The notes under the pieces: model-generated
What the model saw: the letters and a program-made list of their open reading frames with translations, nothing else
What the model was told of the DNA's origin: nothing
Database searches by the model: none
Part shown: piece by piece, positions 1-64,000 of the stretch
How the letters are laid out: the number at the start of each line of letters is the position of its first letter
Position numbering within the stretch: position 1 is the first letter of the stretch
Made by a program: the position numbers and the translations under genes
NCBI GenBank assembly: GCA_013334765.1
Contig: JAAXWW010000003.1
Span: forward strand, 49,354 to 113,353
From: Candidatus Moraniibacteriota bacterium
GTDB lineage: Bacteria; Patescibacteriota; Minisyncoccia; Moranbacterales; UBA2206
Reading direction: 5' to 3'
Length of the DNA: 64,000 nt

Positions 1-659
1 CGGTATTTCCCGCTCGTGAGACTCCCCAGCTTCACGTTCATTATCCTTGTCCTTTTGAGTGACACTACCTCATATCCAAGAGCTGTCACCATGCGCCTGA
101 TCTGCCTTTTTTTTCCTTCAGTAAGGGTTATGGTGAAAACATTCTCATCGATTTTCTTGACCCGGGACTTCTTGGTCTTGTATCCGTCTTCCAGGACGAT
201 CCCGTTCTCCATCGATCTCACAAAACCTGATCTGATATCCTTGTTGAGCCTGACTTCGTATTCCTTGTCGTGATCGAACTCGGGATTGAGCAGCTTGTCG
301 GTTATGCGTCCGTCGTTAGTGAGGATTATGAGTCCATGGGAATCCTTGTCGAGACGGCCGACCGGGAAAATCTTCTCTTGGAATTTCACGATATCCAGAA
401 TCTCCTTCTCATCACCCTGAGGCGAATGAGTGATCACGCCAACGGGTTTATTGAAAGCGACATATATCTTCCCTTCGCCGAGTCCTTCTGCCGTTTCCAC
501 TTTGTCGTTCTCTTCGACTTTGTCGCCAAGTTTGGCCCGTCGCCCGTTTATGAAAATCTTCCCACCTTCAATGAGCCTGTCAGCTTCTCTCCGGCTGACG
601 ATATTCTTATGCGCCAAATATTTGTTTATCCTCATCGGATATATCTCTTCTTTTTCCAT
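1..659 (-). CDS. pseudouridine synthase, RsuA/RluB family (partial; C-terminus lies outside the window)
   Basis: Not in the ORF track because it runs off the window edge. Minus-strand translation from the ATG at 659 gives MEKEEIYPMRINKYLAHKNIVSRREADRLIEGGKIF... (S4 RNA-binding domain), followed by PVGRLDKDSHGLIILTNDG and KKRQIRRM motifs typical of RsuA/RluB Psi synthases. The listed plus-strand ORFs at 16-683 are antisense to it. Confidence 0.75.
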   Translation of the reverse strand, partial: MEKEEIYPMRINKYLAHKNIVSRREADRLIEGGKIFINGRRAKLGDKVEENDKVETAEGLGEGKIYVAFNKPVGVITHSPQGDEKEILDIVKFQEKIFPVGRLDKDSHGLIILTNDGRITDKLLNPEFDHDKEYEVRLNKDIRSGFVRSMENGIVLEDGYKTKKSRVKKIDENVFTITLTEGKKRQIRRMVTALGYEVVSLKRTRIMNVKLGSLTSGKY

Positions 660-786
660 ATCGATATTGAAACGTCATTATGATGCTGCCTTGATAACTC
701 TATACTGTCAGGGGGTTTTTGGCAAATAAAAAGGCGGCGTGGAACAAGATTATCCACTTAGCACTTATACTGAAAAAATCAACAGC

Positions 787-2841
787 CTAGTCGCTTTCGA
801 CATCCGGAACAGATTCTTCATCCGATGTTCCAGAGTCGGAATCGTCGACGCTATTTTCATCTTCAATGGAGTCATCATTCGAAATAACCGGCTCATCCGG
901 TTGGGGAGCATCGGGAATCTTGTAGTTCTTGGATGATATTATCCTCAAGAAATTGTTCGGCCGGTTGTCGATTTCCATTTCCCAAACCGACCGCTGATTC
1001 TGAAACCCAGGGAAGCTGTCCGAAAATCCGAACCTGTCTGATCCCTTGGCGCTTATCACTGCATAGTCATATTTGCCCGCATTCCATCTTGAACGCATGC
1101 TCGGCCTCAGTTTGTCAGAATATCCGATGCATGGGCCTTTGTAGAACTGGCACACGCCGTCATAGTCGGCAAGAACCCTTGCGGTGCTGACATTCGGAAA
1201 ACTGTTCAGGAACTGGGCCGCTTCGTATCCTCCATAACCCCAGCCATCCACGATCGAATATTCCTTGGGCAGGAAGCGGCTGGTGTAGTTGAAATAGAAA
1301 GGCTGGATCCTCAGGAGATATGATGACCCGAGAGCTACGAGCATGACGAACACCAGCATCTTGGGAACGATCTTCAAGAATCCCCAATCGAAGAATTCCG
1401 CCAACGCTATCCCGGCAATCACCGAAGCGATGGGAAAAAGGACGATACTGTAGCGAACATGAATAAGGAGCCCTTGCTCCATGGTAGCTAGGAAGAATAT
1501 CGGAACGAAAACGGTCATGACGGCAACGATCCATTCGCTCTTCCATTTCTTGAAAATACTGACCAGCCAGAAAAGGACCAGTGTTAGGATGACCAGCGGG
1601 GTCTGCGAGAAAACGAACGGACGCGCCTCGAGAAGGAATTGCTTGTAGGCTGGCAAAGCTTTGAACGCTGATAATTTCCCGCCTTCGAACGGCATATCAA
1701 AAACGTGGAACAAATCCAATTTCATCATCCAATCAACACCGACCAGCACGACAACCCCAGCCATAAAGAAAAACAGCAGCTTCACGATCGTTATCCTCAG
1801 GTATTTGATGTATTTCGCGATAAAGATCATTATCCGGCTTTTAAAAAACAGCGCATCGAGGATAATGACAGCATCTATCAGCATGCAGATCTTGAAGATG
1901 CCGTACATGCCGTGGGATTTGTATGTCCCGCTCGTCAGATATTTGGTCTTGATGATAGCAGCCGGCATAAGAAGCGCGAAGACGCCTATGCCGCCCCAGA
2001 CTGTAGCGGGATAGATCAACGCGCGCCACAGCACCTTTTTCCAAACCTTTTCGCTTTTTTCCACCCATTCCGGAATGCGATACATGGCATGCGCGAAAAG
2101 CGCCAGGATGAGGAATGGGAAAAAGATGACCCCGACATACTTGCTGGCCAGCGTGAAACCCATAAGAAGGATACTGAGAATCGCGACGATGACTCCCCCT
2201 GTTTCCAGGAAAGCCAGGAATGTCAGAAGGAGCGCCAAGGAAAATGTCCAGAACAGAGAATCAGGATTGATTATCTGAGATATGCCCAAGAGTATCGGAT
2301 TGAGAAGGATCAGAGTGGAAGAAAAAAGAGCCGCCCACTCGTTCTTGGTGAGGCGCCTGATTATCCAGAAGAAATAGAGCGCCATGATGCCGTTGAACAC
2401 GACGATCGGGATGCGATAGTTGAAATGAGCCTCTTCTATTCGCTCTGTGGGAAAATATTGAAATTTCCTGTTCCTTTCTTCGACTTCAGGCGGAGCCTCT
2501 TTTTCCCAATATCTGGCAAGCCCGGAGATTATGGCAAGCGTGACGCCCGGCTTGTCGTTGATGCGGGTGTTTTTCCAGTTGCGCTCGTCTATGGCTTTCC
2601 AATATTTCTGGATACGCCCCTGGGAATACCAAAGCGACTCGTCAGCCGTTTCGAACTTGGTCAGATGGATGAGCGCGAAGTTAAGATAGAGAAGCATCGG
2701 GGCGGCAAGAAGAACCCAAACGAATTTCATCCAGACGGATTTTTTCGGAACTTCCTCGATGGCTGATTGTTTTTCTGATGAGACAGCGGCATCGGAAACC
2801 GGTTCTTCTTTTTTGGACTTCTTGTTCCTCCTAAAAAGCAT
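787..2841 (-). CDS. polytopic membrane glycosyltransferase, GT-C superfamily (ArnT/PMT-like)
   Basis: 684 aa. Lys-rich cytoplasmic N-terminus, at least 10 hydrophobic helices, and a DESLWYSQGRIQKYW motif after the first helix pair resembling the DE loop of GT-C enzymes. C-terminal Ser/Asp/Glu-rich acidic tail. Confidence 0.5.
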   Translation of the reverse strand: MLFRRNKKSKKEEPVSDAAVSSEKQSAIEEVPKKSVWMKFVWVLLAAPMLLYLNFALIHLTKFETADESLWYSQGRIQKYWKAIDERNWKNTRINDKPGVTLAIISGLARYWEKEAPPEVEERNRKFQYFPTERIEEAHFNYRIPIVVFNGIMALYFFWIIRRLTKNEWAALFSSTLILLNPILLGISQIINPDSLFWTFSLALLLTFLAFLETGGVIVAILSILLMGFTLASKYVGVIFFPFLILALFAHAMYRIPEWVEKSEKVWKKVLWRALIYPATVWGGIGVFALLMPAAIIKTKYLTSGTYKSHGMYGIFKICMLIDAVIILDALFFKSRIMIFIAKYIKYLRITIVKLLFFFMAGVVVLVGVDWMMKLDLFHVFDMPFEGGKLSAFKALPAYKQFLLEARPFVFSQTPLVILTLVLFWLVSIFKKWKSEWIVAVMTVFVPIFFLATMEQGLLIHVRYSIVLFPIASVIAGIALAEFFDWGFLKIVPKMLVFVMLVALGSSYLLRIQPFYFNYTSRFLPKEYSIVDGWGYGGYEAAQFLNSFPNVSTARVLADYDGVCQFYKGPCIGYSDKLRPSMRSRWNAGKYDYAVISAKGSDRFGFSDSFPGFQNQRSVWEMEIDNRPNNFLRIISSKNYKIPDAPQPDEPVISNDDSIEDENSVDDSDSGTSDEESVPDVESD

Positions 2842-3022
2842 GATTAATAAGAAAATAAACTTCCACTTAATTGTGCCATGTCTTGGAAATTAAATCAACA
2901 TCGAATCATATCCTGAAGATTCTAGGAAAGGAAAACCGATTCGGAATATCAAAAACCGCAAAGCTATCGCTTTGCGGTCCTGAATAATCCCATATTTTAA
3001 AACCTCTAGGCGCACCGAAAAA

Positions 3023-4195
3023 CTATTCCTCTCCCATAAGAGCCTGCCGGTATATTTCGATGATGTCTTCAAGGGTCGCAGATCTCGGATTGGTGAAGGA
3101 GCAGGCATCTTTCATGGCATTGGTCGCCATGGTCTTGAGATCCTTCTCTTTGACGCCCAGCAGTTTCAGATTAGCTGGGATATCGATATCCGCGGAAAGT
3201 TTCCTGATGGCTTCGATAGCCCTGTCAGCCGCTTCGTGGACGGATATGCAATCATCAGTCGCCTCTCCCAAAGCGACAGCGATGTCCGCGAAGCGCTCGG
3301 TCTTGGAAAGGATATTGAACTTGGAAACATAGGGCAGAAGGATCGCGTTGCAAACTCCGTGCGGAAGATCATACATTCCGCCGAGCTGATGCGCCATGGC
3401 GTGGACATACCCGAGCGACGCGTTATTGAAAGCCATGCCGGCCAAGAATTCCGCATAAGCCATCTGATCGCGCGCTTCCATGTCGCTGCCGTTGGCGACT
3501 GCCGGACGAAGCCACACCGAGATGAGTTCGATGGCTTTCAGGGCGGCGCTGTCAGTGAGTGGTGTCGCAATCGTCGATACATAGGCTTCAACGGCATGCG
3601 TGAGAGCATCCATTCCGGTTGCCGCCGTGAGGCCTTTCGGCATCGCGACCATCAGTTCCGGATCATTGAAGGAAACAGTCGGAGTCGTCCGCCAGTCCAC
3701 GATCGCCATTTTGACTTTGCGTTTGGTGTCGGTGATGATGCAGAAGCGGGTCATCTCGCTGGCCGTTCCGGCTGTGGTGTTGACCGCGAAAAGCGGCGTC
3801 GGCGAATTGGTCGATTTGTCCACGCCTTCATAGTCGTTTATTTTTCCGCCATTGTCCGCAACCAGTTTGATTCCTTTGGCGCAGTCATGCGGGCTTCCTC
3901 CGCCGACAGAGATGATCATGTCGCATCTGTTGTCCCTGTATGCTTCCAGTCCGAGATGGACGATCTTGTCAGTCGGATTAGGGCAGACCTTGTCCCAGAT
4001 GACGGCGTGGAATCCGGCTTCTTCGATATATTTCTTTATGGTGTCGGGAATGCCTGATTGCATGAGTCCCTTGTCGGTCACGATGAAGGCTTTCTTCTTG
4101 CCGGTGATCGCCATCTGCTCACCGATCTTCTTGGCACTGCCGGAACCCATGAGGTTCACCATCGGCATGAAATACCCAAATACCTGATCTTTCAT
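3023..4195 (-). CDS. iron-containing (group III) alcohol dehydrogenase
   Basis: 390 aa. GGGSPHDCAKGI nucleotide-binding motif and His-rich metal site (HAMAHQLGG...LPHGVCNA) typical of Fe-ADH enzymes such as FucO and DhaT. Confidence 0.85.
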   Translation of the reverse strand: MKDQVFGYFMPMVNLMGSGSAKKIGEQMAITGKKKAFIVTDKGLMQSGIPDTIKKYIEEAGFHAVIWDKVCPNPTDKIVHLGLEAYRDNRCDMIISVGGGSPHDCAKGIKLVADNGGKINDYEGVDKSTNSPTPLFAVNTTAGTASEMTRFCIITDTKRKVKMAIVDWRTTPTVSFNDPELMVAMPKGLTAATGMDALTHAVEAYVSTIATPLTDSAALKAIELISVWLRPAVANGSDMEARDQMAYAEFLAGMAFNNASLGYVHAMAHQLGGMYDLPHGVCNAILLPYVSKFNILSKTERFADIAVALGEATDDCISVHEAADRAIEAIRKLSADIDIPANLKLLGVKEKDLKTMATNAMKDACSFTNPRSATLEDIIEIYRQALMGEE

Positions 4196-4246
4196 ATTGC
4201 TGTTTTTGTTTTTAGATTATTATTTCTTATGATACATCATTTCTCA

Positions 4247-4945
4247 TCATTCAGGAAGAACCGGATTCGGAACGCCCGGCATTGATCCGTTCGGCATGTT
4301 CGGAATATTCTTAGCATCCCCGATTCCTTTCATGAAGCTCGCGGCATCCATGAATTTGACATCCGTCGGAACGGCGAACGCGCTGTCCGTTGCTTCCCAA
4401 GGATCGCAATCGTATTCATAGTTTTTCTGCCAATCAGCTTGCGGTCCACCAGCTGCGGGAGCGTTCCCCTGCATCCCTGCTGATCCGTCAGGCTGGACAT
4501 CTTTTCCGGCCTGTTCAGCATCCGCCGCCTTCATCTTCACTCCGGCGCCTTTCGCCATGTCACCCCAGGAATATATCCACGTTCCGTCATTCAGGGTATA
4601 GAAATTGGCTGTTCCGGTGCCGGCTTGATCCGGCGCCTGCACGATCATCTTGAATTTCGATCCGGATACGTCAACTGTGCCGGATATGCTGTTCCCTTTC
4701 TCGTCTTTCGTCGACCAAGCGCACTCCAAGCTCTTCCCTTCAGACATCAGGTCCTTGAGCGACAGGCTTTCCGACGGCTGATCGCTGTTCTGATCGGCCG
4801 CATCGGCTTTCTGCTCGACAGCCTTGTCTTTGGCATCCGCAGCCTGATCCTCTTTGTTCACTGCCGCTTTCTGTCCGCATCCGGAAAGAAAGACCGCCAC
4901 GCCCATCACCGCGCCAAGAAGCGCGAGTTTTTTCGTCATTCTCAT
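4247..4945 (-). CDS. secreted lipoprotein, function unknown
   Basis: Signal peptide with lipobox (AVFLSGCGQ). Ala/Asp/Lys-rich linker followed by a beta-rich domain. Confidence 0.55.
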   Translation of the reverse strand: MRMTKKLALLGAVMGVAVFLSGCGQKAAVNKEDQAADAKDKAVEQKADAADQNSDQPSESLSLKDLMSEGKSLECAWSTKDEKGNSISGTVDVSGSKFKMIVQAPDQAGTGTANFYTLNDGTWIYSWGDMAKGAGVKMKAADAEQAGKDVQPDGSAGMQGNAPAAGGPQADWQKNYEYDCDPWEATDSAFAVPTDVKFMDAASFMKGIGDAKNIPNMPNGSMPGVPNPVLPE

Positions 4946-5014
4946 TTTATTATTCGATTAAAAAATTAGTCCTGATTTGAATCCAAATTGATAGCGATAG
5001 CCGAATCGAAATCA

Positions 5015-5614
5015 TCAGAAAGCGGCTTTTCGCACTTTGACGAGCAGCTTCTCGCGAGCGGCGTCATCGCGTTTGAACATCGAGCCGAAGACCGTGAATG
5101 ATTTCAGTTTGATGCCGCACAGGCCGAAACGGGTCAGCCACCAGATATGCTTCACGGGGTTGAGAAGCAGCCATTGATAGAACCATGACCCGTCCGAAGT
5201 GAAAAACACCCTGCCGGTTTTTCCCTTGAAAAGCCCGACCGGTTTTCCGTCGATATACCGATAGGCGAAGCGGGCAGTAAAATTTTTGTCCCAGAAATTC
5301 TTCATGATTGCCGGCTCGCCATACCACCAGAGAGGAAAAACGAAAACCAGCTCGTTGGCCCAAGTGATCTTTTCCTGCATCCGGACAACGCTCGGATCCT
5401 CCGGCATTTCTTTGATGTTTTCGAAATCAAGAAACTCCTGCCTGTTTTCCGGCTTGTATAGATCGAGGATTTCGACCGAATCGCCTTTTGATTCGGAGAC
5501 TTCCTTGAATGTTGCAGCAATCTTGTGCGTGAATCCCCTGCTCGACGGATGCGCCGTTATGATGAGTATGTTTTTCATATATATATTATTCCTCAATCCT
5601 GACTGCGGTGCCAT
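5015..5614 (-). CDS. flavodoxin-like NAD(P)H:quinone oxidoreductase (Flavodoxin_2/MdaB/KefG-like)
   Basis: N-terminal MKNILIITAHPSSRGFTHKIA flavodoxin-fold FMN-binding start. Size 199 aa. Confidence 0.7.
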   Translation of the reverse strand: MAPQSGLRNNIYMKNILIITAHPSSRGFTHKIAATFKEVSESKGDSVEILDLYKPENRQEFLDFENIKEMPEDPSVVRMQEKITWANELVFVFPLWWYGEPAIMKNFWDKNFTARFAYRYIDGKPVGLFKGKTGRVFFTSDGSWFYQWLLLNPVKHIWWLTRFGLCGIKLKSFTVFGSMFKRDDAAREKLLVKVRKAAF

Positions 5615-5663
5615 AGCACAGCACTTCCGTGACGCCGTTCTTGCTATCCATATGTTTTTTATT

Positions 5664-5870
5664 TTAATCTATTTTTTTCAATACGTATTTTTTGTAGCAA
5701 GCATAGCAATGGGTGCGATCGGCCGAAATGAGAGCACCGCACATCTTGCATTTCGATTTTCCGTATTTATGGAACTTCTCTTCCTTGTGCTTCTCAAAAC
5801 ACGGATAGCACATCGATGTTGCTGTAAACTTGCCATCCAGGATTTTTCCGCACTTGCTGCATCTTTGCAT
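5664..5870 (-). CDS. small zinc-ribbon protein (two CxxC pairs)
   Basis: 68 aa with CSKCGK...CYPC...CKMCG...CYAC. Confidence 0.5.
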   Translation of the reverse strand: MQRCSKCGKILDGKFTATSMCYPCFEKHKEEKFHKYGKSKCKMCGALISADRTHCYACYKKYVLKKID

Positions 5871-5893
5871 GATTATTTGGAATTAAATAATTA

Positions 5894-6061
5894 GCTAGCG
5901 ACCGGAAATGGAAGCGACTGCCATGCCGATATAATATGGCCAGAGAACGACGGCCAGGATAGCCTTGCCAAGAGGCAGCCCCAAGAAACCGATGGTGAAC
6001 AGCCATCCGGCGAACCATAAGAACGCCGTGAATCCATGCTGCTCGACTTTTATTTTTTCCA
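5894..6061 (-). CDS. small hydrophobic membrane protein (55 aa)
   Basis: Own translation: MEKIKVEQHGFTAFLWFAGWLFTIGFLGLPLGKAILAVVLWPYYIGMAVASISGR. Below the size cut-off of the ORF track. Fills an otherwise empty gap. Confidence 0.35.
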
Positions 6062-6158
6062 TAGCTATGAAGTGAATGATTAGCTGATACCATTATACCA
6101 TTAAAAAAAGGCCGTCGGGTTTCCAACGGCCTTTGAGCCAAATTATCGGCATTTTTTA

Positions 6159-6494
6159 TCATGCCTCCTCAACCTGATACTGGATGCTCTCTCCGTTAAT
6201 TATCAGCTTAAACAGTTCCTCTGCAAACTCATGTGCCCCCACTTCTATGAGGGCAGTGTCATGAAGAAGCCAATAAAGCCTTTTTTTGTTAAGCTCTCCT
6301 ATCGCCATTAAACGGCTGACTTCAGAAGCGACCTGCAGGACGTTGTACATGAAAGTATGAAAAGCTTCAAATCCCTGGTTCTGTAAAGCGAGAAAGATTT
6401 TCATAGCAAGTTCATCACCGATTATCTTACGCATTTCCGGGTGATCGCTCGCCATAGGATCAAAAGACAGCGTTACCAGTCCCAATATTGCCAT
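6159..6494 (-). CDS. hypothetical protein
   Basis: 111-aa ORF in the operon orientation. No recognisable motif. Confidence 0.4.
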   Translation of the reverse strand: MAILGLVTLSFDPMASDHPEMRKIIGDELAMKIFLALQNQGFEAFHTFMYNVLQVASEVSRLMAIGELNKKRLYWLLHDTALIEVGAHEFAEELFKLIINGESIQYQVEEA

Positions 6495-6546
6495 GTCGTC
6501 CCCCTTTTATATTAAGAACTACGGATAGGAAATATTATGCCCAATC

Positions 6547-7122
6547 TCAGCGCTTGTCAAATATCTCGTGCAGCAATTCCTGCCGGCCGATTCCTTTTTC
6601 AGATGAATAAGGAATGATCAGATGTTCCCCGATCTTTTCCTGAATAATCCCGAGCTGCTTTTTGTATTCGGACTTTTTCACCTTATCGACTTTGTTAGCA
6701 ACCACCAAAACATTCTTCCCGTGCTCCTCAAGCATGCGAAGCATATCGAGATCCTGATCTTTCGGGCCTACTTTGGCATCGATAATGAGAATGATCACCT
6801 TGGGGACATAGGGCGAATCGAAAAGATAGCCGAAAATGATTTTCTCCAGCTCGACGCGAACCGCCAGGGAATCCTTGGCATACCCGTATCCCGGAAGATC
6901 AAGAAAAAAATACGAGTCGTTTATCAAAAACAAGTTTATCTCCTTAGTCCGTCCGGGATGGGCGCTGGCTCTTGCCAGGCCTTTCTGTTTGGTGAGCGAG
7001 TTGATGAGCGTCGATTTCCCGACATTCGAACGACCGATGAAAGCCACCTGCGGAAATTCGCGCTCCAGCGCGTCGTCCGTCCCAATAATCCCCTTCACGA
7101 ATCTGGCTGAAGTTATGTTCAT
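6547..7122 (-). CDS. engB: ribosome biogenesis GTPase EngB/YsxC
   Basis: GRSNVGKSTLINSL G1 motif, DLPGYGY G3 motif, NKVDK G4 motif. 191 aa. Confidence 0.85.
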   Translation of the reverse strand: MNITSARFVKGIIGTDDALEREFPQVAFIGRSNVGKSTLINSLTKQKGLARASAHPGRTKEINLFLINDSYFFLDLPGYGYAKDSLAVRVELEKIIFGYLFDSPYVPKVIILIIDAKVGPKDQDLDMLRMLEEHGKNVLVVANKVDKVKKSEYKKQLGIIQEKIGEHLIIPYSSEKGIGRQELLHEIFDKR

Positions 7123-7140
7123 AAATATTCTGCCTCTGCA

Positions 7141-7395
7141 TTAACCGATTATAGCATTCCCTATCATATCCAGCTTTTTGCATCTCGGCAACTTCTTGAC
7201 GCGGCATTCCTCTTTCAGGACCTCAGATCTATTGGCAAATTCCTTGGAAAAAACCAATCTGACCGGCCGGCGGCTGGCCGTATATTTCGCCCCCTTTTGC
7301 GAATTGTTATGCTCCTCGACTCTCCGACTGACATCGACAGCGATTCCGGTATACAGCGTCTTGTCAGAACATTCGAGGATATATAGGTGATACAT
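7141..7395 (-). CDS. GIY-YIG nuclease-domain protein (UPF0213-like)
   Basis: YHLYILECSDKTLYTGIAVDVSRRVEEHN is a GIY-YIG core. Start moved to the internal Met (MYHLYIL) because the longer listed ORF overlaps the upstream gene by 44 nt. Confidence 0.7.
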   Translation of the reverse strand: MYHLYILECSDKTLYTGIAVDVSRRVEEHNNSQKGAKYTASRRPVRLVFSKEFANRSEVLKEECRVKKLPRCKKLDMIGNAIIG

Positions 7396-7396
7396 A

Positions 7397-7693
7397 TTAT
7401 TGCCCCAGATATTGATAGGCCAAAAAAAGCGTTGCAGCATTTTCGATCATGAGCAAGGGAATGCCGACAATGAAATGCCATTTCCTGGTCTTGTGACGGA
7501 AGGCGAACATCCCGGCATAGACCCCGACGCTCCCGAACGCCGCCGCCATGAAAAACAGCATCCCCTCCGAAATCCGCTCCGCCCCCTGTTTTCTTGATTT
7601 GCCCTTGTCCAGAAGCATGATGAAAAAAGCAGTCAGATTGACCAAAAGGAAGAAGGCGATGATAAAAGAAATATTGTTCATGAATAATTTCAA
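7397..7693 (-). CDS. DUF1294-family membrane protein
   Basis: 98 aa, two TM helices flanking LDKGKSRKQGAERISEGMLFFMAAAFGSVGVYAGMFAFRHKTRKWHF, which is characteristic of DUF1294. Confidence 0.6.
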   Translation of the reverse strand: MKLFMNNISFIIAFFLLVNLTAFFIMLLDKGKSRKQGAERISEGMLFFMAAAFGSVGVYAGMFAFRHKTRKWHFIVGIPLLMIENAATLFLAYQYLGQ

Positions 7694-7702
7694 GAACCGA
7701 TA

Positions 7703-8098
7703 TTAATAATTAAGAACAGTGATGGTCAGCTGCAGGACTGTCGCGAAAGCTACCCAGAGAAGATATGGAATATTGATGAGCGCCACCCACTTCATGCGCG
7801 GATAGATGACGGCTATCGCCCAGACCAGGGTCCCGAGCACCAGCAGGATGTCGGCAACAGCCAGAAGGTTGCTCTGAAGCCCGAACTGGATCGGAGTGAA
7901 GGCGAAATTGAAAACAAGGTTGAGCGCGAAAGGAAGCGCAACGCTCCACGGAATCCTCTTCCTGAAAGCACCAAGAAAGACCGTCCAGAATGAAACGGCA
8001 ATTAGGACATATAGGACGCTCCAAACCGGACCGAAAACCCAGCTCGGCGGCGCCCAAGAAGGCTTAATGAGAGTCTGATACCATTCGTATGTTTGCAT
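7703..8098 (-). CDS. tspO: TspO/MBR tryptophan-rich sensory protein
   Basis: YQTLIKPSWAPPSWVFGPVWSVLY and repeated Trp/Pro-containing TM helices. Start set at the internal Met (MQTYEWYQ) to avoid overlap with the NUDIX gene. Confidence 0.75.
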   Translation of the reverse strand: MQTYEWYQTLIKPSWAPPSWVFGPVWSVLYVLIAVSFWTVFLGAFRKRIPWSVALPFALNLVFNFAFTPIQFGLQSNLLAVADILLVLGTLVWAIAVIYPRMKWVALINIPYLLWVAFATVLQLTITVLNY

Positions 8099-8136
8099 AT
8101 CGTTTGTAGTTATGGGATGGATATTTAAATACTTAC

Positions 8137-8568
8137 CTATTCCGGAATTTCTTCGCTTCCCCAAAAGGCCTTTCCGTCTGACATCCATTCAATAATAGCA
8201 TCTTTCAGGGCAATCGGAAGCGCTTGTTTTTCTTTCAATGATTCAATGTCGACCCATTCGAACCCGATATGATCCTCCCGTTCTGAAATTTCCTGACTGC
8301 CAATACCGACCTTGAAAACGACATCGATTTCATGATACTTCTCATTATCCCTTTCGAAACGATTTTCAATAAGACCGATGAAAGAGATATCCTCGGGAAC
8401 GATATTCATCTCTTCATTCAATTCCCGTGCCAAAGCATCTTCGGTCTTCTCACCGAATTCGACATGACCGCCAGGAAAGAAATACCAATCCTTATCGACC
8501 GGCTTGCAAAGAAGCATCCTTCCATTTTTTATGATTACCGCTCGCGCGGCTAGTTCGAAATCGCTCAT
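8137..8568 (-). CDS. NUDIX hydrolase
   Basis: Nudix box GGHVEFGEKTEDALARELNEEMNI. Confidence 0.85.
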   Translation of the reverse strand: MSDFELAARAVIIKNGRMLLCKPVDKDWYFFPGGHVEFGEKTEDALARELNEEMNIVPEDISFIGLIENRFERDNEKYHEIDVVFKVGIGSQEISEREDHIGFEWVDIESLKEKQALPIALKDAIIEWMSDGKAFWGSEEIPE

Positions 8569-8590
8569 TATGAAGATACGCCTAGAGTGG

Positions 8591-9187
8591 TTATCTGCAA
8601 GCTATGATATCGAACGTCTTGATTGCTGAGCTGTATGGAACGTATTTGGATTCGCTGCTCCCGCTTGAAATGGCGATATTCTTGAAGCCATGGTCATGAA
8701 GCGATTTTTCAATCACTTCGATCGGATAGGCATACTTGCTCACCTCGATATCATCCCGATCGAATATCCCTCCCTCTACAGTATAGCTGGAAACGAAAAT
8801 CCCGTCGTCTTCAAGCGACTGCCACGCAGAAGCGAACAGATTCTCCAGCTCGTCTTTGCTGATATATTGGAAAAGCCTTGCTGCAATTATAAGGCCGTAT
8901 TTTTCACCGCTGAACGCGTCTTCGACATGGCATTTCCTGAAATTGATCCTTTCCATGATTTCTTGAGGGACATCCGACAGGAAATCCAGATCCGCCACAT
9001 CAACAGCGTCCACATGGAAACCTCTTCCTGCCAGATAAACGGCATTCCTTCCTGCGCCGCATCCCAAATCAAGGACTCGCGATCCATCTTTCAAGTGGTC
9101 AACAACCATCCCAACAACCCGACTGGGCTTGTCAGTTTTTATTGAAAATTTGTTTTCTTTATATGCTTTTTCCCATTTGTGCATCAT
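8591..9187 (-). CDS. class I SAM-dependent methyltransferase (TehB-like)
   Basis: VLDLGCGAGRNAVYLAGRGFHVDAVDV motif I and post-I. 198 aa. Confidence 0.75.
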   Translation of the reverse strand: MMHKWEKAYKENKFSIKTDKPSRVVGMVVDHLKDGSRVLDLGCGAGRNAVYLAGRGFHVDAVDVADLDFLSDVPQEIMERINFRKCHVEDAFSGEKYGLIIAARLFQYISKDELENLFASAWQSLEDDGIFVSSYTVEGGIFDRDDIEVSKYAYPIEVIEKSLHDHGFKNIAISSGSSESKYVPYSSAIKTFDIIACR

Positions 9188-9491
9188 ACGGCTTGGAGCT
9201 GGTATGCATAAATCAACCTTAGTCCCAGAAGGAGACGATTCACCGGAATCCTCCAGGAACGGCGATCAGTCATTGAGCAAATCGGTGCGGTCGTTGGCGG
9301 TCTTGCCAAAGAGGGCATGGCCGTCGCGAAGATAGATTTTGATTTTGTATCTCTTGTTCGATCAGGTGGTACAAAAAATATTCACTGCTTCCAACTGTAC
9401 GTTTCAGCGACCCTAATTTCACATTTTTTCCTGGTATACCATAAAAAATCTGTCCGTAAGCTTTCCTGTTAGACTCACCAAGAGGAGCCTT

Positions 9492-11861
9492 TTAGAATTC
9501 CAAATGAGTCCAGCCCCTCTGCTTTTCACCATTATCCCCATATTCTTCCGACCTATCGCTGATCTTTTCTAGCATCCCAAAGGGGGTATAATTTTCATCA
9601 CTGTTAATTCTAAACTGATTTCCATATTTAACTACTAACCCTCCAAAAAGACTCATTTTTTTCTTTTTTGTATTTTCCTTGCCTACATACTTCTGCAATG
9701 CCTCAGCTTTAAGTTTATTATCATCTTCGTTGTATCCGATTGCTTTAGTGTCAAAAATTCCTATTTTCCCATCTTTAAACTTAACCAAGAAATCGGGCTG
9801 GAACGTCGAACCATCTCCATATTTGATACCGAAATTCATTTCCATATGTTCATTGCCGTTCTGCCACCACCAAGAAATCTTTGACTCATTTTTTTCCAAG
9901 AAATCAATAAACTCTTCTTCGATTTTGCTATCGAAGTTCAAATATGCTTTTCCGTCTTTGGGTGATTTATATATGGATAATTTACTAGTATATGGTTTAT
10001 ACGTATTCGGGTTGTAATTTCGACTACCGGCGATTTCCCATTCTTCATTCCATTGTTCAATTTCCTCGATCTTTTTTTTCTTTTCCTTTTCCTTTATTGG
10101 TTTATATTCGCAAATAGCATTATCGAACAATTTTTCGAATTCCTCAGCATTATTCAAAACAATGTTTTGAATATAAATGATACCGCCACCAATCAGATTT
10201 ATACCTAAATATTTCTTAAACCACCTATATAATGAATTCTTCACAATAGGAATCGATCGCTTTGGCGCAAACCCGTTTAAGTTTATTTTTATGAGATTCT
10301 CAAAGACTCTCTCTTTATCATCCTGCGAAAGAAAGGCTTGGTAGTTTTCTGATGACTTTATTTTCTCATGATCAAGATGATCGAAAAGCTTGGCGTCGAT
10401 TTCTTTATTAAGAATTATTTCATCCCTTCCTTCCAAATCATCAATGACTATCTTTTTGCTGACAATTTTTTTATTTTTTTCTGCAAATCTAAATTCCAAT
10501 TTCCCTTGCGCTATGCTAAAATAATCACACAATACGGATTCCAAGGAACCATAAAAACTTGCAGTTATGTCACCAAAATCGATTCTGTTTCGATAATATG
10601 ATTTCAACTTCAATTTGTCATATTTATCCTCCCTTTTTACAAATATCGATTTGATGATATTAAGATTCGGGTCGTTTTCTTTTTTGACTTCCAGGCTTTT
10701 TACGTTGGTATACACATATGCCCGATTTAAATCATCGCTATTGTAATGTTTCGCTTCCGGCATACGCAAAATTCTTCCCACCGTCTGAATTTCAAAAACC
10801 AAACTTTTGATCTCCCTGAACCTGACTAATATTTGGGCGCGCGGACAATCCCAACCAGTATCAATCGCTTGTTTAAAAATCAAGAATTCCACATCGCTTT
10901 CGTTCGGAGTGACAAATTCTTTTTCTTGATTTATTTTCTCTTCACTCAGCCAGACAGCCAGTTTATGGTTATCATAGGTGATATCCTTACTCGCCAAAAA
11001 ACTTTCCACAAATTCCTTTTTGTCACTGCCCGCTTCACTATCCGGAATCTGGACCAAAACAAGAGGATTGATGCAAACCCCTTCACTTTCATATTGTTTT
11101 TTTATTTCCAATCTTTTCTGCCATGCGGCCTCCATAATCAATTCTTGCGAAGTAATCTCATCATCAATAATATGATCAATGTTTTCATTAACTATGATTT
11201 CCTTTTTAATCATTCCTTCATCAATCACATCCGATGACTGAACGGTAACTTTTTCGTCATATTTGCCCTCTTTCAATACCGGCGTAGCACTCATCTCAAT
11301 AGTCAACTCAGGATTTATAATTTCATCTCTGAGTTCAAAAGCTCTTTCTGCCTTGTCCCTAGAATGACTTTCATCAATAATGAGAATGATTTTCACACCG
11401 GCTTCTTTCGTTTTTTGCACCAATTCTCTGAAATTAACCGTCTCTTTGTCCCTCATGAGAACATTTTTCCATTCACCTGTTTTGCCGTCTTTGCTGCTTA
11501 GTTTTTCCCAATTGCCAACAACAACTTCATTTTTTCCAATAACCCTTCGCGAACCGAAAAACTCCTCTTCAAGCAAATATGTCAACGGGAATCCTCGGAA
11601 TTCCTTTTTGAGAACATCGAAGCTTTGTTTATGCAGACTTCCTTTTCCAGGACTCAACCATAGAAAACACAAATCTTCTTCCTGCATTTCAGCGATAAGC
11701 TGCTCGATGTATCGTGACACCATGAATGTCTTTCCGCTTCCGGTCGGTGCCTGAAAAACAATAGTCCGCTTATCTTTTTTTCCATGAAGAAGTTCCTTTG
11801 TTCGCGTCAACAATTTTTCTATGGCCGCTTCCTGATATTGTTTTGCTTGTTTAGGAATCAT
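9492..11861 (-). CDS. res: Type III restriction enzyme Res subunit (SF2 helicase plus C-terminal PD-ExK nuclease)
   Basis: Walker A VFQAPTGSGKTFM, DEAH-like LIIDESHS, and C-terminal PDFLV...IGIFDTKA nuclease motif. 5-nt gap to the upstream mod gene. Confidence 0.85.
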   Translation of the reverse strand: MIPKQAKQYQEAAIEKLLTRTKELLHGKKDKRTIVFQAPTGSGKTFMVSRYIEQLIAEMQEEDLCFLWLSPGKGSLHKQSFDVLKKEFRGFPLTYLLEEEFFGSRRVIGKNEVVVGNWEKLSSKDGKTGEWKNVLMRDKETVNFRELVQKTKEAGVKIILIIDESHSRDKAERAFELRDEIINPELTIEMSATPVLKEGKYDEKVTVQSSDVIDEGMIKKEIIVNENIDHIIDDEITSQELIMEAAWQKRLEIKKQYESEGVCINPLVLVQIPDSEAGSDKKEFVESFLASKDITYDNHKLAVWLSEEKINQEKEFVTPNESDVEFLIFKQAIDTGWDCPRAQILVRFREIKSLVFEIQTVGRILRMPEAKHYNSDDLNRAYVYTNVKSLEVKKENDPNLNIIKSIFVKREDKYDKLKLKSYYRNRIDFGDITASFYGSLESVLCDYFSIAQGKLEFRFAEKNKKIVSKKIVIDDLEGRDEIILNKEIDAKLFDHLDHEKIKSSENYQAFLSQDDKERVFENLIKINLNGFAPKRSIPIVKNSLYRWFKKYLGINLIGGGIIYIQNIVLNNAEEFEKLFDNAICEYKPIKEKEKKKKIEEIEQWNEEWEIAGSRNYNPNTYKPYTSKLSIYKSPKDGKAYLNFDSKIEEEFIDFLEKNESKISWWWQNGNEHMEMNFGIKYGDGSTFQPDFLVKFKDGKIGIFDTKAIGYNEDDNKLKAEALQKYVGKENTKKKKMSLFGGLVVKYGNQFRINSDENYTPFGMLEKISDRSEEYGDNGEKQRGWTHLEF

Positions 11862-11866
11862 ATAGC

Positions 11867-13957
11867 TTATATATTAAAGCTTTCAATTAAGGCTTGCACG
11901 TGTTTATAGAAATTCTCCGCATGTTTGAGCTCATATTCTGAATATTCTCCATGTGACGCGTGATTTCCAATTGCCAGATATGTTTTGTTTTCTTCCCACT
12001 GAACTTTGGAAAAAATATTCTCATTCTTCAGCTTATCATTAAGAATAGCAGCTTTTTCTTCCTTGGCATTTTCCTTCAGAATATTCATACCGCTTCTTTG
12101 CGCGATTTTTTGAATAGTTTTTTCGAGCACAATGCGCAGGATTCTCGCACCTTCGTCTTTCTCTTTTTCTTCAAAAATTTTGACTTTCGCCTTATCGAGA
12201 TCAGAAAAGATCGTATCAGCCTTTACTGAAACATTCATTTTGACCAGCTGCTTATATATTTCAAGGATTTTCTGAGGAATTTCCTCGATGTCAAAATCAT
12301 CGACATCATTGAAAAGACTCACATCAACTGTGCCATCCATCGAAAACATATATATTATTTTCTTGCCTTTGAGTTTTTTTATTTCTTTCAGAAAATCTTC
12401 AAAACTGTCGTCAAGAAAATTATAGTAAACGCACAGAAATTTATCTTTTTTATGAGATGAGAAAATCTTGTAATCCTCTTGTTTGGATTCCAGATTGAAT
12501 ATATTTTCTTTCACGCAAAGCATCTGTGTGCATTTTTGCGTGAGATCAACACGCACCTGATCTTTGCTCTTTGTTTTTTTAACCAAATCAGTGCGGAAAT
12601 ATTGCAAATTCCCGCCCAGCCCTTCCACTTTTTCACCGTTACCATTTTTGTTATACCCATTGATAACTTTTTGCAAACGAGGATATGTCACTTCTTCGCA
12701 AATACCATTTTCGTTGTTCGTACAAAGAATAAATTTTCTATTTCCTCCATCATCTTCATTTAATTTTAAAACTGCTTGCCCTGTAGTACCAGAACCAGCA
12801 AAAAAATCAAGAATTATAGCATTATCATTTTTTGAACAAACACGAATACAATCAACAACTGCATACAAGGATTTTGGAAATGAAAAACTGCCCGAATTTC
12901 CAATTATTTCGTCGAGAATTGAAGTTCCATGCTCACTTGCTGAATATCTAACATCATCCCAAAAACTTTTTGGCGTTTCACCTTCTAATCCTCCTTTAAA
13001 TCTAAAATATACCTGATACCCATGTTTAGTTTGTTTTACTGAAAGATCTCCATTTTTATATAATTTTTCAATATCATCTTTTCCTCTTCTCCATATTCTT
13101 TTTTGATTTTTCGTATCTATTGGCAAAATCTCAATTTCTAATTTTTTTAACGCACTAATTTCTCCTGTTTTTGGATTAAAATATATAGAATAGTATCTGT
13201 CATAAAAAGATCCGTCCTTTTTTATCGCAAGACTGTCCTGCCCCTCCTTTCTCAAATTACGTTCTTCAAACCAATTTCCTGAATCATCCTGATAATATTT
13301 GTGATTTTTATCCTTTGGATGGACAAAAAATGGAGAAACCTTCGTTTCTATGCTTTTTGCGAAAAAAATAGCATACTCATGTTGCAAAGCAACTTTCTTT
13401 TTGCTTTTTCTTCCTCCTGGATTGTTTCTAATTACAACAGTACCTAGATGATTATTTTCACCAAATATCTTATCTAATAACATCCATAGTGTTCGTAGTT
13501 CATAATCATCAATTGTTATGCAAATGATACCATCCTCTTTTAGAATATTTTTTGCAATATTTAATCGCTTTTCCATCATATTAAGCCACTTTGAATGCCT
13601 GTAACCATCATCCTCGCCTACAAATCTATTATTATATTTCCAGTCTTTTGCACCAGTGTTGTACGGCGGATCAATATAAATCACATCAATTTTTTCCTTG
13701 TGCGTATAATTCAAAACGGTGAGCGCATGATAGTTATCGCCTTCAATCAAAATATTGTCAGTCTCATCGCATGTTTTTATTTCTTTTCCCTTTACGTGCT
13801 TCAAAACCGGTAGATTATTTTCACAATCCAAAACAACCTGCTCCGGCTCACGTTCCGAATCCCAAACTAATCCATATTTTTTAGATGACAATTCTGCCTC
13901 CTGTTTTTCAACAAGCTTTAGAAGATCTTCTTTGGATAGATTTGAGTATTTATTCAT
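11867..13957 (-). CDS. mod: Type III restriction-modification Mod subunit (N6-adenine/N4-cytosine DNA methyltransferase)
   Basis: Motif IV VIYIDPPYNTG and motif I ILDFFAGSGTTGQA. 696 aa. Confidence 0.85.
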   Translation of the reverse strand: MNKYSNLSKEDLLKLVEKQEAELSSKKYGLVWDSEREPEQVVLDCENNLPVLKHVKGKEIKTCDETDNILIEGDNYHALTVLNYTHKEKIDVIYIDPPYNTGAKDWKYNNRFVGEDDGYRHSKWLNMMEKRLNIAKNILKEDGIICITIDDYELRTLWMLLDKIFGENNHLGTVVIRNNPGGRKSKKKVALQHEYAIFFAKSIETKVSPFFVHPKDKNHKYYQDDSGNWFEERNLRKEGQDSLAIKKDGSFYDRYYSIYFNPKTGEISALKKLEIEILPIDTKNQKRIWRRGKDDIEKLYKNGDLSVKQTKHGYQVYFRFKGGLEGETPKSFWDDVRYSASEHGTSILDEIIGNSGSFSFPKSLYAVVDCIRVCSKNDNAIILDFFAGSGTTGQAVLKLNEDDGGNRKFILCTNNENGICEEVTYPRLQKVINGYNKNGNGEKVEGLGGNLQYFRTDLVKKTKSKDQVRVDLTQKCTQMLCVKENIFNLESKQEDYKIFSSHKKDKFLCVYYNFLDDSFEDFLKEIKKLKGKKIIYMFSMDGTVDVSLFNDVDDFDIEEIPQKILEIYKQLVKMNVSVKADTIFSDLDKAKVKIFEEKEKDEGARILRIVLEKTIQKIAQRSGMNILKENAKEEKAAILNDKLKNENIFSKVQWEENKTYLAIGNHASHGEYSEYELKHAENFYKHVQALIESFNI

Positions 13958-13986
13958 AATATTGCAAACTTGGATAATTTCTATTT

Positions 13987-14316
13987 CTATTTTTTATTTT
14001 CTATATTTTTTAGCCTCATGTCTAAATTATCGATTCTTTTTGTAAATTTCTCATACCTCTCTGCATTATCCCTATAGTAGTCAAAAAGAAGAGGAATCAA
14101 TGCAAGAAAAAAAGCAACTATAATTATACCAGCAATCCCCATAATAAAATTTATCGCCTTATCTTGATTTTTTTCTGATCTCCTCAAGGATTTCTCTATA
14201 TCAAGCGCCTTAATTTCCAAAGCATCAAGCCTGGTAGAAGCGGGAACTGATGTTGCTTTCACAGAAACCTCACTAGACGTCGAACTTGTTGAAATTTTTT
14301 CTTTCAAATTAGACAT
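13987..14316 (-). CDS. small single-pass membrane protein with coiled-coil (cassette gene 4)
   Basis: 109 aa. Central TM helix (GIAGIIIVAFFLALIPLLF) flanked by charged helical segments. 8-nt overlap with the upstream ORF. Confidence 0.5.
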   Translation of the reverse strand: MSNLKEKISTSSTSSEVSVKATSVPASTRLDALEIKALDIEKSLRRSEKNQDKAINFIMGIAGIIIVAFFLALIPLLFDYYRDNAERYEKFTKRIDNLDMRLKNIENKK

Positions 14317-14731
14317 TATTTGCTTTTTCTAGAATCAAATAATTACTTTCGCTCAAAAGATGTTCTCCTGATTTAATTCTTATTAAATATCTCCCTTCGC
14401 TCGCAAATGGCAACCCAATAACATTGGCAACAAAATTTGCCCCTCCCCCATCCTCTTTTATTTCAATATTTCCACCTAATGAAGCAATTACCTGATTTTG
14501 AGGAGAAACAATCTCTATTTTTATATTGTAAAAATTTTTCTTTCCAATTAAGCCAATTGAAATTGCAAAAGCTGGCTGCATTGCTGGAAAATTTACAACA
14601 AATATTCTGTCAAAAATACCAATAATATTCAACTTGCCTTCTTGTGAAAAGAAAGCGTTCTCACTAATATGAACGAATTTTAATTCAATATTTGTCATAA
14701 TTTTTTTGAATTTTAAAGTTAATTTACCCAA
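14309..14731 (-). CDS. hypothetical beta-rich protein (cassette gene 3)
   Basis: 140 aa. No motif recognised. Overlaps neighbours by 8-13 nt, indicating translational coupling. Confidence 0.5.
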   Translation of the reverse strand: MGKLTLKFKKIMTNIELKFVHISENAFFSQEGKLNIIGIFDRIFVVNFPAMQPAFAISIGLIGKKNFYNIKIEIVSPQNQVIASLGGNIEIKEDGGGANFVANVIGLPFASEGRYLIRIKSGEHLLSESNYLILEKANNV

Positions 14732-15405
14732 AAGCTACTGCCGTTATCAAATCTATCCCTCTCTATGTTCAAAATTTCCGCAAAGGTACGCTTTGGTATC
14801 CATCTTTTATCTTTTTCTGCCCAATTTTTAAAGATAATTGTTCCCTTTTGATAACTAATGATATTAGAAATAACCATGCCAGCAAGCATAGAGCAAGTTC
14901 CAAAGTTTTTTACCCCCTCAAGATCGCACTGCTTCCTCAAGCCTTTATCATTAGTCAAAATTGCACAATCTGAATAATCTAACACTCCCGTTATCGTTAT
15001 TAAACTCTTATCTTCAATGGATAGATTACTTGTCCATTGGCATGAATTTTTCCAAAGCGTACCACCTCTAAGAGTGGACACCCCTTCTGTTTTAGAGTAA
15101 ATTACATTCACTGAAATGCTAGAGCCATAGAAACTATAGGAAAAATCACCATTAGCTGCCAAAAAAACAGTCCCACTCTTTCCTGAAATACAAGATGTAT
15201 TTGCTATAGACTCAACGAGTATATTTCGTTGATTATTATGTTCATAGGTAAATTCACATGAAACACACTCGGAGCTCGTAGCTGTTTTTAATCCAGCTTG
15301 CGCATAAAAAGCGTTTATTTTTTCTATTTGAATCTGATCTTCTTTTAAGGAATACCTTACTGGATCAATTCCTGATGTATCCCAAATTAAAATTTTGTTT
15401 TTCAT
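14719..15405 (-). CDS. hypothetical Cys-containing protein (cassette gene 2)
   Basis: Start moved to the internal Met (MKNKILIWD) preceded by GGTGG/AAGG. Only 4 nt after the stop of the protease gene. Confidence 0.5.
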   Translation of the reverse strand: MKNKILIWDTSGIDPVRYSLKEDQIQIEKINAFYAQAGLKTATSSECVSCEFTYEHNNQRNILVESIANTSCISGKSGTVFLAANGDFSYSFYGSSISVNVIYSKTEGVSTLRGGTLWKNSCQWTSNLSIEDKSLITITGVLDYSDCAILTNDKGLRKQCDLEGVKNFGTCSMLAGMVISNIISYQKGTIIFKNWAEKDKRWIPKRTFAEILNIERDRFDNGSSFWVN

Positions 15406-15409
15406 AACC

Positions 15410-16426
15410 TTATTTCCACCCCTGTCCAAGCACCCTCCACACAATCTGCTCCTGCGGGATATTAATAACACCCACCTGAGTTTGCTGTTGGACATTTTGC
15501 TGGACTTTTTTAAATTCCATATCGATCTCGAAATGATTACTAATTTCCGCGCTCTCAACATACGCGATCATATATTTATGTAACTCTCCACTTTTGAGTT
15601 CAATTTCAGGATTCCACATTTCAGTCATATGCATATCCCTGTTGTATCCATCATAAACCTCAGTCATCAAATCAGACATCTCCTTATCAGCATCCACGAC
15701 CGTTTTGATTCCCAAATCCTCTTTGGCTTCCTTGCGGCCGATATAGTATTGGTGAGAATATAGTTTTTCAGTCAGAAATTCGATAACCTTCTCAATTTCA
15801 TCCTCCTTAAGCGGTTGCTTATGGCTTTTGAGCAAACGCTTGGCCAGAATCTTGATCAGATTATGCGTGCGATTCACATTGCCGAGCGCTAATGGGTGAA
15901 TCGATGGGTTGCTTTCCACGAATTTGTTGAATATTTTAGTCAGTTCCTCATCGCTTTTGATGCCGAATTTATTCTTTGCCAAATCGAAATAACTCATGAC
16001 CTCTTCGACTGAAATTGGAATTCGGTTTTGTGGATTTTGCGGATCAACTGGATTGAAAACATTGGCGGTTGAAGGATCAATCGGAGAAAGTTCGGACATG
16101 TCACTCATCACAATTTCATCAGCACCAAGTGAAATCATAGTAGCCGCGCTATGGGCTTTGTATGGGATAATAACAGAAAAATGGTCGCAATACTCACGAA
16201 TCATCGAAACCAACCTCCATGGAACCATAGTATCTCCTCCCGCGCTATACAAAACAAGGTCGATTTTTTCTTGTTTGCCGATTTTGCGAAGATGGCTGCT
16301 GATGATCGGAATAATATCCATTGCCACACGCGCATTTACTGGACCTTGCCGATCGCTCGTGGCATAGGTAATAACCTTTGAACCACGCAACTGCTCGATT
16401 TTTTTTATTATTTCTTGTGTTTGCAT
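15410..16426 (-). CDS. ClpP/crotonase-fold serine protease of the SDH (serine dehydrogenase proteinase, S49-like) family (cassette gene 1)
   Basis: IDLVLYSAGGDTMVPWRLVSMIRE...IPYKAHSAATMISLGADEIVM matches the nucleophile and oxyanion regions of S49/SDH ClpP-class peptidases. 338 aa. Confidence 0.6.
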   Translation of the reverse strand: MQTQEIIKKIEQLRGSKVITYATSDRQGPVNARVAMDIIPIISSHLRKIGKQEKIDLVLYSAGGDTMVPWRLVSMIREYCDHFSVIIPYKAHSAATMISLGADEIVMSDMSELSPIDPSTANVFNPVDPQNPQNRIPISVEEVMSYFDLAKNKFGIKSDEELTKIFNKFVESNPSIHPLALGNVNRTHNLIKILAKRLLKSHKQPLKEDEIEKVIEFLTEKLYSHQYYIGRKEAKEDLGIKTVVDADKEMSDLMTEVYDGYNRDMHMTEMWNPEIELKSGELHKYMIAYVESAEISNHFEIDMEFKKVQQNVQQQTQVGVINIPQEQIVWRVLGQGWK

Positions 16427-16450
16427 AATTTTTTATAAATTATATGATAC

Positions 16451-16467
16451 GGTGATATTATATCACC
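16451..16467. promoter_or_regulatory. 17-bp palindrome GGTGATATtATATCACC overlapping a -10 box upstream of the cassette
   Basis: Minus strand reads TTGTGA-N17-TATAAT-atcaccgtatca-TATAAT-N12-ATG. The palindrome spans the first TATAAT. Confidence 0.5.
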
Positions 16468-16543
16468 ATGAAAAAATTTCACAATACCCGCATTGTTGAT
16501 ATTTTTTCCTGTACTCCCATTCTACTCCTTTTTTAACCCTAGT

Positions 16544-17002
16544 TCAAGCGAAAACAAGCACCCTTTCCAGCAGCTCATCGAAGAAAGGCTTCTTCGTTCC
16601 GCCCTCTGCCAGCCGCTCGTCATCCATCACGAAACCTTTCACGATATATTCCCTGAGTTTCTGGGTCGCCCAGATGCGGAATTGGGTGCCGCGGAGGGAT
16701 TTGACTCTATATCCTACAGAGATTATCACATCAAGATTGTAGTGTTCAATATCACGAGAAATGTGCCTATTGCCCTCTTTTTGAACTATCCGGAATTTCC
16801 GGATAGCTGGATCCTTCTCTAATTCTCCCTCGCTAAAAACATTCAGAACATGCTCATTCACTGTCCTTACGTCCTTATCGAACAGTTCCGCCATCTGCTT
16901 CTGACTGAGCCAGACAGTCTCGCCGTCAAGACTGACTTCGATTTCCGTTTTTCCGTCCTCCGTGCTATAGAGGATTACCTTGTTGTTGTTTTTATTGTCC
17001 AT
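16544..17002 (-). CDS. RhuM-family (virulence protein RhuM-like) protein, copy 1
   Basis: KVILYSTEDGKTEIEVSLDGETVWLSQKQMAELFDKDVRTVNEHVLNVF is the conserved RhuM N-terminal domain. Confidence 0.7.
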   Translation of the reverse strand: MDNKNNNKVILYSTEDGKTEIEVSLDGETVWLSQKQMAELFDKDVRTVNEHVLNVFSEGELEKDPAIRKFRIVQKEGNRHISRDIEHYNLDVIISVGYRVKSLRGTQFRIWATQKLREYIVKGFVMDDERLAEGGTKKPFFDELLERVLVFA

Positions 17003-17059
17003 TTTTATGTCTTAAGTTTTATTCCCAACCCAAAAAAGCACGATTTGCCTATCGTGCCT

Positions 17060-17094
17060 ATCATAGCAAGCGGGAGATAAAATTATTCTCAAAT
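17060..17094. repeat. ~35-bp direct repeat ATCATAGCAAGCGGGAGATAAAATTATTCTCAAAT (copy a; copy b at 17673-17707)
   Basis: Identical 35-mers sit 58-92 nt and 36-70 nt upstream of the two rhuM-like genes. Unit length is ~613 bp, indicating a tandem duplication of leader plus gene. Confidence 0.8.
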
Positions 17095-17139
17095 TTTCTT
17101 TCGGATGGCGAAAAAGGGCAGAAATCCCGCTTCTTTTCG

Positions 17140-17637
17140 CTATCGAACCATTTTGGGATCAAGCGCGATATGCGAAGGCAGAAGCATCTGGATGTCCCCG
17201 ACCGCTTTCATGAAAGCGTCGTAGTTCTTGCCGATCTGCTTGCGGTTTATGGTATAGCCCTGAATCAGATAGCTCTTTAAGACTTTATTTGCCCATTTTC
17301 TGAATTCAACTGCCCTGGAAGAATTCGTTCTGTATCCAACGCTAAGAATGACATCCAAAGCATAGGATTCGACATTTTTTGTCTGAGTTTTTCCCTTAAT
17401 TGCGCCATGCTTAGTGGTATGTGCAAATTTTGCACATACCTTGTCCTTATCAAGCTCCTTATCAGTGAAAATATTCTTAATATGCCTATTGACTACCGTT
17501 CTATCGATCCCGAAGATATCGGCAATCTGTTTTTGCGTCGCCCAGATATTTTCATGCTCGAAATCGCCCCGAAGCTCAATGGCTCCGTTCTTGGCTTGAT
17601 AGATGACTATATCGTTTTTCATTTCTTTCTTTTTCAT
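17140..17637 (-). CDS. RhuM-family protein, copy 2 (paralogue of 16544-17002)
   Basis: IVIYQAKNGAIELRGDFEHENIWATQKQIADIFGIDRTVVNRHIKNIF aligns with copy 1 and with the RhuM N-domain. Confidence 0.7.
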   Translation of the reverse strand: MKKKEMKNDIVIYQAKNGAIELRGDFEHENIWATQKQIADIFGIDRTVVNRHIKNIFTDKELDKDKVCAKFAHTTKHGAIKGKTQTKNVESYALDVILSVGYRTNSSRAVEFRKWANKVLKSYLIQGYTINRKQIGKNYDAFMKAVGDIQMLLPSHIALDPKMVR

Positions 17638-17672
17638 ATTTTTAATTTTTCATAAATAACAACCACTGTATA

Positions 17673-17707
17673 ATCATAGCAAGCGGGAGATAAAATTATT
17701 CTCAAAT
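17673..17707. repeat. direct repeat copy b (see 17060-17094)
   Basis: Same 35-mer. Overlaps the stop codon of the alkylation-repair gene. Confidence 0.8.
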
Positions 17708-18424
17708 CTTCTGTTTGAGTGCCAGGTAGTGTTGGCGCTTGGGTTCGCTGAAGCGTTCGATAGCATAGCGGAGGGCGGTGCGGGGCATCTTGGCGGCATG
17801 GGCGTCCAGGAAGGCGCATTCGATTTCTTCGCCGCACCGCTTGCCTACCTCGCGAAGCATCCAGCCGACCGCCTTGTGCATCAGGTCATGTTTGTCGCCG
17901 AGGAGCTTCTTGGCAAGCCTGAGAGTCCACTGGCTTTCGCCCTTCTTGATAAAATGGAAAGTCGCTAGGATCGAAATCCTCCGTTCCCAAAGCAGATCCG
18001 ATCCGGCGAGCGAAAGCAGGATCTTCTTGTCACGGTTCTCGAGATAGCTGCCAACAATCCTGTCAGCCGTCAGATCGACCAGGTCCCAACTGTTGATATG
18101 TTCCGTGTTGGCAAGATATGCATTGAAAATCCCTTCCTTTTTTTCCTCATCCCCTTTCTGGAACTGATCAACCATGACCAAAAGCGCGAAAAGGCGCTCT
18201 TCATGGAAGGCGGAATGAAGGAAGAAAAGGATGTCATCCATCTGGATGCCGCGGTATTTCGCGACCAGGGGGCGCGTGTCCGGAACGACGATGCCCAGGA
18301 ACTTGTCGCCCTCGCCGTATTGCCCTTTTCCAGTCTTGAAAAACCCAGCCAGAACCAGCGCTTTCTCCTTGTTCGCCAGAAGGCGCATCTCTTTTCGTAT
18401 TGCTGAAACTTTTTTGCTGTTCAT
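17702..18424 (-). CDS. DNA alkylation repair protein (AlkC/AlkD HEAT-repeat glycosylase family)
   Basis: 240 aa all-helical. N-terminal pattern ...IRKEMRLLANKEKALVLAGFFKTGKGQYGEGDKFLGI typical of the AlkD-like family. Confidence 0.65.
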   Translation of the reverse strand: MNSKKVSAIRKEMRLLANKEKALVLAGFFKTGKGQYGEGDKFLGIVVPDTRPLVAKYRGIQMDDILFFLHSAFHEERLFALLVMVDQFQKGDEEKKEGIFNAYLANTEHINSWDLVDLTADRIVGSYLENRDKKILLSLAGSDLLWERRISILATFHFIKKGESQWTLRLAKKLLGDKHDLMHKAVGWMLREVGKRCGEEIECAFLDAHAAKMPRTALRYAIERFSEPKRQHYLALKQKI

Positions 18425-18432
18425 GGGCGTAT

Positions 18433-20067
18433 TTATACCTTCAAATTCTTCCCCCGTTCCGCTTTGGCCGCGACCAGTTTTATCTTCTCGTAGCTTATGT
18501 TCTCCGGCAGGATATCCTTAATCGGTTTCAGCCTTTCGGCGCTTCCGACCCGATCGATTGCGGCTGCAATGTCCTCTTCCTCAGCTTCAGAAACGAACTT
18601 GCGGATATCCAAATCTTTTCCGGAAAGATGCCAATCCGCCAAATGGCTGATGATGGTCCGGTCGCTCAATCCCCGGATCTTCACCATCTGTTCCAGAGTG
18701 TATCCACGCTGATAGAGATCGCCTGTCGCCCGGACAGTGGCGCCGATCAGGTTCCTGGTTGCCCTTTTCTCCTTCAAGCGGCTCCTAAAATCGTTGCTGT
18801 CGTCTTTCTTTCTTTTCCAGCCGAGACACACGTCGCAGCCTTGGCAATTGTCGCCATGCGTCGGATATTCCGGATCGTCGAAATATTTGAGGATGTTCTT
18901 CCGGCGGCATTTGGCTGTTTCGACATAGCCGATCATCTTGTCGAGCCGGTCGTATTTTATGGAAATGAGGCAGCTTATCTCTTCGTCCGACTTGCCCTGA
19001 TCCCACATGGCTTGGCGGTCGTTACGGATGAAGAATTTGTGCATCGTGACATCACGCTTGCCATGAAGCAATATGCAATATGCTGTCTCCCCGTCCCGGC
19101 CGGCGCGTCCGGCTTCCTGATAGTATCCTTCCAGATTCTTGGGCATGCCGGCGTGGATGACGAACCTGACATCGGATTTGTCCACGCCCATCCCAAAAGC
19201 GATGGTCGCCACGATGACTTTGTAGTTGTCGTCCATGAAACCGTTCTGGATCTTCTCGCGTTCCGGCCCGCTCATGCCGGCATGATATGCGGCAGCCGGA
19301 ACATCGTTTTCTTTAAGGAAAAGCGCCATCTGATCAGCTTCTTTCCTTGTGAGGGTATATATGATCCCAACTCCCTCCATGGTGCCGACCAAACGCAGGA
19401 CTTCGGCATAGCGTTCGCGCGGCTTGAGATCCTTCTCCACAAAGAATTTCAGATTAGGACGGTTGAATCCGCGCACGAACACTTGGGGATCCTTGAGCGC
19501 CAACCTCACGGAAATATCGTCTTTCACTTCCGGCGTCGCCGTCGCGGTGAAAGCGGCCACTGCGGGACGGTTGCGAAGACGGCCGATGAAATCCTTGATT
19601 TCGAGATAGTCGGGACGGAAATCATGTCCCCAGGCGGAAACGCAGTGCGCCTCGTCGACTGCCAGAAGGAAAAAATCGATATCGGCGATGAGCGCTTGGA
19701 AGTTCCGGTTGGACAATCTTTCCGGAGCGACATAGAGCAGCTTGTATTTCCCGTTTCGGACTCCCTGGACGCGGAAATCGACCTCGGAAGGAGACAGCGA
19801 GCTGTTGATGAAAGTGGCCGGGATGCCGCGGGCGTTGAGCGCGTCGACTTGGTCTTTCATGAGCGCGATGAGCGGAGAAATGATAATCGAGGTTTTCTGA
19901 CTGAGAATGGCCGGCAGCTGATAGCACAAAGACTTCCCTCCGCCGGTCGGCATGAGAGCGACAACATCTTTCCCTGCCAGGATCGCCTCGACGATTTCGC
20001 GCTGTCCCGGACGGAACTGGGAAAAATTGAAATATCTTTCTAGGTATCCTTCAAGCATGTCTTTCAT
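18433..20067 (-). CDS. recQ: ATP-dependent DNA helicase RecQ
   Basis: RPGQREIVEAIL, MPTGGGKSLCYQLPA, DEAH, Zn-binding Cys cluster, and C-terminal HRDC-like region. 544 aa. Confidence 0.9.
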   Translation of the reverse strand: MKDMLEGYLERYFNFSQFRPGQREIVEAILAGKDVVALMPTGGGKSLCYQLPAILSQKTSIIISPLIALMKDQVDALNARGIPATFINSSLSPSEVDFRVQGVRNGKYKLLYVAPERLSNRNFQALIADIDFFLLAVDEAHCVSAWGHDFRPDYLEIKDFIGRLRNRPAVAAFTATATPEVKDDISVRLALKDPQVFVRGFNRPNLKFFVEKDLKPRERYAEVLRLVGTMEGVGIIYTLTRKEADQMALFLKENDVPAAAYHAGMSGPEREKIQNGFMDDNYKVIVATIAFGMGVDKSDVRFVIHAGMPKNLEGYYQEAGRAGRDGETAYCILLHGKRDVTMHKFFIRNDRQAMWDQGKSDEEISCLISIKYDRLDKMIGYVETAKCRRKNILKYFDDPEYPTHGDNCQGCDVCLGWKRKKDDSNDFRSRLKEKRATRNLIGATVRATGDLYQRGYTLEQMVKIRGLSDRTIISHLADWHLSGKDLDIRKFVSEAEEEDIAAAIDRVGSAERLKPIKDILPENISYEKIKLVAAKAERGKNLKV

Positions 20068-20128
20068 CTTATCCTGTATCAGTCCATCTTACAATATCAA
20101 GATAAAATATGGATAAAAAAAGCTCAGG

Positions 20129-20923
20129 CTATTTCTGCTCCCAGTGCCAGTGCCAGGGCTCGTCCGACACCCCAAGATCGTTTCCTTTGGGATAGGTCTG
20201 ATAGAAATCGTATTTCGCGGCATTCTCATTAAGCCAAGCGAATTCCGGGAGGGCATAGAAATCGTCAGCAGTTTGACCCTTGTCCTGACCGCTCACTCCA
20301 TCGGCATTGATAAGGTCGGCGGCAGTATTAGGCGAACCATGCTCGCTGTAGCCGGGCATGGCGATCCATTTGGCATTCTCATCGAGGGAATATCCGTTCT
20401 CAGGACCAAGATAGTAGAAGAAGAGATAGGCCTGGTATCCGGGCGAGCGGTATCCGGACGAAATATAAAGCTCTTTCCCAATATCGTTTCTCATCGCTTC
20501 CATCATTCTCTGGAAATCGGCATAATGCTCTTTCGGGAAGAAATTGATTCCCGTGTCTATCTCGTTCCCATCATGAACGAATGTCATGGAATCTATTCTC
20601 GCAAGATCGGTGACCGGATCCTTTGAGAATTCCGGCCCCTTGAAACCGAGCGTTGAGGGCTTGATGGCGAATATCCTTTTGACGAATTTCCGTTCTATGG
20701 GATTGAGGCTCGCTATCAGACTGTCATAGGTGATGACTTTCCTTTCTTCCTTCGGCATCGATTCAAGCTTCGCCGCCCAATTCTTGTTTATCTGGTCGAC
20801 TGCGAAACGTTGGACAAAATCCAGTTTCTTGTTGGAGATCGGAAAGAATATGACATCCCAAAAAGCCAGAATCAAAAGAACGATTGCAAGCCACAAAACC
20901 GATAACCCTATTTTCTTCTTCAT
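20129..20923 (-). CDS. D-alanyl-D-alanine carboxypeptidase, peptidase M15B (VanY-like)
   Basis: SGYRSPGYQ...GYSEHGSPNTAADL zinc-binding motifs. N-terminal TM anchor. Confidence 0.75.
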   Translation of the reverse strand: MKKKIGLSVLWLAIVLLILAFWDVIFFPISNKKLDFVQRFAVDQINKNWAAKLESMPKEERKVITYDSLIASLNPIERKFVKRIFAIKPSTLGFKGPEFSKDPVTDLARIDSMTFVHDGNEIDTGINFFPKEHYADFQRMMEAMRNDIGKELYISSGYRSPGYQAYLFFYYLGPENGYSLDENAKWIAMPGYSEHGSPNTAADLINADGVSGQDKGQTADDFYALPEFAWLNENAAKYDFYQTYPKGNDLGVSDEPWHWHWEQK

Positions 20924-20990
20924 TTTGTTTTGAATATATTTGAATTATCCTATTGAACTAATTCTATGGCAGAATTCCTGATTCGCAAAG

Positions 20991-21656
20991 TCACATCATC
21001 CCCTCGTCTTTCAAGCTGAAATATCCGTCCTTGGCGACGATTACATGATCGAGAAGTCCGATGCCGATGATCTTCGCGGCCTCCGAGAGGCGCTTGGTGA
21101 TTTCTATGTCTTCGTCGGACGGCTCCGGATTTCCGGATGGATGGTTATGCGCCACGATCAGGTGCGCGGCAACGTTCTTGATCGCCGGCTCGAAAACTTC
21201 CCGCGGATGTACCAGATTGGCATTGAGCGTCCCGATGGAGATAGTCTCACGGCAGATTTCCTGATTGCGGGTGTCGAGATAGAAAACGACGAAATGCTCC
21301 TTCTTGTGATCGCGGATGTCTTTTAGGCTATCGAAAACGTCTTCGGGTTTCATAATGAGCGCAGTTTTCTTGTTCTTGAGTTTCCTCCGGCCAAGTTCGA
21401 AGCATGCCACAATTTCTGCTGCTTTGGCAGCGCCGAGCCCGAAAGTTTTCTTGAGCTCCTTGAAATCAGCAATGGCAATGGCGCTATCCGGGAATTTCCG
21501 CAGTATTTCCTTGGAAAGCTCGACGACGTTTTTCCCTTTGGTGCCGGTGCGAAGCAATATGGCCAGGAGCTCGGCATCCTTGAGCTTTTCCGGACCGTAT
21601 TTCTCCATTTTCTCCCTCGGCCGCTCGATTTTATGCAGATCTTTTATTTTGGGCAT
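20991..21656 (-). CDS. radC: RadC-like JAB-domain protein (UPF0758)
   Basis: HNHPSGNPEPSDEDIEITKRL JAMM motif. N-terminal HhH region. Confidence 0.85.
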   Translation of the reverse strand: MPKIKDLHKIERPREKMEKYGPEKLKDAELLAILLRTGTKGKNVVELSKEILRKFPDSAIAIADFKELKKTFGLGAAKAAEIVACFELGRRKLKNKKTALIMKPEDVFDSLKDIRDHKKEHFVVFYLDTRNQEICRETISIGTLNANLVHPREVFEPAIKNVAAHLIVAHNHPSGNPEPSDEDIEITKRLSEAAKIIGIGLLDHVIVAKDGYFSLKDEGMM

Positions 21657-21738
21657 GGTTTTGAAAGGATTGTGTTAGCTTTTTTTGCTTTATTTAAGTC
21701 TTTTTGTGAGTATTTGGGGATATTTCGGTTGGGCACTC

Positions 21739-21767
21739 TTGACAAAAGTGCAATATGGGTGTATATT
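21739..21767 (+). promoter_or_regulatory. sigma70-type promoter TTGACA-N17-TATATT
   Basis: ttgacaaaagtgcaatatgggtgtatatt sits ~70 nt upstream of the only plus-strand gene. AAAGG RBS before the ATG at 21835. Confidence 0.55.
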
Positions 21768-21834
21768 AATAGGTCGGGATGGATTTTATCAGCGTTGAAC
21801 CTTAAACTTGCCCTCAAAGGCAAAGGTATAAGCC

Positions 21835-22266
21835 ATGAAGCGCACCAACCTGTTTTCCGTTCTTTTTATCGCCCTGCTTCTTACGCTCGGCCTGTTCGCA
21901 GTCATGCCGGACTCGGCACAGCAGACCCCATCGAACAGCTGCCCCTCGTCGGCCTACAACTGGATCGACAGCACCGACAGTTCCAAGATCACCCTCATCC
22001 TGGGGAACAACAACAGCTTCCCCGATGACGACATCCTGCTCCAAGAGATGGCAAACGCCATTTCGGAAAACATCCCGGCTGTCACAGAAGTATGGTTCCC
22101 CAATGAGAACAACAATCACGGCATGACCTTCAATATCAGCGCCAAGAGCTGCCGGGATGAGGTTATTCACGGAATTGAAGTGTTCATGGACTACTATTTC
22201 GACAGAGTGAGTCTGGCCAAGACCGAGTCTGAACGCATGAAGCGATTGAGAAACCAAAGCAGCTAG
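21835..22266 (+). CDS. secreted hypothetical protein (only plus-strand gene in the window)
   Basis: Signal peptide MKRTNLFSVLFIALLLTLGLFAVMP. Consensus promoter upstream and a hairpin plus T-run downstream. The overlapping minus ORF 21814-22329 is rejected. Confidence 0.6.
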   Translation: MKRTNLFSVLFIALLLTLGLFAVMPDSAQQTPSNSCPSSAYNWIDSTDSSKITLILGNNNSFPDDDILLQEMANAISENIPAVTEVWFPNENNNHGMTFNISAKSCRDEVIHGIEVFMDYYFDRVSLAKTESERMKRLRNQSS

Positions 22267-22293
22267 ACCGCCGCGCGCATCGCCGCGACCCAG

Positions 22294-22327
22294 GCCCCCA
22301 TTCACTAAGTAATGGGGGCTTTTTTTC
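22294..22327 (+). terminator. rho-independent terminator
   Basis: gcccccattcactaagtaatgggggc followed by ttttttt. Confidence 0.6.
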
Positions 22328-22337
22328 ATGTTCGGAT

Positions 22338-22772
22338 TTATTTTTTAAGTTTCTTCCTGTCTCCTTTTATCGAATCCCAGACTATTTTGGCGAAACTTGC
22401 AAATACAAGCAATTGACCCATTATAATTGAGATCGTTCTCCTGTTTGGTCCGATACTCATCCAACTTTCACGATATTCAGGAGTTATAGTTATAAAATAA
22501 ACTGACGCAATAAGCCATATTATAAAAAACTTCATCCATTTTTTAAAAATATTATCGTTAACAAAAAACAGTAAGAAGGAGACAATGACAAGAGATATTG
22601 ATGTGAAATGCAATGAAATAATATATGAATTATATTTTATTGCGCACTTTTCAACCTCGTTTTCTAAATGACATAATCCTAATATTCCCGCTTTGGATGA
22701 CAAATAGCTATAACCATAAACAACAACTCCACATGCTAAGATTACAATCCTCCACCAATATGTTTTTTTCAT
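22338..22772 (-). CDS. polytopic membrane protein, function unknown
   Basis: 144 aa, four hydrophobic helices. Confidence 0.45.
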   Translation of the reverse strand: MKKTYWWRIVILACGVVVYGYSYLSSKAGILGLCHLENEVEKCAIKYNSYIISLHFTSISLVIVSFLLFFVNDNIFKKWMKFFIIWLIASVYFITITPEYRESWMSIGPNRRTISIIMGQLLVFASFAKIVWDSIKGDRKKLKK

Positions 22773-22789
22773 GATACTGCGATAAATAA

Positions 22790-25700
22790 TTATCTCTTAC
22801 TCTTCTTGTAGTATACCACTATCGCGACCTGAACGATCAGGAAAGAATATATGGACATCACCAAGAGAATAATCGTTTTTATCATCCTCTCACTGCTTTC
22901 CATTCGGCAATTGCAGGGAGCCTTTGCTTTATCAGCACAATCCACCTGAACTCCGTTTGGTGCGGATTCCGCAGCATCTCCTTCAATTTTTCCCCCGTTG
23001 ATTCCCTGGGGTGTCAGTGTCGAGACATTTTCTTTTCCCACAACTGATATTCTCTTGATGATGCTCGTTCGGGATATGCTTTCTTCATCATCACTATCAT
23101 CATTTCCACTATCGCTCTCATCGCTTACTGAAAAATCCGTTTTTTTCTGCCCGCTGTCAGAATCAGGTTCAGCCGAATAGTCTTCCGCGCCGTCCCCGTC
23201 ATAGTCAGCTATGAGTTTTGTTATGCCGGATACGCCACTGCTCGGTATATCGAGATTGACCTTGGTGTCAGGCGAAACTGGAAGATCGGAAAAGACCGCC
23301 GCCGCCAAAATCTCGTCATTGCCAGAAGAAGACGGCTGCACTTCTTCAGCTTTGAGCGTATATGATCCGCTGTCATAGCCGTCCATTTCCAGCTTGATGT
23401 TTTCGCCGCTAGGAAATCCGACATATTTCCGCTCATCCAGCTCGATATAGTAGCTGTTCGGAATGCCTTCCTCGATGATTGTCGTTTCCTGCCCGTCAAC
23501 CGTGACGGTTTTCGGTCCGGTATGGTTGCCCTGGTCGTCATAGAGATGGATATTGAGCGGAGAATAGAGCGACATGCGGATACGCGACTTGGCTCCTTCA
23601 TAGTCTTTTGGGAGACTTTTATGGATGTACTCCGGCAGCGAGGCGTTCTCGCCCTTATTGGAAATTATCTTGGAGAGAAATTGCCTTATCGAATCAGTTT
23701 CAAAGAGATATGCATGATTCTTACTATCATTATCATCCTTATTGCTTCTATATAAATCAAACCAATACCTCTCCACATCATCCCCTTCCGGCATCATAAG
23801 GGCACTCGGCGAAGTGACTATTCCATCACCATCGACTGTTAAAACCGGATCGAATATATTGTCGTATTCTCCGGTTCCTGTGCATGACGGAACTTTCGAT
23901 CCAGGAACAGCATGGCAACGAGTCTTTTCCTTTTCTCCATATCTGACCCCTTTTATAGTATCCAGCCCCCAACCTGCAATCTGGATAGCCTTGGTGCCGG
24001 AAGGAGGTTTCCATGCATCCTCTTTTTCATGCATCTTCCGAGCCTCTTCCAGGATATTTCCATTCAGTACGGCAGGCGTCGAAGCATCGTTCATCACGGA
24101 GTCTTCCCTTTCATCCCCTTCTCCAGTCAGAAATTTCTTGAATTCGTCATAGCCCTCTATGCCTTCTCCGTAGTCGCTTTTGAAGCGGCCGGATGAGAAT
24201 GTCACTAAGGGATCGTGTGATTTATCGAGATATTCTTTGCTAGGCAGAAGCCCGTATGCTCCAGGAATAGTAATCGCCAATTTCATCGCTTCATAATCGC
24301 TTGTAAGAAACCCATCGAGAAGCCCTTCCTTGTAGCCGTAGAGCATGGAGAGGATTGCCTTTGGCGTCCCCATTTGCGGCGTTCCGACAAACACCACTTT
24401 ATCGACCTCTCCCGCTTTCCCCTCTTCTTCCAGCTTCATCATGATGGCCTTGGCAAGGAGCCCGCCATTGGAATGAGCGACTATGGTCACCTTGCCGTTC
24501 TTCGATGACGATGCCAGTTCATCAACCGTCGCGACTGGAAATTTCCTCTCGCCGCCAGGGTGCGGAGTTCCGTTCTCAACCACATCTTCGACGCTCTGGC
24601 GCCAGTCATAGGGAAAGGCTTCATAGCCACTGATAATTTCGGCACTTTTTTTCGATTCCAAATCATCTATGAATGACTTATAGAATTTCTGGGTTGTTTT
24701 CAGAAACGATATTTGATCAATAACGTCTTTCGTATAGACATCCTCCATGCTCTTGCCGTCTTTGAAAAGAAGCTGATCCATGTCATTGCTGAAAGGAGTC
24801 GGCGGCCATAGCTGGTCTTCTGAGCCAAGCAGATCATTTTTGTATAGGCTGCTACCTTCTATTCCTGGCAGGAAGAGGACGTTTGATGCGCAGTCAGCAC
24901 AAACGCTTTCGAAGCGATGATCGCTCCAGCCGTCCAAGGTATAGTCGCCGGAAATCTCTTCGCCTGACCCTGAAAGCCCGGCTCCGCTCGGTCCAGAGGC
25001 ATCGCCATACCAGTTGTTTTCCAGCCTTATTGCTTCTTTATCACGGACAAAGCCGTGCTCAGTATCTTTTCCTGAAAAGGATATCAACGCGGTGCCTTGG
25101 AGATTGCCTTCGAAATTGGAATTGGAAACCATAAGGCTGCTGTCTAGCGATTCCTCTTCGGATGAATGGTAATAATCAACTTCTATGTCCGCATAGGAAT
25201 TGTCCTTGAATGTCGAGTTGTCGATGTCGACTCTGCCGCTATAGAATGTGACGGCCGGATTGAATCTGAGTTCTTGGCTCGCATAGGCCGTGTTGAAGAT
25301 GTTCCGCCTTGCTTTATCGTTAATCCCAATACGCGGCGGACAGTCCGAAGTATCGTATTCCACATATGTCCCCATGTCCTCGAAACTGACGTGCTCTAAT
25401 ATTGATGGATCTTCATTTTCCTCTGGCGTGTCTGAAAATTCGATCATGCCGCCCTCATACATGAAGCATTTCGGATCGTATTGCTGGTCTTCTTCAGGAA
25501 TGGAGGATGGGTCGAAAGGCGGCTTTACGAAAACGATATTCTCTTTGGAAGTCCCTCTTGCATCGATCCTGCCATCGAACACATAGATATTCCCCATCCT
25601 TATGCGGGTCCCTTTTTCTATGGTCAGCGTCGCTCCTTCGATGATCTCGACATCAGTATTGGAAATATCCACCTCTCCGCTCCAGACGGTATCATGGTCG

Positions 25701-25837
25701 ATTTCCATCCGGTCGTCATAGCATGCGCGGGCTTGGTTCGTGCGATTGAAAACCGAAAGCAGCCCTTCCGGCGAAACCGGCAGGACGGTGAGAATGAAAA
25801 TGAGCAGCGCGCTTATGGCTTGGCTTATCCTTCGCAT
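22790..25837 (-). CDS. large cell-surface protein with alpha/beta-hydrolase (lipase/LCAT/PGAP1-like) domain, C-terminal TM anchor
   Basis: 1015 aa. Signal peptide. Nucleophile elbow KVTIVAHSNGGLLAKA (GxSxG). Asp/Ser-rich linker. C-terminal hydrophobic helix IKTIILLVMSIYSFLIVQVAIVVYY followed by KKSKR. Confidence 0.55.
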   Translation of the reverse strand: MRRISQAISALLIFILTVLPVSPEGLLSVFNRTNQARACYDDRMEIDHDTVWSGEVDISNTDVEIIEGATLTIEKGTRIRMGNIYVFDGRIDARGTSKENIVFVKPPFDPSSIPEEDQQYDPKCFMYEGGMIEFSDTPEENEDPSILEHVSFEDMGTYVEYDTSDCPPRIGINDKARRNIFNTAYASQELRFNPAVTFYSGRVDIDNSTFKDNSYADIEVDYYHSSEEESLDSSLMVSNSNFEGNLQGTALISFSGKDTEHGFVRDKEAIRLENNWYGDASGPSGAGLSGSGEEISGDYTLDGWSDHRFESVCADCASNVLFLPGIEGSSLYKNDLLGSEDQLWPPTPFSNDMDQLLFKDGKSMEDVYTKDVIDQISFLKTTQKFYKSFIDDLESKKSAEIISGYEAFPYDWRQSVEDVVENGTPHPGGERKFPVATVDELASSSKNGKVTIVAHSNGGLLAKAIMMKLEEEGKAGEVDKVVFVGTPQMGTPKAILSMLYGYKEGLLDGFLTSDYEAMKLAITIPGAYGLLPSKEYLDKSHDPLVTFSSGRFKSDYGEGIEGYDEFKKFLTGEGDEREDSVMNDASTPAVLNGNILEEARKMHEKEDAWKPPSGTKAIQIAGWGLDTIKGVRYGEKEKTRCHAVPGSKVPSCTGTGEYDNIFDPVLTVDGDGIVTSPSALMMPEGDDVERYWFDLYRSNKDDNDSKNHAYLFETDSIRQFLSKIISNKGENASLPEYIHKSLPKDYEGAKSRIRMSLYSPLNIHLYDDQGNHTGPKTVTVDGQETTIIEEGIPNSYYIELDERKYVGFPSGENIKLEMDGYDSGSYTLKAEEVQPSSSGNDEILAAAVFSDLPVSPDTKVNLDIPSSGVSGITKLIADYDGDGAEDYSAEPDSDSGQKKTDFSVSDESDSGNDDSDDEESISRTSIIKRISVVGKENVSTLTPQGINGGKIEGDAAESAPNGVQVDCADKAKAPCNCRMESSERMIKTIILLVMSIYSFLIVQVAIVVYYKKSKR

Positions 25838-25920
25838 ATGTTCTTTGCCTCTGTTTTATGAAGCATTTTTCCATTCTAGACAGAGGGAAATAAACTTTCG
25901 ATAAAATTGTTATGGAGAAA

Positions 25921-25956
25921 AGATAAAATCGGCGCAAAAAAACAGCGCCATTCCTG
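25921..25956 (-). terminator. rho-independent terminator with overlapping alternative hairpin
   Basis: Minus strand reads aaacagcgtcaggaatggcgctgttttttt. A second hairpin ggcgc-N9-gcgcc shares one arm. Confidence 0.5.
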
Positions 25957-25998
25957 ACGCTGTTTCATAAGCTATATTCGATTGGAATTTGAAGTGTC

Positions 25999-28512
25999 CT
26001 ATTCTCCCAGCTGCCTGACCCAGTGCTGGAACTGGTCGCCTTTTTCTTCGAAATTCTTCCAGAGGCTATAGCTGGGCGAGGCGGTGGAAAGGAGGCAGGC
26101 ATCTCCGCTCGCGGTGTTGGCATAGGCGAAGGCTACAGCCTCCTGCATGTCTTTCGTTTCCAATATATTCAGCTCTTCTCGGGACGCGAAAATCCTTTTT
26201 CCGCTGTCGGGGAAAAGGACGATGTTTTTGATGCCGTTCTTCCTGATTTCCTTTTCCAGTTCCGAGAAATCATATCCGCGGTCTTCTCCGCCTAGGAAAA
26301 TAGTGCCGACGTGTGGGATGGTTTTGATTGCCATGATGGTTGATTCTGGAGTGGTCGATATGGCATCGTCATAGAACCGGATGCCTTTGAACTCTCCGAC
26401 CGGTTCGAGCCTATGAGCAAGAGGCTTGAATTTCTTGATTGCACGCATGATTACATCATCCGATATGCCAAATTGTTTTGCGGTTGCGATCGCTGCCCTG
26501 ATATTGTTTTTGTTGTGCTCGCCCAAGAGCGACGTTTCGATTCCGAAAAGAGAAATATTGGAAAAAGAAATTCCTTTCGCCGCGGTTTCACTTTCCCACG
26601 CTACAAGCCTTTCGTCTTTTCCGTTATAGATGAAAATATCTCCTGGTTTTTGGAAAGAAATGATATTCTTTTTGGCGGCATAATAATTATCCACTCCATC
26701 GTGATAGTTCATGTGTTCCGGGAAAAGATTGAGTGCCACAGCGATGCTTGGTGAATATTCGATGTCGTCCAATTGATAGCTTGAAAGTTCCAGCACGAAA
26801 ATCTCATCTGGATCAACAGGCACCATCAATGATTCAAGCATCGGTTTGCCGATATTGCCGAGCAGGCTGACTTTTTTGCCGGCCTCTTTGAGGATCGAAT
26901 ATATCAATGAGGATGTGGTGCTCTTTCCTTTGCTGCCTGTTATTCCGATCGTCGTATTCTTGACGTTGGAGAAAAACAGATTGGTCGCAGTCACGTATGG
27001 GATGGTCAGCAGTTCCTTTCTGATTCCTGGAGTCTTGATAGCCAGATCATAACCGGACTGTTTTTCGAGATAATCTTCGTCCAGTTCCTTGTCTGCGATG
27101 CCTATTTTGAGATCTGAAAAATATTTCCGGAGATATTTTTCGGTTACTTTCCCCTCTTTGCCATAGCCCAGAATCAAGACGTTTTTTATGCCGAGCAATC
27201 TGAATTTGGCGGGGAGAGTCGGAGCGTTGTTGGTTTTCATAACATCCCGGGTCAATTTCTCCGGGCTTTCTATTTTCGGCAGGAATTCTTTGACAATGAT
27301 GCTTTCCTTGAATTTCCTGCTCGCCAAACTCAGCGCCGCTCTCGATTCGTCGAAGGTGCCGACGCAGTCGAACGGTTTCATTTCCCCGAATCCGAGGATA
27401 TCGCCAAACATCGGGATCAGATTTTCATCCTCGAACATGTTTTTGCCGAAAATTTCCAGCAGCTCTTTCTTTGGCAAGAATGCCGAAAGAAGCGTGAAAA
27501 CGAAAGCGCACTTCGCGCACTCGCAGCACCAAAGCGACGGCTGCCTTTCCTTATGGACTTTGAAGCTCCGGTTGCAGCTTGAGAAATATGGGAAATATTT
27601 TTTGTGATGAGCGAACATCTCGGCGATCCTGATTTCATAGAAAGGCCGCGGCAGCGAGAAATATGTGATGCCGGAAGAGAGGCGCTGCCTGGCATAGTCC
27701 TGGAAAAGCTTCTCGAATTCCATGGATTTGCTCCATTGATGGTTCACTTCTTCGCCGAGATACGCGGCATTGCCGAAATTGCTGCTGAATTCGTTTCCGA
27801 CAGCGACATACGAGAAGTCATATATGGCAGCGGCGAGGTAGCCGAGAAACGCGAAGATGGCGGAAACCGGGACATGGCCGTTGTATGATCCCTCGTGAGG
27901 CGCGAATATCTTCTCGTCCAGATAGCGCCTGATCTTCAGGGACGGAACGCCCATCTCTTTGACGACAGCATCCGAGATCGAGGAATCCTTTTGGGTTTCG
28001 ATGAGAAGCGCCGTGACTGAGTCGCCGTTTTTCTTGAGCAGCTCGCCGGCAACGACGGAATCTTTCCCGCCGCCTATGCCGAGCAGTATCCGGTTTTTCC
28101 TTTTCAACGGATAGGCTTCGGTTTTCAGGTTTTCATCACAGGGGAAATCGATCAGGTTCCTGGAGTCGATCCGGTTCTGATAGAAAAATTCGCCCAGGCC
28201 TTTTCGATATATGGTGTTCCAGAAATCCGCTTGGGCTTTCGAGATTTTCCTGGATAGGACCATCTTCGGCGGACAATACAGCTTGTAGTAGCTGATGCCG
28301 AGCATCAGATGCACGTCTTGAAGGATATTCTCTAGGAGTCCGGGCGGAACCGTGTCGAACTCCAAGCCTTCAGGAAAAGCTATGGTCTCCCTGAAAGAAA
28401 GCGCGGGGCTGTTGGCGAATCCTATTTCATAGTCGAAAACGGCCTTCTTCTCCTGAGGCTTCATTTCGAATGAGACGAACGTGAATTTTTCGGCTTTCGG
28501 CTGGGTCGGCAT
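25999..28512 (-). CDS. murD: fusion protein: N-terminal PP-loop-like domain of unknown function (~420 aa) plus complete UDP-MurNAc-L-Ala--D-Glu ligase MurD (~420 aa)
   Basis: C-terminal half has all MurD hallmarks: KNVLILGYGKEG, IGITGSKGKSTT, ELSSYQL, NLFPEHMNYHDG, GEHNKNNIRAAIATA, HRLE, FYDDAISTTPEST, SPSYSLWKNFEEKGDQF. N-terminal half carries GIGGGKDSVVAGELL (SGGxDS-like) and a Cys cluster CCECAKC. Single continuous 837-aa frame. Confidence 0.75.
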   Translation of the reverse strand: MPTQPKAEKFTFVSFEMKPQEKKAVFDYEIGFANSPALSFRETIAFPEGLEFDTVPPGLLENILQDVHLMLGISYYKLYCPPKMVLSRKISKAQADFWNTIYRKGLGEFFYQNRIDSRNLIDFPCDENLKTEAYPLKRKNRILLGIGGGKDSVVAGELLKKNGDSVTALLIETQKDSSISDAVVKEMGVPSLKIRRYLDEKIFAPHEGSYNGHVPVSAIFAFLGYLAAAIYDFSYVAVGNEFSSNFGNAAYLGEEVNHQWSKSMEFEKLFQDYARQRLSSGITYFSLPRPFYEIRIAEMFAHHKKYFPYFSSCNRSFKVHKERQPSLWCCECAKCAFVFTLLSAFLPKKELLEIFGKNMFEDENLIPMFGDILGFGEMKPFDCVGTFDESRAALSLASRKFKESIIVKEFLPKIESPEKLTRDVMKTNNAPTLPAKFRLLGIKNVLILGYGKEGKVTEKYLRKYFSDLKIGIADKELDEDYLEKQSGYDLAIKTPGIRKELLTIPYVTATNLFFSNVKNTTIGITGSKGKSTTSSLIYSILKEAGKKVSLLGNIGKPMLESLMVPVDPDEIFVLELSSYQLDDIEYSPSIAVALNLFPEHMNYHDGVDNYYAAKKNIISFQKPGDIFIYNGKDERLVAWESETAAKGISFSNISLFGIETSLLGEHNKNNIRAAIATAKQFGISDDVIMRAIKKFKPLAHRLEPVGEFKGIRFYDDAISTTPESTIMAIKTIPHVGTIFLGGEDRGYDFSELEKEIRKNGIKNIVLFPDSGKRIFASREELNILETKDMQEAVAFAYANTASGDACLLSTASPSYSLWKNFEEKGDQFQHWVRQLGE

Positions 28513-28588
28513 AGTTTTTTAGTTATATTTCCGGAAGGCTAAGAGTAGCATGTTTCCGGCTGGCAATCAATACCGGCCGGGTCACTGA

Positions 28589-29797
28589 TTATGGATAGAA
28601 GCTTTTTATGAGCTTGTTGTATTCCCTGACTTTCTGGTTATATGAATTTATCTTAGCATTATATGCCGAAACTTCCTTGCTATATGCATCCGCCTGGTCG
28701 TTATATTCCTTCGCCAGGCTGTTATACTTCTCATAATCCTTGTTTTTCTTGTATTTGTCCAGGCTGGTTTTCATGCTTTCCAGCTCTTCCTTGTCGGAGG
28801 CTATCCGCTGTTTTTCCAAAGCGAGCTGCTTGTCCATGCTTTGGATGTCGCTTTTCAGCTGAACGATCTTTTTTTCGGTCTTGAGCGTGGCGACGATTCC
28901 GCCATATGATTTGCCGGCTGTCTTGGCTAGGATGTTCGGATCGCCAAGGGCGGTCTGATTCCCGGCTTCCGCGCCGAAATATGGGATATCCTGGTTTGCT
29001 AACGGCTTGTTGCTGAGCGGGTCAAGATTCGGGACCAGCCCGATGATGTTTTCCGGCGCGGTCGTTTCGGCATAGCAGTATCCGCTGCCGTAGGTGGAAT
29101 ATTCATCGGGACACTGGATACCGATGGCCATGTGATGCGCATCGGGATATTCGAACAGCGCGACGCCATATCCCGCCTGCTTCAGAAGAAGATAGGCCAG
29201 GAAGCTCTTGTCCGAGCAGATGCCTTTTTTGTCAAAAAGGGTTTCGTATGGATAGCGCGGCAGATGGATTCCGTCCTGGTTTCCATAGCCGTCCGACAGA
29301 AGCTCTTTGGCTCCGGCGTCGTCATATGGAAGCGCTTGGACAAAAGCCAGGATGAGCTCAGCTGACTGGTCATCAGTCAGCTTGCTTTTCTGCGCCTGGG
29401 CGCGGATGGCATCGGCAAGCTCCGTTATGAATCTGTCATTCGGCAGGCCAGTGAGGAACATGCCAGCATATTGCTCTTCCCAATCGGTCGGGAGCGTTCC
29501 TTGATATTGGTATTGGCGCGGCAGGTTGTAATAGTAGTCGTAGAGGGATTGGTATAGGGTCAGATCTATGGAATATGACTGATTGCGATATTTCCAATCG
29601 AACGATTTTTCGGTGGGATCAGTGAGTTCGACGGTTTTATTTTCGACAACGGAAGAACGTTTTTTGAGCAAGGGAATATTAGTGATGCTATCAGAAAGGC
29701 GTTCTTTTATGTTCGGAGAAAAAACGATAGCAATGATTGCGATAGTAATCGAGATCCTTAATATTATTCTGAAAAATTTCCTGATGAGGATAGCCAT
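28589..29797 (-). CDS. membrane-anchored transglutaminase-like (papain-fold Cys-His-Asp) protein with C-terminal coiled-coil
   Basis: N-terminal TM. DKKGICSDKSFLAYLLLKQAGY core Cys motif. Later His (HHMAIG) and Asp. Last ~110 aa Lys/Glu-rich coiled-coil. Confidence 0.5.
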   Translation of the reverse strand: MAILIRKFFRIILRISITIAIIAIVFSPNIKERLSDSITNIPLLKKRSSVVENKTVELTDPTEKSFDWKYRNQSYSIDLTLYQSLYDYYYNLPRQYQYQGTLPTDWEEQYAGMFLTGLPNDRFITELADAIRAQAQKSKLTDDQSAELILAFVQALPYDDAGAKELLSDGYGNQDGIHLPRYPYETLFDKKGICSDKSFLAYLLLKQAGYGVALFEYPDAHHMAIGIQCPDEYSTYGSGYCYAETTAPENIIGLVPNLDPLSNKPLANQDIPYFGAEAGNQTALGDPNILAKTAGKSYGGIVATLKTEKKIVQLKSDIQSMDKQLALEKQRIASDKEELESMKTSLDKYKKNKDYEKYNSLAKEYNDQADAYSKEVSAYNAKINSYNQKVREYNKLIKSFYP

Positions 29798-29900
29798 GCT
29801 CCCTTAAAAAATGATTAACCGATAATCCAATGATAACAAAAATGGCGATGATTTGCCATAAAAACATCTGCCATCAATTCTGAAAAGCTATTATATTATA

Positions 29901-30719
29901 TCAATATCGCACTGTTCCTCTGATATTCTTCAATAAAAAAACGGAAGAAAAAATGGCAAGCATGACGAGGACTATGGTTCCGCCAGTTGAAAGGTTGAAA
30001 TAGAAAGAAGCGAAAATCCCTGAAACTACGGATAAGAGAGAGATGATCTCTGCATAAATGATTGTGTGAATGAAGCTTTTTCTGAATTGAAGCGCGGTTA
30101 TGACAGGAATGACGATAAGCGCCGAAATCAGGAGAACTCCGACAATCGGAATGGCTAGCGAAACTGTCATAGCAGCCAGGATTATGAGTATGGTGTTTAT
30201 GAGTCTGGTTGAGATGCCACTCACTTTGGCCGCCTCTTCGTCGAAGGTGACATAGACAAGCGGTTTATAGAAAACTGCCAGGATTGATATTACAATGACT
30301 GCTAGGATTGAAATTATGCGAACGTCCGAAGCTGTCACTGTCACGATGCTGCCGAAAAGATAGCTGAACAAACTAGAATTCAATCCATGTCCAAGACTCA
30401 GAATGACAACCGCCAGAGCGAGCGATCCGGAGAGGAAAAGCGCCAGCGCCGATTCGCCATAGACTTTTTTTGAAACTCTCAATTTCTCAACACCCAAAGA
30501 AGCGGCAACGGCTGTTGCAAGAGCGGTTAGGACTGGGTTTATTCCGAAAAAAATTCCAATTGCAATGCCTGCCAATGACACATGCGCCAATGTATCGGCG
30601 ATGAGTGAATAACGCCTCAGGACAAGAAATATTCCTATTGCGGGAGCAATGATGGCAACAAGGATGCCGGCTTCGAGCCCTCTTACTATGAAAGCATATT
30701 GAAAGATATTCTCAAACAT
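29901..30719 (-). CDS. znuB: metal (Zn/Mn) ABC transporter permease, ABC-3 family
   Basis: 272 aa, 8-9 TM helices. Directly abuts the ATPase gene. Confidence 0.75.
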   Translation of the reverse strand: MFENIFQYAFIVRGLEAGILVAIIAPAIGIFLVLRRYSLIADTLAHVSLAGIAIGIFFGINPVLTALATAVAASLGVEKLRVSKKVYGESALALFLSGSLALAVVILSLGHGLNSSLFSYLFGSIVTVTASDVRIISILAVIVISILAVFYKPLVYVTFDEEAAKVSGISTRLINTILIILAAMTVSLAIPIVGVLLISALIVIPVITALQFRKSFIHTIIYAEIISLLSVVSGIFASFYFNLSTGGTIVLVMLAIFSSVFLLKNIRGTVRY

Positions 30720-31490
30720 TTAGTTATGGTGATGATGGGTTATGAATTTCACTTTGTTTCCAGCAATATCTGAAAGCTCGCTTTCTGCCAAATATTCTTC
30801 CGGTGAAATGTGGCATGTGAGGGTTTTATCGACACAGGCTATATGCATGACTTCGCGTGTCATCCGTTCTATGTCATGAGACACCAGAACAAGCGTTATG
30901 CCTATTTCCTTGTTCAATTTTTGGAGCAATGCATAAAAACCATCCTGCGTTTTTTTGTCTACGCCAGTCGTCGGTTCATCCAAAAAAATCACTTCCGGGT
31001 GGTTAGTGAGCGCGCGCGCAATGAAAACTCTCTGTTGCTGTCCGCCGGACAAATCTCCGATTAGCTTATCTTTGTGTTCCCACATTCCGACTTGATTGAG
31101 CGCATATTCGACCGCCTCTTTGTCTTCATGGGAAATTCTCTGAAATAATTTCTTGCTTCCATATCGCCCCATCATGACGACTTCATGAACGCTAATAGGA
31201 AAATTAGCATCAAAATTGACAGCTTTCTGAGGCACATAACCGATCTTGTGCCAGTCCTTGAAATTCCGGATATCCGAACTGAATAACTCCACCGTTCCTT
31301 TTTGGGGAGAGATGAGTCCGAGCATTGATTTGAGAAGCGTTGTTTTCCCTGAACCATTGGGTCCGACGATTCCGATATAGTCTCCCTGGTGGATCGCTAG
31401 GGTAACGTCTTCCAAAACATTATCTATCCCGTCATATGAAAAAGATAGACCTTTGACTTCGATGATGTTTTTAGTGTGATCTACTGGCAT
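30720..31490 (-). CDS. znuC: metal ABC transporter ATP-binding protein
   Basis: GPNGSGKTTLLK, LSGGQQQRV, DEPT. C-terminal His-rich tail ITHHHHN. Confidence 0.8.
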   Translation of the reverse strand: MPVDHTKNIIEVKGLSFSYDGIDNVLEDVTLAIHQGDYIGIVGPNGSGKTTLLKSMLGLISPQKGTVELFSSDIRNFKDWHKIGYVPQKAVNFDANFPISVHEVVMMGRYGSKKLFQRISHEDKEAVEYALNQVGMWEHKDKLIGDLSGGQQQRVFIARALTNHPEVIFLDEPTTGVDKKTQDGFYALLQKLNKEIGITLVLVSHDIERMTREVMHIACVDKTLTCHISPEEYLAESELSDIAGNKVKFITHHHHN

Positions 31491-32410
31491 TGCAATGCTA
31501 TTTTTAGGTTGATAAGATTATCTCTCATGGCAGTCAGATAATTTTCTCCGTTGGCTATTTCTTCTTCGCTAAGGCCTTCCATCGGATTGAGAACGAGCGT
31601 TTTGGCGCCGACTTCTGAAGCGATCGTTTCGGAAAGCTTGGGACTGACTAGGCTCTCGAAAAATATGTATTTGACGTTGTTAGCTTTAGCGAAATTTGAG
31701 ATGTCTGCCAATTGCGATGGGGACGGCTCGGCATCCGGTGAAAGCCCAGCAATCGAAACCTGATTGAGTCCGTATTCTTTTGCCATATATCCGAACGCAG
31801 CATGAGAAGTGATAATATTTTTCTCGGAGCAATTACTTAATCCTTTTTTGTATTCTTGATCGAGATCCTCCAGATCTTTTTTGAGTTTATCAGCATTAGC
31901 TTGATAGTAGGCATCATTGGATGAATCAGCTGTTTTGAACCCTTGAGCAATCTTGTCGACCATCATCTTGGCTAGTGACGGCGCAAGCCAAACGTGCGGA
32001 TCGGTTCGCGCTTTTCCTTCCTCCATCATTTGCTCTGTGGTCAATCCTTCGCCCGCGAAGACTATTTTGGTTTTTTGGATATCGATATTTTTCTGAATAT
32101 CAGCTCCCCAGGCTTCAAGTCCTCCGCCGTTCAGGATGATGAGGTTGCTCTTTTCCATCCCTGCCATATCTTTGGCAGTCGGCTCATAGTCATGCGGCTC
32201 GGCGCCGGATGGCACGACATTCGCAACATTCGCCTTGTCGCCTCCGATCTGGGAAGCGAAGAAATAGAGCGGATAGAAACTGGCCGTCACTTGAATCTTC
32301 CCCGACTGAACTTTTTCGGAAGAATGTTTGATATTTCGATTAGCATAATAAACCACTCCGACAATTGCGATTAATAAAACTAGGAATGGGATAACCTTTC
32401 TTTTTTTCAT
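31481..32410 (-). CDS. znuA: metal ABC transporter substrate-binding protein (ZnuA/TroA cluster 9)
   Basis: Signal/TM, SFYPLYFFASQIGGD...PSGAEPHDYEP metal-site motifs. 10-nt overlap with znuC. Confidence 0.8.
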   Translation of the reverse strand: MKKRKVIPFLVLLIAIVGVVYYANRNIKHSSEKVQSGKIQVTASFYPLYFFASQIGGDKANVANVVPSGAEPHDYEPTAKDMAGMEKSNLIILNGGGLEAWGADIQKNIDIQKTKIVFAGEGLTTEQMMEEGKARTDPHVWLAPSLAKMMVDKIAQGFKTADSSNDAYYQANADKLKKDLEDLDQEYKKGLSNCSEKNIITSHAAFGYMAKEYGLNQVSIAGLSPDAEPSPSQLADISNFAKANNVKYIFFESLVSPKLSETIASEVGAKTLVLNPMEGLSEEEIANGENYLTAMRDNLINLKIALQCQ

Positions 32411-32446
32411 ATTTGATAAGATAAAAAATTGATCCGTTATAAAAGG

Positions 32447-32857
32447 CTATATGCATTTTTCGCATAACCCGTAAAATTCTAGGGAATGTTCCAGAACTTT
32501 GAATTTTTCTTTGGCATAAATATCTTTTTCCTGCCGCTCCAGATGTCCTTCAAGAACGATTTCTTTGACACTGTTGCATTTTAGACAAACAAGATGATGG
32601 TGATGATCGCTGCAGATTTCATAATACATTTTGTGATCAGAAAACTGTATCTTCTTGATGATTTTTCTTTCCAGTAAAAAGAGCAATTCCCGATAGACAG
32701 TGGTTCGATCGGCTTTAATGTCCACTAAAGATAATCCTTCTTGGATTTCAGAAGATGTGATTGGTTTTTTCTCACCGACAAATATGCCAACCATTGCCTT
32801 GCGGATCTTGGTGAGACGGAATCCGTCTTTTTTTATTTTCTGAAGGATATTATCCAC
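32447..32857 (-). CDS. zur: Fur-family metalloregulator (probably Zur)
   Basis: 136 aa. HHHLVCLKC...C metal sites. Heads the znuACB operon. Confidence 0.75.
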   Translation of the reverse strand: MDNILQKIKKDGFRLTKIRKAMVGIFVGEKKPITSSEIQEGLSLVDIKADRTTVYRELLFLLERKIIKKIQFSDHKMYYEICSDHHHHLVCLKCNSVKEIVLEGHLERQEKDIYAKEKFKVLEHSLEFYGLCEKCI

Positions 32858-32926
32858 GGGAAGATATAGTTATTTGCAACATTGTTGCATTAAATATACC
32901 ACGCCGGATCATCCATGTCAAAAAGA

Positions 32927-35428
32927 TTAGAAATAGCCCCATACTTTATTAATGGAAAGATTCATTGAAATCAAGCTGTTTTCCAAAAACTGCGTTGCCC
33001 AATGTTTTTGATCATGACAATCGGTGAAACTGTATTGATTGCCTTCTGACATAATATTTCCATGAGCATGGATAAGATTGCCTATGTTTTCTGCTGTGCA
33101 CTCGTTCGGTTTTATGGATGTTCCATAGTTCAAAAGAGTAATCCTCCTTTTCTGTTGGTCTAAATTCATTGGGGAAATCTTTCCAGCAATTTCCAGAGTT
33201 TCAGAATCATCATTTTCGCTATCTGCATAGCTGTTGTTATCCTCTTCCTTCTTTTCCAGTTCTGGACCTTGTGCTTCTTCTTGATTATTTGTCACTTCAT
33301 CTTGCGCGACTGTTGGTTCGCTTCTTGGGTTTTCTGCCTCCGAAGCAGCCGTGTCATCAGCATCGTTCCCTGTTTTTATCCAATTCCACTGCCCGTTGAG
33401 CTTTTGATAAATCTCGCCTTTTTCAATATTGTCTTTGGCATATGAAATCTTGGCAGCCGCTTTGCCGCTCGGATATCTGAGTTCCAGATTTCCAGCTTTG
33501 TTGCCTAGTGAAAAAAGAGTATATTCCCGGGTCATCTTTTTCGTTTTCCCGGCATCGATTTCGAAATCGGAAAGGATGACATGATTAAGGAGAACGTTTT
33601 GCCCTGTCACCATCTTCCAGCCTACAAGATTCACTTTCTTCTTGGAATTGTTTTTTATTTCGATCCATTCCCCTCCTTCATCATCTTCAAGCGGATTTGG
33701 TGAAAGCCCGACTATCTCAAGCTTGAACGACGGATATTTCTTGACCTCGATTTTCATTTTTTTGGTCGTTTTTTCAATTCCGTTATCAACGGAAAATGTT
33801 ACGTCATATTTACCCTTCTTCAAATAGGTATGGTTGACCTCTTGAAGATAGCTTCTTTTTCCATCGCCGAAATCCCAAACGTATTTGAGTTCATCTTTGT
33901 GTTTGTCCCTTACTTCCGCTGAAAATAAAATAGGGAGACCAAGATAGGCATCTTTTATTTTTCCGATCTTTATTTTTGGCGCCGGATCGAACTTGTTTTT
34001 CTTTCCAGGAGTTTTCGAACTGCTCCATTTCCAATCATCGCCATCGAAACCCAAGGAAATATCCTTCTTGGCGCTCGTATAGTTCACTGAGGAAATCGTG
34101 TTGCCGTCTGGATCCATGAAGTATATCGTGTCGGAAGTTTTGAGAGCAAAACTGAAAAGTTTGCGGTAAACTGTCAGGTATCCGCCAGATTTCAAAACAT
34201 ATCCCTCTGGAAAAACGAATTTGGTCGTCTTGGCGTTATTCTTGAGCATCCAGTCTTTGAGGTTTATTTCAAAATCTTCTCCGTTATATATCTCGATATA
34301 CGAATCTTTGTTCTTTTCCCCTTTCGGATATGGCAACAGCTCATTAAGGCGGATGTCGTAGTCGCTGGATCCGGATGTTCCGGATTTTTCATCTTCCGAT
34401 TCGGTTTCATCGAATTTGTTATTTTCTCCGGGAGTAAGAATAGACGTCCAAACCCAAGCGCTGCCATCGAAACTGAATGAGAAGTTTTTATCCGCCCCGG
34501 TATACGAGGCTTGATCGATTTCCTTGTCTTGAGAGTCCAGAAGATGAACTGTTTGAGGCGATGAGTGATTCAAGCTGAAATTCCTTGTGAGTGCAAGCAA
34601 GTCACCAGGCTCGATTATTGTTCCAGCAGGAAAGATGTATTTGTGAATCCCGTTAGTTATTTTCCAATCTGAAATATCCATACATGCATCTCCGAAATTT
34701 CCAATTTCAATATATTGATTATCGCTCGATTCGGCATATGGAAAAATCTCATTCAATTTCACATTTTCAGAAGAAGTGGCACACTCGCTCAAATCGCCTC
34801 CCGGATCATCTCCATCACCTGCTTCATCACCACCTCCTTCCTTAACGCTGCTGGTATTTCTTGGCAAAGGCGAATCGTTCAGTAAAAAATCTGCCGAGTT
34901 GTCGTCACTGTCTTCAAAATCAATCCTTTCGATGCTTTGCTCTGCCGACGGTTTTGGGGCAGGAAATTCCTCAGCAAAAAGATATATTCCTGCACCATAT
35001 GCGACGCGGTCAACTATGGAAGTCCCGGAAACGCTATCATCACTTAGATATGATTGATTGTTCACCAAGAAAACGGTCCCGCCCGTACTGGACAATGACT
35101 GGCTCCAAGACATATCAAGCGGCACTGATCCGCTATATTCTGAAGAATTTCCGATCAGGAAATATCCGTGTGGTGGAATCTTATTTCCGGAAACGAAGTT
35201 CTTCCTGGAAAAAGATGCAGCGCTTCCTCCTCGATATTGAACCGACCAACTCTCGATACTAACAGCTGAATCTGTCGGGTTGTATAGCTCGATGAAATAT
35301 GCCGAGCCAGTCTTGATTTGGTTTATGATGACATGTTCACTATCGGCATTGCCAACCTCAAGAAAACTGAAAAATCCAAAGAGTGTGAAAAACGCGAAAA
35401 CGAAACCACCGATTATTTTTCTTTTCAT
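32927..35428 (-). CDS. secreted protein with four lamin-tail domains (LTD) and one PKD domain
   Basis: Signal peptide. LTD signatures AYFIELYNPTDSAVSIESWSVQY, NQYIEIGNFGDACMDISDWKI, SYIEIYNGEDFEINLKDWML and GEWIEIKNNSKKKVNLVGWKM. PKD motif WDFGDGKRSYLQEVNHTYLKKGKYDVTFSV. Confidence 0.65.
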   Translation of the reverse strand: MKRKIIGGFVFAFFTLFGFFSFLEVGNADSEHVIINQIKTGSAYFIELYNPTDSAVSIESWSVQYRGGSAASFSRKNFVSGNKIPPHGYFLIGNSSEYSGSVPLDMSWSQSLSSTGGTVFLVNNQSYLSDDSVSGTSIVDRVAYGAGIYLFAEEFPAPKPSAEQSIERIDFEDSDDNSADFLLNDSPLPRNTSSVKEGGGDEAGDGDDPGGDLSECATSSENVKLNEIFPYAESSDNQYIEIGNFGDACMDISDWKITNGIHKYIFPAGTIIEPGDLLALTRNFSLNHSSPQTVHLLDSQDKEIDQASYTGADKNFSFSFDGSAWVWTSILTPGENNKFDETESEDEKSGTSGSSDYDIRLNELLPYPKGEKNKDSYIEIYNGEDFEINLKDWMLKNNAKTTKFVFPEGYVLKSGGYLTVYRKLFSFALKTSDTIYFMDPDGNTISSVNYTSAKKDISLGFDGDDWKWSSSKTPGKKNKFDPAPKIKIGKIKDAYLGLPILFSAEVRDKHKDELKYVWDFGDGKRSYLQEVNHTYLKKGKYDVTFSVDNGIEKTTKKMKIEVKKYPSFKLEIVGLSPNPLEDDEGGEWIEIKNNSKKKVNLVGWKMVTGQNVLLNHVILSDFEIDAGKTKKMTREYTLFSLGNKAGNLELRYPSGKAAAKISYAKDNIEKGEIYQKLNGQWNWIKTGNDADDTAASEAENPRSEPTVAQDEVTNNQEEAQGPELEKKEEDNNSYADSENDDSETLEIAGKISPMNLDQQKRRITLLNYGTSIKPNECTAENIGNLIHAHGNIMSEGNQYSFTDCHDQKHWATQFLENSLISMNLSINKVWGYF

Positions 35429-35520
35429 TTATTCTTTTATTTTTTCATGTTATTAAATCAACAATAATCAAGATAACATTTTCAAAATAAGGAAAAATAA
35501 AATAAGGTTAAAAGAAAAAT

Positions 35521-35554
35521 AAAAAACCTGCGTCCGCTATTGCAATGGCGCAGG
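35521..35554 (-). terminator. rho-independent terminator after mltG
   Basis: Minus strand cctgcgccattgcaatagcggacgcagg followed by tttttt. Confidence 0.55.
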
Positions 35555-35592
35555 TCTGACTGCCGAATGATAAATCTATTTTTTTGTTTTAC

Positions 35593-36570
35593 CTATTTCA
35601 AATATTTTTCAATATTGGCTTTGTGATCTTCGAATGTTGCGGCGCAATGGATCTGCCGGTCGCTGTCATGGAGATAATATAGGCAATCTGTCTCTTGGGA
35701 ATGCAGCACTGCGTCGATTGCGGCAAGCCCTGAATTGCAGATCGGATGAGGAGGCAAGCCTTTGTATTTGTATGTGTTGTATGGGGAATCGATATTGCCT
35801 ATGTCCGCCGATTTGATCGGCGCCCACCAACCGTCACCAGTGTTGCCGCGCGCATATTGGACAGTCGCGTCGATCTGAAGATTCATTCCTTGATTGAGGC
35901 GGTTCCAGAGTATTCCCGCAATAAGAGGCATGTCGTCTTTTCCTGCCGCTTCCCGCTGGATGAGAGACGCCATAGTGAGTCCGGTTGTCCATTTGATATT
36001 CTGCTGGGCGAACTGGGTGACATATGGAGCGAACTCTTCATCGAATCGCCTGCTCATCCGATTGGCAATATCCAGCCCGTTCTCGCTTTTGGGAATGAGA
36101 TATGTGTCAGGAAAATATGTCCCTTCGACATAATCGGCTTTCATTTTGGTATATACGGTGTTCCATTTTTCGAGATCTTCATCGCTCCAGCCGAATGTTT
36201 TTGCTAGAATTTCCCCGATCTGCTCTTTTCTGAAACCTTCGGGAATCACTACCCAATCCATATCAGGAGAAGATGCGATCTTTGCGGCTATCTGCCAGGC
36301 TGTCATATTTTTGGACAAGTAATAACCTCCGGACGATATCTGGTTGCGCTTCAAAAAAAGCATGGCCTTAAAGACTGATTTATTCTTGATCAACCCTTGT
36401 TTTTTCAATTTATCCAATGTTTGGGATTCCGTCTGATTCCGATTGATGATAAAGACGACTTTTTCCTCTTGAGATTGAGGCGCGGAAAAGAACGAGCGGT
36501 ATGCGACAAAAAAACAAACGGCGACAAGCAGCGATACTCCGACAATGATACTGATTTTTTTCTTATTCAT
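35593..36570 (-). CDS. mltG: endolytic murein transglycosylase MltG (YceG family)
   Basis: N-terminal TM. C-terminal YKGLPPHPICNSGLAAIDAVLHSQETDCLYYL matches the MltG signature. Confidence 0.8.
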   Translation of the reverse strand: MNKKKISIIVGVSLLVAVCFFVAYRSFFSAPQSQEEKVVFIINRNQTESQTLDKLKKQGLIKNKSVFKAMLFLKRNQISSGGYYLSKNMTAWQIAAKIASSPDMDWVVIPEGFRKEQIGEILAKTFGWSDEDLEKWNTVYTKMKADYVEGTYFPDTYLIPKSENGLDIANRMSRRFDEEFAPYVTQFAQQNIKWTTGLTMASLIQREAAGKDDMPLIAGILWNRLNQGMNLQIDATVQYARGNTGDGWWAPIKSADIGNIDSPYNTYKYKGLPPHPICNSGLAAIDAVLHSQETDCLYYLHDSDRQIHCAATFEDHKANIEKYLK

Positions 36571-36613
36571 CTTTAGAGTTTCCCATAGTTGAACGAAAAA
36601 GGCAAAGTTTTGA

Positions 36614-38821
36614 TTACAAAGCCAGACGTGCGATAAGATAAGAGACTGTCGATTCGGCTCCTTGATTGAAATTGACTATTTTGTTCCCTACTCCATCATA
36701 GGAACCTCCCGTGGCATGGTCATAAACCACTTGACCCAAGATGTTGTTTCCCAGGAACCAGTTGAAAGCGCTGCGCATCAAAACTTCATATTCCCTGTCT
36801 CCGGATGTTTCGCGAGCCGCCTTGAGCGCTAGAACCAAAGCAGTGATTTCTTCCGGCTGCTGATCGAAAATCGCTTTTTCCTTTCCCCTTTCATACCAGC
36901 CGCCTTGTCCGATGGGAACGCATATATCCGCTTCGAAAGAATTGGCAACCAAAAAATCGAGCGTTGATTTGGCGACATTGAAATATCTTTGATTGCCGGT
37001 TATCTTATACGCTAGAAATAAAGCTTCCGGCATCACGCCGTTGGAATAGGTCAAAGCATTTTCGAACCACTGCCATTGAGGATGGCTGTTTTCCTGATAA
37101 AGGCAAACCAGATATTCGCAATATTTTTCCATGATTTTCTTGTATTTTTCATCATTGTCATAATCAAGCCAAGCGCTTATGGCTTTTATATAGAAAGCTG
37201 CTGTTCTCGGTTCGCGAATGACCATGTCCGCGTTGAATTTTTCCTTGAAAATCCCGGCAGCCTCATCCCTGATTTCTGACGGCATATTCTTTGAAGCTGC
37301 AACTACGGCTAGCGCATACATGCCGCGAGCATAGGCATCACCCAGGTCTTCCGTCGTGTTGCGCCCCACATGGAATGACTTGTCATGATTGATATAGTTG
37401 TTCCATCCTGGATAACTGAAAGCATACTTTATGAAGTCCAGATAAATCCTGGCCAGCTTCAGAGCTGTCGCTTCTTTCAATTTTTCATAGTGCTGCGTGA
37501 CGGCGATCAAAGCTCTTGCGTTATCATCAAGCGTATATCCTGACTCAGGATCCGGTTCGGTGAATTTGGCGAATTGGAACATTCCGAAATTGTCTGTAAG
37601 CTTCCTGAATTGTTTCAGCTTTATCTTTGGCAGGTTTTTTTCCTGAATCCTGAGTTCCGGAACTATCAGTTTGAATTTTTTCATATAGGCATGAGCGACA
37701 TTCTGCCAGGTCATATGGCGCGTCCTGATATAGGCGACTTTGCCCATTTCCGTGCGCAGCGCTTTATTTCGTAGAAGCTCGATGATTGCCTTGCTGATCA
37801 GCTGGGGGTTCCTGAACGCCACCAAGCGGCCCACATCATCAGTAACGTCTTCTTTGGCTTGAGCGAAGGCGGTAGAAATCACCGGACGTCCGGCTCCAAG
37901 CGCATAAGAAAGCGTCCCAGAAACTGCCTGATTAGGATCAAGGGATAGGGAAAGATATATGTCTGTAGCCCGTAAAAACCGCAATATTCTGGCAGTCAAA
38001 AAATATTTATTGTGAAAGACTACGTTCTTTTCAATGCCTAATTTGGAAACTAGCGCTTCAAGCTCGTTGCGATAGGCTTCGCCTTCTTTTTTCAGAATAA
38101 CTGGATGTGTCGCGCCGACGATATGATAGACTGCTCGGGGAAATTCTTTGACAACTTCAGCCATAGCTCCTATGGCATATTCGATACCCTTTCCCCTGTT
38201 CAGAAGACCGAAGGTTGTCAGCACCGTCTGACCTTTCAAACCAAGCGCTGTTTTTGCGGCAGAAGTGCTCTGATATTGGCTAGCATGTATCCCGTGCGGA
38301 ACCACGCTGATCTTCTCCGGATTGATGAGATAATCACTTATGAGTATTTTCCTGGATGTTTCAGTCATAACGAACATCGTCCTCACATAATCGTTTATGA
38401 CTTTTATCATCTTTTTCTGCTCCTCGAAAAACTGGCTGGATGGCGACACAACCGTGTGGAGTATGATCACGACGGGCTTTTTTATTTCCTGAAGTAAATA
38501 AAGCAGATCCGAACCGCTTTTCCCGCCATAAATTCCGAATTCATGCTGGATGCAGACAAGCTTGACTTGCGGCAAATCATTAAGCTTTTGTGCCGCTTTT
38601 ATATAATCCTCCTTTTTTTCCTGACGGATTCTTGCTATGACAGACTTGGAATATTCCTCATTCGATCCATTGAAATCCATAGCCACGATCTTCGATTCTT
38701 CTCTTGGAAGAAAAAGTTCATCGAACGTATCGATAAGATCTTTGGTGAAAGTAGCGATGCCGCATTCTCTTGGAGGAAAAGTCGACAAATGGACTATCCA
38801 CGAGCTATTTTTCTGTTTCAT
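36614..38821 (-). CDS. fusion: GT4 glycosyltransferase (N) plus (alpha/alpha)6-barrel glycoside-hydrolase/epimerase-like domain (C)
   Basis: N-terminal half has a GT-B C-domain motif LSYALGAGRPVISTAFAQAKEDV. C-terminal ~330 aa is helical and Trp-rich (TLDDNARALIAVTQHY..., WQWFENALTYSNG) as in six-hairpin GH15/GH63/AGE enzymes. Confidence 0.5.
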   Translation of the reverse strand: MKQKNSSWIVHLSTFPPRECGIATFTKDLIDTFDELFLPREESKIVAMDFNGSNEEYSKSVIARIRQEKKEDYIKAAQKLNDLPQVKLVCIQHEFGIYGGKSGSDLLYLLQEIKKPVVIILHTVVSPSSQFFEEQKKMIKVINDYVRTMFVMTETSRKILISDYLINPEKISVVPHGIHASQYQSTSAAKTALGLKGQTVLTTFGLLNRGKGIEYAIGAMAEVVKEFPRAVYHIVGATHPVILKKEGEAYRNELEALVSKLGIEKNVVFHNKYFLTARILRFLRATDIYLSLSLDPNQAVSGTLSYALGAGRPVISTAFAQAKEDVTDDVGRLVAFRNPQLISKAIIELLRNKALRTEMGKVAYIRTRHMTWQNVAHAYMKKFKLIVPELRIQEKNLPKIKLKQFRKLTDNFGMFQFAKFTEPDPESGYTLDDNARALIAVTQHYEKLKEATALKLARIYLDFIKYAFSYPGWNNYINHDKSFHVGRNTTEDLGDAYARGMYALAVVAASKNMPSEIRDEAAGIFKEKFNADMVIREPRTAAFYIKAISAWLDYDNDEKYKKIMEKYCEYLVCLYQENSHPQWQWFENALTYSNGVMPEALFLAYKITGNQRYFNVAKSTLDFLVANSFEADICVPIGQGGWYERGKEKAIFDQQPEEITALVLALKAARETSGDREYEVLMRSAFNWFLGNNILGQVVYDHATGGSYDGVGNKIVNFNQGAESTVSYLIARLAL

Positions 38822-38833
38822 GATGGTTGGTAT

Positions 38834-39859
38834 TTAATGGTTAACGGGGAATTTCTTGAGCTCTGACATAAGGCTATCAATTTTGATGACCTTGGCCGCG
38901 ATCCTTCTGTCAGCTGCGCCATAAAAAATAACCAAATCTTCGCCATCAATGAAAGCTGCCGTTGGAAAAACCACGTTAGCGACATCTCCATCCTTTTCCC
39001 AACTTTCCTCAGGAGAAAAGAGCGGTTCAGGAAGCCTGGCTATGACTTTCCCTGGATCATTCTTGTCCAGCAAGGCTGCGCTCGCTCGATATATATGGCC
39101 CGACAAACTGTCTTCCACTGCATGATATATCAGAAGCCAGCCGTCTTCGGTTTCCAGCGGCGGGCATCCTCCGCCGATTTTCCTGCTTTCATACCAATAT
39201 TTCGGATCAAGAACAATACTGTGCGATAACTCGAACAACTGATTAATCCAGAATTCATTAGTCAGTTCAGAAAAATCATCGAAATATACGATCTGCATTC
39301 CTGGCATTACCCGATTGAGCATAGCGAATCTTCCATTGATTTTTTTCGGGAACAACAGCATATCCTTGCTCCAAAGCTTGACGTTCTTACCGATTGATTC
39401 CTTATAATGCCTTCCATACCAAACATATTTTTCAGGCACGTTAGTCTTTTCGAATATTTCCAAAGCCAAATCATATGAGATGATTGGGGAAATGATCCCA
39501 TGCTTTTTGAAAGTCTTGAAATCTTTCGTAGTCGCATAAGCCTCAAGCGCATTTATGCCGTCATAAACAGAATAAAAAACATAATATATTCCCTCGCATT
39601 CGACTATGCGCGGGTCTTCCAGCCCGTGTTTCTCGTATTCATGTTCGGGAGAAAGCACAGGATAATTCAACCGTTCTATGACCTTGAAATCCTTCAATTT
39701 GCAATATCCTATGGTTGAAAGATTGCCTTCATGCACTGCTCGATAGAGCATATGAACCGTATCACCGATCTTGATGCAGCCGGGATTAAGCACAGCTTGA
39801 TTTTCAAAATCAAGCTCTGTCCTTTCAAGTATTATTCCTTTATTTTCAATTTTGATCAT
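38834..39859 (-). CDS. GH130-family glycoside phosphorylase/hydrolase (beta-mannoside phosphorylase-like)
   Basis: AVLNPGCIKIGDTVHMLYRAV, EDPRIVECEGIYYVFYSVYDG and later DGWLLIYHAVE match Glyco_hydro_130 blades. Confidence 0.7.
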   Translation of the reverse strand: MIKIENKGIILERTELDFENQAVLNPGCIKIGDTVHMLYRAVHEGNLSTIGYCKLKDFKVIERLNYPVLSPEHEYEKHGLEDPRIVECEGIYYVFYSVYDGINALEAYATTKDFKTFKKHGIISPIISYDLALEIFEKTNVPEKYVWYGRHYKESIGKNVKLWSKDMLLFPKKINGRFAMLNRVMPGMQIVYFDDFSELTNEFWINQLFELSHSIVLDPKYWYESRKIGGGCPPLETEDGWLLIYHAVEDSLSGHIYRASAALLDKNDPGKVIARLPEPLFSPEESWEKDGDVANVVFPTAAFIDGEDLVIFYGAADRRIAAKVIKIDSLMSELKKFPVNH

Positions 39860-40165
39860 TTTTTATATTCTTATTGGTTATACGTCATGCAGACCATTCG
39901 GATGCGTATTGCCTGAAAAAAAAGTCCTGAACAAATATTCAGGACCAATAAAACTAGAACATAACGATGAACGAGAAAAAACACTATCCGAGTGGAAATT
40001 AAAAAAGATAATGGTACTTATATATCTGATTTAATGATTAGATGGCTTTATCAAGCCTTGATTCATTTTTTTTATATTTAATTATAGCATGATGCTCAAA
40101 AAAATTCCAGGACAAGAAAAAAAGCTCGGCTTCCCAAGCTCTTTTTGTGTAGCTAAATTCAGTTG

Positions 40166-40564
40166 TTATTCAGTCGTTTTTCCGTCAAATTCAGCGTCAT
40201 TAGCCTCGGCTTCTTCTTTGGTGGATCTGATGATTCCGTCCTTGTGATGAGCCGGAGAATAGATCGTATACATTTTCAGATCCTCAGTGGCGGAAGTGTT
40301 GATCACGTTATGCTGAGCTCCGGCAGGAACGATGATCGCCACTCCATCCTTCAGCTCATATTCATTCCCGTCAATAATGCATTTTCCTTCTCCTTTTTCG
40401 AAACGGAAGAACTGGTCGTTTTCCTCATGGACTTCCATTCCGATCTCCTCTCCTGGAAGAAGGCTCATAAGAACCAACTGACTGTTCTTTCCTGTATAGA
40501 GCACCTTGCGGAAATTAATATTTTCCACGGTTTCCTTTTCGATGTTCGCAAAAAATCCTTTCAT
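40166..40564 (-). CDS. cupin-domain protein
   Basis: GEEIGMEVHEENDQFFRFEKGEGKCIIDG...IVPAGAQHNVIN is a cupin_2 metal-binding pattern. Confidence 0.6.
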   Translation of the reverse strand: MKGFFANIEKETVENINFRKVLYTGKNSQLVLMSLLPGEEIGMEVHEENDQFFRFEKGEGKCIIDGNEYELKDGVAIIVPAGAQHNVINTSATEDLKMYTIYSPAHHKDGIIRSTKEEAEANDAEFDGKTTE

Positions 40565-40652
40565 ATTATTTTTTATTAATGGTTATGCTTGTATTATAAA
40601 TCCTAACAGCCGTAATTACAATTCATTAAATAAGCATGCACACTAAAGAAAC

Positions 40653-41879
40653 CTAGCTTTTCGCTGCAAGCGCCTTTTTCATCATCGGACCGCTAATGAG
40701 GCTTGTCACTATAGCCATTACCAGGAGAGCCACGAAAACCCTTTCGTCTATTATTTTCGCCTGATAGGCAGAAGTGACAAGAATGACTCCCACTGCTCCC
40801 CTAGCGTTCATTCCGAACCCGACCGCCAAAGATTCCCTGGAGTTCAGCTTCGAAATCCTGGCTCCCAGCCAGACCCCGCCCACCTTTCCGATAGTGGCGA
40901 TCGCAATGACTATCAGCACTAAGGAAAGATCGAAATTCTTGGCCAGGTTCACACCCAAACCGACTGAAACGAAATACAAAGGAGAGAAAACGGACATAAC
41001 CACCTTGCGGAGAGAATCATGCATCTTGTGCGGCTCGCAATTGGAAAAAGCCAGCCCCACAAGGAAGGCCCCTAGGACAGCATGGATGCCGGAGCGTTCC
41101 GCCAGGGCGGATGAAGCAAGAACGAGCGCCACCGTCACTCCCAGGAACAGGTTATCGCCGTCCGTTCTCTTCTCGCACCAGGCCACCAGCTTCCCGGTCA
41201 ACCTGTTGCCATATGTGATGGCGAAGAAGAACATGGCCAGCACCACTCCCACGGTTATGAGCGGATTCATGTGCCCCGCTCCGCTAGGAACGAAATATGC
41301 AGTGAGAACCGCGAAGAGGATCCATCCGACAATATCGTCGATAGTGGCGGTAGCCAGGATGATCGAACCGACCTTGCTCTTGAGCATTCCCATATCCATC
41401 AGGATCCTCGCGATGACCGGAAGAGCGGAAATGGACAGGGCCGTTCCGATGAACAGCGGCAGAAGCAAACCGTTCTCAGACGGGACATAATCCCATATTT
41501 TCGGAAAAAGGAAAACGGAAGACGCTCCCAAGACAAAGGGGAATGCCGAGCCGAAGAGGCTCGTCCAAAGGATGGTCTTCTTCAGCTCTTTGACTTTGGA
41601 TAGATTCACTTCCAGCCCGACTATGAAAAGGAGAAGGATCGCTCCGAATTTCAAAAGCACATCCCTGGAAACGATGATCGGGCTGGAATAGGAGAAAAGC
41701 CAGTTCTGCGCTTCAGGGAAGAACGTTCCCATGATCGTCGGCCCGAAAACTATCCCGCCGATGAGCTCGCCGATGATTTTCGGCATCCCGAACTTATGAG
41801 CCAGGCGGCCGGAAAAGATCGCTACGAGAAGCAATATGGAAAAGGAGAATATGAATATGATCAAATCAGCGTGACACAT
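40653..41879 (-). CDS. monovalent cation:proton antiporter (CPA2/Kef-type membrane domain)
   Basis: 408 aa, 11-12 TM helices. GxxFGP and LLLFIVGLE motifs of Na+/H+ exchanger family. Confidence 0.7.
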   Translation of the reverse strand: MCHADLIIFIFSFSILLLVAIFSGRLAHKFGMPKIIGELIGGIVFGPTIMGTFFPEAQNWLFSYSSPIIVSRDVLLKFGAILLLFIVGLEVNLSKVKELKKTILWTSLFGSAFPFVLGASSVFLFPKIWDYVPSENGLLLPLFIGTALSISALPVIARILMDMGMLKSKVGSIILATATIDDIVGWILFAVLTAYFVPSGAGHMNPLITVGVVLAMFFFAITYGNRLTGKLVAWCEKRTDGDNLFLGVTVALVLASSALAERSGIHAVLGAFLVGLAFSNCEPHKMHDSLRKVVMSVFSPLYFVSVGLGVNLAKNFDLSLVLIVIAIATIGKVGGVWLGARISKLNSRESLAVGFGMNARGAVGVILVTSAYQAKIIDERVFVALLVMAIVTSLISGPMMKKALAAKS

Positions 41880-41941
41880 ATGTTTGATTTTAACTAATTT
41901 ATTTTACCTAAAATGCCAACTTCCAATAAAAACACTATCAG

Positions 41942-42014
41942 TGTCCTCGGCAGGAATCGGACCTGCGGCCTTCTGGACCGGAACCAGACGCTCTATCCAC
42001 TGAGCTACGAAGAC
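41942..42014 (-). tRNA. tRNA-Arg (anticodon CCG)
   Basis: Minus-strand sequence gtcttcg-ta-gctc-agtggata-gagc-g-tctgg-ttCCGgt-ccaga-aggcc-gcagg-tccgatt-cctgc-cgaggac folds as a cloverleaf with a 7/7 acceptor stem. Confidence 0.75.
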
Positions 42015-42068
42015 AATAAATTATTATTATTCTATTCAAGCAAGGATACCAACCATAATAGGGCGAGA

Positions 42069-43226
42069 TCAAAAATCCTTATGTCCGGAACTATTCAGTT
42101 CCTTTTTCGCTTTCTTGATGAACTTCCCGAACTGGCGGTCTTTTTCCTTTTTTTCCTTCCTGCTCATCTCATGATGTTCGGCTTCTTTTTTCAGGCTGAT
42201 ATAGTTGGAATATTTTTCCTTATCCAGTTTCCCTGACTCCAATTCAGAAAGCACATTGCAGCCTGGTTCCTGGATGTGCGTGCAGTCGGTATATTTGCAC
42301 TTTTCGGCTAGCGCTGCGATCTCGTCGAACAGTTCATCTATGCCTTCGAGCGCATCCGTCATCCCCACCTCGCGCACGCCGGGATTGTCGATAACGATGC
42401 CTCCGTCAGCCAGGAAATACATTTCCCGGCTCGTGGTGACATGCCTCCCTCTTCCTGAAAGCGATCCAATATCGCCTGTCTTCGCAGCCTCCGAACCAAG
42501 CAATCTGTTGATCAAAGTCGATTTCCCGACGCCCGATGAACCCAGGAAGCAATACGTCTTGCCTTTGACTATATATTTTTTCAATTCCTCCAGCCCTTCA
42601 AGAGTCTTGGTGCTGGTCGCGATGACATCAATATCGCCGAACCGCTCCTTGATCCGACTCAAACTCGAATCCAGTTCTTCCTGCGGAATCAAGTCTATCT
42701 TGTTGAGTATCATGGCCGGCTTCACCCCGCCGTCCTTCGCGATAGCGAAATAGCGTTCGAACCGGTTCAGGTTGAAGTCCCTGCCGACGGATTCGACAAT
42801 GAAAGCCACGTCGACATTCGCGGCTATGACCTGGACTTCGCTTTTTTCGCCGACTCTGTTCCTGTCCCCATATTTCCTTTTGATTATCGTCCTTCTGGGC
42901 AACACGCCCCTGATCACCCACTGTTCTTTGTCGGCCTCAGAAATCGCCACCCAATCACCCACGGCAGGATAATCCTCTCTCGATGCAGCCTTCCATATCT
43001 GCTTTCCGGTGATCTTGGCCGGATATTCGCCGTTGGCGTTCCTGACCCGATAACCGCCCCTATGTTCAGCGACCACTCTGGCGACTTCAAAACCGTCCAA
43101 CCCGAGTTCTGTCCGGTTGGATTCGAAAAAGCCGTCATAGCCCAAGTCTTCGATTTTCATTATTTCTGCATCCATTCCGTCATTGTAGCATAAAAACAGG
43201 GTTTTATCCCTGCTTTCAAAGTTCAT
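42069..43226 (-). CDS. rsgA: ribosome small-subunit-dependent GTPase A (RsgA/YjeQ) with Lys-rich C-terminal extension
   Basis: Circularly permuted GTPase order: NKIDL (G4) before GSSGVGKSTLINRL (G1). Zn-finger CKYTDCTHIQEPGC. Confidence 0.85.
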   Translation of the reverse strand: MNFESRDKTLFLCYNDGMDAEIMKIEDLGYDGFFESNRTELGLDGFEVARVVAEHRGGYRVRNANGEYPAKITGKQIWKAASREDYPAVGDWVAISEADKEQWVIRGVLPRRTIIKRKYGDRNRVGEKSEVQVIAANVDVAFIVESVGRDFNLNRFERYFAIAKDGGVKPAMILNKIDLIPQEELDSSLSRIKERFGDIDVIATSTKTLEGLEELKKYIVKGKTYCFLGSSGVGKSTLINRLLGSEAAKTGDIGSLSGRGRHVTTSREMYFLADGGIVIDNPGVREVGMTDALEGIDELFDEIAALAEKCKYTDCTHIQEPGCNVLSELESGKLDKEKYSNYISLKKEAEHHEMSRKEKKEKDRQFGKFIKKAKKELNSSGHKDF

Positions 43227-43276
43227 GACAAGCTGTTTATATTCCTTTGCAATCAGTCTTGATAGATTGCAAATCC

Positions 43277-44128
43277 CTACAACACAGTCCCGAAATCGAT
43301 ATCCTTGGCATAATCGACTTTGCCTTCATGCTTTCCCATCGTATGTTCAGAGGACTGGCTGGTATATTCAAGGATTATTTTCTTTTTCTCTTCAACTGAC
43401 AGATCCTTGTTATTTATAGCAGGTCCGCCGATACATCCGCCATCGCAGTTGAGCAAATCCAAGAATCGATATTTCGATTCCCCCGTCTTGATGTCTTCCA
43501 ATATCTTTCTGATATTCAATATGCCATCAGTCACCGATATCTCCCCTTCTTTGAAAAGCTTTCCCAAATGGGAAGTCGAGGCCAACCCTCCCGAGATAGG
43601 ATATATTTTGGTATATTCCCTGACAAAAGAGTCGAAATAATAATCTTTCTTGAAATCATCTTCTTTGATGCCTTCTTCATTAAAAATCTGTTTCAGTTCT
43701 TGGAGAGTCATGACCGCATCTATGAAATCCGGGAATTTCGGCGCCTCGATATTCTCTTTGGCATGGCAAGGAGAGATGAAAACAACTTTGTAATCCGGAT
43801 GATGCTTTTTATAGATCATAGCCATAGCCGCCATCGGAGAAACTATCGGCATCAGAAATTCCGCAAATTCAGGATACTGCGATTGAATGAACGATACGAC
43901 AGTGGGGCAAGGAGAGGAAATGAAAAGCTTCTGATCGGGATGGCTTTTGACATAATCAGCGTATGCCCAGTTGACCATTCTCGCTCCGTATGTCAGCTCC
44001 GTAACCTTATCGAATCCGAGATGGCGGAGCATTCCGATGATATTCGGATACTTGAAATCAAGAGCGAAAGTCGGTGCCAGCATCGCTATCGATTTATTGT
44101 TTTTTATGAGGTCTGCTTTTTTATTCAT
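43277..44128 (-). CDS. [FeFe]-hydrogenase H-cluster-domain-like protein (minimal, no accessory FeS domains)
   Basis: L1-like ISSPCP, L2-like FISPCHAKENIE (MPCxxKxxE pattern), L3-like LLNCDGGCIGGP (CxxGCxxGG). 283 aa. Confidence 0.5.
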   Translation of the reverse strand: MNKKADLIKNNKSIAMLAPTFALDFKYPNIIGMLRHLGFDKVTELTYGARMVNWAYADYVKSHPDQKLFISSPCPTVVSFIQSQYPEFAEFLMPIVSPMAAMAMIYKKHHPDYKVVFISPCHAKENIEAPKFPDFIDAVMTLQELKQIFNEEGIKEDDFKKDYYFDSFVREYTKIYPISGGLASTSHLGKLFKEGEISVTDGILNIRKILEDIKTGESKYRFLDLLNCDGGCIGGPAINNKDLSVEEKKKIILEYTSQSSEHTMGKHEGKVDYAKDIDFGTVL

Positions 44129-44187
44129 ATTTTGTTTATTTTAATCATTTTTTCCATTCTACCACGAAAAACATCTTTCATAATTCT

Positions 44188-44553
44188 TTATTGCATTTTA
44201 GTCCAGCCTCGTCTGATGATTTCAGACTTGAAGAATCTCTCTTGGAAATCAACAGCCTTGATGATATCTTCATTGCTTACATTTTCTACCGATGATGGGA
44301 TAATTATAAGCTTATCATCTCGGTCATTGGTCCTATGAACCACGGCAATGCACTTTCCGGTATATTTTTCGACCGGATAATCTATGCCGATGAGATATGC
44401 GTCTATTTCTTCCCCATCAGGAGCCTTGGTGTCCGGAACAAATCCATAATTAACGCCATACACGAATCCGTATTTCGGATGCTTCGAACCGATCGGACGG
44501 TCGATATTTATTCCTATTTCCTTGCCGATGAATCGGGTGACGTAATTTTCCAT
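44188..44553 (-). CDS. inorganic-pyrophosphatase-like protein, N-terminally truncated and probably degenerate
   Basis: NYGFVPDTKAPDGEEIDAYLIG aligns with family I PPase YGYI..T.SLDGDPVDVLV but with Asp-to-Glu changes. C-terminal DDKLIIIP...FQERFF is also PPase-like. Only 121 aa against ~175. Confidence 0.4.
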   Translation of the reverse strand: MENYVTRFIGKEIGINIDRPIGSKHPKYGFVYGVNYGFVPDTKAPDGEEIDAYLIGIDYPVEKYTGKCIAVVHRTNDRDDKLIIIPSSVENVSNEDIIKAVDFQERFFKSEIIRRGWTKMQ

Positions 44554-44595
44554 GGATTCATACTATCAGAAATTGAAATTCAATGGTAGTTGGAT

Positions 44596-44620
44596 AAAAA
44601 AATACCTATCCAATGAGTGC
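44596..44620 (-). terminator. recurrent terminator motif T2 (degenerate copy 1 of 4)
   Basis: Plus strand AAAAAAATACCTATCCAATGAGTGC. Minus-strand RNA gives stem cacuca/uaggua (weakened) plus U-run. Confidence 0.4.
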
Positions 44621-44667
44621 TTCTATTTCTTGCAACTGGTTAGCAATTCTCAGTATTATAAACCTCT

Positions 44668-44706
44668 TAAAAAAAGAAAGGGGAGCCAGCAATCTGCCAA
44701 CTCCCC
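44668..44706 (-). terminator. rho-independent terminator
   Basis: Minus strand ggggagttggcagattgctggctcccc followed by tttcttttttt. Confidence 0.55.
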
Positions 44707-44755
44707 CATAGAAGCCTCTAGAAATCATCCGATATCATTCATTCTGACTATTATC

Positions 44756-45223
44756 TTAATTACTTTCATCTTTATTGCTATTCTCTCCAATCTCTCCCGT
44801 AGGCTCGTTCCCATGCAACAAAAGCGGCGCCACCTCAATAATTTTTTTGGTCGACGGACGAAATAATATTGCCTGTTTGGCATCGGCATAAATCAGGACC
44901 TTATCTCCGTTTTCAGCTTTTTTGAAAAAACTCTGGTCTTTTAATTTCTCTTTATCCTGAACAGTAGCCATTGAAGGCGTTCCTTCAGGAAGTTCCATCA
45001 ATTTACCAAGCTCGGAAATTACAAATTGCGTTTCTTCCTGAGAAACCACTTGCGGATTGTCTTTAATTTTTTTGTACTGCTTGTAATAATACGCGGCTAC
45101 CCCAGCGAGTCCGACGATTATCAGAAAAACGATAACTTTGAAAAAATATTTCCTTTTTTTCTTCGGCTGCGCGGTAACTGCCGCTTCTTCTCTTGAAATT
45201 TCTTCTGCAATTTTTCTCGCCAT
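44756..45223 (-). CDS. membrane-anchored small protein, paralogue of 50657-51061
   Basis: N-terminal KKKRK plus TM. The ectodomain SFFKKAENGDKVLIYADAKQAILFRPSTKKIIEV aligns with DFFAAAEKNDRVYYFENQ...LYRPETESIINI of the other copy. Confidence 0.55.
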   Translation of the reverse strand: MARKIAEEISREEAAVTAQPKKKRKYFFKVIVFLIIVGLAGVAAYYYKQYKKIKDNPQVVSQEETQFVISELGKLMELPEGTPSMATVQDKEKLKDQSFFKKAENGDKVLIYADAKQAILFRPSTKKIIEVAPLLLHGNEPTGEIGENSNKDESN

Positions 45224-45261
45224 ATTTTTTGATTAAATTATTTATTTTGTTTTTATTAACG

Positions 45262-48200
45262 CTAATTTGCCTGAGTGTCAGCTGATGAACTGCTATCGCT
45301 GCTTGCAGAACCGGATTCAGAGCTATCGGACGCGGAATCAGTTGAACCTGAATCGCTATCCGAAGAGCTGTTTCCTGAAGTGTCAGTTGATCCGGAACCA
45401 GCCGATGAGCTTGAATCATCGCTGTCTGTGCCAGTTGCAGTTGTCGTTACTGCCCCGCTGCTATTGGGTACGTTACTGTCTACGCTACTCGGAACGTCAC
45501 TGTCATCACCTGAGCTATCCTCGGAATTATTCGAGCCATCGCTTGAAGTTGTCTTGGCGCTTTTCACTGAAATTGCCGTCCAGGAAAAATTCACATCATC
45601 ATCTTCTTTTTCTTTTATCATAATCTCAAATCCTTTGGATGTCACGTTCTTTACTTTATACTGGGTGGAAATAAAATTGTTCGGAGTGATAGTCACAATT
45701 GGCGCATTAGCATATTCTTTTTCAAATTTCACTTCCACTCCGGTGTCATCTGATTCAATGATGGCAAACCCGGCTGTATCAGAATTGAAAGTCACAATTT
45801 TGTCCGCTGTGACATTTCCAGCAAATTCCACATCATTTTTGAACACGACTTTGTCGATAAATTCAGCCAATTTCTTGAACACGGCTGGCCCCTGAAATTC
45901 CACTGAGCTCTTGAAAGTTACTCCACCGGAAACTTGCAGATCTTTCAGCTTCAAAGACAATTCCGTTCCGGTAATTTTGGCTTGCAACAGGGCTAGTTGT
46001 TCACTGATGTCGTTTAGGGCTTGTCCTTGAGCCACCAATTGAGCATCAACATCAGACAACTGCGACCCTGAAACAAAATCGAGACCTTCGATACGATTGG
46101 CTTGAATTGTATCAGCCACCACTGTTCCTTTAAAAACTGTTTTACCATCTTCCGAGGAAACAATATTTTGCGTACGCAAATCAAGCACGGTAATTTCATT
46201 AATATTAGCTTCGATTTCTCCTTGCTGATCCTGAATAGCCTTAATGGCAATAACACCAAAGCGATCGTAGGTGAGACCGTAACAATTATCCCCAGTTGAA
46301 ATATCACAAGCATCCGGGTCATCGGGAATATCAACTAGGTCTGGGAAAAGAGATAAGACATCTTGTGCAATAAAACCAAGTTCGGTTCTTGAAGATCCGA
46401 TTATATTGTACGTGACTGGATTTAATTCAAGCACCTTCTTTAAGGTCTCTGAATCTAAACTGGAAATGTTCTCTTTCCTTCTGCTATCAGAAGTAGCAGT
46501 CCAGGAAGTAGAGTCCTGAGCTAAGTAAACACCCGTATCATCACCATAATCACGAATTTTAAGTTTATCAGAATCACCGGAAGAAGAAATAATATGCCAT
46601 CTAGAAGCTCCACTGGAATTCTTAAAAATTAATTGTGGAGAGTAAGAAGCATTACCTGCCTGAATAACAAAATTTGTATCACTTGCATCATTGCCCATAA
46701 CACGCATGGTCGTCGCTCCAGCAGCACGGATATCAAGACCATAGCTAGGACTCGTCGTCCCAACCCCAACATTACCATTAGCTAAAACTGTAAGTCCCGA
46801 TCCGGCAGTGGAATTGGAAGCAATTCTGGCAATAATTCCATTAGTAGCAGCACCAGTGTTAGCAACATACAGAAGTCCGTTAGTGGAATTAAGTGAGGCA
46901 CTGCTTGAAGTAAGGCTCAGCAACCCACCAGTAGTAAGCGCATTACCGGTCATAGTGAGACCAGTTTGTGTAGTTGCCGTTGACCAATTCCAAGTTTGGG
47001 CATAATTGGTGTTATCTATAGCATTAGTATCTATTGCTGCAGCTAAAGCATCCATAGTGATACTACCTCCTGTGCTATCATAGCCAATGTTTTCAATATA
47101 GGCGCTTGGATATGGACCTGATCCTGATTGACCAATAAAAGAATATTGATTTCCACTCAAGAGAACTAATCTAACTTGGGTATCTACAGTAGGGGTGATA
47201 ACGGCGACAGCGTTATCCGCTACCGGAGCGGAATTAGATGCATTGCTACCACCATCAATTTGGCCCATTTCTCCAATATATGATGAACTGGTCGCATTGT
47301 ACCATTGCCATCTCATGTAACCACTGGTTCCAGAAAAACCAGCATATCCAACATTACCAGAAAGTCGGTATGACTTTCCGGCGGCAAGTGTAAATGTATT
47401 GTTGCTACTGCTGAAAGAAATATCCGAGCCTTGATGCGTTGCTAATGATGAATTGAATGCAACCGTGGTGCCGGCACTAAGGCTACTCTGCGAGGTGGAG
47501 GCGCGCGCTTGATAAAAATCATAAGAGTTGCTTGCAGTATCGCCACGATTATCAGCAATAATCCAGGAATTAGAACCGTCAGAACGAATAGTGACTGATT
47601 CATATTGTGAATCAAGTATAATACTATCAGTAGAAACATTTATTTTTTCACCACTATATGGTTCCACCATAACGGGATTAGTAGAGGCATCGGTCTTTAC
47701 TATCTCTATTTCTTTACCATCATTCCCAACGGCAGTAGGAAGTACTATGGATGAAGCTGTGTTAAAAGCGCTAGCTTTTATCAAATAATTCCAATCTGAA
47801 AGTATGCCTCCGCCTGAACCAAGAGTCATAACCGAGAGGGCACTGGTGCTGCTACCGCCAATAGCAGACCCGTTCCATTTTAAAGTGCCGGAATCATTGG
47901 ACAGAGCCACTCCGCCAATGTAAATTGTATTATTTGAAGCATATATTTCATTCCACTGCTTGGAAGAAGATCCTAGATTATAAGTATTGGTAGTTCCGGG
48001 CAAGATATTCCCATTTACTGTCACGTTGCCGTCTAGAACAATATTCCCTTTCAAGGTAACCGTGTCTAAGGCAGAACCAATATTTATCGTGTCGGCTGTG
48101 GTGTTATCTGTAGCAATGTTAACAGTTTTTCCGGCTGTTCCTGTAGCTATATTGACTGCGCCCGTCGAATTTGAATCAAGAGCAATGGTGCCAGTTCCAC

Positions 48201-50637
48201 CAGAAATAATAGACAAAGCTCCGGAACCGGCCAATGAGGCAACATTGGAAAGCGCACCGGAATTTATAACTAAACCATTGATCGTATCAGTTGAAGTTGC
48301 TCCAGAAATTGCTCCGCTTAAAGCGAGTGTTGTCACACCAGAAAGTGCTCCGGAATTTATAACCAAACTATTAATTGTATTTGATGAAGCCGGTGCGACA
48401 ATCGCATTGGAAAAAGTTTGTACGCCTGACCAAGTATTGGCATTGGCAAGATTAATTGATAATCCGGATGACCCGAGAGAAAGCGATGTGCCATCAAGAT
48501 TAATCATAAGCCCAGTTGAATCTTCAAGGCCGGAATTAGTTCCCAATTGAATCGCCGAACCGGAAACTTTATTGGCCGTCGCGATAGTGGCTAATTTACT
48601 GTCAGCAATTGAAGCCGAGCTGGAAATGTCCGAATTGGTTATCGTACCGTCATAAATTTTAGCGGAAGTAATGGCACTATTGGCAATAGTGAGAACTCCG
48701 GTGTTTCCAAGTGTCGCATCGCCGCTCATCGCCACCGCTGTCGCCGTACCCTCGGAATTGCCAACATAGAGATAGCCGGAAGCAAGGCTGGTTGTGAGCC
48801 CCGAAGACCAAATCACTCCATTGGATGTGCCATTGACTGTAAGAATTTTTCCGGCGTTACTGGTATAATCTGGCACATCAAGACTGGTGATACTTCCGTC
48901 GATAGCTAATTTTTCCGTGTCCAATTCATTAATTGCAGCCTGAACAGTAGTAGCAGCAATATTTCCACTCGCCGTATTGGTAATTTTAAGCGCCGTATAA
49001 TCCCCACTATCCGCCGTGATTACGCCGGTACGACCAAAAACCGAAGTGACATTATTGGAATTAGTGAGTTTTTCCCAAGAAGTTCCATTACAAATCGCCC
49101 AGTCTTTATTGCTGTATCCATTGGAAGCATCGGTTGTCGCTACCCAATAATGTCCATCAGTCCCAGAATCACAAGTTTCCGGCGTAGCTGTCGCTGAATT
49201 ATTCCAAGTTCCTTGATAATTAAGCGATCCCATAACTCCGGATAGGAAATCACTCCGACTTACCTTGAAAATGGCTGATCCGGACGTGTCATACATCGGA
49301 ATATAATCATCACTCGCTACCGCTGAAGTTCCGGTAAGACCATTGATATTCAAAGATAAAGTGAGTGCCGCCCCTTCCGATCCGGAAGATCCGCCGGTAA
49401 TTCCGGTTCCATTGGCGATAGAAGCCACATAGTTTCCAGAAGTATAAGTCCCAAGGGCAATATCACTTCCGTGCCAGACTCCCGTTCCGATTGTTCCGAG
49501 CGTGGTCAGATTAGTTGAACCAGCCCAAAGAGAAAGGGCTGTATTTTCCACATTTCCCAAACTCAAATCGGATTTCGTAAGCGTTCTATTGCTTGCAGAA
49601 GTGACTCTTCCCTTAGCATCAATCGTCAGTTGCGTAACACTGGCTCCGCTATTTCCATAAGTTCCGGCTGATACCCCGGAATTATCCAAAACAATCGCGT
49701 CGTATGTCCCAGAAACATCTCCGCCAAAATCGGTCGTAGTATAAAGACCATTGGTAACTGTTCCAGCATTGCCAGAAATATTTCCTGTTATTTTTGAGCC
49801 TGCTAAAGACGTAATCCAGCCCGGATTGGCGTATGATCCGTTCGTAAGGGCGAAATTATCATCATAACTGTCGGCAATTTTAAGTCCTGACGCCGAAGCG
49901 GTCAGGGTTACGCCATCCAAGTTCAATGAAAAAGTAGAACCTGACAAATCCAGACCGGATCCGGCGGAATAGCTCGCACCGCCGCCGTCATTGCCGCATT
50001 CCCATTCCCCGCTCGTCGCATTATATTTCGGAATCTGATCACTCGTACATGAATTTGATGCCCAATCGGAAAATGTAATTGTGCCATCAGTGATTTCAGA
50101 AGAATCGATCGATGAACCAAAGACTGAACTAGCATCCTCTCCGTCTTCCCCATCTTCCCCATCTTCCCCATCTTCTCCGTTTTTACCATCCGCTCCGGTT
50201 AATCCTTGCAATCCGCGTTCTCCTTGAATGCCTTGTGCTCCTGTTGCGCCAGTTTCCCCTGTCATTCCCCGCTCGCCTTCAATTCCCCGCGCGCCCATTT
50301 CCCCAGCTGCTCCACTCTCTCCTTCCTTTCCTTGCAAAATATCTTGCTCAGTAATAACCTTGCTCACCAGAACAATATTTCCTTGACCTTTGATAAATTC
50401 CAAAGCCCGTTTCTCAATTTCTTCATCCGCTTCCTTATCGGAAGAAACTAATTGTCCGATTTCACTTTGCAAACACTGGTCATTCCACCAAGAACTGACA
50501 GAACACCATAATTCCTGGATGAAAGATGCGTTTCCCTTTTCCGCCGCATCGACTGCATGCGGAAAAAATCCTACCAACAAAAAACAAGCGACAGAAATAA
50601 TGAAATTTTTTGTATGTTTGTTTTTTACCTCAAACAT
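45262..50637 (-). CDS. giant (1791 aa) secreted surface protein: collagen-like triple-helix region, tail-fibre-like beta repeats, peptidase-S74 intramolecular chaperone domain, acidic Ser-rich tail
   Basis: Signal peptide. About 20 G-x-y triplets (GEGESGAAGEMGARGIEGERGMTGETGATGAQGIQGERGLQGLTGADGKNGEDGEDGED). About 1000 aa of Ser/Thr/Gly/Asn-rich repeats including a tail-fibre repeat-like GSSSKQWNEIYASNNTIYIGG. RRKENISSLDSETLKKVLELNPVTYNIIGSSRTELGFIAQDV resembles the endosialidase/tail-spike chaperone domain. C-terminal 110 aa poly-Ser/Asp. Confidence 0.7.
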   Translation of the reverse strand: MFEVKNKHTKNFIISVACFLLVGFFPHAVDAAEKGNASFIQELWCSVSSWWNDQCLQSEIGQLVSSDKEADEEIEKRALEFIKGQGNIVLVSKVITEQDILQGKEGESGAAGEMGARGIEGERGMTGETGATGAQGIQGERGLQGLTGADGKNGEDGEDGEDGEDGEDASSVFGSSIDSSEITDGTITFSDWASNSCTSDQIPKYNATSGEWECGNDGGGASYSAGSGLDLSGSTFSLNLDGVTLTASASGLKIADSYDDNFALTNGSYANPGWITSLAGSKITGNISGNAGTVTNGLYTTTDFGGDVSGTYDAIVLDNSGVSAGTYGNSGASVTQLTIDAKGRVTSASNRTLTKSDLSLGNVENTALSLWAGSTNLTTLGTIGTGVWHGSDIALGTYTSGNYVASIANGTGITGGSSGSEGAALTLSLNINGLTGTSAVASDDYIPMYDTSGSAIFKVSRSDFLSGVMGSLNYQGTWNNSATATPETCDSGTDGHYWVATTDASNGYSNKDWAICNGTSWEKLTNSNNVTSVFGRTGVITADSGDYTALKITNTASGNIAATTVQAAINELDTEKLAIDGSITSLDVPDYTSNAGKILTVNGTSNGVIWSSGLTTSLASGYLYVGNSEGTATAVAMSGDATLGNTGVLTIANSAITSAKIYDGTITNSDISSSASIADSKLATIATANKVSGSAIQLGTNSGLEDSTGLMINLDGTSLSLGSSGLSINLANANTWSGVQTFSNAIVAPASSNTINSLVINSGALSGVTTLALSGAISGATSTDTINGLVINSGALSNVASLAGSGALSIISGGTGTIALDSNSTGAVNIATGTAGKTVNIATDNTTADTINIGSALDTVTLKGNIVLDGNVTVNGNILPGTTNTYNLGSSSKQWNEIYASNNTIYIGGVALSNDSGTLKWNGSAIGGSSTSALSVMTLGSGGGILSDWNYLIKASAFNTASSIVLPTAVGNDGKEIEIVKTDASTNPVMVEPYSGEKINVSTDSIILDSQYESVTIRSDGSNSWIIADNRGDTASNSYDFYQARASTSQSSLSAGTTVAFNSSLATHQGSDISFSSSNNTFTLAAGKSYRLSGNVGYAGFSGTSGYMRWQWYNATSSSYIGEMGQIDGGSNASNSAPVADNAVAVITPTVDTQVRLVLLSGNQYSFIGQSGSGPYPSAYIENIGYDSTGGSITMDALAAAIDTNAIDNTNYAQTWNWSTATTQTGLTMTGNALTTGGLLSLTSSSASLNSTNGLLYVANTGAATNGIIARIASNSTAGSGLTVLANGNVGVGTTSPSYGLDIRAAGATTMRVMGNDASDTNFVIQAGNASYSPQLIFKNSSGASRWHIISSSGDSDKLKIRDYGDDTGVYLAQDSTSWTATSDSRRKENISSLDSETLKKVLELNPVTYNIIGSSRTELGFIAQDVLSLFPDLVDIPDDPDACDISTGDNCYGLTYDRFGVIAIKAIQDQQGEIEANINEITVLDLRTQNIVSSEDGKTVFKGTVVADTIQANRIEGLDFVSGSQLSDVDAQLVAQGQALNDISEQLALLQAKITGTELSLKLKDLQVSGGVTFKSSVEFQGPAVFKKLAEFIDKVVFKNDVEFAGNVTADKIVTFNSDTAGFAIIESDDTGVEVKFEKEYANAPIVTITPNNFISTQYKVKNVTSKGFEIMIKEKEDDDVNFSWTAISVKSAKTTSSDGSNNSEDSSGDDSDVPSSVDSNVPNSSGAVTTTATGTDSDDSSSSAGSGSTDTSGNSSSDSDSGSTDSASDSSESGSASSDSSSSADTQAN

Positions 50638-50656
50638 TCCGATGTTTTTAATTTTA

Positions 50657-51061
50657 TTATTCTTTTTTGATGTTTATGATACTTTCGGTTTCCGGACGGT
50701 AGAGAGCCGCCAAACGCTCATCCGTTGTCTGATTTTCAAAATAGTACACTCGATCATTTTTTTCTGCAGCAGCAAAAAAATCCTGGTTAACCTTTATATC
50801 GTTCACGTCTTTGATATCCACAACAGCATATGGCAAGCTTTTAACGTTATAATTTTGGGAATTCAAAATTGCGACCACTTTTTCATTTTCTGCGTTCAAT
50901 CTATTTTTCGCAGACGACACTTTGCTCAGATAGTGAATATAATTCAAAAATCCGAGACCGATCAATATTCCGATAATAATAACTACACTATTCCTGTTTA
51001 TTTTTTTCATGACTTTTACGGGAATAAAAAATCCCAAATCAAAAATGATCCGGGTCTTCAA
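50657..51061 (-). CDS. membrane-anchored small protein, paralogue of 44756-45223
   Basis: N-terminal TM (SVVIIIGILIGLGFL). Conserved FFxxAExxDxVxxF...LxRPxTxxII block shared with the other copy. Confidence 0.55.
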   Translation of the reverse strand: MKTRIIFDLGFFIPVKVMKKINRNSVVIIIGILIGLGFLNYIHYLSKVSSAKNRLNAENEKVVAILNSQNYNVKSLPYAVVDIKDVNDIKVNQDFFAAAEKNDRVYYFENQTTDERLAALYRPETESIINIKKE

Positions 51062-51125
51062 GAACCTCCATTAAGTGATTGAATTATAACACGAAAAGAT
51101 TTTAAGGCAATACTGCTCTGTACTA

Positions 51126-51992
51126 TTATTTATCCACAGGCAATTTTCTCAGCCAATGCATATTTCGGAACCCGATAAAATTTCCAGCATCATCGTAAAA
51201 CGGCGTACAGTAAACCTCCTGTTCAAAAAATTCCCCGTTTTTTCCACTCACTTTATATCCAGGAACTATTCTATATGCCCTTTTCTTAGCTCGAAGCATT
51301 CTGTAATTTTTCAAATGCCAATCTTTTTCCTCGTCGAATACCAAGTCATCCACTTTCATCCCCACCAGATCTTCCGGATTTAACCCAGTGATATCTTTCA
51401 AATTCTTATCAAGATACAAAATGGTGCCATTCTCATCTGTTTCCGTAACAACATCGCAAAAATTAGCAGAATCGAATTTGGCTTCATCCAATAACTTCTT
51501 ATCGATTTCGGGAATAATATCAACGATCCTCAGAAACAATTCTCCTCCGTTGACCAATAGATGGCGATAAATGATGGAAACAGGGACGATTTCTCCGTTT
51601 CGTTTCCGACAAGACGCATCCAATCGCAGATATCTTATGCCATTAATCTTATTTATAAAAAATTCGTCAGTTTTAGCAATTGAGTCATCCGAAAATATTC
51701 TTCGTATATTTTCCTCAATCAATTCTCCGGCAGAAAATCCCAGGGCCGATTCTACTGAACTGCTAATATTTACGATTTTCCCCTTCTTGGTGGTCAGGAA
51801 ACTAACGCGATTTGGATTATGCGTGATACTCATGCCATCAATAAAATTCAGCTTATTGCACCGAGGACATTTAGCTTCCAAAAACGACCGGAAAACCAAT
51901 CCTCTAAAGAGAAGTTTTCCGCAACTGCATCGATAGTCGATCTGCACTGATGATTCCATAAAGCTAAAAAATTTATTGCTATTATAGCACAA
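51126..51992 (-). CDS. zinc-ribbon plus PAS-domain protein
   Basis: CSCGK...CPRCN N-terminal ribbon. Two PAS-like blocks (GIRYLRLDASCRKRNGEIVPVSII... and GTILYLDKNLKDITGLNPEDLVGMKVDDLV...). Confidence 0.55.
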   Translation of the reverse strand: MCYNSNKFFSFMESSVQIDYRCSCGKLLFRGLVFRSFLEAKCPRCNKLNFIDGMSITHNPNRVSFLTTKKGKIVNISSSVESALGFSAGELIEENIRRIFSDDSIAKTDEFFINKINGIRYLRLDASCRKRNGEIVPVSIIYRHLLVNGGELFLRIVDIIPEIDKKLLDEAKFDSANFCDVVTETDENGTILYLDKNLKDITGLNPEDLVGMKVDDLVFDEEKDWHLKNYRMLRAKKRAYRIVPGYKVSGKNGEFFEQEVYCTPFYDDAGNFIGFRNMHWLRKLPVDK

Positions 51993-52220
51993 TCAGCCCG
52001 CAGCAATCGATAAATAGAACAGCAAGACAAAATATCTTCTTGTTTGATTCTCATCCTTCAAGCCATTGAACGCCCCATATATATCTTTGGGAAAACAAAC
52101 GGTTCCCTTTCTGGGATTGGCGAGTTACATGCTTAGATTGAAAACGAAGGATGCAGCAAAAATGCTTAAAAAATATGCCCAGGAAACGAGTTCGTTCCAG
52201 GGAAAACAGAATATGGCAAC

Positions 52221-52245
52221 AAAAAAACACCCATCCAATGAGTGC
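52221..52245 (-). terminator. recurrent terminator motif T2 (copy 2 of 4)
   Basis: Plus strand AAAAAAACACCCATCCAATGAGTGC. Minus-strand RNA forms stem cacuca/ugggug with loop uugga plus U7. Confidence 0.6.
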
Positions 52246-52258
52246 CTTGATTTCTTAC

Positions 52259-52507
52259 AACAAGTTCGTAATTCTTTGTGATTAGTCCTGAGAATATAGA
52301 ATCGTATGCGTGAGCTGTACAAAACCCACGACTGCCTCCGCCGGTTGGCGGATTATTTGGCTCGGCTTGCCTTTGCTGTTCCCTGATTGCTCAGGGTACG
52401 ACCAGCGGGCGATATCGATATTCCTCCGCCACTTGCCACTTAAGGCAAACGGCGTTTCGTGAGTAATATTCTACGATATCACCATATCTCCCTAGAAAGG
52501 AGGTGAT
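52259..52507. repeat. direct repeat C1: orphan copy of 16S 3'-tail (12 nt) plus ITS, ~250 bp
   Basis: Aligns base-for-base with 62234-62473 (caacaag...ttcgtaattctttgtgattagtcctgagaatatagaatcgtatgcgtgagctgtacaaaacccacgactgcc ... ccgccacttgccacttaaggcaaacggcgtttcgtgagtaatattct ... tctccctagaaaggaggtgat). Diverges immediately after ggaggtgat, where it meets the stop codon of the GNAT-ANT gene. Confidence 0.85.
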
Positions 52508-52519
52508 TCGTGGGAGGAA

Positions 52520-53851
52520 TCAGAGTTTTATCCCAAATTTACTGCAAAGAGCGTCCATATCCTCGTGGTCACTATCCTTGAGTTTACGCTTTGTTCCATC
52601 GTGGGTCTTTACCAATTGTTCTGGACTTACACATCTCACTGTCTGCCCATCAATAATTCCTGAGCCTGTAAGCGAATTGCTTGAATAGCCATCCCAGTAT
52701 TCCTCCGCTATAACACTGCCCTTATCGTCAAGGCTAAAAGCGTGGATATCCAATTCGTGACCCTTGTCATCGCCCATAACCAAGTCCCACATCTTGTCTT
52801 CATCCCTTTTTATCTCATTATATCCCTTCGACTCCAGATATTCCCTCAGCTTTGTTAAGTTTTTGCGCTCAACGGCAACATCCAAATCCTCGTGACTTCT
52901 GGTTTGCTCGCCAAGAAGAGCATCTACTGCCCAGCCACCATCAATCCATATTTTAATACCCAAGTCTTCCAGCTTGGCGTATAAATCAATAACATCCTTA
53001 TCCTGCATCTCCTTTTTTACGATTTCCATCATTAGGCTTCCGCTTAGCACCCATTCTCCATTATGGAAAACTGTCCTGTCATTTGGCACTACTTTCACTT
53101 TCCTAAATCCAGCCTTCTCGTAGAGCTTTATCGCACCTTGATGAAATTCACTGGTCTCAAGCACGACCTTCTTCATTTCCAGCCTATTAAAAGCATAGCC
53201 TAGTATCAACCTTGTGACCTCCAATCCTATGCTTTTACCCCAGTAATTCTTATCTAAAATAAAGATGTTAAACTCGCATTGTTCTTTTCCCTGAAAACTA
53301 CAGAGCGAAGTATAGCCAATAAACTTATCGTCATTCGTATAAATTCTCCAAAATATCTCATCCTTTTCTTTAACCAGAAAGTTTTTAATATCCTTAGTTG
53401 TTCTAAAACCTACCATTCTTTTAGCGGAATACAGATATCCAATTATTTCCAAATCAGTGAGCCACGCCAAAAGCTGAGGATAATTTTCCTTTAAGAAATT
53501 CTTTTTCAAATTAACTTGGTTTCCTTGTAGAATCATACCATTCGCCATCCTTACTAATTCCCAATATTTTTTCTCACCAATTTCATTTTTAAATTCGGTG
53601 AGTTTAGCATCTTCAACCAGATGTTTAACAAAATCAATCTTTTTGTCTTCAGGTACAGCTTCGTGTTCTTTTTCAAGTTTGTTATACAGGTCTTCATCTG
53701 CCTTTGGAATCGGCTTGTATACAGCTCTAATCATATTTACCAAATGATTAGCAGCTTCATAAGCGACAAAATCATTCAGTTCCTCATCATACTGTTCCTT
53801 ATATAATTTTTTGAATTTTTCAATATCTTCTTTTGTGAGTGACATAGACAA
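52520..53851 (-). CDS. three-part fusion: helical N-domain, GNAT acetyltransferase, ANT(2'')/Lnu-type nucleotidyltransferase
   Basis: GNAT motif A region FILDKNYWGKSIGLEVTRLILGYAFNRLEMKKVVLETSEFHQGAIKLYEKAGF. C-terminal IWIDGGWAVDALLGEQTRSHEDLDVAV is the aminoglycoside-2''-adenylyltransferase/LinA-family NTase signature. Confidence 0.65.
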   Translation of the reverse strand: MSMSLTKEDIEKFKKLYKEQYDEELNDFVAYEAANHLVNMIRAVYKPIPKADEDLYNKLEKEHEAVPEDKKIDFVKHLVEDAKLTEFKNEIGEKKYWELVRMANGMILQGNQVNLKKNFLKENYPQLLAWLTDLEIIGYLYSAKRMVGFRTTKDIKNFLVKEKDEIFWRIYTNDDKFIGYTSLCSFQGKEQCEFNIFILDKNYWGKSIGLEVTRLILGYAFNRLEMKKVVLETSEFHQGAIKLYEKAGFRKVKVVPNDRTVFHNGEWVLSGSLMMEIVKKEMQDKDVIDLYAKLEDLGIKIWIDGGWAVDALLGEQTRSHEDLDVAVERKNLTKLREYLESKGYNEIKRDEDKMWDLVMGDDKGHELDIHAFSLDDKGSVIAEEYWDGYSSNSLTGSGIIDGQTVRCVSPEQLVKTHDGTKRKLKDSDHEDMDALCSKFGIKL

Positions 53852-53854
53852 GTT

Positions 53855-54427
53855 TTATAAGTCAGCCAACTTTTCAATACTTTGAATAACATCAGGCAAC
53901 TCCAGACAAGAGTCTTCACCCTCTATTGCACCAGAGAAATGTTTAGCGTTATGTTTTATTATAACCCCTGCTCCTAGTTTTTCTTTAAACAAGTCAGCAT
54001 ATTTCAAATCTACGTAAGGGTCATCATCTGAATGAATTACTACAAAACCGTTCTTAACTTTGCTTTTGATTTTATCCAAATCAACAGGCGTTTCAAAAAA
54101 AGTCTTGATTTCGTCATAACCGACATTTTCCGTAAATCCTGCTACAAATACGACTCCGCCAATTTTTCGATTATCATCTAGGCCTTCCAGATATCGCATA
54201 ATGGTTATACAACCCAGGCTATGCCCAATCAAATACAAATCTTCATCTGGTTCTTCCACTATTTCTTTCAACATCGGCAGCCATTCATTCAGTTTTGGTT
54301 TTTCAGTATTGGGAAAAGCAGGAACTTCGACTTTAAATCCCTTAGCTTCCAATTCTTTTTTAACCCAAGGATACCAGCAATATTCTGGATAACCCTCCCA
54401 GCAATGGATAACAATGGCTCGTTTCAT
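53855..54427 (-). CDS. alpha/beta serine hydrolase of the RBBP9/YdeN family
   Basis: AIVIHCWEGYPEYCWYPWVKKELEAKGFKVEVPAFPN...LIGHSLGCITIMRYLE. Confidence 0.7.
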   Translation of the reverse strand: MKRAIVIHCWEGYPEYCWYPWVKKELEAKGFKVEVPAFPNTEKPKLNEWLPMLKEIVEEPDEDLYLIGHSLGCITIMRYLEGLDDNRKIGGVVFVAGFTENVGYDEIKTFFETPVDLDKIKSKVKNGFVVIHSDDDPYVDLKYADLFKEKLGAGVIIKHNAKHFSGAIEGEDSCLELPDVIQSIEKLADL

Positions 54428-54442
54428 AAGTTTATAAATTAA

Positions 54443-54745
54443 TTATTCCTTTGGTTTACCCCACTGCCAGCCTGGTTTCTCTCCTTTCTTATAGGCAACA
54501 ATGATGAGAAGGATGGTCAATACAATGATTGGCAGCGCGAATGTCAAGAAATTACTTCCTGAATCGGGATTTCCTGGGATATCCTCTTCCCTGGCAAGCG
54601 CGAGACTCAGGATGAGCAAGACGTAGAGAAATATGACGCACCACCCCTGCCATTTCGCTGGCGTCCATCCCCAGCCGTAGAGTTTCCGCTTGAACCAATA
54701 GCCTTTCGGATTGTCTTTTAAGTATTCGACGTATTCTTTGATCAT
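54443..54745 (-). CDS. small membrane protein
   Basis: 100 aa, two TM helices. Confidence 0.4.
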   Translation of the reverse strand: MIKEYVEYLKDNPKGYWFKRKLYGWGWTPAKWQGWCVIFLYVLLILSLALAREEDIPGNPDSGSNFLTFALPIIVLTILLIIVAYKKGEKPGWQWGKPKE

Positions 54746-54797
54746 TTCCTTGTTCCAATCTTATCGAAACATTCAAATTATTTTATTCACTATCAAA

Positions 54798-55301
54798 TCA
54801 ATTACCTAACCTTCTGCACTCTTCCAACCACTTATTAAAGGCTTTATAAAATTCTCCGTTCTTTTTCAAATCATCCCTGATAACTTCAATATTCTCATTA
54901 GTCATTATCTCGTGACTTTTCTCATCAGAAAGAAGATCCATTATTGGAACGGCAATCTCCGTGTCGTTTTCCCCGTCCCATTCATTGACATGAAAAACGC
55001 CAGAAAGCCCACTATCCCATGTCGCATCGATATTTTTCCATTCTCCGTCAATCTTCATTTCGAGATAAACATGCGTGCTATTGTCATCATGCTGAGCCTC
55101 ACATACGCCTTTAGGCAGTTTCAGATCGCTCCATCTGAAACTGCAAACCCGATACCTGCACTCGTATCCAAGATTCTCAAACGCTTTCTTCAGTAGCATA
55201 TGCTTTCCACTGCAACAGCAATCATTTTCGCCAAGCGAGACTGGTATTTTGTATGGTATATCCCTGACCTGATTGAAAGCATTGACCAATTTATTTTTCA
55301 T
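54798..55301 (-). CDS. transglutaminase-like cysteine-peptidase-fold protein
   Basis: CCCSGKHMLLKKAFENLGY (Cys), HVYLEMKIDGEW (His), NIDATWD (Asp) in the canonical order. Confidence 0.45.
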   Translation of the reverse strand: MKNKLVNAFNQVRDIPYKIPVSLGENDCCCSGKHMLLKKAFENLGYECRYRVCSFRWSDLKLPKGVCEAQHDDNSTHVYLEMKIDGEWKNIDATWDSGLSGVFHVNEWDGENDTEIAVPIMDLLSDEKSHEIMTNENIEVIRDDLKKNGEFYKAFNKWLEECRRLGN

Positions 55302-55304
55302 AGG

Positions 55305-56333
55305 CTATAGTTTCCTGATTATCACATCTTTCAAATATTGATTCATGAAATCAGTTTTTTCGCCTATTTTAGCTTTGCCATCCGAAACGAACCTCGCCGA
55401 AAGAGGCTTCTTGTATTTGTTGGATAATCCTTGGATGGTCTTGAGGATGTCAACCACTTTGCCCAGTTCCTCATCAACGCCGATAGGATAAGTGTCGATA
55501 CCGAGTCCTGAATGAAGCGACAGGAAAATGTTCCGTTCAATCGAAAAATTTCCTTTCTCATATTCCTGAGCCAGCTCGAAATCCTCAAGGCACGGGAACA
55601 TCAGTCCGCAAAGACCGATAGGCTTCGGATTGCTCTCTTTGATGAATTTGGTTATTCTCATGTATACATCGCTGACAACGGAATCATTAAAGCTTGGCCT
55701 CATTGCCTTGATGAAATTTATAAGACTGCTCTTCCCTTCGAATAGTGGGGCGATCGACGAATCGATTCCTAGATAATCCTTGTCCTGACCGAATAATCCG
55801 TCAATTTCATCCCAAATATCCTTCATTCTATTGAACCATTCTTCCAGCGAATTGCAGCCGTCTGCCAAATCATTAGGTTGGAGTCCGATTGAGAATCCTT
55901 CCTTTTCATAAGTTGCCGACGGGAAATACGGGCTTGATGGAGAATCGTTGAATACGTAGGAGAATTGGAATGTCCTCGCTGAATTTCCCTTTATTATCTC
56001 AAAAAGTAGCTCAGCATGTTCCGTGTTTATCTCCTCTGATGTCAAATCAACATTGAATGATATGCCTTTCTCAGCTCCCAAAAAATGACCCATCTGCTTC
56101 TTAGCTTCATCCATAGGAATCGTCCCGATATTCAGGAGAATCGATTCGTCCTTGACGGATTGTCCCAAATCTTGGAATGTTTTTCCGTTTGAGCAGATTC
56201 TTTTGGTTTGGATTTCAAAACCTCTGTCTTTTAAAACGTTTTCGATCTCGCCAAGCCGCCTCAGCGTCTCCTCGCTAGGATCATGAGAAAAACAGCAGAT
56301 TGTCCTGATAATCTTATTGCCCATATATTCCAT
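55305..56333 (-). CDS. hypothetical protein (possibly UPF0210/DUF711-like)
   Basis: 342 aa, mixed alpha/beta. No definitive motif. Confidence 0.4.
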   Translation of the reverse strand: MEYMGNKIIRTICCFSHDPSEETLRRLGEIENVLKDRGFEIQTKRICSNGKTFQDLGQSVKDESILLNIGTIPMDEAKKQMGHFLGAEKGISFNVDLTSEEINTEHAELLFEIIKGNSARTFQFSYVFNDSPSSPYFPSATYEKEGFSIGLQPNDLADGCNSLEEWFNRMKDIWDEIDGLFGQDKDYLGIDSSIAPLFEGKSSLINFIKAMRPSFNDSVVSDVYMRITKFIKESNPKPIGLCGLMFPCLEDFELAQEYEKGNFSIERNIFLSLHSGLGIDTYPIGVDEELGKVVDILKTIQGLSNKYKKPLSARFVSDGKAKIGEKTDFMNQYLKDVIIRKL

Positions 56334-56374
56334 TTTACTTAAAAATTACCGCATATCCCACCGGGACTTAATTC

Positions 56375-57433
56375 CTATCCGAAATAATTCTCCACAGCAA
56401 ACTCGAACTGTCTCAAAAACAGCTCTTTGAAATACGAAATATTGTTCTGCTCATAAAACAGCAAGACCGCTTTCTTATATTCACCCTCATCCATGCTTCG
56501 ATAAGAAAGAGGGCAAGAATCGAAAGATTGCAGGATCGCATTCCCGCTTAGCCGGCTGGTGCGCTTGTTGCCATCCACGAACGGCTGGATATAGGCAATA
56601 AGCAGCATCAGGATGACCGCTTTTTCGAAAGCGTCCTGCTTTTCATTCACAACCTTGCAAGCTTTTTCCAAGGCTTCTCTGATCTGGAACTCATTATCCA
56701 ACGGCTTATAATTCGTTCCGGTTATTCCCACTAAAGTTTTTCGCAAATTTTTCGTGACATTCAAACCGTCAACTAACATGGAATGAATGTTTTCTATTTT
56801 AGAAACGGATACGGATTGAAATTCATTCTTGTTGCTGCCGATATATTCCAAGGCTTTCTTGTGGTTGAGAATCATAGCGGCTTCTTCTTTGGAATGGCCG
56901 TCTGCTTCCTTTTGGTTCTTGATCAGCTGTTCCGTTTCCAAAAGGCTATAGGTATTCCCTTCTATTTTTGAAGATTTCCAACTGAAATCGATGTTCAATC
57001 TTTCGATTTCTTTCTTGAGCGCGTCAGGAGAAACATCCTTGATTTTATGCCTATAGGTTTCATTCAAATCAGAGAGCTTGTTTTTTTCAACTTCAGTGAA
57101 GATATCCTTCAGTTGTTCGAAAATATCGAAATTGAATTTCTCTTTCACTTCCCGCTGGTCGACATCATTGGCAAAATACTTCTCAACATCGATCTTTTTT
57201 ATAATCGGATATCTGGAAGAAAGTTTGTAGGTGACAGCTCGTCCGGCGGTACCTTGCCTTTCTATCAGGCCCAGCCCCAGCATTTTTTCCAAATCCCTAG
57301 AGATGGTCATCCTAGTCACCTTGCCCAGTTCTTTTTCTATATGCTCGATTATCTGACCGCCAGAAACAGTCCCTTTTTCTTCAATAAAAGAGAGGGTTAT
57401 TTCCTGCCTTCTGTTTAGCTTTTCAGTTTTCAT
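56375..57433 (-). CDS. Fic-family protein with N-terminal winged HTH
   Basis: Fic motif IQPFVDGNKRTSRLSGNAIL (HPFx[DE]GNGR with Q substituting for the His). N-terminal GQIIEHIEKELGKVTRMTISRDLEKMLGLGLIERQG wHTH. Confidence 0.75.
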   Translation of the reverse strand: MKTEKLNRRQEITLSFIEEKGTVSGGQIIEHIEKELGKVTRMTISRDLEKMLGLGLIERQGTAGRAVTYKLSSRYPIIKKIDVEKYFANDVDQREVKEKFNFDIFEQLKDIFTEVEKNKLSDLNETYRHKIKDVSPDALKKEIERLNIDFSWKSSKIEGNTYSLLETEQLIKNQKEADGHSKEEAAMILNHKKALEYIGSNKNEFQSVSVSKIENIHSMLVDGLNVTKNLRKTLVGITGTNYKPLDNEFQIREALEKACKVVNEKQDAFEKAVILMLLIAYIQPFVDGNKRTSRLSGNAILQSFDSCPLSYRSMDEGEYKKAVLLFYEQNNISYFKELFLRQFEFAVENYFG

Positions 57434-57445
57434 ACGAATATAATA

Positions 57446-57549
57446 GTAACATTTTTATGCCTTAAATGTAACATTTGTGTTACATTTAGTCAATCAAGCC
57501 ATTTATTTTTACATTGAAATGGCTGATATGAACCATTTTATTGTAACAT
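57446..57549. promoter_or_regulatory. GTAACA(T) repeat cluster including a 10-4-10 inverted repeat, upstream of the fic gene
   Basis: gtaacat at 57446, 57468 and 57543. Perfect IR aaatgtaaca-tttg-tgttacattt at 57464-57487. Sits between the -10-like tattat/tatatt and the fic ATG. Confidence 0.5.
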
Positions 57550-57636
57550 TTTATCCTTATATTCCGACTATATGAGATCAATCCCCATTTCATGCACTTG
57601 TTCCGCCTCGTCATTGCTTAAGACACCAAGATATGT

Positions 57637-58498
57637 TCACTTCCTGAGCTTTGGGTATTTTCCTTTGATCAGCTTGATAATCAGTGTCTTAAAGGTCACC
57701 GCATCTTTATATTCATAATTTTGATCGATATTCACCTCTTCAGATGGATATTCTTTTTCAATTTCGATTTTCAATCCCGCTTCTTCAAAAGATTCCAGAT
57801 ATTGGCCAAAATCTATGGCAGCATTTTTTATGGAAACCGACGACTCGCCGCGCTTCAAGATTATTGGAACGAAATTATTCTTGATTTCTTTTTCATGATC
57901 TCCTATATAGGCTACGTTCGTTTCGATCAAGACTTCTCCGCCCTCTTTCAAGCTATCGCTTATATCACGCATCGCTTTTTTTTATATCAGTGCTATAGAC
58001 CAAGCTGAATCGGGAAAAAACAATATCGAACTTCCTTTCGAAAGCTGGCAAATTATTTATATCCCCATTCACCACTTCGAATCGCCTCAGATCTTTTTCC
58101 TCCTTTCTCTCTTTTGCCTTTTGCACCATCGAGCGGCTCAGATCGATACCCAAGACTTCCTTAGCTCCTCTTTGGCAGAACAATTCGGAATAACGGCCGT
58201 TCCCGCAGCCGTGATCGAGAACTGTCTTCCCCTCGAAACTCTCCGGTATCAAGGATTCGAAGTATTTATCAGCTTCCGTCTTGTTCTCACCGCCTTCCGC
58301 ATCCTTGCCGATAGTTTCATAATATTTCTCTGTTATTTCTTCACTATAGATGCTCTCTGATTTTGGCATGAATTTTTCCATAAAAAATAGATTATCCTCA
58401 GGCATATTTAATATATACATTATATCCCAGCTTAACCAACAAAAAAACACCCGCCTGCTGAGTGCAAAATAAAAAGAGGCTATCGACATTGTCGACAT
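57637..58498 (-). pseudogene. class I SAM methyltransferase split by a frameshift at a homopolymer (A8 on the coding strand)
   Basis: ORF 57965-58498 carries VLDHGCGNGRYSELF (motif I). ORF 57637-57972 carries the downstream LKEGGEVLIET block. They overlap by 8 nt at the T8 run 57976-57983. Deleting one base fuses them in frame. Confidence 0.6.
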
Positions 58499-58503
58499 CC
58501 TCT
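58441..58503 (-). terminator. tandem terminator module T2+T1 (copy 3 of 4)
   Basis: Plus strand AAAAAAACACCCGCCTGCTGAGTGC (T2), then agagg-N19-cctct hairpin with A-run (T1). The minus strand gives two successive hairpin plus U-run terminators. Confidence 0.55.
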
Positions 58504-58518
58504 AGGGAGAAGACCAAT

Positions 58519-58566
58519 TGGACTTAGATGGATTCGAACCTCCGACTACCCGGATGCTAATCCGGC
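58519..58566 (-). other. tRNA 3'-half remnant (anticodon arm, T arm, 3' acceptor strand), homologous to the tRNA at 62001-62074
   Basis: Minus strand ccgga-ttagca-tccgg-gtagtc-ggagg-ttcgaat-ccatc-taagtcc-a parallels ccggg-ctagca-cccgg-ggtagtc-ggggg-ttcgaat-ctccc-caggccc-a of the intact tRNA. The would-be 5' half is the coding C-terminus (RTSAA*) of the helicase gene. Confidence 0.55.
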
Positions 58567-58568
58567 AA

Positions 58569-60452
58569 CTATGCCGCTGAGGTACGGACTAACTCTTCCA
58601 GCTTTTCCCGACCGATTATGTGCAGCTCGGACACCGCCCGAGTAAGCGCCACATAAAGGAGGTCTCTGTCTATTTTTCTTTTTTCTTCAGCGAAATCCTT
58701 GTATTTGTCATCCGCGTAAGATGCGAACATTTCCCTGCTGATCCCGACCAGGATAACGACGTCGAATTCCACCCCTTGAGACTCGTTCATCGTCATGACA
58801 TGGACTTTTTCGTTGTCGGAAAAGAATTCCCGGAAATCCGAAAGATACCCGCTCTCTTTGGCCAAAATGCCGACAGTGGAATAATCCTTGTCTTTGAGGA
58901 TTTTTCTGACCTGTTCGATTTCCTTATCCTTCGTTTCCAGAACATATTCTCCTACCGCCGCCCCATCCCTGAGCTGATCGATGATCTCGATGCCATATCC
59001 AAGCTTCTTGATGAATTTGAGGATGTTCTTGGTATTGCGATAGACCTTTTCCAAAACGACTTTCCTTTCCCCGTCCATCCGCTCATCGATATCGTCCCAC
59101 TGGCGGATCGTTCCCAGTTTCACCTGCTGGCCCATATCGCCGACATAAATGACAGCCCGGGTCCTCTCATTCACGCACGTCTTGATGAGGTTCAGCTGAT
59201 CAGGCAGATAGTTCTGGAATTCATCGATCACGGCCAATGAATATTTCAAAGGGACAGGCCCGCTTTTCTTCTTCACCTTCCCGTTCTTCTGTTCGACATA
59301 ATATTCCTTCACCACGCTTAACTCCTTATTGCGCCTATGGAAAATCTTCAGAAGAAGGGTCAGATCGATCCTGTCATATATGTTCCCGGCTTTCTGACTG
59401 CGAAACAGCTCCTTCTGGCTATCGCTGAAATGTGGTCCATAAATTTTTTCCAGCATTGAAAGATCATTGCCGATGAGATTCCTAGGCAGCTTCGCGAGGG
59501 CTTTCAGTTTCTGGAATTCATAGAGATCCTTCTCATATTCCGAATCCCCGTATCTATCAACGAAAACTCCATCCATTCCGAGAATCTTGAAAGCCCACTT
59601 CTGAAATGTCGTTATCTCAACCTCATCGATGCCGAGCTCCGCCAGGAGATGCGAGAAATATTCCTTCGTTCCTTCGTCTTGGACGAATACGATGATCGAT
59701 TTACTAGCATAGAGATGGGACAGATCCGGAGACTGGGCCAGATAGGCGACCCGATGCAAAGCCAATGTCGTCTTTCCGCTTCCTGCCGGACCGGAAATGA
59801 GGAATGGTCCGACATGATGGGCCCTGATCACCTTGTCTTGGGCCTTTTCCATCTGGGCCACGATTTCCGGCAGGACGAAACCGGTTTTCTGAGCGGAAAA
59901 ATATTCCTCATAAACCAGCTCCCTCGGCGCATCGATCCCTTCGGTCGATAGGAATTTGATCTTTCCGTCCACTATCATATATTGATCCTTTCGGAGGAGC
60001 CTCGCCTTCTGGATCATGCCGTCCGGCCGCTTATAGCTCACGTCTCCTGGTTTTTCGAATCGCATAACGGAAGCCGGGGCTACCCAGGAATAGATCGATT
60101 TCTCATCGAAACCGAATTTTCCGAAATATATTTCCGACTCCTTCTTGTCATCTGGAAAAAGAATATCGCATCGCACGAAATATGGAGAGCCCTCCAGATG
60201 CGCAAGCTCCCCCGTTCTTTTCTTGCCATTAGCCAGAATTATATTCTCAACCATCTGATTGGCATAGGAAAGGCTGCTGATTCTCTCTTTGCTTGATTTC
60301 AGATTGTTTTCCAGCTGCTTGAAGCCGGCTTTGATAGCGGCACGAACGTCGGCCAGATGCGTTCTGGCTTGGGATAGGATTGTTTCCTTATTGATCATAG
60401 GGATTAAAAAAAGACTTATGCATAAGCCAGGAAATCGCCCTTTCGGATACAA
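58569..60452 (-). CDS. UvrD/REP-superfamily (SF1) DNA helicase-like protein with ~200-aa N-terminal extension
   Basis: Walker A GPFLISGPAGSGKTTLALHRVAYL, motif II AVIDEFQNYLP, C-terminal VHVMTMNESQGVEFDVVILVG (motif VI region). Confidence 0.65.
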   Translation of the reverse strand: MYPKGRFPGLCISLFLIPMINKETILSQARTHLADVRAAIKAGFKQLENNLKSSKERISSLSYANQMVENIILANGKKRTGELAHLEGSPYFVRCDILFPDDKKESEIYFGKFGFDEKSIYSWVAPASVMRFEKPGDVSYKRPDGMIQKARLLRKDQYMIVDGKIKFLSTEGIDAPRELVYEEYFSAQKTGFVLPEIVAQMEKAQDKVIRAHHVGPFLISGPAGSGKTTLALHRVAYLAQSPDLSHLYASKSIIVFVQDEGTKEYFSHLLAELGIDEVEITTFQKWAFKILGMDGVFVDRYGDSEYEKDLYEFQKLKALAKLPRNLIGNDLSMLEKIYGPHFSDSQKELFRSQKAGNIYDRIDLTLLLKIFHRRNKELSVVKEYYVEQKNGKVKKKSGPVPLKYSLAVIDEFQNYLPDQLNLIKTCVNERTRAVIYVGDMGQQVKLGTIRQWDDIDERMDGERKVVLEKVYRNTKNILKFIKKLGYGIEIIDQLRDGAAVGEYVLETKDKEIEQVRKILKDKDYSTVGILAKESGYLSDFREFFSDNEKVHVMTMNESQGVEFDVVILVGISREMFASYADDKYKDFAEEKRKIDRDLLYVALTRAVSELHIIGREKLEELVRTSAA

Positions 60453-60586
60453 TTCGTCCCTGCTTATGTTAAGTCGGTCTGGCTTGAAGTGGTGTGATTC
60501 TCAGTTACAAGAATTTTTCAGTAGATTCAAGGTAACATATTGGGGAAGTTTGTGCAATAATTGTCATTTCATCGCCTTTCGACCAA

Positions 60587-61861
60587 TTATTTTTTAGTTG
60601 CCTTTTTCTTTGGCTTAACAGTAAGCGTAAGATCATATTCTAGGTTATTTTCTTTAAGTTCATATTCTTCCTTATAAATTTTTTTAAACAATTCCTTAAA
60701 TTTTTTATTTTTTTTCACCTCTCTAAAAAGTGGCCAATCTCTATATCCAGCCTTGGAGATAAACTCTCCGTCCTTGCCAATTTTTTTCATTATCAAAAAA
60801 GCAGCTTCATAATTTTCTAGGATAATTTCTTTGGCAAGTTTAAAATCATTTGAGGATGCACTCCAATCCCAACTATTGATAATTTTAAACGCATCTTCCT
60901 TATTACCTCCCAGTTTCCTAGATAAAGCTTTGTTTATGATAAAAACGTTTTTGTTTACATCGCTTGCATGTTTTTTTAGAACATCCGTCGAAAAATCCAA
61001 GAGAACATCAGCCAATGCAAATGATTGCCTATCTATAAGATCATAGCAAATTTTATTCAGATTATCATCTGCTTTTGAAAGCTCATTCGGTTTTAACTTT
61101 CTCCAAATAACATGAGTTAGCTTTACTCCCAATTCAATCAAGCAATTACAAATATCATCCAAATATTGAGGAGAAACGCCCAATTCCAATCCTGGCGCAT
61201 ATTCATGACTTAGCTTTACTCCAGACTGCTTGCAGATCGCGACGTATTGGCTACCGATAATTCCACCACAATGAACAAATAAATTTCGTCGCTCTGTTAT
61301 CTCTACAAATTTATGCCAAATCGATAAATCCTTACGCAAAGACATATTCAACTTTTTTTCTATCCATTCAAAATGAAATGTATGACTTTCTCTTAAAACA
61401 CTTTCGACCTCCTTTTCTATTATATAATTTTTCGCCTCATTAATATTTTTGAAATTGGTTAGTGCTGAGAAATTAACATTTTTTTCACAATTGTTAAGGA
61501 TTTCAGGGTTTAAAAGAATGATATTTCTTATTATGATACCTATAAAAAAATCGAATTCACTAATAAGTGAAACCGATATACTCCTTGGAACTATTCTTAA
61601 TGATGCTTTTGATATGTTAGTATCATTTTTGAGCTCTTCAAAATATTTTCTATTTTCGTGTTTAATTTTAAAAGACTTATTCGTTACATTCTTACCATTT
61701 TTTTTAATAAAATGAGCTAGTTTGCTCTGATTAACCTTGTGACTCACCTCAATTAATCCCATTGTTAAATGCAGTGCACGTTTTAAGCTATTTATATTTT
61801 TAATGAAGTTTTCTAAATTTTCTTCAAAGACATTGGTATTTTTTACCTTTTTACTATTCAT
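60587..61861 (-). CDS. HEPN-like (Rx4H) Abi-type protein, hypothetical
   Basis: Start moved to MNSKKVKNTN (RBS-compatible, avoids the terminator motif). ITERRNLFVHCGG contains R-N-x3-H, like Abi_2/HEPN active sites. 28 percent GC. Confidence 0.4.
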   Translation of the reverse strand: MNSKKVKNTNVFEENLENFIKNINSLKRALHLTMGLIEVSHKVNQSKLAHFIKKNGKNVTNKSFKIKHENRKYFEELKNDTNISKASLRIVPRSISVSLISEFDFFIGIIIRNIILLNPEILNNCEKNVNFSALTNFKNINEAKNYIIEKEVESVLRESHTFHFEWIEKKLNMSLRKDLSIWHKFVEITERRNLFVHCGGIIGSQYVAICKQSGVKLSHEYAPGLELGVSPQYLDDICNCLIELGVKLTHVIWRKLKPNELSKADDNLNKICYDLIDRQSFALADVLLDFSTDVLKKHASDVNKNVFIINKALSRKLGGNKEDAFKIINSWDWSASSNDFKLAKEIILENYEAAFLIMKKIGKDGEFISKAGYRDWPLFREVKKNKKFKELFKKIYKEEYELKENNLEYDLTLTVKPKKKATKK

Positions 61862-61925
61862 ATATCTTGGTTTATATAATAAGCTAGTAATATTTAAATT
61901 GTAACATAACGATTCTAAAAAACAT

Positions 61926-61985
61926 AAAAAACACCCATCTACTGAGTGCAAAAAAAGAGGCCATCGACAATATCGACAGCCTCTA
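61926..61985 (-). terminator. tandem terminator module T2+T1 (copy 4 of 4)
   Basis: Plus strand AAAAAACACCCATCTACTGAGTGC, then agaggccatcgacaatatcgacagcctct. On the minus strand both hairpins are followed by U-runs. Lies immediately 3' of the tRNA pair. Confidence 0.6.
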
Positions 61986-62000
61986 TGGGAAAGGCCTGAT

Positions 62001-62074
62001 GGGCCTGGGGAGATTCGAACCCCCGACTACCCCGGGTGCTAGCCCGGTAGCTCTACCGCTGAGCTACAGACCCA
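62001..62074 (-). tRNA. tRNA, anticodon uncertain (anticodon loop CUAGCA(C), formally AGC)
   Basis: Minus strand gggtctg-ta-gctc-agcggta-gagc-ta-ccggg-ctagca-cccgg-ggtagtc-ggggg-ttcgaat-ctccc-caggccc-a. Acceptor 7/7 with one G-U, good D and T arms. The anticodon arm is either a perfect 5-bp stem with a 6-nt loop or a 7-nt loop with a G-G mismatch. Confidence 0.6.
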
Positions 62075-62091
62075 CATTCAAAGGAGATTTT

Positions 62092-62167
62092 GGAGCAGCG
62101 GGCTGGATTTGAACCAGCGACTTCACCCCTGGCAGGAGTGCACTCTACCAACTGAGTTACCGCCGAC
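62092..62167 (-). tRNA. tRNA-Gly (anticodon GCC), CCA encoded
   Basis: D arm actc-agttggta-gagt, anticodon arm cactc-ctGCCag-gggtg, T arm gctgg-ttcaaat-ccagc. Discriminator U plus CCA. Position 1-72 is U-C by my reading, so the exact 5' end needs checking. Confidence 0.65.
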
Positions 62168-62233
62168 TCACGTTTCGAAAAAAAGGATCTTAAAAACACT
62201 TAGATAAATAAATGCTTTTAGGATCCTTTTTTT

Positions 62234-62473
62234 CAACAAGCTTTCGTAATTCTTTGTGATTAGTCCTGAGAATATAGAATCGTATGCGTGAGCTGTACAA
62301 AACCCACGACTGCCGTTTTTATTTGGCTCGGCTTGCCTTTGCTGTTCCCCGCCGAGGCGGGGTCGACCAGCTGACAATGACCATACCCCTCCGCCACTTG
62401 CCACTTAAGGCAAACGGCGTTTCGTGAGTAATATTCTGCGGTCATCGTCGTATCTCCCTAGAAAGGAGGTGAT
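62234..62473. repeat. direct repeat C2: authentic 16S 3'-tail plus ITS (partner of 52259-52507)
   Basis: See C1. This copy is contiguous with the 16S rRNA body. Confidence 0.85.
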
Positions 62474-62594
62474 CCATCCACAGCTTCCGCTACGGATGCC
62501 TTGTTACGACTTCACCCTTGTTACCGATCCTACCGTGGTCCCTGCTTTGAGACAGGGCCTTCGGGCATTACCAGCTCCCCTGGTGTGACGGGCG

Positions 62595-63457
62595 ATTATC
62601 TTCGTGAAACTACGAATTGATGTTCCCATCGTGCCTGCGGATTTCCCGCACACGACGAGCTCTAATGCATTTTTTGCTTGAGGTTATAGATTTTCCTTAA
62701 ACCCGCTTCTTTCAAATGGTCTTTATCCAAAACCATCTTGAGAATCTTGCAAAAAATTTCAAAGTCACCTTTCTTTGAACGTAACATCAAAGAATTCTTT
62801 TTGAAAAACGGAATAATAATCTTATCCAAGTCATTTCTATTGGCTACTTCAAAGCGGTAACAATCTTGATGATTGGCTCGTTTATCTCCTTGGAAATAAA
62901 CGTTGCCGCAACCGAAGAATTTTTTGAGCTCATAGAGGACTTCTTTGTCTTTCTCTATAAGTTTCAAGAAAAATCTCGGCTCAACCTTTGTCCGTCTTCG
63001 AACTTCTTTCGATGAATCAGGATCCTTCACATAGATTGTGAAACTTCCCTCTCCATCGACTAGGCCAACGATATAATTTGGATTCAATTTTTCCATATGC
63101 ATGGAGTGAATCCTTCCCTGCTTTGCAGCAGGTACTACGATTCAGCTGACTTCTTACGCTGCGTAAGTTTCATTACCTGCTTTCATTATAACATGAAAGC
63201 AGAACAACGTAAGATCTCCCGGGGTCATTTATTATTCTATTCCTCGCATTCCAACACGTCTTTTCGATGCATTTTCCCTAACCTCACCACCCAATCATAG
63301 GTCAATGCGACGCTTTTATTGCTGGACTGCGATCTGTTTCCAGATCCTTCACCGCCACCCTCGCGAATGGCGACTATCTTTCAACTGCGCTCTTTGTGAC
63401 GAACAAAGAGGAGGAGATTTGAACTCCTTGGAATAACAAACTGCCCGGCGCTTTTAT
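62595..63457 (-). mobile_element. group I-type intron in 16S rRNA (between ...TTGTACTCACA and CGCCCGTCACACC, E. coli ~1391-1397), encoding a LAGLIDADG endonuclease
   Basis: The universally contiguous sequences TGTACACACCG/CCCGTCACACC are separated by ~863 nt here. The insert carries the 146-aa ORF. Boundaries are approximate to within a few nt. Confidence 0.75.
62662..63102 (-). CDS. LAGLIDADG homing endonuclease (single-motif, ~146 aa)
   Basis: YIVGLVDGEGSFTIYV is a LAGLIDADG motif. Size and basic C-terminal region fit intron-encoded HEs. 30 percent GC inside an rRNA gene. Confidence 0.8.
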   Translation of the reverse strand: MHMEKLNPNYIVGLVDGEGSFTIYVKDPDSSKEVRRRTKVEPRFFLKLIEKDKEVLYELKKFFGCGNVYFQGDKRANHQDCYRFEVANRNDLDKIIIPFFKKNSLMLRSKKGDFEIFCKILKMVLDKDHLKEAGLRKIYNLKQKMH

Positions 63458-63524
63458 TGTGAGTACAAGATCCGAGAACGTATTCACCGTGACATGGCTG
63501 ATTCACGATTACTAGTGATTCCAG

Positions 63525-63561
<37 letters not shown>

Positions 63562-64000
63562 AGATCGGCTTTTTGAGATTGGCTCCACCTCGCGGTTTGG
63601 CAACCCTTTGTACCGACCATTGTAGCACGTGTGTCGCCCAGGGCGTCAGAGGGCCATGCTGATTTGACGTCATCCCCACCTTCCTCCCGGAACCCTGGTC
63701 ACGAAATATTCATGAACAAAGTTCCGGGCAGTCTCGCGTGACATATATAACACGCGATAGGGGTTGCGCTCGTTTCCTGACTTAACAGAACACCTTACGG
63801 CACGAGCTGACGACAACCATGCAACACCTGCTAGGCACCCTCGAAGGCTTGTATGTTTCCATACAATGCAGCCTAGTTTCAAGCCCTGGTGAGGTTCCTC
63901 GCTTACCGTCGAATTAAACCACATGCTCCACCACTTGTGCGGATCCCCGTCTATTCCTTTGAGTTTTAAGCTTGCGCTCGTACTTCCCAGGCGGCATACT

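Follow-up and report, generated by a model that had tools for sequence, protein, structure and literature searches.

A protease gene with interchangeable partners upstream of restriction-modification genes in Patescibacteria: a candidate protease-controlled module

The 64-kb window (the whole stretch of DNA that was analysed) contains a protease gene, G1, followed by three small genes, G2 to G4, and by a Type III restriction-modification (R-M) pair, mod and res. This raises the question of what a protease does at the head of a restriction locus, and whether the genes that separate it from mod belong with the protease, with the restriction system, or with neither.

Layout of the locus and its promoter

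The features of the locus, in window coordinates, are the following.

9492–11861, minus strand: res, Type III R-M restriction subunit, 789 aa (Pfam ResIII; PADLOC REase_III, E = 3e-20)
11867–13957, minus strand: mod, Type III R-M methyltransferase, 696 aa (Pfam N6_N4_Mtase; PADLOC MTase_III, E = 4e-82)
13987–14316, minus strand: G4, 109-aa membrane protein
14309–14698, minus strand: G3, DUF6941 protein, 129 aa from the ATG at 14698
14731, minus strand: alternative TTG start of G3, which would extend the product to 140 aa
14719–15405, minus strand: G2, soluble protein of 228 aa with 7 Cys
15410–16426, minus strand: G1, protease gene, 338 aa
16451–16467, across the −10 hexamer: perfect 17-bp palindrome GGTGATATAATATCACC, read from the sequence
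16457–16484, minus strand: sigma-70-like promoter, TTGTGA, 16-nt spacer, TATAAT with a TG extension
16544–17002 and 17140–17637, minus strand: two tandem, truncated RhuM-family gene fragments (35% mutual identity)

The first-pass annotation had described four co-directional genes, and all of its features are found on the minus strand where it had placed them. The junctions are tight. G1 and G2 are separated by a gap of 4 nt, and the ORFs of G3 and G4 share 8 nt, as had been claimed; the further claimed overlap of 13 nt, between G2 and G3, exists only with the TTG start of G3, while the ATG start leaves a gap of 20 nt. The ATG at 14698 is the likelier start, given the N-termini of homologues and the public annotation (129 aa). 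The close spacing of G4 and mod also stands, the distance from the G4 stop to the mod start being 29 nt rather than 30; mod and res are 5 nt apart, and no terminator-like site is seen on the coding strand between G4 and mod. By its Pfam and PADLOC matches the mod–res pair is a complete Type III system, with a helicase domain in Res and a PD-(D/E)XK-like motif at its C-terminus.

The composition of the block is not uniform: contrary to the earlier figure of about 30% GC for all of it, GC is 0.416 in G1, 0.31–0.35 in G2 to G4, 0.334 in mod, and 0.362 in res, the flanks being at 0.48. This low-GC island is bordered upstream by the RhuM fragments, which resemble scars of recombination. An Rfam scan of 9000–18500 yields a single sub-threshold chance match, and thus lends no support to an RNA antitoxin.

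The promoter in front of G1 is the top-ranked promoter-like site in 9300–17200 (7.9 kb), with 10/12 positions, a score common to six other sites; a second TATAAT lies downstream and ends at 16439. Of the strong promoter proposed earlier, both hexamers and the second TATAAT are retained, and the spacer is corrected from 17 to 16 nt. The 17-bp palindrome that had been noticed over the first −10 is indeed there, is perfect, and may be an operator; its left arm and centre make up an extended −10 in itself. Its core, GTGATATAATATCAC, occurs with at most two mismatches at −40 to −54 in 7/49 non-redundant related loci (background, nine matches in 733 kb). No cassette gene encodes a DNA-binding domain able to explain the palindrome. 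The cassette and mod–res probably form one transcription unit.

Identity and conservation of the protease

G1 is plausibly an SDH-type serine protease of the ClpP/SppA fold, predicted from sequence and model to be active. It scores 52.8 bits against Pfam PF01972 (SDH_protease; gathering score, 31.3), with only residues 3–123 aligned, and 63.9 bits against the NCBIfam equivalog NF047768, for which the cut-off is 250; its E. coli homologue (39% identity) is named ‘SDH family Clp fold serine proteinase’ by PGAP. Ser93, Asp117, and His225 are invariant in alignments of 71 and 135 sequences and, together with the GG oxyanion motif, Gly63-Gly64, across the family, which comprises 3782 clusters at 50% identity and has no solved structure. 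The AF2 model (pLDDT 89.6) shows a helical middle region followed by long C-terminal beta-hairpins (282–337). Foldseek finds SppA (3rst, 4kwb) and ClpP as the best PDB matches (E = 2e-5, TM-scores 0.35–0.39), while a PDB sequence search yields nothing significant (E around 0.2). The ClpP/S49-fold SDH protease of the first-pass annotation is thus borne out by the Pfam threshold, the fold, and the invariant Ser-Asp-His residues, and the likeness to SppA and S49 is one of fold only, with no Pfam match of G1 to Peptidase_S49 or ClpP. There is no TM segment in G1 (maximum 19-residue hydropathy, 0.95).

A ClpP-like fold also brings to mind a prophage remnant, in which G1 would be a prohead (head-maturation) protease accompanied by scaffold or capsid debris. 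Weak matches to NF045542 (34.4 bits) and phrog_1684 (E = 3e-9) point that way; however, the cut-off of NF045542 is 120 bits, neither the window nor the related loci show a portal, capsid, or terminase gene nearby, and the downstream genes fall short of the size of a capsid gene. The fold is closer to the giant-virus SDH proteinases found by Foldseek in BFVD (E = 4e-11, TM 0.5–0.57) than to phage Clp-like proteases (TM 0.3–0.38). Homologues free of defence genes, for example beside phage capsid genes, were among the findings that the first-pass annotation had named as fatal to its own reading; there are no capsid neighbours, and no close relative of G1 in IMG/VR. We therefore discard the prohead-protease identity, on the NF045542 score, the neighbours, and the fold, and find the remnant as a whole hardly credible.

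Across about 50 non-redundant Patescibacteria loci the identity of G1 is 66–87%. In the same locus pairs mean identity is 79–84% for G1 and about 40% for its partners, and G1 is more conserved than RadC and DnaK. Its dN/dS is below 0.05, synonymous sites are saturated (pS 0.72–0.89), and GC3 and GC of the homologues track host GC. Due to the saturation and to GC3 following the host, recent horizontal transfer is rejected as the source of the high identity. Strong purifying selection combined with host-tracking GC is unusual for defence genes and would suit a housekeeping protease too.

Partner modules and the restriction-modification cargo

The three small proteins were described earlier as having no recognisable domain. 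For G2 this holds, there being no family match in Pfam, PADLOC, or NCBIfam; for G3 it does not, as G3 matches PF22091 (DUF6941) with 63 bits (gathering score, 27; E = 4e-17; model positions 4–119 of 125), and the precomputed Pfam assignment of its homologues is likewise DUF6941. The fold of G3 is an all-beta sandwich, matching the Wzt carbohydrate-binding domain, PDE6D/UNC119, and Ig-like domains; since such matches are generic for beta-sandwiches, we do not propose a ligand. A homologue search with G3, restricted by its word prefilter, yields only eight proteins and no context beyond Patescibacteria. PDB sequence searches with G2 and G3 give nothing significant. The N-terminal tail of G4 is rich in Ser/Thr (ISTSSTSS); the protein further has a coiled coil, a single strong TM segment at residues 57–80, and a charged coiled-coil C-terminus, and belongs to a coiled-coil–TM (CC-TM) superfamily found 3′ of protease genes. 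A holin-like nature of G4 is suggested by a weak match to phrog_689 (holin; E = 0.0012); no endolysin gene is found near it. None of G2 to G4 shows a toxin or antitoxin family match, or homology to any validated toxin, antitoxin, or defence protein, in PADLOC, Pfam, NCBIfam, and PHROGs.

Comparison of the Patescibacteria loci dissolves the fixed four-gene cassette of the first reading into a constant head and a shuffled tail. Judging by its occurrence, G2 is an optional insert: homologues are found elsewhere only in loci L017/L056 (47% identity), plus a fragment in L039, and family c62, found at the same position in other loci, is related to the last ~75 aa of G2. By the same comparison, the partner modules can replace one another and number at least three, G3 and G4 together making up one of them, and nearly all include a membrane protein: DUF6941 with CC-TM (module A, as here), c2 with a multi-TM protein (B), the TM-anchored c6 (C), and CC-TM alone (D). 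Profile comparison shows kinship of the CC-TM proteins across modules (hhalign probabilities 91–97%). Modules A–D are interspersed on the protease tree, and mean protease identity is 0.830 for same-module and 0.827 for different-module pairs; hence, we reject co-evolution of the protease with the module type. Partner families c2, c6, c7, TM11, and DUF6680 have no PADLOC match, and weak partial matches are seen for c62 to PDC-S70 (E = 3e-6) and TM14 to ZorB (E = 1e-5).

In most loci the first downstream gene overlaps or nearly abuts the protease gene. The upstream neighbours vary, and the genomic position differs among genomes. Loci L011 and L025 carry the protease gene within an island whose flanks are shared; in one locus it lies between grpE and dnaK; and in L084 and L133 chromosomal family members stand alone.

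The link to R-M genes is real and directional, and probably operonic. A DNA methyltransferase is encoded within 6 kb downstream of the protease in 13 of the 26 loci formed by close homologues with enough flank, and upstream in at most one. Counted by ORFs, methyltransferases make up 13/139 downstream vs. at most 1/132 upstream (p = 0.0015). With R-M downstream in at least 13 of the 26 loci, the coupling of the cassette to a restriction system that had been claimed is upheld; its tie to Type III in particular is not, as the cargo is non-homologous (Type III of several lineages, EcoRII-C/C5 MTase, HpaII, AlwI, MvaI, HNH) and its types (III, II, IIS, HNH) are shuffled relative to the protease tree. 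ORFs at the cassette/R-M junctions often overlap or are at most 12 nt apart. The coupling is best read as genomic and transcriptional, with no dedicated protein partnership with one R-M type.

The alternative is that the cassette controls the R-M system, the protease degrading Res (or Mod) for safe establishment or restriction alleviation. The ClpXP-dependent degradation of HsdR in Type I systems is an analogue, and the co-directional position of the cassette under a single strong promoter, immediately upstream of R-M genes that it often overlaps, fits this role. However, the protease remains 80–87% identical while its R-M partners are non-homologous, R-M is missing downstream in about half of the loci whose flanks are long enough, distant relatives precede toxin-antitoxin (TA) toxins instead, and the membrane partners would be left unexplained. 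We consider such control highly unlikely.

Distant relatives, a proposed mechanism, and known systems

Distant members of the protease family (34–50% identity) are found in many phyla and in IMG/VR contigs. Their loci have the order protease, small protein, known toxin, with overlapping or nearly abutting ORFs. Among 72 ORFs at positions +1 to +3 we find PemK/MazF (six), Fic/Doc (two), PIN (two), PIN_8 (one), and PIN_12 (one), as well as PLD, Mrr, and SNase; one RelE/ParE-like toxin was called by eye. The middle proteins of the MazF-type loci end in a MazE-like tail, W-D/N-x-P-E-D/E-D-x-A-W-A-x-L. The neighbourhoods also contain HinfI R-M, OLD nuclease, a BrxL fragment, HepT/MNT, SocA_Panacea, Eco57I, and HicB, so that by gene content the surroundings are defence or TA islands. 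In E. coli, family members occur in 47/5426 complete genomes (0.9%), as a solo moron of lambdoid prophages between the gene for antiterminator Q and the holin gene; solo copies are seen in other phages, too. A motif hydrophobic-S-[ST]-[STAG], defined post hoc, is enriched in the distant +1 proteins (9/19 vs. 20/288, p = 8e-6), and its excess in the Patescibacteria cassettes is not significant (8% vs. 4%, p = 0.13); ISTSS in the tail of G4 fits it. We regard a Ser/Thr motif next to the protease as a suggestive lead, post hoc and drawn from the distant loci.

The MazF, Doc, PIN, and RelE-like toxins that follow the distant relatives point to a TA or abortive-infection logic, and it is due to them that the cassette looks like an undescribed protease-controlled toxin/defence module. 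A toxin domain with a small neutraliser, as in Type II TA, is present only in the distant relatives and not at the window; thus, the window cassette may work in a TA-like manner, and cannot be filed as TA. The explanation that we propose, and in which we place about as much belief as doubt, is that G1 to G4 form a protease-controlled accessory module of the TA or abortive-infection type, co-operonic with R-M. The constant component would be G1, a self-contained ClpP/SppA-fold Ser-Asp-His protease, and the variable one the effector set, here G4 with the soluble G3, and G2 as an extra optional subunit. G4, a single-pass, holin-like coiled-coil membrane protein, is the effector candidate, proposed by analogy and from its recurrence as a partner in a cassette that contains no classical toxin; G3, the soluble partner in module A, is a candidate adaptor or neutraliser. 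G1 would govern effector activity by proteolysis: it might remove a neutralising partner or an inhibitory Ser/Thr-rich N-terminal tail of G4, or, alternatively, keep the effector degraded until infection upsets the balance. In both cases the infected cell would suffer membrane damage and stop growing. A single promoter would, in Patescibacteria, drive the module and whichever R-M system lies downstream, so that two layers of defence would share one compact island of a very small genome.

Two other roles of G1 have to be weighed here. The solo family members (L084, L133, and those in E. coli prophages) suggest that the protease might not need a partner encoded beside it. It could then work on its own as effector or sensor, mediating abortive infection or exclusion in the manner of Lit by cleaving a phage protein or an essential host protein, and the small genes and R-M systems downstream would be independent defence cargo accumulated behind it. 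The solo copies at moron positions of E. coli lambdoid prophages, in other phages, and in chromosomes agree with this, and so do the downstream content, shuffled independently of the protease, and the very strong conservation, compatible with recognition of a conserved target. On the other hand, the first downstream gene adjoins the protease in most loci, and across phyla the protease is repeatedly followed at once by a membrane partner, or by a small protein and a toxin, which is not expected from chance accumulation of cargo. We thus judge a stand-alone role unlikely.

Quite unlikely, in our view, is a housekeeping role, in which G1 would serve SppA-like quality control of membrane proteins or peptides, with CC-TM as an anchor or adaptor and the 3′ flank as an insertion hotspot. 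SppA as the best solved-structure match, the low dN/dS and host-tracking GC, the membrane proteins among the partners, and the locus between grpE and dnaK are all in line with it. A housekeeping gene is, however, at odds with the varying position and upstream neighbours, the island copies of L011 and L025, the accessory, prophage-borne state in E. coli, the pairing of distant relatives with MazF, Doc, and PIN toxins in defence islands, and the fast evolution of the partners and their replacement by non-homologous modules.

The protease-controlled module may be part of something broader, an extension that we offer tentatively: SDH-type ClpP-fold proteases might define a large, so far undescribed class of protease-gated three-component toxin modules. 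A single self-contained protease would pair promiscuously with dozens of unrelated effectors, from MazF, Doc, PIN, RelE, PLD and Mrr nucleases through membrane proteins of holin-like type to, possibly, the restriction enzymes; its recognition site would be a short degron, rich in Ser/Thr, in the adjacent protein; and the conserved Patescibacteria branch would be the constant ‘head’ of exchangeable defence operons. If true, this would be a widespread new regulatory principle of TA and abortive infection, with a dedicated ATP-independent ClpP-fold protease encoded together with the toxin. It would provide the first functional hypothesis for DUF6941 and DUF6680, and show ultra-small Patescibacteria genomes packing layered immunity into one operon, with cargo swapped behind a near-invariant gene. 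With the prophage homologue in E. coli and the three-gene loci of MazF type, a tractable host is available for direct tests of the idea.

None of G1 to G4 matches PADLOC-DB v2, BREX included, at E <= 0.1, and our literature search returned no paper on the PF01972-type protease family in defence or TA contexts. The earlier statement that the gene set matches no nameable system therefore stands. The likeness to BREX suggested alongside it has no support from homology, and with no BREX genes and no PADLOC BREX match it is dropped; what is shared is only the general idea of a protease-like gene near a methyltransferase. BrxL is a Lon-related ATPase encoded last in the operon, whereas G1 comes first, has the ClpP fold, and comes with no ATPase. 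With SppA (peptidase S49) and ClpP (S14) G1 shares the fold, the GG oxyanion motif, and the nucleophilic Ser in an equivalent helix; it differs in the order of catalytic residues (Ser-Asp-His vs. Ser-Lys in SppA and Ser-His-Asp in ClpP), in an extra helical region and C-terminal beta-hairpins, and in having no TM anchor.

In PrrC/EcoprrI, an anticodon nuclease within the R-M locus is silenced by one specific Type I enzyme; Lit, encoded by prophage e14, is a Zn-metalloprotease that acts in abortive infection without partners. The former resembles our locus as an abortive-infection-type second line of defence in or beside an R-M operon, the latter as a prophage-borne protease in abortive infection; neither is homologous, and here the R-M partner is interchangeable. 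Type VI SocAB, in which an adaptor delivers the toxin to ClpXP, is an architectural precedent for toxin neutralisation by proteolysis, although the protease there is the housekeeping ClpXP and here is encoded within the module.

Panacea (PanA) is described as a hyperpromiscuous antitoxin domain (PMC8832971); its gene architecture, with one conserved component and many unrelated toxin domains, membrane toxins among them, is similar, although PanA is not a protease. Three-component TA systems of a COG2856 (ImmA/IrrE) Zn-protease, an Xre antitoxin, and a RelE or PIN toxin have been predicted (Makarova, Wolf and Koonin, 2009, PMC2701414). Their protease is a metallopeptidase, unlike the ClpP-fold Ser-Asp-His enzyme here; their middle protein is an HTH repressor, while here it has no detectable DNA-binding domain; and in the Patescibacteria loci the candidate effector is a membrane protein. 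What the two have in common is an operonic dedicated protease, a small middle protein, interchangeable toxins, abundance on mobile elements and prophages, and a protease proposed in both to cleave the neutralising component.

The G1 protease and the layout of its cassette

The first gene of the cassette, G1, encodes an active-looking SDH-type protease. It scores above the Pfam SDH_protease threshold, with only residues 3–123 aligned, and below the NCBIfam equivalog cut-off. An exhaustive search yields relatives in 3782 clusters at 50% identity, mostly full-length homologues, across which Gly63–Gly64, Ser93, Asp117, Glu141, Gly182, Arg186, and His225 are fully or almost fully conserved; the invariant Ser93, Asp117, and His225 thus follow the Ser–Asp–His order that defines SDH proteases. 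In the AF2 model (pLDDT 89.6) the N-terminal half resembles ClpP/SppA, the middle is helical, and the C-terminal part forms long beta-hairpins. No solved structure of any relative is detectable by sequence; in the PDB the model is most similar to SppA and ClpP (E about 2e-5, TM 0.35–0.39), and in BFVD to giant-virus "serine dehydrogenase proteinases" (TM 0.5–0.57), with phage Clp-like prohead proteases ranking lower (TM 0.3–0.38). The reading of G1 as the prohead protease of a prophage is the sole alternative that we exclude with confidence. Many giant viruses (Mimivirus-, Marseillevirus-, and Klosneuvirus-like) carry several "serine dehydrogenase proteinase" paralogues, and these are the nearest viral structural matches in BFVD.

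In the window, which belongs to a Candidatus Moranbacteria MAG, the cassette genes and the Type III pair lie head to tail, preceded by a palindrome and two gene fragments:

15410–16426, minus strand: G1, SDH-type protease, 338 aa
14719–15405, minus strand: G2, 228 aa
14309–14698, minus strand: G3, DUF6941 protein, 129 aa (140 aa from a TTG at 14731)
13987–14316, minus strand: G4, coiled-coil–TM membrane protein, 109 aa
11867–13957, minus strand: mod, 696 aa
9492–11861, minus strand: res, 789 aa
16451–16467: perfect 17-bp palindrome GGTGATATAATATCACC, over the −10 hexamer of the G1 promoter-like site
16544–17002 and 17140–17637: two tandem RhuM-family 5' fragments, between the island and the upstream flank

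Gaps are 4 nt between G1 and G2, 29 nt between G4 and mod, and 5 nt between mod and res; G3 and G4 overlap by 8 nt, and the G2/G3 junction is either a 20-nt gap or a 13-nt overlap, depending on the G3 start, for which the homologue N-termini and the public annotation favour ATG over TTG. The GC content is 0.416 in G1, 0.31–0.35 in G2 to G4, 0.334 in mod, 0.362 in res, and 0.48 in the flanks, which contain ordinary genes (upstream, a DNA-alkylation repair gene, RecQ, VanY, and RadC; downstream, a SAM methyltransferase, NUDIX, and TspO).

G3 belongs to DUF6941 (E = 4e-17), and its model is an all-beta sandwich (pLDDT 81) with generic structural neighbours only. The N-terminal tail of G4 is rich in Ser/Thr and is followed by a coiled coil, one strong TM helix (57–80), and a charged C-terminus; G4 gives a weak holin match in PHROG. 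G2 contains seven Cys and no TM segment; no family match was found, and its homologues are limited to L017/L056 (47% identity) and a fragment in L039. The G2 C-terminus (14719–14950) is related to the partner family c62. In other loci, e.g., L014 (3186–3971), c62 takes the position of G2; its similarity to the PADLOC candidate system PDC-S70 is weak and partial (E = 3e-6, about 40 residues). Mod and res strongly match PADLOC Type III models, and none of G1, G2, G3, or G4 matches a PADLOC model.

The best promoter-like site in 7.9 kb, TTGTGA–16 nt–TATAAT with a TG extension, lies in front of G1 and scores 10/12, a score at which six other sites tie. No terminator-like hairpin is seen on the coding strand between G4 and mod. 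In 7/49 loci the palindrome core is found again at −40 to −54 (background, 9 matches in 733 kb). An operator role for the palindrome is only a hypothesis, because its left arm and centre form an extended −10 in their own right, and none of the cassette proteins carries a DNA-binding domain. In several related loci (L001, L013, and L014) a perfect DnaA-box-like sequence, TTATCCACAG, stands just 5' of the −35 region, about 60–80 nt 5' of the protease start; L009 and L011 have TTATTCACAG, and in the window, where a RhuM fragment abuts the promoter, it is absent.

The two RhuM fragments come from different genes (35% identical to each other), and each spans about one third of the family model. Genes of the RhuM, Bro-N, KilA-N, and DinD-like kinds are repeatedly found within or next to related islands, with a complete RhuM gene between mod and res in L001. 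The upstream fragment is flanked by a 40-nt direct repeat (17060–17099 and 17673–17712; 98% identical, 35 nt exact, chance expectation none), one copy of which reaches into the 3' end of the DNA-alkylation-repair gene; the other immediately precedes a terminator-like hairpin at 17036–17059. The pair looks like a 613-bp insertion with target duplication, or a tandem recombination scar. Just beyond either end of the 7.08-kb G1-to-res block is a further direct repeat, 25 nt long and imperfect (9418–9442 and 16496–16520; 76% identical; ATGG..AGGAAAAAAT..AA on the minus strand); its copies could be island boundaries, or may have arisen by chance in AT-rich DNA. Elsewhere in the window, at 61998–62074, a tRNA-like gene called by ARAGORN with an undetermined two-base anticodon "ag" adjoins tRNA-Gly(GCC).

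Modular partners and restriction systems in Patescibacteria

Close homologues of G1 number more than 2000 (66–89% identity, one 50% cluster), nearly all from Moranbacteria or other Patescibacteria. In the loci gathered for comparison (80, of which 57 non-redundant) the protease is always the first gene of the cassette, and the downstream content is modular:

Module A: DUF6941 and a coiled-coil–TM protein, as G3 and G4 of the window
Module B: the soluble c2 family (~230 aa) and a multi-TM protein
Module C: the c6 family alone, N-terminally TM-anchored, ~230 aa
Module D: a coiled-coil–TM protein only
Optional inserts just 3' of the protease: c7 (100 aa, C-terminally anchored), DUF6680, KilA-N/Bro-N, c62, G2

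The recurrent partners are membrane proteins with a soluble companion, and the coiled-coil–TM proteins of different modules are mutually related (91–97% probability in profile comparison). Very often a restriction system follows 3' of the module, co-directional and overlapping or abutting: Type III of several lineages, with mod 24–60% identical to that of the window; EcoRII-C with a C5 methyltransferase; RadC, C5 methyltransferase, HpaII, and Vsr; a methyltransferase with AlwI; a methyltransferase with MvaI/BcnI; or HNH_2 with Vsr. Among the 26 non-redundant loci whose flanks reach 6 kb or more on each side, DNA methyltransferases make up 13/139 downstream ORFs vs. at most 1/132 upstream (p = 0.0015). 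In most loci the last cassette gene and the methyltransferase gene, as called, overlap or are at most 12 nt apart, the overlaps being possibly somewhat overstated because the ORF caller picks the longest ORF. That the protease itself controls the R-M system is, in our view, highly unlikely. On the protease tree, both R-M type and module type are scattered, and the mean protease identity is 0.830 for same-module vs. 0.827 for different-module pairs.

In the same locus pairs the protease retains 79–84% mean identity vs. 37–52% for DUF6941, c2, c6, and TM partners; the corresponding values are 86 vs. 64% for RadC and 73 vs. 67% for DnaK. Synonymous sites of the protease are saturated (pS 0.72–0.89) and dN/dS is below 0.05, hence its conservation reflects long-term purifying selection, and recent transfer is ruled out as the source. 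Protease GC and GC3 (0.22–0.67) track host GC, and the partners are always AT-rich. That G1 is a housekeeping SppA-like protease beside an insertion hotspot is nevertheless a distinctly doubtful reading. The islands of L011 and L025 share genes in both outer flanks and differ in module and R-M content, the protease being the constant element inside.

In L004/L005 (8001–10364), an insert of the protease, a coiled-coil–TM protein, and a 260-aa protein separates grpE from dnaK and breaks the usual chaperone operon of one Patescibacteria genome. Several island contigs (L009, L014, L015, L023, L028, L031, and L033) are labelled "uncultured Bdellovibrionales" or "Gammaproteobacteria"; given their gene content and 80–86% identity to Moranbacteria proteins, these labels look unreliable.

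Toxins and prophages around distant relatives

A profile built from 36 diverse family members finds homologues in Nitrospirota, Omnitrophota, Zixibacteria, Acidobacteriota, Planctomycetota, Firmicutes, Thorarchaeota, and Nitrososphaerota, and 23 good loci in IMG/VR. The typical order is the protease, a small protein of 58–130 aa, and a protein of 100–195 aa, with tiny gaps or overlaps. Classical TA toxins occupy the partner position here: the +1 to +3 ORFs (n = 72) include PemK/MazF (six), Fic/Doc (two), PIN (two), one PIN_8, one PIN_12, PLDc_2, Mrr_cat, SNase, R-M genes, and, as a weak match, SIR2_2; in one locus the third gene is RelE/ParE-like, as judged by eye. MazF-type three-gene loci include those of L088, L090, and L107; in loci of this type the middle protein has a MazE-like acidic, Trp-containing C-terminal tail, which makes it a plausible antitoxin lacking the usual DNA-binding domain. 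Further neighbours are typical of defence and TA islands (HinfI R-M, OLD-family nuclease, BrxL fragment, HicB, HepT/MNT, SocA_Panacea, Eco57I, serine recombinase).

In L085 (8058–8708), L087 (4146–4730), and L132 (3166–3763), from Omnitrophota, Nitrospirota, and another contig, the protease is followed by two small soluble proteins that form a conserved pair. The first has 83–111 aa; the second has 99–106 aa, starts with "YDIYLPL.YN..", and carries the motif "FGGLS". Neither has a family match on record, and the second may represent a new toxin family.

The protease is solo in two loci. An E. coli homologue (WP_044064371.1 / WP_086714419.1; L134, 2229–3224; L135, 3501–4496; 39% identical, catalytic motifs intact), annotated as "SDH family Clp fold serine proteinase" and present in 47/5426 complete genomes, stands alone in opposite orientation between antiterminator Q and a lambda-family holin gene of lambdoid prophages or phage-plasmids; other phage copies also occupy moron-like positions. 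That the protease acts alone, in a Lit-like manner, is an unlikely reading that these loci bring to mind. The E. coli homologue offers a tractable experimental handle.

Proposed mechanism and comparison with known systems

An SDH-type protease gene heads variable operons, and we infer that the protease would gate the activity of a neighbouring effector through proteolysis. The effector of the window cassette would then be G4, with G3, alone or together with G2, serving as neutraliser or adaptor, and the whole module would form an abortive-infection or addiction layer co-transcribed with R-M. The pattern hydrophobic-S-[ST]-[STAG] near the N-terminus is enriched, post hoc, among distant +1 proteins (9/19 vs. 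20/288), and may mark a recognition site; G4 contains ISTSS, and in Patescibacteria cassettes the enrichment is not significant.

Panacea antitoxins are a single component paired with many unrelated toxins; in SocAB the toxin is neutralised by proteolysis; and PrrC–EcoprrI has an abortive-infection gene inside an R-M locus. The cassette resembles all three in logic and has no homology to them. No paper placing PF01972-type proteases in a TA or defence context came up in the literature searched, and one may exist. Among described concepts, the predicted three-component TA comes closest, in which a COG2856 Zn-protease is combined with an Xre antitoxin and RelE/PIN toxins (PMC2701414). The window cassette fits no named system, and we rate it as a putative TA/Abi-type module whose protease family and partners are both new.

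Follow-up and report, generated by a model that had tools for sequence, protein, structure and literature searches.

A predicted single-chain MurL-MurD2 protein for peptidoglycan D-glutamate in a Candidatus Moraniibacteriota genome

[quoted passage not shown] Such a fused MurL-MurD2 route to D-Glu had been put forward in a first-pass annotation made from the sequence. It is supported by the MurL profile, the PP-loop fold and the L-Glu-type residues of the ligase, the last of these being a test beyond those proposed in that annotation. According to the ORF list and a translation check, the reading frame starts with ATG, ends with a TAG stop codon at 25999-26001 and encodes 837 aa with no internal stop, the frame being uninterrupted as previously noted. 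The orthology of both halves, their signature residues, the PP-loop fold, the recurrence of the fusion and the gene context are demonstrated in the following sections. All features described below lie on the minus strand.

The MurL half and its PP-loop fold

The MurL half (27238-28512) was delimited by its match to NCBIfam NF041275 (MurL), the AF2 model and the conserved positions. The profile search of the N-terminal domain, which had been suggested with the fusion hypothesis, found MurL over the whole model (E=1.9e-101; residues 7-417 for model positions 7-419 of 447), so that the earlier statement that this half has no other recognisable identity proved wrong. The score of 339.8 bits is under the curated equivalog cutoff of 700 bits of this model, which is named for Xanthomonadales, and by sequence the window protein is a divergent member of the MurL family, not an automatic equivalog. 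Identity to Xanthomonadales MurL domains is only 36-38%. As for the family-conserved positions (conservation of 95% or more among 81 MurL domains), the window protein and 13 Xanthomonadales sequences have the same residue at 50 out of 50. The sub-cutoff score of this divergent member also explains why NCBI named only the MurD half: the record with 100% protein identity is called 'MAG: MurD [Candidatus Moranbacteria bacterium]', and the label given to the protein by the NCBI pipelines is 'D-glutamate ligase'.

The structure of the N-terminal domain was predicted with high confidence (AF2 model, pLDDT 96.4, pTM 0.94), and its significant fold matches were PP-loop enzymes only, as the first-pass annotation had anticipated. 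All 19 Foldseek matches of the MurL model (PDB, E<=1e-3) belong to this class: TtuA (E=7e-5), Cap9 (TM 0.71) and QueC (TM 0.65) match the core, along with ArgG, MnmA, LarE, NadE and GuaA. At the sequence level, a profile of the domain likewise reaches PP-loop enzymes only, with TtuA at 1.4e-5 and also MnmA, NadE, GuaA and QueC. Significance required this profile search, since a single-sequence search of PDB sequences gave a marginal TtuA match (E=0.17), and local Pfam matches were restricted to sub-threshold PP-loop families (tRNA_Me_trans and NAD_synthase). Judged from the model and the profile, the MurL half belongs to the PP-loop ATP pyrophosphatase superfamily; fold and motif agree with the published formation of AMP by MurL.

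The first 130 residues (28123-28512) form, in the secondary structure of the model, a beta/alpha subdomain of three long strands followed by helices. No solved fold was matched by this part, the Foldseek (PDB) matches being confined to the PP-loop core, and it may bind the substrate. The QueC/TtuA-like, putatively adenylating core, as defined by Foldseek and the profile, covers residues ~135-345 (27478-28110). It holds the PP-loop motif GIGGGKDS (residues 145-152; 28057-28080), recognised by conservation and alignment to TtuA, flanked by a predicted strand (E139-145) and then a helix (H150-161). This is a variant of SGGxDS in which Gly replaces the first Ser, aligned with the SGGKDS of TtuA; the conservation of G148, G149, K150, D151 and S152 reaches 95% or more in the 81 MurL domains, and the motif is predicted from sequence to bind the ATP pyrophosphate.

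A conserved four-cysteine cluster, C313...C329-x2-C332-x2-C335, is located at 27508-27579. Its four members are at least 95% conserved in the MurL family, whereas C330, within the WCCECAKC of residues 328-335, is an extra cysteine of the window protein. Both the GGGKDS and the CCECAKC motifs noticed in the first-pass annotation were therefore found, at residues 145-152 and 328-335, respectively. The Cys4 cluster is presumably a structural or metal (Zn or Fe-S) site, by analogy with the metal sites of QueC/TtuA, to which we liken it. Finally, the KPFDCVG motif (residues 379-385; 27358-27378) was identified by conservation, with K379, P380, C383, V384 and G385 at least 95% conserved in the family. 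C383 may serve as an acid/base residue for C-alpha inversion, and catalytic roles may be envisaged for C383, H213, H258, K262 and the Cys4 site.

Were the MurL domain inactive or purely structural, the ligase would add L-Glu and leave a stem peptide with L-Glu. This reading deserves hardly any credence, the PP-loop, the Cys4 cluster and the other family-invariant residues being intact across hundreds of homologs.

The MurD2 half and its glutamate specificity

The MurD2 half (26002-27183) was assigned by TIGR01087, Pfam and structure superposition, and residues 446-833 make up a complete MurD-type ligase, as had been claimed from the sequence. The TIGR01087 score is 263.6 bits vs. a cutoff of 211.95, with model positions 3-440 of 441 covered; Pfam recognises Mur_ligase_M and Mur_ligase_C, and the model of this half superposes on E. 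coli MurD with a TM of 0.80. In E. coli numbering, the residues K115, N138, E157, H183, K198, T321 and S415 are all kept.

The alignment to E. coli MurD placed the ATP P-loop GITGSKGKSTT at residues 523-533 (26914-26946), the equivalent of K115 being invariant in 120 of 120 fused homologs. The same alignment locates the positions at which MurD2 and canonical MurD differ, and this residue mapping was checked on Xanthomonadales MurD2 as positive controls and on three canonical MurDs. In NLFPEHM (26710-26730), E599 corresponds to E. coli D182 and X. oryzae MurD2 E197, and H600 to H183. Glu is present at the D182 position in 106 fused homologs and in Xanthomonadales MurD2, and Asp in the remaining 14 of the 120, so that the MurD2 signature is not absolute. 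In YDDAISTTP (26347-26373), I718 replaces K319, a Lys in the MurD of E. coli, P. aeruginosa and S. agalactiae; Ile is found here in 113 of the 120 homologs and in all Xanthomonadales MurD2. R745, in GGEDRGYDF (26266-26292), aligns with E. coli K348 and MurD2 R358, with Arg in all 120 homologs and in Xanthomonadales MurD2. Lastly, P813-S814-Y815 of STASPSYSLW (26059-26088) are equivalent to E. coli A414-S415-L416 and MurD2 P433-S-F435; the first position is Pro in 120 out of 120 homologs and the third Tyr in 118, with Phe in the other two. The resulting signature, E/I/R/P/S/Y, compares with E/I/R/P/S/F in the MurD2 of Dyella, Rhodanobacter and Frateuria, vs. D/K/K/A/S/L in the MurD of E. coli and P. 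aeruginosa and T/K/R/A/S/W in that of S. agalactiae.

The residues that set L- vs. D-Glu specificity in MurD2 and MurD have been defined by mutagenesis: an E197D/R358K double mutant of X. oryzae MurD2 switches to D-Glu, and K319T lets E. coli MurD take L-Glu (PMC8788868). The window protein displays the features published for L-Glu, with E599 and R745 at the E197 and R358 positions, P813, Y815 and no Lys at the K319 position. The D-Glu-site residues D182, K319, K348 and A414 are absent, E, I, R and P standing instead, and the protein should therefore not be filed as a D-glutamate ligase. From these residues, the ligase half is predicted to be specific for L-Glu.

These observations also bear on a different reading, in which an ordinary MurD adds D-Glu and the PP-loop N-domain makes some other change to the product, such as amidation of the D-Glu alpha-carboxylate to iso-glutamine. 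The NCBI name and the passing of the TIGR01087 cutoff would fit it, and the PP-loop enzymes AsnB, NadE, GuaA and QueC are amidotransferases acting via an adenylate, such enzymes being among the fold matches. However, the N-domain is homologous over its full length to a characterised epimerase and has kept all family-invariant residues, the ligase half carries the L-Glu-type residues in place of those of the D-Glu site, and no glutaminase, GatD-like or MurT-specific family was matched in the protein or its neighbours. Amidation is thus very unlikely, and the MurT/GatD-like function that the first-pass annotation offered as an alternative found no support.

For the preferred MurL-MurD2 reading, a two-step mechanism can be proposed. 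In the first step, the C-terminal MurD2, a three-domain Mur ligase, would activate the L-Ala carboxylate as an acyl-phosphate at the expense of ATP (released as ADP + Pi) and would add L-Glu, this choice being set by Glu599 and Arg745, while Ile718, Pro813 and Tyr815 are likewise MurD2-like residues. In the second, the N-terminal MurL, with its QueC/TtuA-like PP-loop, would convert a second ATP to AMP + PPi by adenylating the alpha-carboxylate of the terminal L-Glu, which would acidify the C-alpha proton and allow the centre to be inverted; hydrolysis of the adenylate would then yield the D-Glu product irreversibly. Both reactions, the formation of AMP and the one-way direction come from the biochemistry of the Xanthomonas and actinobacterial enzymes (PMC5808125, PMC8788868), while adenylation of the alpha-carboxylate as the MurL mechanism and any transfer of the L-Glu intermediate from one module to the other are what we infer.

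Fusion, gene context and distribution

The two halves meet at a junction of residues 426-443, KTNNAPTLPAKFRLLGIK (27184-27237), which is conserved among fused homologs and unlike the N-terminus of unfused MurD2. In the full-length model (pTM 0.88) it is ordered, with a pLDDT of 93-96. More than 120 full-length homologs (811-885 aa, 56-80% identity) share the architecture of the window protein, those named by taxon being all CPR/Patescibacteria, and both halves lie in one stop-free frame in 24 of 80 species-representative genomes. In unfused relatives, the junction position is occupied by a 4-nt ATGA stop/start overlap. A one-base error could join such genes, and the source is a metagenome-assembled genome; hence the single ORF might be an assembly or sequencing artefact, murL and murD2 being in truth separate overlapping genes. 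Against this, the same fusion recurs in more than 120 homologs assembled independently in many studies, the fused forms make up a coherent clade on the MurL tree, and the junction peptide is conserved, distinct and confidently modelled. The chance of an artefact is consequently negligible, and the frameshift splitting two genes, considered in the first-pass annotation as a possible refutation, is effectively refuted.

Although the fused forms make up a coherent clade on the MurL tree (neighbour-joining, without support values), two small fused groups (L040, and L035 with L041) fall outside the main one on this same unsupported tree. On this tentative basis, the fusion is unlikely to have had a single origin. 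It probably arose from the conserved murL-murD2 pair, translationally coupled through the ATGA overlap, when the stop codon was lost.

Concerning the gene context, murD2 is downstream of murL in 76 of 80 related genomes, usually directly, and either fused or ATGA-overlapping; at the informative loci, where a MurD homolog was seen, it is downstream on the same strand, fused or adjacent to murL, in 76 out of 76. At least one of mraY, ftsW and murG is present in the flanks of 18 loci. In 16 of these, the murL-murD2 unit occupies the canonical murD slot of the dcw cluster, lying either between mraY and ftsW-murG or immediately upstream of ftsW. The window gene itself is outside any dcw cluster (64-kb window), and its neighbours code for an LCAT-like hydrolase and a transglutaminase-like protein. 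This detachment would suit a paralog that serves a side pathway (another envelope polymer or peptide, or recycling) beside canonical murI and murD. Such a role appears improbable, given that 16 related genomes carry the unit in the murD slot with no other murD in those clusters, and that the residues for catalysis and for binding of UDP-MurNAc-L-Ala are conserved. Among the ORFs of at least 150 aa in the 64-kb window, neither murI, nor a D-amino-acid transaminase, nor a second Mur ligase was found.

The MurL family comprises at least 1183 clusters (50% identity) and occurs in at least 598 species-level genomes, the closest relatives of the window protein being mostly CPR/Patescibacteria. In 2017, only a few genera were credited with the MurD2/MurL pathway; reviews treat it as taxonomically narrow, and it has for that reason been promoted as a narrow-spectrum antibiotic target (PMC8788868). 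The present distribution suggests that this 'rare' alternative pathway to D-Glu is common across a very large bacterial branch. A bolder proposal, possible though rather doubtful, is that a large part of the CPR obtains its peptidoglycan D-Glu mainly through MurL-MurD2 instead of MurI, with, in the fused form, direct hand-over of the L-Glu dipeptide from the ligase to a QueC-like, metal-bearing PP-loop module, a C383-assisted or oxazolone-type inversion made possible by adenylation, and the proteobacterial and actinobacterial pathways as offshoots of a far larger family borne mostly by CPR. Saccharibacteria, a CPR lineage, have an active MurI, going by the title of a work cited in PMC11974145.

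The claim of an undescribed architecture stands in part. In the literature searched, no paper dealt with a MurL-MurD2 fusion or with the pathway in CPR, but the fused form is plentiful in public databases, where PF26298/PF26299 (Pfam, precomputed) are assigned to its homologs and a few fused ones are already tagged as epimerase by JGI or UniRef. The name 'D-glutamate ligase' probably states the wrong substrate stereochemistry and misses half of the function, a misnaming that would distort metabolic reconstructions of CPR cell-wall synthesis. According to reviews, the MurL mechanism is unknown and the protein 'lacks known conserved domains' (PMC5808125, PMC8788868). The PP-loop/QueC-like fold assignment gives MurL a mechanistic frame and singles out a few conserved residues for mutagenesis, and the fused major clade offers a natural single-chain system for structural work on the epimerase.

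Comparison with known systems

The reference pair is that of X. oryzae, MurL (XOO_1319) and MurD2 (XOO_1320), whose orthologs in Micromonospora and Salinispora have also been validated (Feng et al. 2017, via PMC5808125 and PMC8788868); the first-pass annotation had swapped the tags, giving XOO_1320 for MurL. As in the Xanthomonas pair, both catalytic modules are present in the order murL then murD2, with the MurD2 residues E, R, P and an aromatic and with the MurL invariants, including GGGKDS, Cys4 and C383. Unlike that pair, which consists of two proteins, the window carries one 837-aa polypeptide, it has Tyr where X. oryzae has F435, and its host is a member of the CPR/Patescibacteria, outside the taxa listed in reviews.

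With canonical MurD (E. coli, P. aeruginosa and S. agalactiae; PDB 1UAG/2JFG, 8DP2 and 3LK7), the protein has in common the three-domain fold (TM 0.80), the ATP P-loop, the lysine that corresponds to carbamylated K198, H183 and the product-binding S415 and F422. It differs by D182->E, K319->I, K348->R, A414->P and L416->Y, and by an extra N-terminal module of 440 aa.

The best structural matches to the MurL core, i.e. QueC, the QueC-like Cap9 and TtuA/TtcA-type enzymes, are all PP-loop nucleotide-binding folds that adenylate their substrate and release AMP + PPi, and their metal sites are resembled by the CxxCxxC-type cysteine cluster of MurL. Past the PP-loop, no sequence similarity to them is detectable; unlike them, MurL has additional N-terminal and C-terminal subdomains, and it acts on a UDP-muramyl dipeptide with epimerisation as the outcome, vs. 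amidation or thiolation for the QueC/TtuA type.

Finally, the bifunctional MurE/MurF (NF008896) and MurC/Ddl (NF011171), both of which are weak profile matches of the window protein, provide precedents for consecutive cytoplasmic peptidoglycan steps carried by one polypeptide. While these join two ligases, the window protein joins a ligase and a PP-loop epimerase.

Identity and fold of the two halves

The minus strand of the window at 25999..28512 holds, in the ORF listing, a single ORF of 837 amino acids with an ATG start, a TAG stop and a G+C content of 0.47-0.48, close to that of most of the window. In its product, Pfam recognised the middle and C-terminal domains of Mur ligases and no others above threshold, together with sub-threshold PP-loop matches at residues 140-192. 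The complete MurD described in the C-terminal half by the first-pass annotation was recovered, residues 446-833 matching TIGR01087 (murD) over positions 3-440 of 441 (263.6 bits for a cutoff of 212). As for the N-terminal half, the claimed GIGGGKDS motif (residues 145-152) and cysteine cluster (WCCECAKC, residues 328-335) are both present; the statement that it had no other recognisable identity was wrong, as it matches the NCBIfam MurL model, the family that had been guessed, with E=1.9e-101 and 339.8 bits over model positions 7-419 of 447. Since this score is below the equivalog cutoff of the model (700), it is to be regarded as a divergent member of the family, for which equivalog status does not follow automatically. 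The locus tag quoted for Xanthomonas MurL should read XOO_1319, XOO_1320 being MurD2.

The MurL half was modelled with AlphaFold2 from an alignment of 74 diverse MurL homologs (mean pLDDT 96.4, pTM 0.94). All 19 Foldseek matches in the PDB at E<=1e-3 are PP-loop ATP pyrophosphatases, which bears out the PP-loop fold proposed for this domain; they include TtuA, Cap9 (QueC-like; TM 0.71 on target), QueC (TM 0.65), MJ0690, argininosuccinate synthase and TrmU (MnmA family), with MnmA, LarE, NAD synthetases and GMP synthetases slightly short of the threshold. No MurL structure was found in the PDB copy searched. Independently, the MurL family sequence profile also pointed to PP-loop enzymes only, via the GGGKDS / SGGKDS region (TtuA, E=1.4e-5).

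A set of 50 positions reaches at least 95% conservation among 81 MurL domains, and the window protein and the Xanthomonadales orthologs are identical at every one of them. These positions include residues of the PP-loop (G148-S152), H213, E241, N257-H258-Q259, K262, S312-C313-N314, W328-C329, C332, K334-C335, K379-P380 and C383-V384-G385. By analogy with QueC and TtuA, which have cysteine metal sites, the four MurL cysteines form a putative metal site, and C383 is a candidate acid/base residue. According to the Dairi-lab reviews (PMC5808125, PMC8788868), the MurL reaction consumes one ATP and releases AMP, and its authors propose an adenylation of the alpha-carboxylate, all of which fits the conserved PP-loop and the fold. 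The same reviews state that MurL "lacks known conserved domains"; the PP-loop assignment, of which no report was found in the literature searched, gives it one.

Concerning the ligase half, D182, K348, A414 and L416 of E. coli MurD correspond to E197, R358, P433 and F435 of X. oryzae MurD2; E197D alone changed the stereospecificity of the Xanthomonas enzyme, the double mutation E197D/R358K turned MurD2 completely to D-Glu, and K319T makes E. coli MurD able to accept L-Glu (PMC8788868). The published E. coli numbering, that of the Met-less sequence, was checked against murD before alignment. At D182/K319/K348/A414/S415/L416, the window protein has E599/I718/R745/P813/S814/Y815. The positive controls, MurD2 of Dyella, Rhodanobacter, Frateuria and Lysobacterales, reproduced the published signature (E/I/R/P/S/F), while the negative controls had D/K/K/A/S/L (E. 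coli MurD and P. aeruginosa MurD 8DP2) or T/K/R/A/S/W (S. agalactiae MurD 3LK7). In 120 aligned fused homologs, the first position is E in 106 and D in 14, followed by I (113), R (120), P (120) and Y (118) or F (2); the general catalytic residues K115, N138, E157, H183, K198 and T321 are invariant. By the alignment with its controls and these counts, the ligase half thus bears the L-Glu signature, by whose residues it is classed as MurD2-type.

An Asp instead of Glu at the D182 equivalent, with Arg, Ile and Pro kept elsewhere, was observed in a minority of MurL-linked ligases, i.e. those 14 of 120 fused homologs and ten MurL loci from species-representative genomes (L013, L023, L030, L031, L040, L041, L044, L048, L049 and L068).

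As a whole, the MurL profile, the L-Glu signature and the PP-loop fold agree with the fused MurL-MurD2 route put forward initially, and the predicted assignment of the window protein to this function is held with high confidence.

The full-length model (mean pLDDT 91.1, pTM 0.88) has a pLDDT of 93-96 at junction residues 420-450, which predicts an ordered connection between the modules and not a flexible tether. Its C-terminal half can be superposed on E. coli MurD in the closed, ligand-bound state (TM 0.80, rmsd ~3.4 Å), and the full-length search found no PDB entry spanning both halves. Substrate channelling between the two modules can be hypothesised.

Gene neighbourhood and other features of the window

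Of the ORFs of at least 150 aa in the 64-kb window, none was found to encode MurI, a D-amino-acid aminotransferase or a second Mur ligase. Some CPR bacteria do have murI; glutamate racemase activity was reported for a Saccharibacteria enzyme, in a 2024 paper as cited in PMC11974145. In the window, the fused gene is detached from any dcw-type cluster. One flanking gene (22790-25837, minus strand) encodes a protein of 1015 aa whose core is an LCAT-like alpha/beta-hydrolase; the product of the other (28589-29797, minus strand) has 402 aa, a weak match of the transglutaminase-like type and a C-terminus rich in lysine and glutamate. Neither has an evident mur link; a zinc ABC transporter and MltG lie farther off.

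A low-GC island (9492-16426; 0.33-0.37 vs. ~0.45-0.5 around it), probably a defence island gained by horizontal transfer, encodes a ResIII helicase subunit (9492-11861) and an N6/N4 DNA methylase (11867-13957), which together resemble a type III restriction-modification pair, as well as an SDH-family Clp-fold serine protease (15410-16426) and ORFs without annotation. On the minus strand, a 1791-aa protein (45262-50637) combining collagen triple-helix repeats, an H-type lectin domain and a Peptidase_S74 intramolecular chaperone of the endosialidase / tail-fibre type resembles a phage tail fibre or surface adhesin, and a protein of 833 aa (32927-35428), which has a PKD domain besides four lamin-tail domains, is probably a surface protein. 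Also on this strand, a 443-aa protein (52520-53851) unusually joins two domains of the antibiotic-modifying type, an AAC(6')-like GNAT acetyltransferase (residues ~118-268) and a lincosamide-nucleotidyltransferase-like domain (Lnu(D), E=3e-27, residues ~280-441), and a 283-aa ORF (43277-44128) matches only the C-terminal part of monomeric [FeFe] hydrogenase (TIGR04105, 218-460 of 462), and could be a truncated hydrogenase or an H-cluster domain alone. The 547-aa plus-strand ORF at 18400-20043, antisense to and nearly coextensive with recQ (18433-20067, minus strand), most likely represents a shadow ORF rather than a gene.

Fused and unfused homologs

A word-indexed search yielded over 120 homologs of full length (811-885 aa, 56-80% identity), the named ones all from Moranbacteria, Uhrbacteria, Parcubacteria, Paceibacterota or "Patescibacteria group". 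A 100% match on a 120,883-bp contig is annotated merely "MurD [Candidatus Moranbacteria bacterium]", and a few JGI entries bear the epimerase name. With the MurL half, an exhaustive HMMER search found 2619 cluster representatives at E<=1e-3 (1183 at E<=1e-30); among the best 150 of the 2619, about 21 have 795-914 aa with an N-terminal MurL, the remainder being mostly standalone (~450 aa). One standalone Roizmanbacteria protein is already named epimerase in UniRef.

In unfused CPR relatives (L021, L023, L025, L026, L027, L029), the murL stop overlaps the murD2 start as ATGA, which implies translational coupling. Such an overlapping pair is the likely precursor state, from which a small indel at the overlap would be enough to produce the fusion. 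On a neighbour-joining MurL-domain tree, built without support values, the window protein lies within one large, all-fused clade; two small fused groups lie elsewhere (Falkowbacteria L040; Peribacteria L035 and L041), which hints that the fusion arose more than once.

Distribution and relation to the known pathway

Species-representative genomes yielded at least 598 confirmed MurL loci. The best 80 cover many CPR lineages (Moranii-, Uhr-, Staskawicz-, Peregrini-/Peri-, Roizman-, Levyi-, Woese-, Falkow-, Taylor- and Gracilibacteria, Microgenomates), Xanthomonadales (Dyella, Rhodanobacter, Frateuria, Pinirhizobacter; 36-38% identity) and MAGs of Myxococcota and Thermoanaerobaculia. CPR-like MurL-MurD2 also occurs under titles of unrelated taxa, i.e. 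a Weeksellaceae MAG (L023), a Holdemanella biformis bin (L074), "Gammaproteobacteria" MAGs (L007/L022/L026) and "Saccharibacteria" MAGs (L009/L013/L016/L024), which are probably mis-binned or mislabelled contigs and not true occurrences.

Within these best 80, murL is followed on the same strand by a MurD homolog in all 76 loci extending far enough: in the same stop-free frame in 24, and in most others at ~-26 to +56 nt from the murL stop, with four exceptions (+105 to +1304 nt). Three neighbours proved conserved on clustering of the flanking ORFs and were confirmed to be MraY, FtsW and MurG; the gene of at least one of them is near the unit in 18 loci (8 fused). The order is (mraY) - [murL-murD2] - ftsW - (murG) in 16 of the 18, ftsW/murG being upstream of the unit in L008 and L016. 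This order places the unit where murD canonically stands in the dcw cluster, which argues that it is responsible for the housekeeping MurD step.

The two component enzymes, as well as their pairing, are reportedly known from the Dairi laboratory. In the literature searched, neither a description of the fused architecture nor a report of the MurD2/MurL pathway in CPR was found. The architecture may in this sense be called undescribed, as it was in the first-pass annotation; its sequences are plentiful in public databases and in part auto-annotated, and what is new is the recognition of their identity and spread. The pathway is taxonomically narrow according to the reviews (PMC5808125, PMC8788868), a distribution that the databases contradict. 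In Xanthomonadales (L057, L065, L071 and others), a gene for a bifunctional aspartate kinase / diaminopimelate decarboxylase was observed directly upstream of murL-murD2 in 13 loci, of which only one is fused, a setting unlike the dcw-cluster placement in CPR.

Follow-up and report, generated by a model that had tools for sequence, protein, structure and literature searches.

The window, the whole 64-kb stretch of DNA that was analysed, carries on its minus strand the end of a 16S rRNA gene and, downstream of it, a 9.7-kb gene block flanked on either side by a copy of the 16S tail and the RNA that follows it (Table 1). Repeat search and pairwise alignment bear out the arrangement that the initial annotation had described: the two copies, T1 and T2, form one co-linear direct repeat with a start-to-start spacing of 9965-9978 nt. 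Each copy comprises 12 nt of the 16S end and ~230 nt of further sequence, delimited 5' by ATCACCTCCTTT (52496-52507 and 62462-62473, minus strand) and 3' by CTTGTTG (52258-52264 and 62234-62240). T1 and T2 are 100% identical over three blocks, A, B and C (72, ~48 and 31 nt), with diverged segments between them. Rfam maps the 16S 3' end (model position 1533) to 62462 on the minus strand; hence, T2 is joined to the real 16S gene, as had been proposed, and 12 nt of 16S are duplicated in T1. T1 was correctly recognised as lacking rRNA and abutting a stop codon: it starts 12 nt past the TGA of the GNAT/aminoglycoside-nucleotidyltransferase (GNAT-ANT) ORF, and no 16S similarity is found 5' of its ATCACC. 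In the left arm of T1, 10 of 11 positions agree with the 16S tail. The window contains exactly two occurrences of the 17-mer core TCCTTTCTAGGGAGATA (0.29 matches expected with up to three mismatches). Logan unitigs of run SRR11449211 reproduce the island at 100% (L001, window 52443-62272) and contain the GNAT-ANT/T1 junction. At k = 31 they end within the identical blocks and leave the flanks unphased, breaks that are expected of a repeat.

Table 1. Features of the 16S-proximal region, listed in the direction of 16S transcription.
Feature	Position	Strand	Remarks
16S rRNA 3' exon	62462-62596	-	Rfam model ~1384-1533; final 12 nt (62462-62473) open T2
T2, 16S-attached tail and trailer	62234-62473	-	Core ATCACCTCC-TTTCTAG-GGAGATA at 62451-62473; long-range helix P1, hairpin P2, hairpin CCCCGCCUCGGCGGGG, block B, block C hairpin
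Motif CUCAGGACUAAUCACAAAGAAUUACGAA of T2	within 62234-62473	-	Putative processing-stem strand
T2-specific 3'-flank terminator	62170-62233	-	Hairpin and U-run, GGAUCC...GAUCC-U7; absent from the relative's single copy; spurious miRNA matches in Rfam at this hairpin
tRNA-Gly(GCC), island cargo	62091-62166	-	
tRNA-like gene X	61998-62074	-	Cloverleaf; anticodon loop of 6 nt, CUAGCA
Double intrinsic terminator	61926-61995	-	Second hairpin GCACUCAGUAGAUGGGUG-U6, of the four-member terminator family
Two-gene module	58569-61861	-	424-aa protein of unknown family (60587-61861); UvrD/GajB-like helicase (58569-60398)
Degenerate tRNA-X' and double terminator	58442-58608	-	78-87% identity to 61926-62032
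Split SAM methyltransferase	57965-58420, 57637-57972	-	
HTH-Fic	56375-57433	-	
DUF711	55305-56333	-	
Two ORFs (167 and 100 aa)	within 52520-58420	-	
Ser_hydrolase	53855-54427	-	Seemingly vertically inherited
GNAT and aminoglycoside-2''-nucleotidyltransferase-like fusion	52520-53845	-	
T1, orphan copy	52259-52507	-	Core 52485-52507; blocks A, B and C as in T2
Terminator GCACUCAUUGGAUGGGUG-U7 after T1	52215-52258	-	Same flank behind the single T of L004
Third, partial T copy and terminator	44596-44650	-	Last ~55 nt of T; 82% identity to the T1 end

The repeated sequence, here called T, represents the functional 3' trailer of an unlinked 16S gene. The 12-nt 16S part of the earlier description stands; its identification of the remainder as an internal transcribed spacer was rejected, as no 23S gene lies within the 62 kb downstream in the window, and none follows in relatives. 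T runs from an anti-Shine-Dalgarno-tail hairpin through several conserved helices and the 3' strand of a processing stem to an intrinsic terminator. Across seven copies from five lineages, the consensus has 49 base pairs, 25 of which show compensatory double changes (2-10 when partners are slid), and 94.7% of alignment cells pair, versus 35-47% with slid partners. The G.U pairs are compatible with the minus strand alone. T is thus a conserved, structured minus-strand RNA under RNA-structural constraint, as had been suggested from the two copies in the window. Folding energies of T1 and T2 are -84.9 and -84.8 kcal/mol, with z-scores of -4.2 and -3.95 against shuffles. The two compensated hairpins noted at the outset are real, and a larger long-range helix, overlooked then, pairs GGUGAUAUCG with CGAUAUCGCC in T1 and GACGAUGACC with GGUCAUUGUC in T2. 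In T1, helix P1 and hairpin c occur as compensated variants particular to this copy, and there is one additional hairpin, UCCGCCAACCGGCGGA. In a 482-kb contig from a related genome (L046), the 16S leader (5864-5885) pairs without interruption over 22-24 bp with all five testable T-like copies; the longest helix among 200 shuffles is 18 bp. By homology with this contig, T in the window probably holds the 3' strand of the pre-16S leader-trailer stem.

The cargo between the repeats had been characterised as AT-rich and entirely accessory. Its GC content is indeed lower than that of the whole window, though only modestly so (~0.40 vs ~0.44), and the Ser_hydrolase gene speaks against a wholly foreign origin: it is 85% identical to the orthologue in a relative, similar to the 87.5% of RsgA, and thus looks vertically inherited. 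In that relative, too, Ser_hydrolase lies between 16S and RsgA, and in two further lineages it is also linked downstream of 16S. Two gene assignments change as well, the supposed transglutaminase-like ORF being DUF711 and the HEPN-like label of the 424-aa ORF having no support. The two-gene module, a candidate nested insertion, has tRNA-X and its terminators on one side and a diverged copy of this set on the other. ARAGORN found no tRNA downstream of 16S-T in the related loci scanned, including L004, L010, L020 and L046. The terminator family GCACUCA..GGGUG-U6 has exactly four members in the window, every one of them on the minus strand in the interval from 16S to RsgA. Together with the third, partial T 3' end at 44.6 kb, which may mark an older module boundary, this family fits serial accretion.

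The comparison with relatives that had been proposed yields an empty site. In a related species (L004/L005; genes 74-84% identical in nucleotide sequence), 16S is followed by one T and then by the terminator that lies behind T1 in the window, and this locus holds no tRNAs. Hence, the sequence following T1 represents the resident-type 3' flank. In helix P1 and region d, the single T of the relative is like T2, whereas its hairpin c and its 3' flank are like those of T1. Homologous exchange within the identical blocks is the simpler explanation of this mosaic, which shows that gene conversion between T copies happens.

Orphan T copies are also present in other Moranbacteria. In five independent contexts with unrelated flanks (L017, L035-37, L041, L042-45 and site 3 of L046), 16S likeness stops directly 5' of (A/T)CACCTCC, the same boundary as in T1, and the common 16S-tail core is CACCTCC-TTTCTAG-GGAGATA. 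In all four contexts that were chosen by recombinase homology and for which DNA was available, T lies directly upstream of a gene for an Xer-like tyrosine recombinase (313-331 aa); L017, found through T itself, has the same order. Recombinase-linked orphan copies carry a conserved upstream arm of ~115 nt (four related loci), and nearby cargo includes CBASS, Gabija and TIR, type I restriction-modification and DndB-like genes. With 910 proteins, the recombinase family is large and forms an identity continuum, so its position beside T could also reflect conserved synteny and not a functional link. In L046, six sites share TTTCTAGGGAGAT and have variable left arms, with small cassettes between them. 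In a contig from another sample (L051), the left flank of site 6 is joined to the right flank of site 2 by a crossover confined to 20 identical nucleotides, ATTTCCTTTCTAGGGAGATA, a configuration that implies either a circle of 11,067 bp or a tandem copy.

Evidence from related genomes indicates that a recombinase docks at the final bases of 16S, where gene modules pile up, each with a working copy of the trailer. In the model that we favour and consider reasonably probable, the first ~23 nt of T, (AT)CACCTCC-TTTCTAG-GGAGATA, which overlap the final 10-12 nt of 16S, would serve as a site of tyrosine (Xer-like) site-specific recombination in a Moranbacteria-like CPR clade. An incoming module would recombine at this core and push the resident trailer away; its own structurally competent T would become the new 16S trailer, and the displaced T would be left as an orphan at the far end of the module. 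Repeated insertions would yield tandem arrays. In the window, one insertion or several accreted ones would extend from 62233 down to 52508. tblastn found no tyrosine recombinase gene in the 64 kb, and the ~115-nt arm is absent at T1, where just 12 nt separate the core from the end of the GNAT-ANT ORF. Because recombinase and arm are missing, the window island most likely represents a remnant that has become fixed and decayed, or an element that can be mobilised solely in trans. The repeat, its RNA structure, the empty site of the relative, the common boundary and the link of recombinase genes to T are observed, as are the site array and the recombinant junction, which come from loci other than the window; we infer that the window island arrived by a site-specific route, which recombinase acts and the exact crossover position. 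Facts that run against site-specific insertion are the missing recombinase and T1 arm, the mosaic T of the relative and the apparently vertical Ser_hydrolase; likewise, no excision product or empty site of the window's own island was seen.

The initial annotation had instead invoked homologous recombination. In a Campbell-type version, circular DNA carrying a trailer homologue would undergo a single RecA crossover with the chromosomal trailer, leaving two hybrid copies with no need for a dedicated recombinase. Blocks A, B and C are long enough for this, a crossover in block C leaves only one difference from the inferred ancestor, the relative's T mixes T1-type and T2-type modules, integrase and arm are both missing from the window, and rRNA-anchored island exchange has a precedent in SAR11 HVR2 (PMC2217521). 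What this weaker model leaves unexplained is why homology starts exactly at the 16S-tail core, here and in the five other orphan copies with unrelated flanks, why T is regularly paired with a recombinase gene and why the L051 crossover falls within 20 nt. We therefore regard it as rather unlikely, and even if it applied, the island's T copy would probably stem from a site-specific event. The repeat might also be an assembly artefact or an incompletely resolved episome, that is, a chromosome with the order 16S-T-terminator-PAS gene and a ~9.97-kb circle with one T, wrongly threaded across the identical blocks. The unphased unitigs, the relative's layout, which is exactly the supposed empty one, and the circularly permuted contig of a related element (L051) would suit this. 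However, the longest identical block (~75 nt) is shorter than normal reads and large assembler k-mers, 16S-attached and orphan sites occur in cis on 60-482-kb contigs from several samples (L046-L048), and Ser_hydrolase between 16S and RsgA in the relative favours the integrated order. An artefact is thus very unlikely, and integrated and excised forms could exist side by side.

Two further explanations concern the origin of T1 itself. Its 12 nt of 16S, together with its intact trailer and terminator, would suit the relic of a second rrn locus whose tandem 16S gene was deleted to its last 12 nt, the other origin that had been proposed. This scenario is extremely improbable, as separate deletions in six contexts would not all end at the same 10-12 nt, only one copy is present in the relative, orphan copies elsewhere adjoin recombinase genes and defence cargo and not rRNA remnants, and 16S-like sequence is absent upstream of T1. 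T1 could instead have been duplicated for a function of its own and not as a by-product of insertion, as a 3' UTR/terminator module or as a small RNA pairing in trans with the 16S leader or Shine-Dalgarno sequences. It keeps all helices through compensatory changes, has three blocks fully identical to T2 and carries an intact terminator directly behind the last island gene. Yet equal conservation is also expected if recombination can turn any T into the 16S trailer, or if the copies are homogenised by gene conversion, and older copies have decayed (the 44.6-kb remnant and a partial copy in L010). We consider an independent function of T1 quite improbable.

Genomic islands and prophages are inserted by tyrosine integrases into tRNA or tmRNA genes at their 3' ends. 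Site-specific insertion at the 16S tail would share with them an invariant stable-RNA target, an element that brings a replacement for the displaced 3' part, direct repeats reaching from the crossover to the functional RNA end, an orphan 3' fragment at the far end, tandem accretion and, in related loci, an integrase gene adjoining the att site. In contrast, the target here is the last 10-12 nt of 16S with a ~230-nt structured trailer, the duplicated block is far longer and evolves by compensatory change, the window island has no integrase, and the recombinase is Xer-like and not lambda-type, though the upstream arm is conserved in four related loci. Integrons are similar in having a fixed platform near a strong promoter and a recombination site adjoined by a tyrosine recombinase gene, and, as in L046, in arraying small cassettes with repeated structured sites between them. 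However, the recombinase here falls far short of the integron-integrase cut-offs and its match is split in two, T forms its structure as RNA within the host rRNA transcript and is not attC, and many modules are multi-gene with their own terminators.

Xer-dependent mobile modules are known as IMEX elements and as pdif modules of Acinetobacter plasmids, in which short Xer-type tyrosine recombinase sites bound small modules that have no recombinase of their own and are arrayed and shuffled (PMC6449649, PMC7399989). The L046 array and the recombinase-less window island resemble these, whereas the sites here do not seem dif-like, overlap the anti-Shine-Dalgarno tail of 16S and are accompanied by a long structured RNA; moreover, the array is chromosomal and anchored on an rRNA gene, and a dedicated Xer-like gene adjoins a site. 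SAR11 HVR2 is a variable island, rich in accessory genes, that lies within or beside a split rRNA operon; two different complete rRNA genes flank it, and its exchange is attributed to homologous recombination (PMC2217521). In both cases rRNA sequence is the conserved anchor for exchange, but the flanks here are direct trailer repeats that start from one precise core and are linked to a site-specific recombinase.

The orphan trailer copy T1 and the 16S-attached copy T2 form a co-linear direct repeat with a spacing of 9965-9978 nt according to a repeat search and pairwise alignment, which confirms the claim of the initial annotation that the island, the ~9.7-kb gene block between them, is bracketed by repeats. 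Read on the minus strand, both copies start with the final 12 nt of 16S rRNA (ATCACCTCCTTT) and finish with CTTGTTG. T2 is continuous with the 16S gene, which leaves the window at position 64000. T1 is an orphan with 12 nt of the 16S tail and begins 12 nt past the stop codon of the last island gene, a GNAT + aminoglycoside-nucleotidyltransferase-like ORF (GNAT-ANT); no 16S sequence was found upstream of T1. The two copies share three identical blocks of 72, ~48 and 31 nt, and their differences are confined to four places: a long-range helix (GGUGAUAUCG/CGAUAUCGCC in T1, GACGAUGACC/GGUCAUUGUC in T2), a variable hairpin (CCCUGAGCAAUCAGGG in T1, CCCCGCCUCGGCGGGG in T2), a 16-nt hairpin present in T1 only, and the 3' flanks. 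Both fold far more stably than shuffled sequences (z = -4.2 and -3.95). The 17-nt core at the start of the trailer (T), which overlaps the anti-Shine-Dalgarno tail of 16S, occurs only twice in the window. Independently assembled unitigs of SRR11449211 match the island with 100% identity, including the GNAT-ANT|T1 junction, and hence the island junction sequences are real; with k = 31 the unitigs end within the identical blocks and cannot phase the flanks of T1 and T2. The repeat in the window is thus biology rather than noise.

Features of the window and of related loci, with positions in the respective sequence
Feature	Sequence	Position	Strand
T1 (orphan trailer copy)	window	52259-52507	minus
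T2 (16S-attached trailer copy)	window	62234-62473	minus
16S 3' end (Rfam model position 1533)	window	62462	minus
810-nt insertion in 16S	window	62597-63406	minus
LAGLIDADG endonuclease ORF (146 aa)	window	62662-63102
Group-II D1-D4 match	window	63110-63185
Terminator-family copy	window	61926-61949	minus
Terminator-family copy	window	58442-58465	minus
Terminator-family copy	window	52221-52245	minus
44.6-kb terminator-family copy	window	44620 (element 44596-44650)	minus
Direct repeat inside island	window	58442-58551 and 61926-62032
tRNA-like X	window	61998-62074	minus
Degenerate copy X'	window	58528-58608	minus
Helicase module	window	58.6-61.9 kb
1791-aa protein	window	45262-50637	minus
Element similar to the 44.6-kb one	L004	near 2.75 kb
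Second, partial T	L010	2264-2402
IS21-family element	L017	169-2471
Second Xer-like recombinase	L035	6307-7257
Second Xer-like recombinase	L041	8029-8973
Second Xer-like recombinase	L042	13218-14147
16S leader segment pairing with T	L046	5864-5885

An unlinked 16S gene has T as its 3' external trailer, which holds the 3' strand of a leader-trailer (processing) stem and closes with an intrinsic terminator. The initial label "ITS" is wrong, as the 62 kb downstream of 16S contain no 23S and T ends in that terminator; LSU rRNA is absent from the window and from the sequence downstream of 16S-T in the related loci L004, L010, L020 and L046. In the window, 16S is unlinked from both 23S and 5S, and nearly all long ORFs lie on the minus strand. 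An alignment of seven copies of T from five lineages yields a consensus of 49 pairs with compensatory double changes in 25 of them, compared with 2-10 doubly changed pairs in controls with slid partners and 13.5 +/- 2.2 in shuffles. By explicit count, 94.7% of the pairing cells can pair, versus 35-47% when partners are slid by 1-3 columns. The first helix, which joins CUCCUU of the 16S tail to AGGGAG, is invariant. Reading the plus strand, where AAAGGAGGTGAT would serve as a Shine-Dalgarno sequence behind a leader or riboswitch, was rejected because of the minus-strand continuity with 16S helix 45 and of G.U pairs that are compatible with the minus strand only. Rfam searches with T1 and T2 were empty at E <= 10 and gave no credible family for T, and a known RNA (SRP, 6S, RNase P, tmRNA, 5S, a 23S fragment or one of the large ncRNAs) was rejected.

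The leader-trailer stem can be followed in L046, a 482-kb contig with a complete 16S gene and its leader, whose arrangement recurs in contigs from several other samples. Because whole-length RNAduplex was uninformative, pairing was assessed by a longest-helix test with shuffles. The leader pairs with the conserved 3' motif of every testable T-like copy in an uninterrupted helix of 22-24 bp, while the longest helix in 200 shuffles was 18 bp. As the window's 16S leader lies beyond position 64000, we infer the processing function of its T by homology only; the motif CUCAGGACUAAUCACAAAGAAUUACGAA, present in T1 and T2, is the candidate leader-pairing strand.

Homologues of T were collected from the related species L004/L005, from L010 via its neighboring hydrolase gene, from L020 and L017 by a degenerate pattern scan, and from L035-37, L041 and L042-45; an nhmmer profile of T sufficed for these loci. 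A looser pattern scan returned 21 loci with a real T only in L017 and L020, and block B, one of the parts of T, had no exact match in GTDB genomes. An exact-block scan of viral contigs gave no match and two further viral scans gave only unrelated 16S ends or chance matches; since none yielded a true T, T is absent from IMG/VR. Neither 16S nor T was found near the hydrolase genes of L006, L007 and L052.

L004/L005 genes share 74-84% nucleotide identity with the window (RsgA, 87.5% amino acid identity). Their order is 16S tail, a single T and the terminator GCACUCAUUGGAUGGGUG-U7, the same terminator as after T1, and no tRNAs occur at this locus. The unoccupied site by which the initial annotation proposed to check an insertion therefore exists: 16S, one T, and a T1-type flank and terminator. 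The T of L004/L005 is a mosaic, with helix P1 and region d of the T2 type and hairpin c and the 3' flank of the T1 type, and thus homologous exchange between T alleles also occurs. Orphan copies of T without 16S are found in L017, L035-37, L041, L042-45 and at site 3 of L046. Like T1, all of them part from 16S directly 5' of (A/T)CACCTCC, and their flanks are unrelated. In five other contexts as in the window, (AT)CACCTCC thus marks one boundary of the repeat, and the other is the trailer end just before the terminator. A conserved arm of ~115 nt precedes the core in four orphan copies and is missing from T1. L010 carries a second, partial T (block C + terminator, 79% identical) ~600 nt past its 16S-attached T, and the two copies bracket two small membrane-protein ORFs. 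The 3' flank of the partial copy matches that of the single T in L020, and it therefore looks like an older resident copy.

In L046, 16S is followed by six sites that have TTTCTAGGGAGAT in common and resemble T on their right side; on the left, their arms read CACCTCC, CACCTCC, TCTCTCC, ATTTCC, ATTTCC and TCTTTT. The sites separate small cassettes, which contain two small ORFs; a recombinase, an IS1595 transposase, a rolling-circle Rep protein and a second recombinase; a 262-aa ORF; a HAD hydrolase; and five small ORFs. L051, a k141 contig of another sample, joins the left flank of site 6 to the right flank of site 2, with the crossover inside 20 identical nt (ATTTCCTTTCTAGGGAGATA). L051 is a circular permutation of an 11,067-bp interval and bears the signature of recombination at the core that gives an excised circle or a tandem copy; this junction belongs to a related element and not to the island of the window.

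A recombinase gene is linked to T outside the window. In L017, an orphan T lies directly before a tyrosine-recombinase ORF that is truncated by an IS21 insertion. The inserted element (IstA + IstB) has a much higher GC content and splits the gene; the 3.5-kb contig is binned as Syntrophorhabdus and is probably mis-binned or chimeric. Full-length relatives of this recombinase (P0135, P0229, P0245 and P0298; 313-331 aa) are Xer-like, with scores under the XerA, XerC and XerD cut-offs and far under the integron-integrase cut-offs. In all four contexts with DNA, picked by protein homology alone, a copy of T lies immediately upstream of the recombinase gene. Cargo near these units is mostly defense (CBASS cyclase, Gabija GajA/GajB, a TIR protein, type I restriction-modification, DndB-like), and one further context, known from proteins without DNA, has Mrr/Vsr/methylase genes. 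The T-linked family comprises 910 proteins (E <= 1e-30) in an identity continuum within Moranbacteria. An integrase gene next to an att-like site was found only in the related loci L017, L035, L041, L042 and L046; the 64-kb window holds no integrase or recombinase homologue. The L020 integrase was rejected as an island integrase: it lies ~6 kb from T and is a member of another conserved Xer-like family, which shares only 31% identity with the T-linked one. L035, L041 and L042 have a second Xer-like recombinase on the opposite strand, 1.5-3 kb downstream of the T-linked one and followed by an HTH_3 gene, which suggests a conserved two-recombinase module in these lineages.

For the window, an attachment site at the 16S tail is the most economical reading. 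The 16S tail core would be the site, an inserting module would bring its own T as the new 16S trailer, and the earlier T would be pushed downstream. T2 would have come with the island, together with the flank that it alone has (hairpin terminator, tRNA-Gly, tRNA-like X), and T1 with its terminator would be the earlier resident. We consider it reasonably probable that the island was inserted site-specifically and is now a remnant devoid of a recombinase, and put it no higher because of the missing recombinase in the window, the missing arm of T1, the mosaic T, the partly non-foreign cargo and the modest GC shift. A purely homologous, Campbell-type integration is less likely, even though a homologous crossover in block C would explain the mosaic T of the relative more simply; it does not account for a repeat boundary that recurs at the same motif amid unrelated flanks. 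The interpretation of the initial annotation is thus partly supported: the repeat-bracketed island and the empty site stand, the ITS label and the all-foreign cargo do not.

That the island is a mis-threaded episome is improbable, although the unitigs leave the flanks of the two copies unphased. A similarly low probability attaches to the retention of T1 for an independent RNA function. T1 as a relic of a second rrn locus would account for its 12 nt of 16S tail, and is the least credible alternative given that these 12 nt are all the 16S found there. On a wider scale, we tentatively propose, as a possibility that we rate below even, that the 16S 3' end in Moranbacteria-like CPR bacteria anchors an integron-like gene-capture platform with a putative Xer-like recombinase, of which the window's T2...T1 block would be an array. 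A resident or element-borne enzyme would insert modules, many of them anti-phage defense systems, at the core overlapping the anti-Shine-Dalgarno tail, and arrays would be shuffled, cut out as circles and passed from species to species. Each module would carry a co-evolving pre-16S trailer because the ribosome's maturation signal would be part of the recombination site.

In its logic, the window island resembles islands that target tRNA and tmRNA genes: an invariant RNA target, a replacement 3' part, tandem accretion, bracketing repeats (one in an intact RNA gene, one an orphan 3' fragment) that run from a fixed core position to the functional 3' end of the RNA, and an unoccupied site in a related genome (L004/L005). 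Known islands of this kind, however, have a tyrosine integrase gene next to att, which the window island lacks. Xer-dependent modules (IMEX, pdif) use ~28-bp sites with two inverted recombinase-binding arms and a 6-8 bp spacer; the core, xxAxCTCC-TTTCTAG-GGAGxTxx, is a partial palindrome with a 7-nt centre. Such modules are moved by a Xer-family recombinase encoded elsewhere. The window has no recombinase gene, and the T-adjacent enzymes of other loci are Xer-like and below the XerA/XerC/XerD cut-offs. The likeness to pdif modules lies in arrays and recombinase-less modules (PMC6449649, PMC7399989). The T-linked recombinases reach 46-105 bits against integron-integrase models (cut-offs 265 and 435) with split matches, and hence the system is not an integron. 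Integron attC sites recombine as folded single-stranded DNA and separate promoterless cassettes, and IntI has an extra domain; the L046 cassettes are parted by T-like sites that are rRNA-trailer homologues with terminators. Nor does the system match SAR11 HVR2, an island flanked by rRNA whose movement is attributed to homologous recombination (PMC2217521). In an incomplete literature search, nothing relevant came up on att sites at the 16S 3' end or on CPR islands at rRNA genes, which is weak evidence of novelty.

Mobile elements of CPR bacteria are poorly known. If the proposed insertion is true, the 16S rRNA tail would join tRNA, tmRNA and SRP RNA genes as a stable-RNA target of mobile DNA, with the twist that the element must carry a structured RNA of ~240 nt that participates in host rRNA maturation, and this would explain how CPR bacteria collect and trade defense and accessory genes. 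In practice, assemblies break at T repeats and bins lose 16S-linked islands. The short invariant core and a small Xer-like enzyme would also make up a recombination system that can be tested directly.

From 16S to RsgA, the window looks like an accreted array. A terminator family (GCACUCA-N-GGGUG-U6) has exactly four members in 64 kb, all on the minus strand and all within this interval. Ahead of the 44.6-kb member lies a 55-nt remnant of the T 3' end that shares 82% identity with the last 55 nt of T1, and an element of this kind also occurs in L004. Inside the island, a direct repeat (78-87% identical) comprises the 3' half of tRNA-X and two tandem terminators. The helicase module (a 424-aa protein and a UvrD/GajB-like helicase) lies between tRNA-X with its terminators and a degenerate copy of them; it resembles a nested insertion into tRNA-X and contains no integrase. 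Neither Pfam nor PADLOC nor PDB gave a match for the 424-aa ORF, and its initial label "HEPN-like" is not borne out. tRNA-like X has a normal cloverleaf with a 6-nt anticodon loop, CUAGCA, for which ARAGORN gives a 2-base anticodon; the degenerate copy X' has the loop UUAGCA, lacks an acceptor stem and overlaps the 3' end of the helicase ORF. A TnpB/IscB guide RNA beside the 443-aa ORF was rejected, as the ORF is a GNAT + nucleotidyltransferase fusion. The cargo is not all foreign: the Ser_hydrolase is 85% identical to the orthologue of the relative L004/L005, is found downstream of 16S in both L004 and L010, and has a family that forms a smooth continuum of 87-65% identity in Moranbacteria. 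The GC content of the island (~0.40) is slightly under the window mean. Just downstream of T1, a 1791-aa protein combines collagen triple-helix repeats, Peptidase_S74 (endosialidase chaperone) and an H-type lectin in a phage-tail-fibre-like architecture; it is absent from L004/L005.

The 16S gene itself is split at model position ~1389 by an 810-nt insertion with a LAGLIDADG endonuclease ORF, a borderline Rfam group-II D1-D4 match (35.5 bits, cut-off 35) and, close to the 3' end of the insertion, a hairpin resembling domain V; it is very small for a group II intron. L010 and L046 also have LAGLIDADG_3 ORFs within their 16S genes, and the L046 insertion fits the group I intron model.
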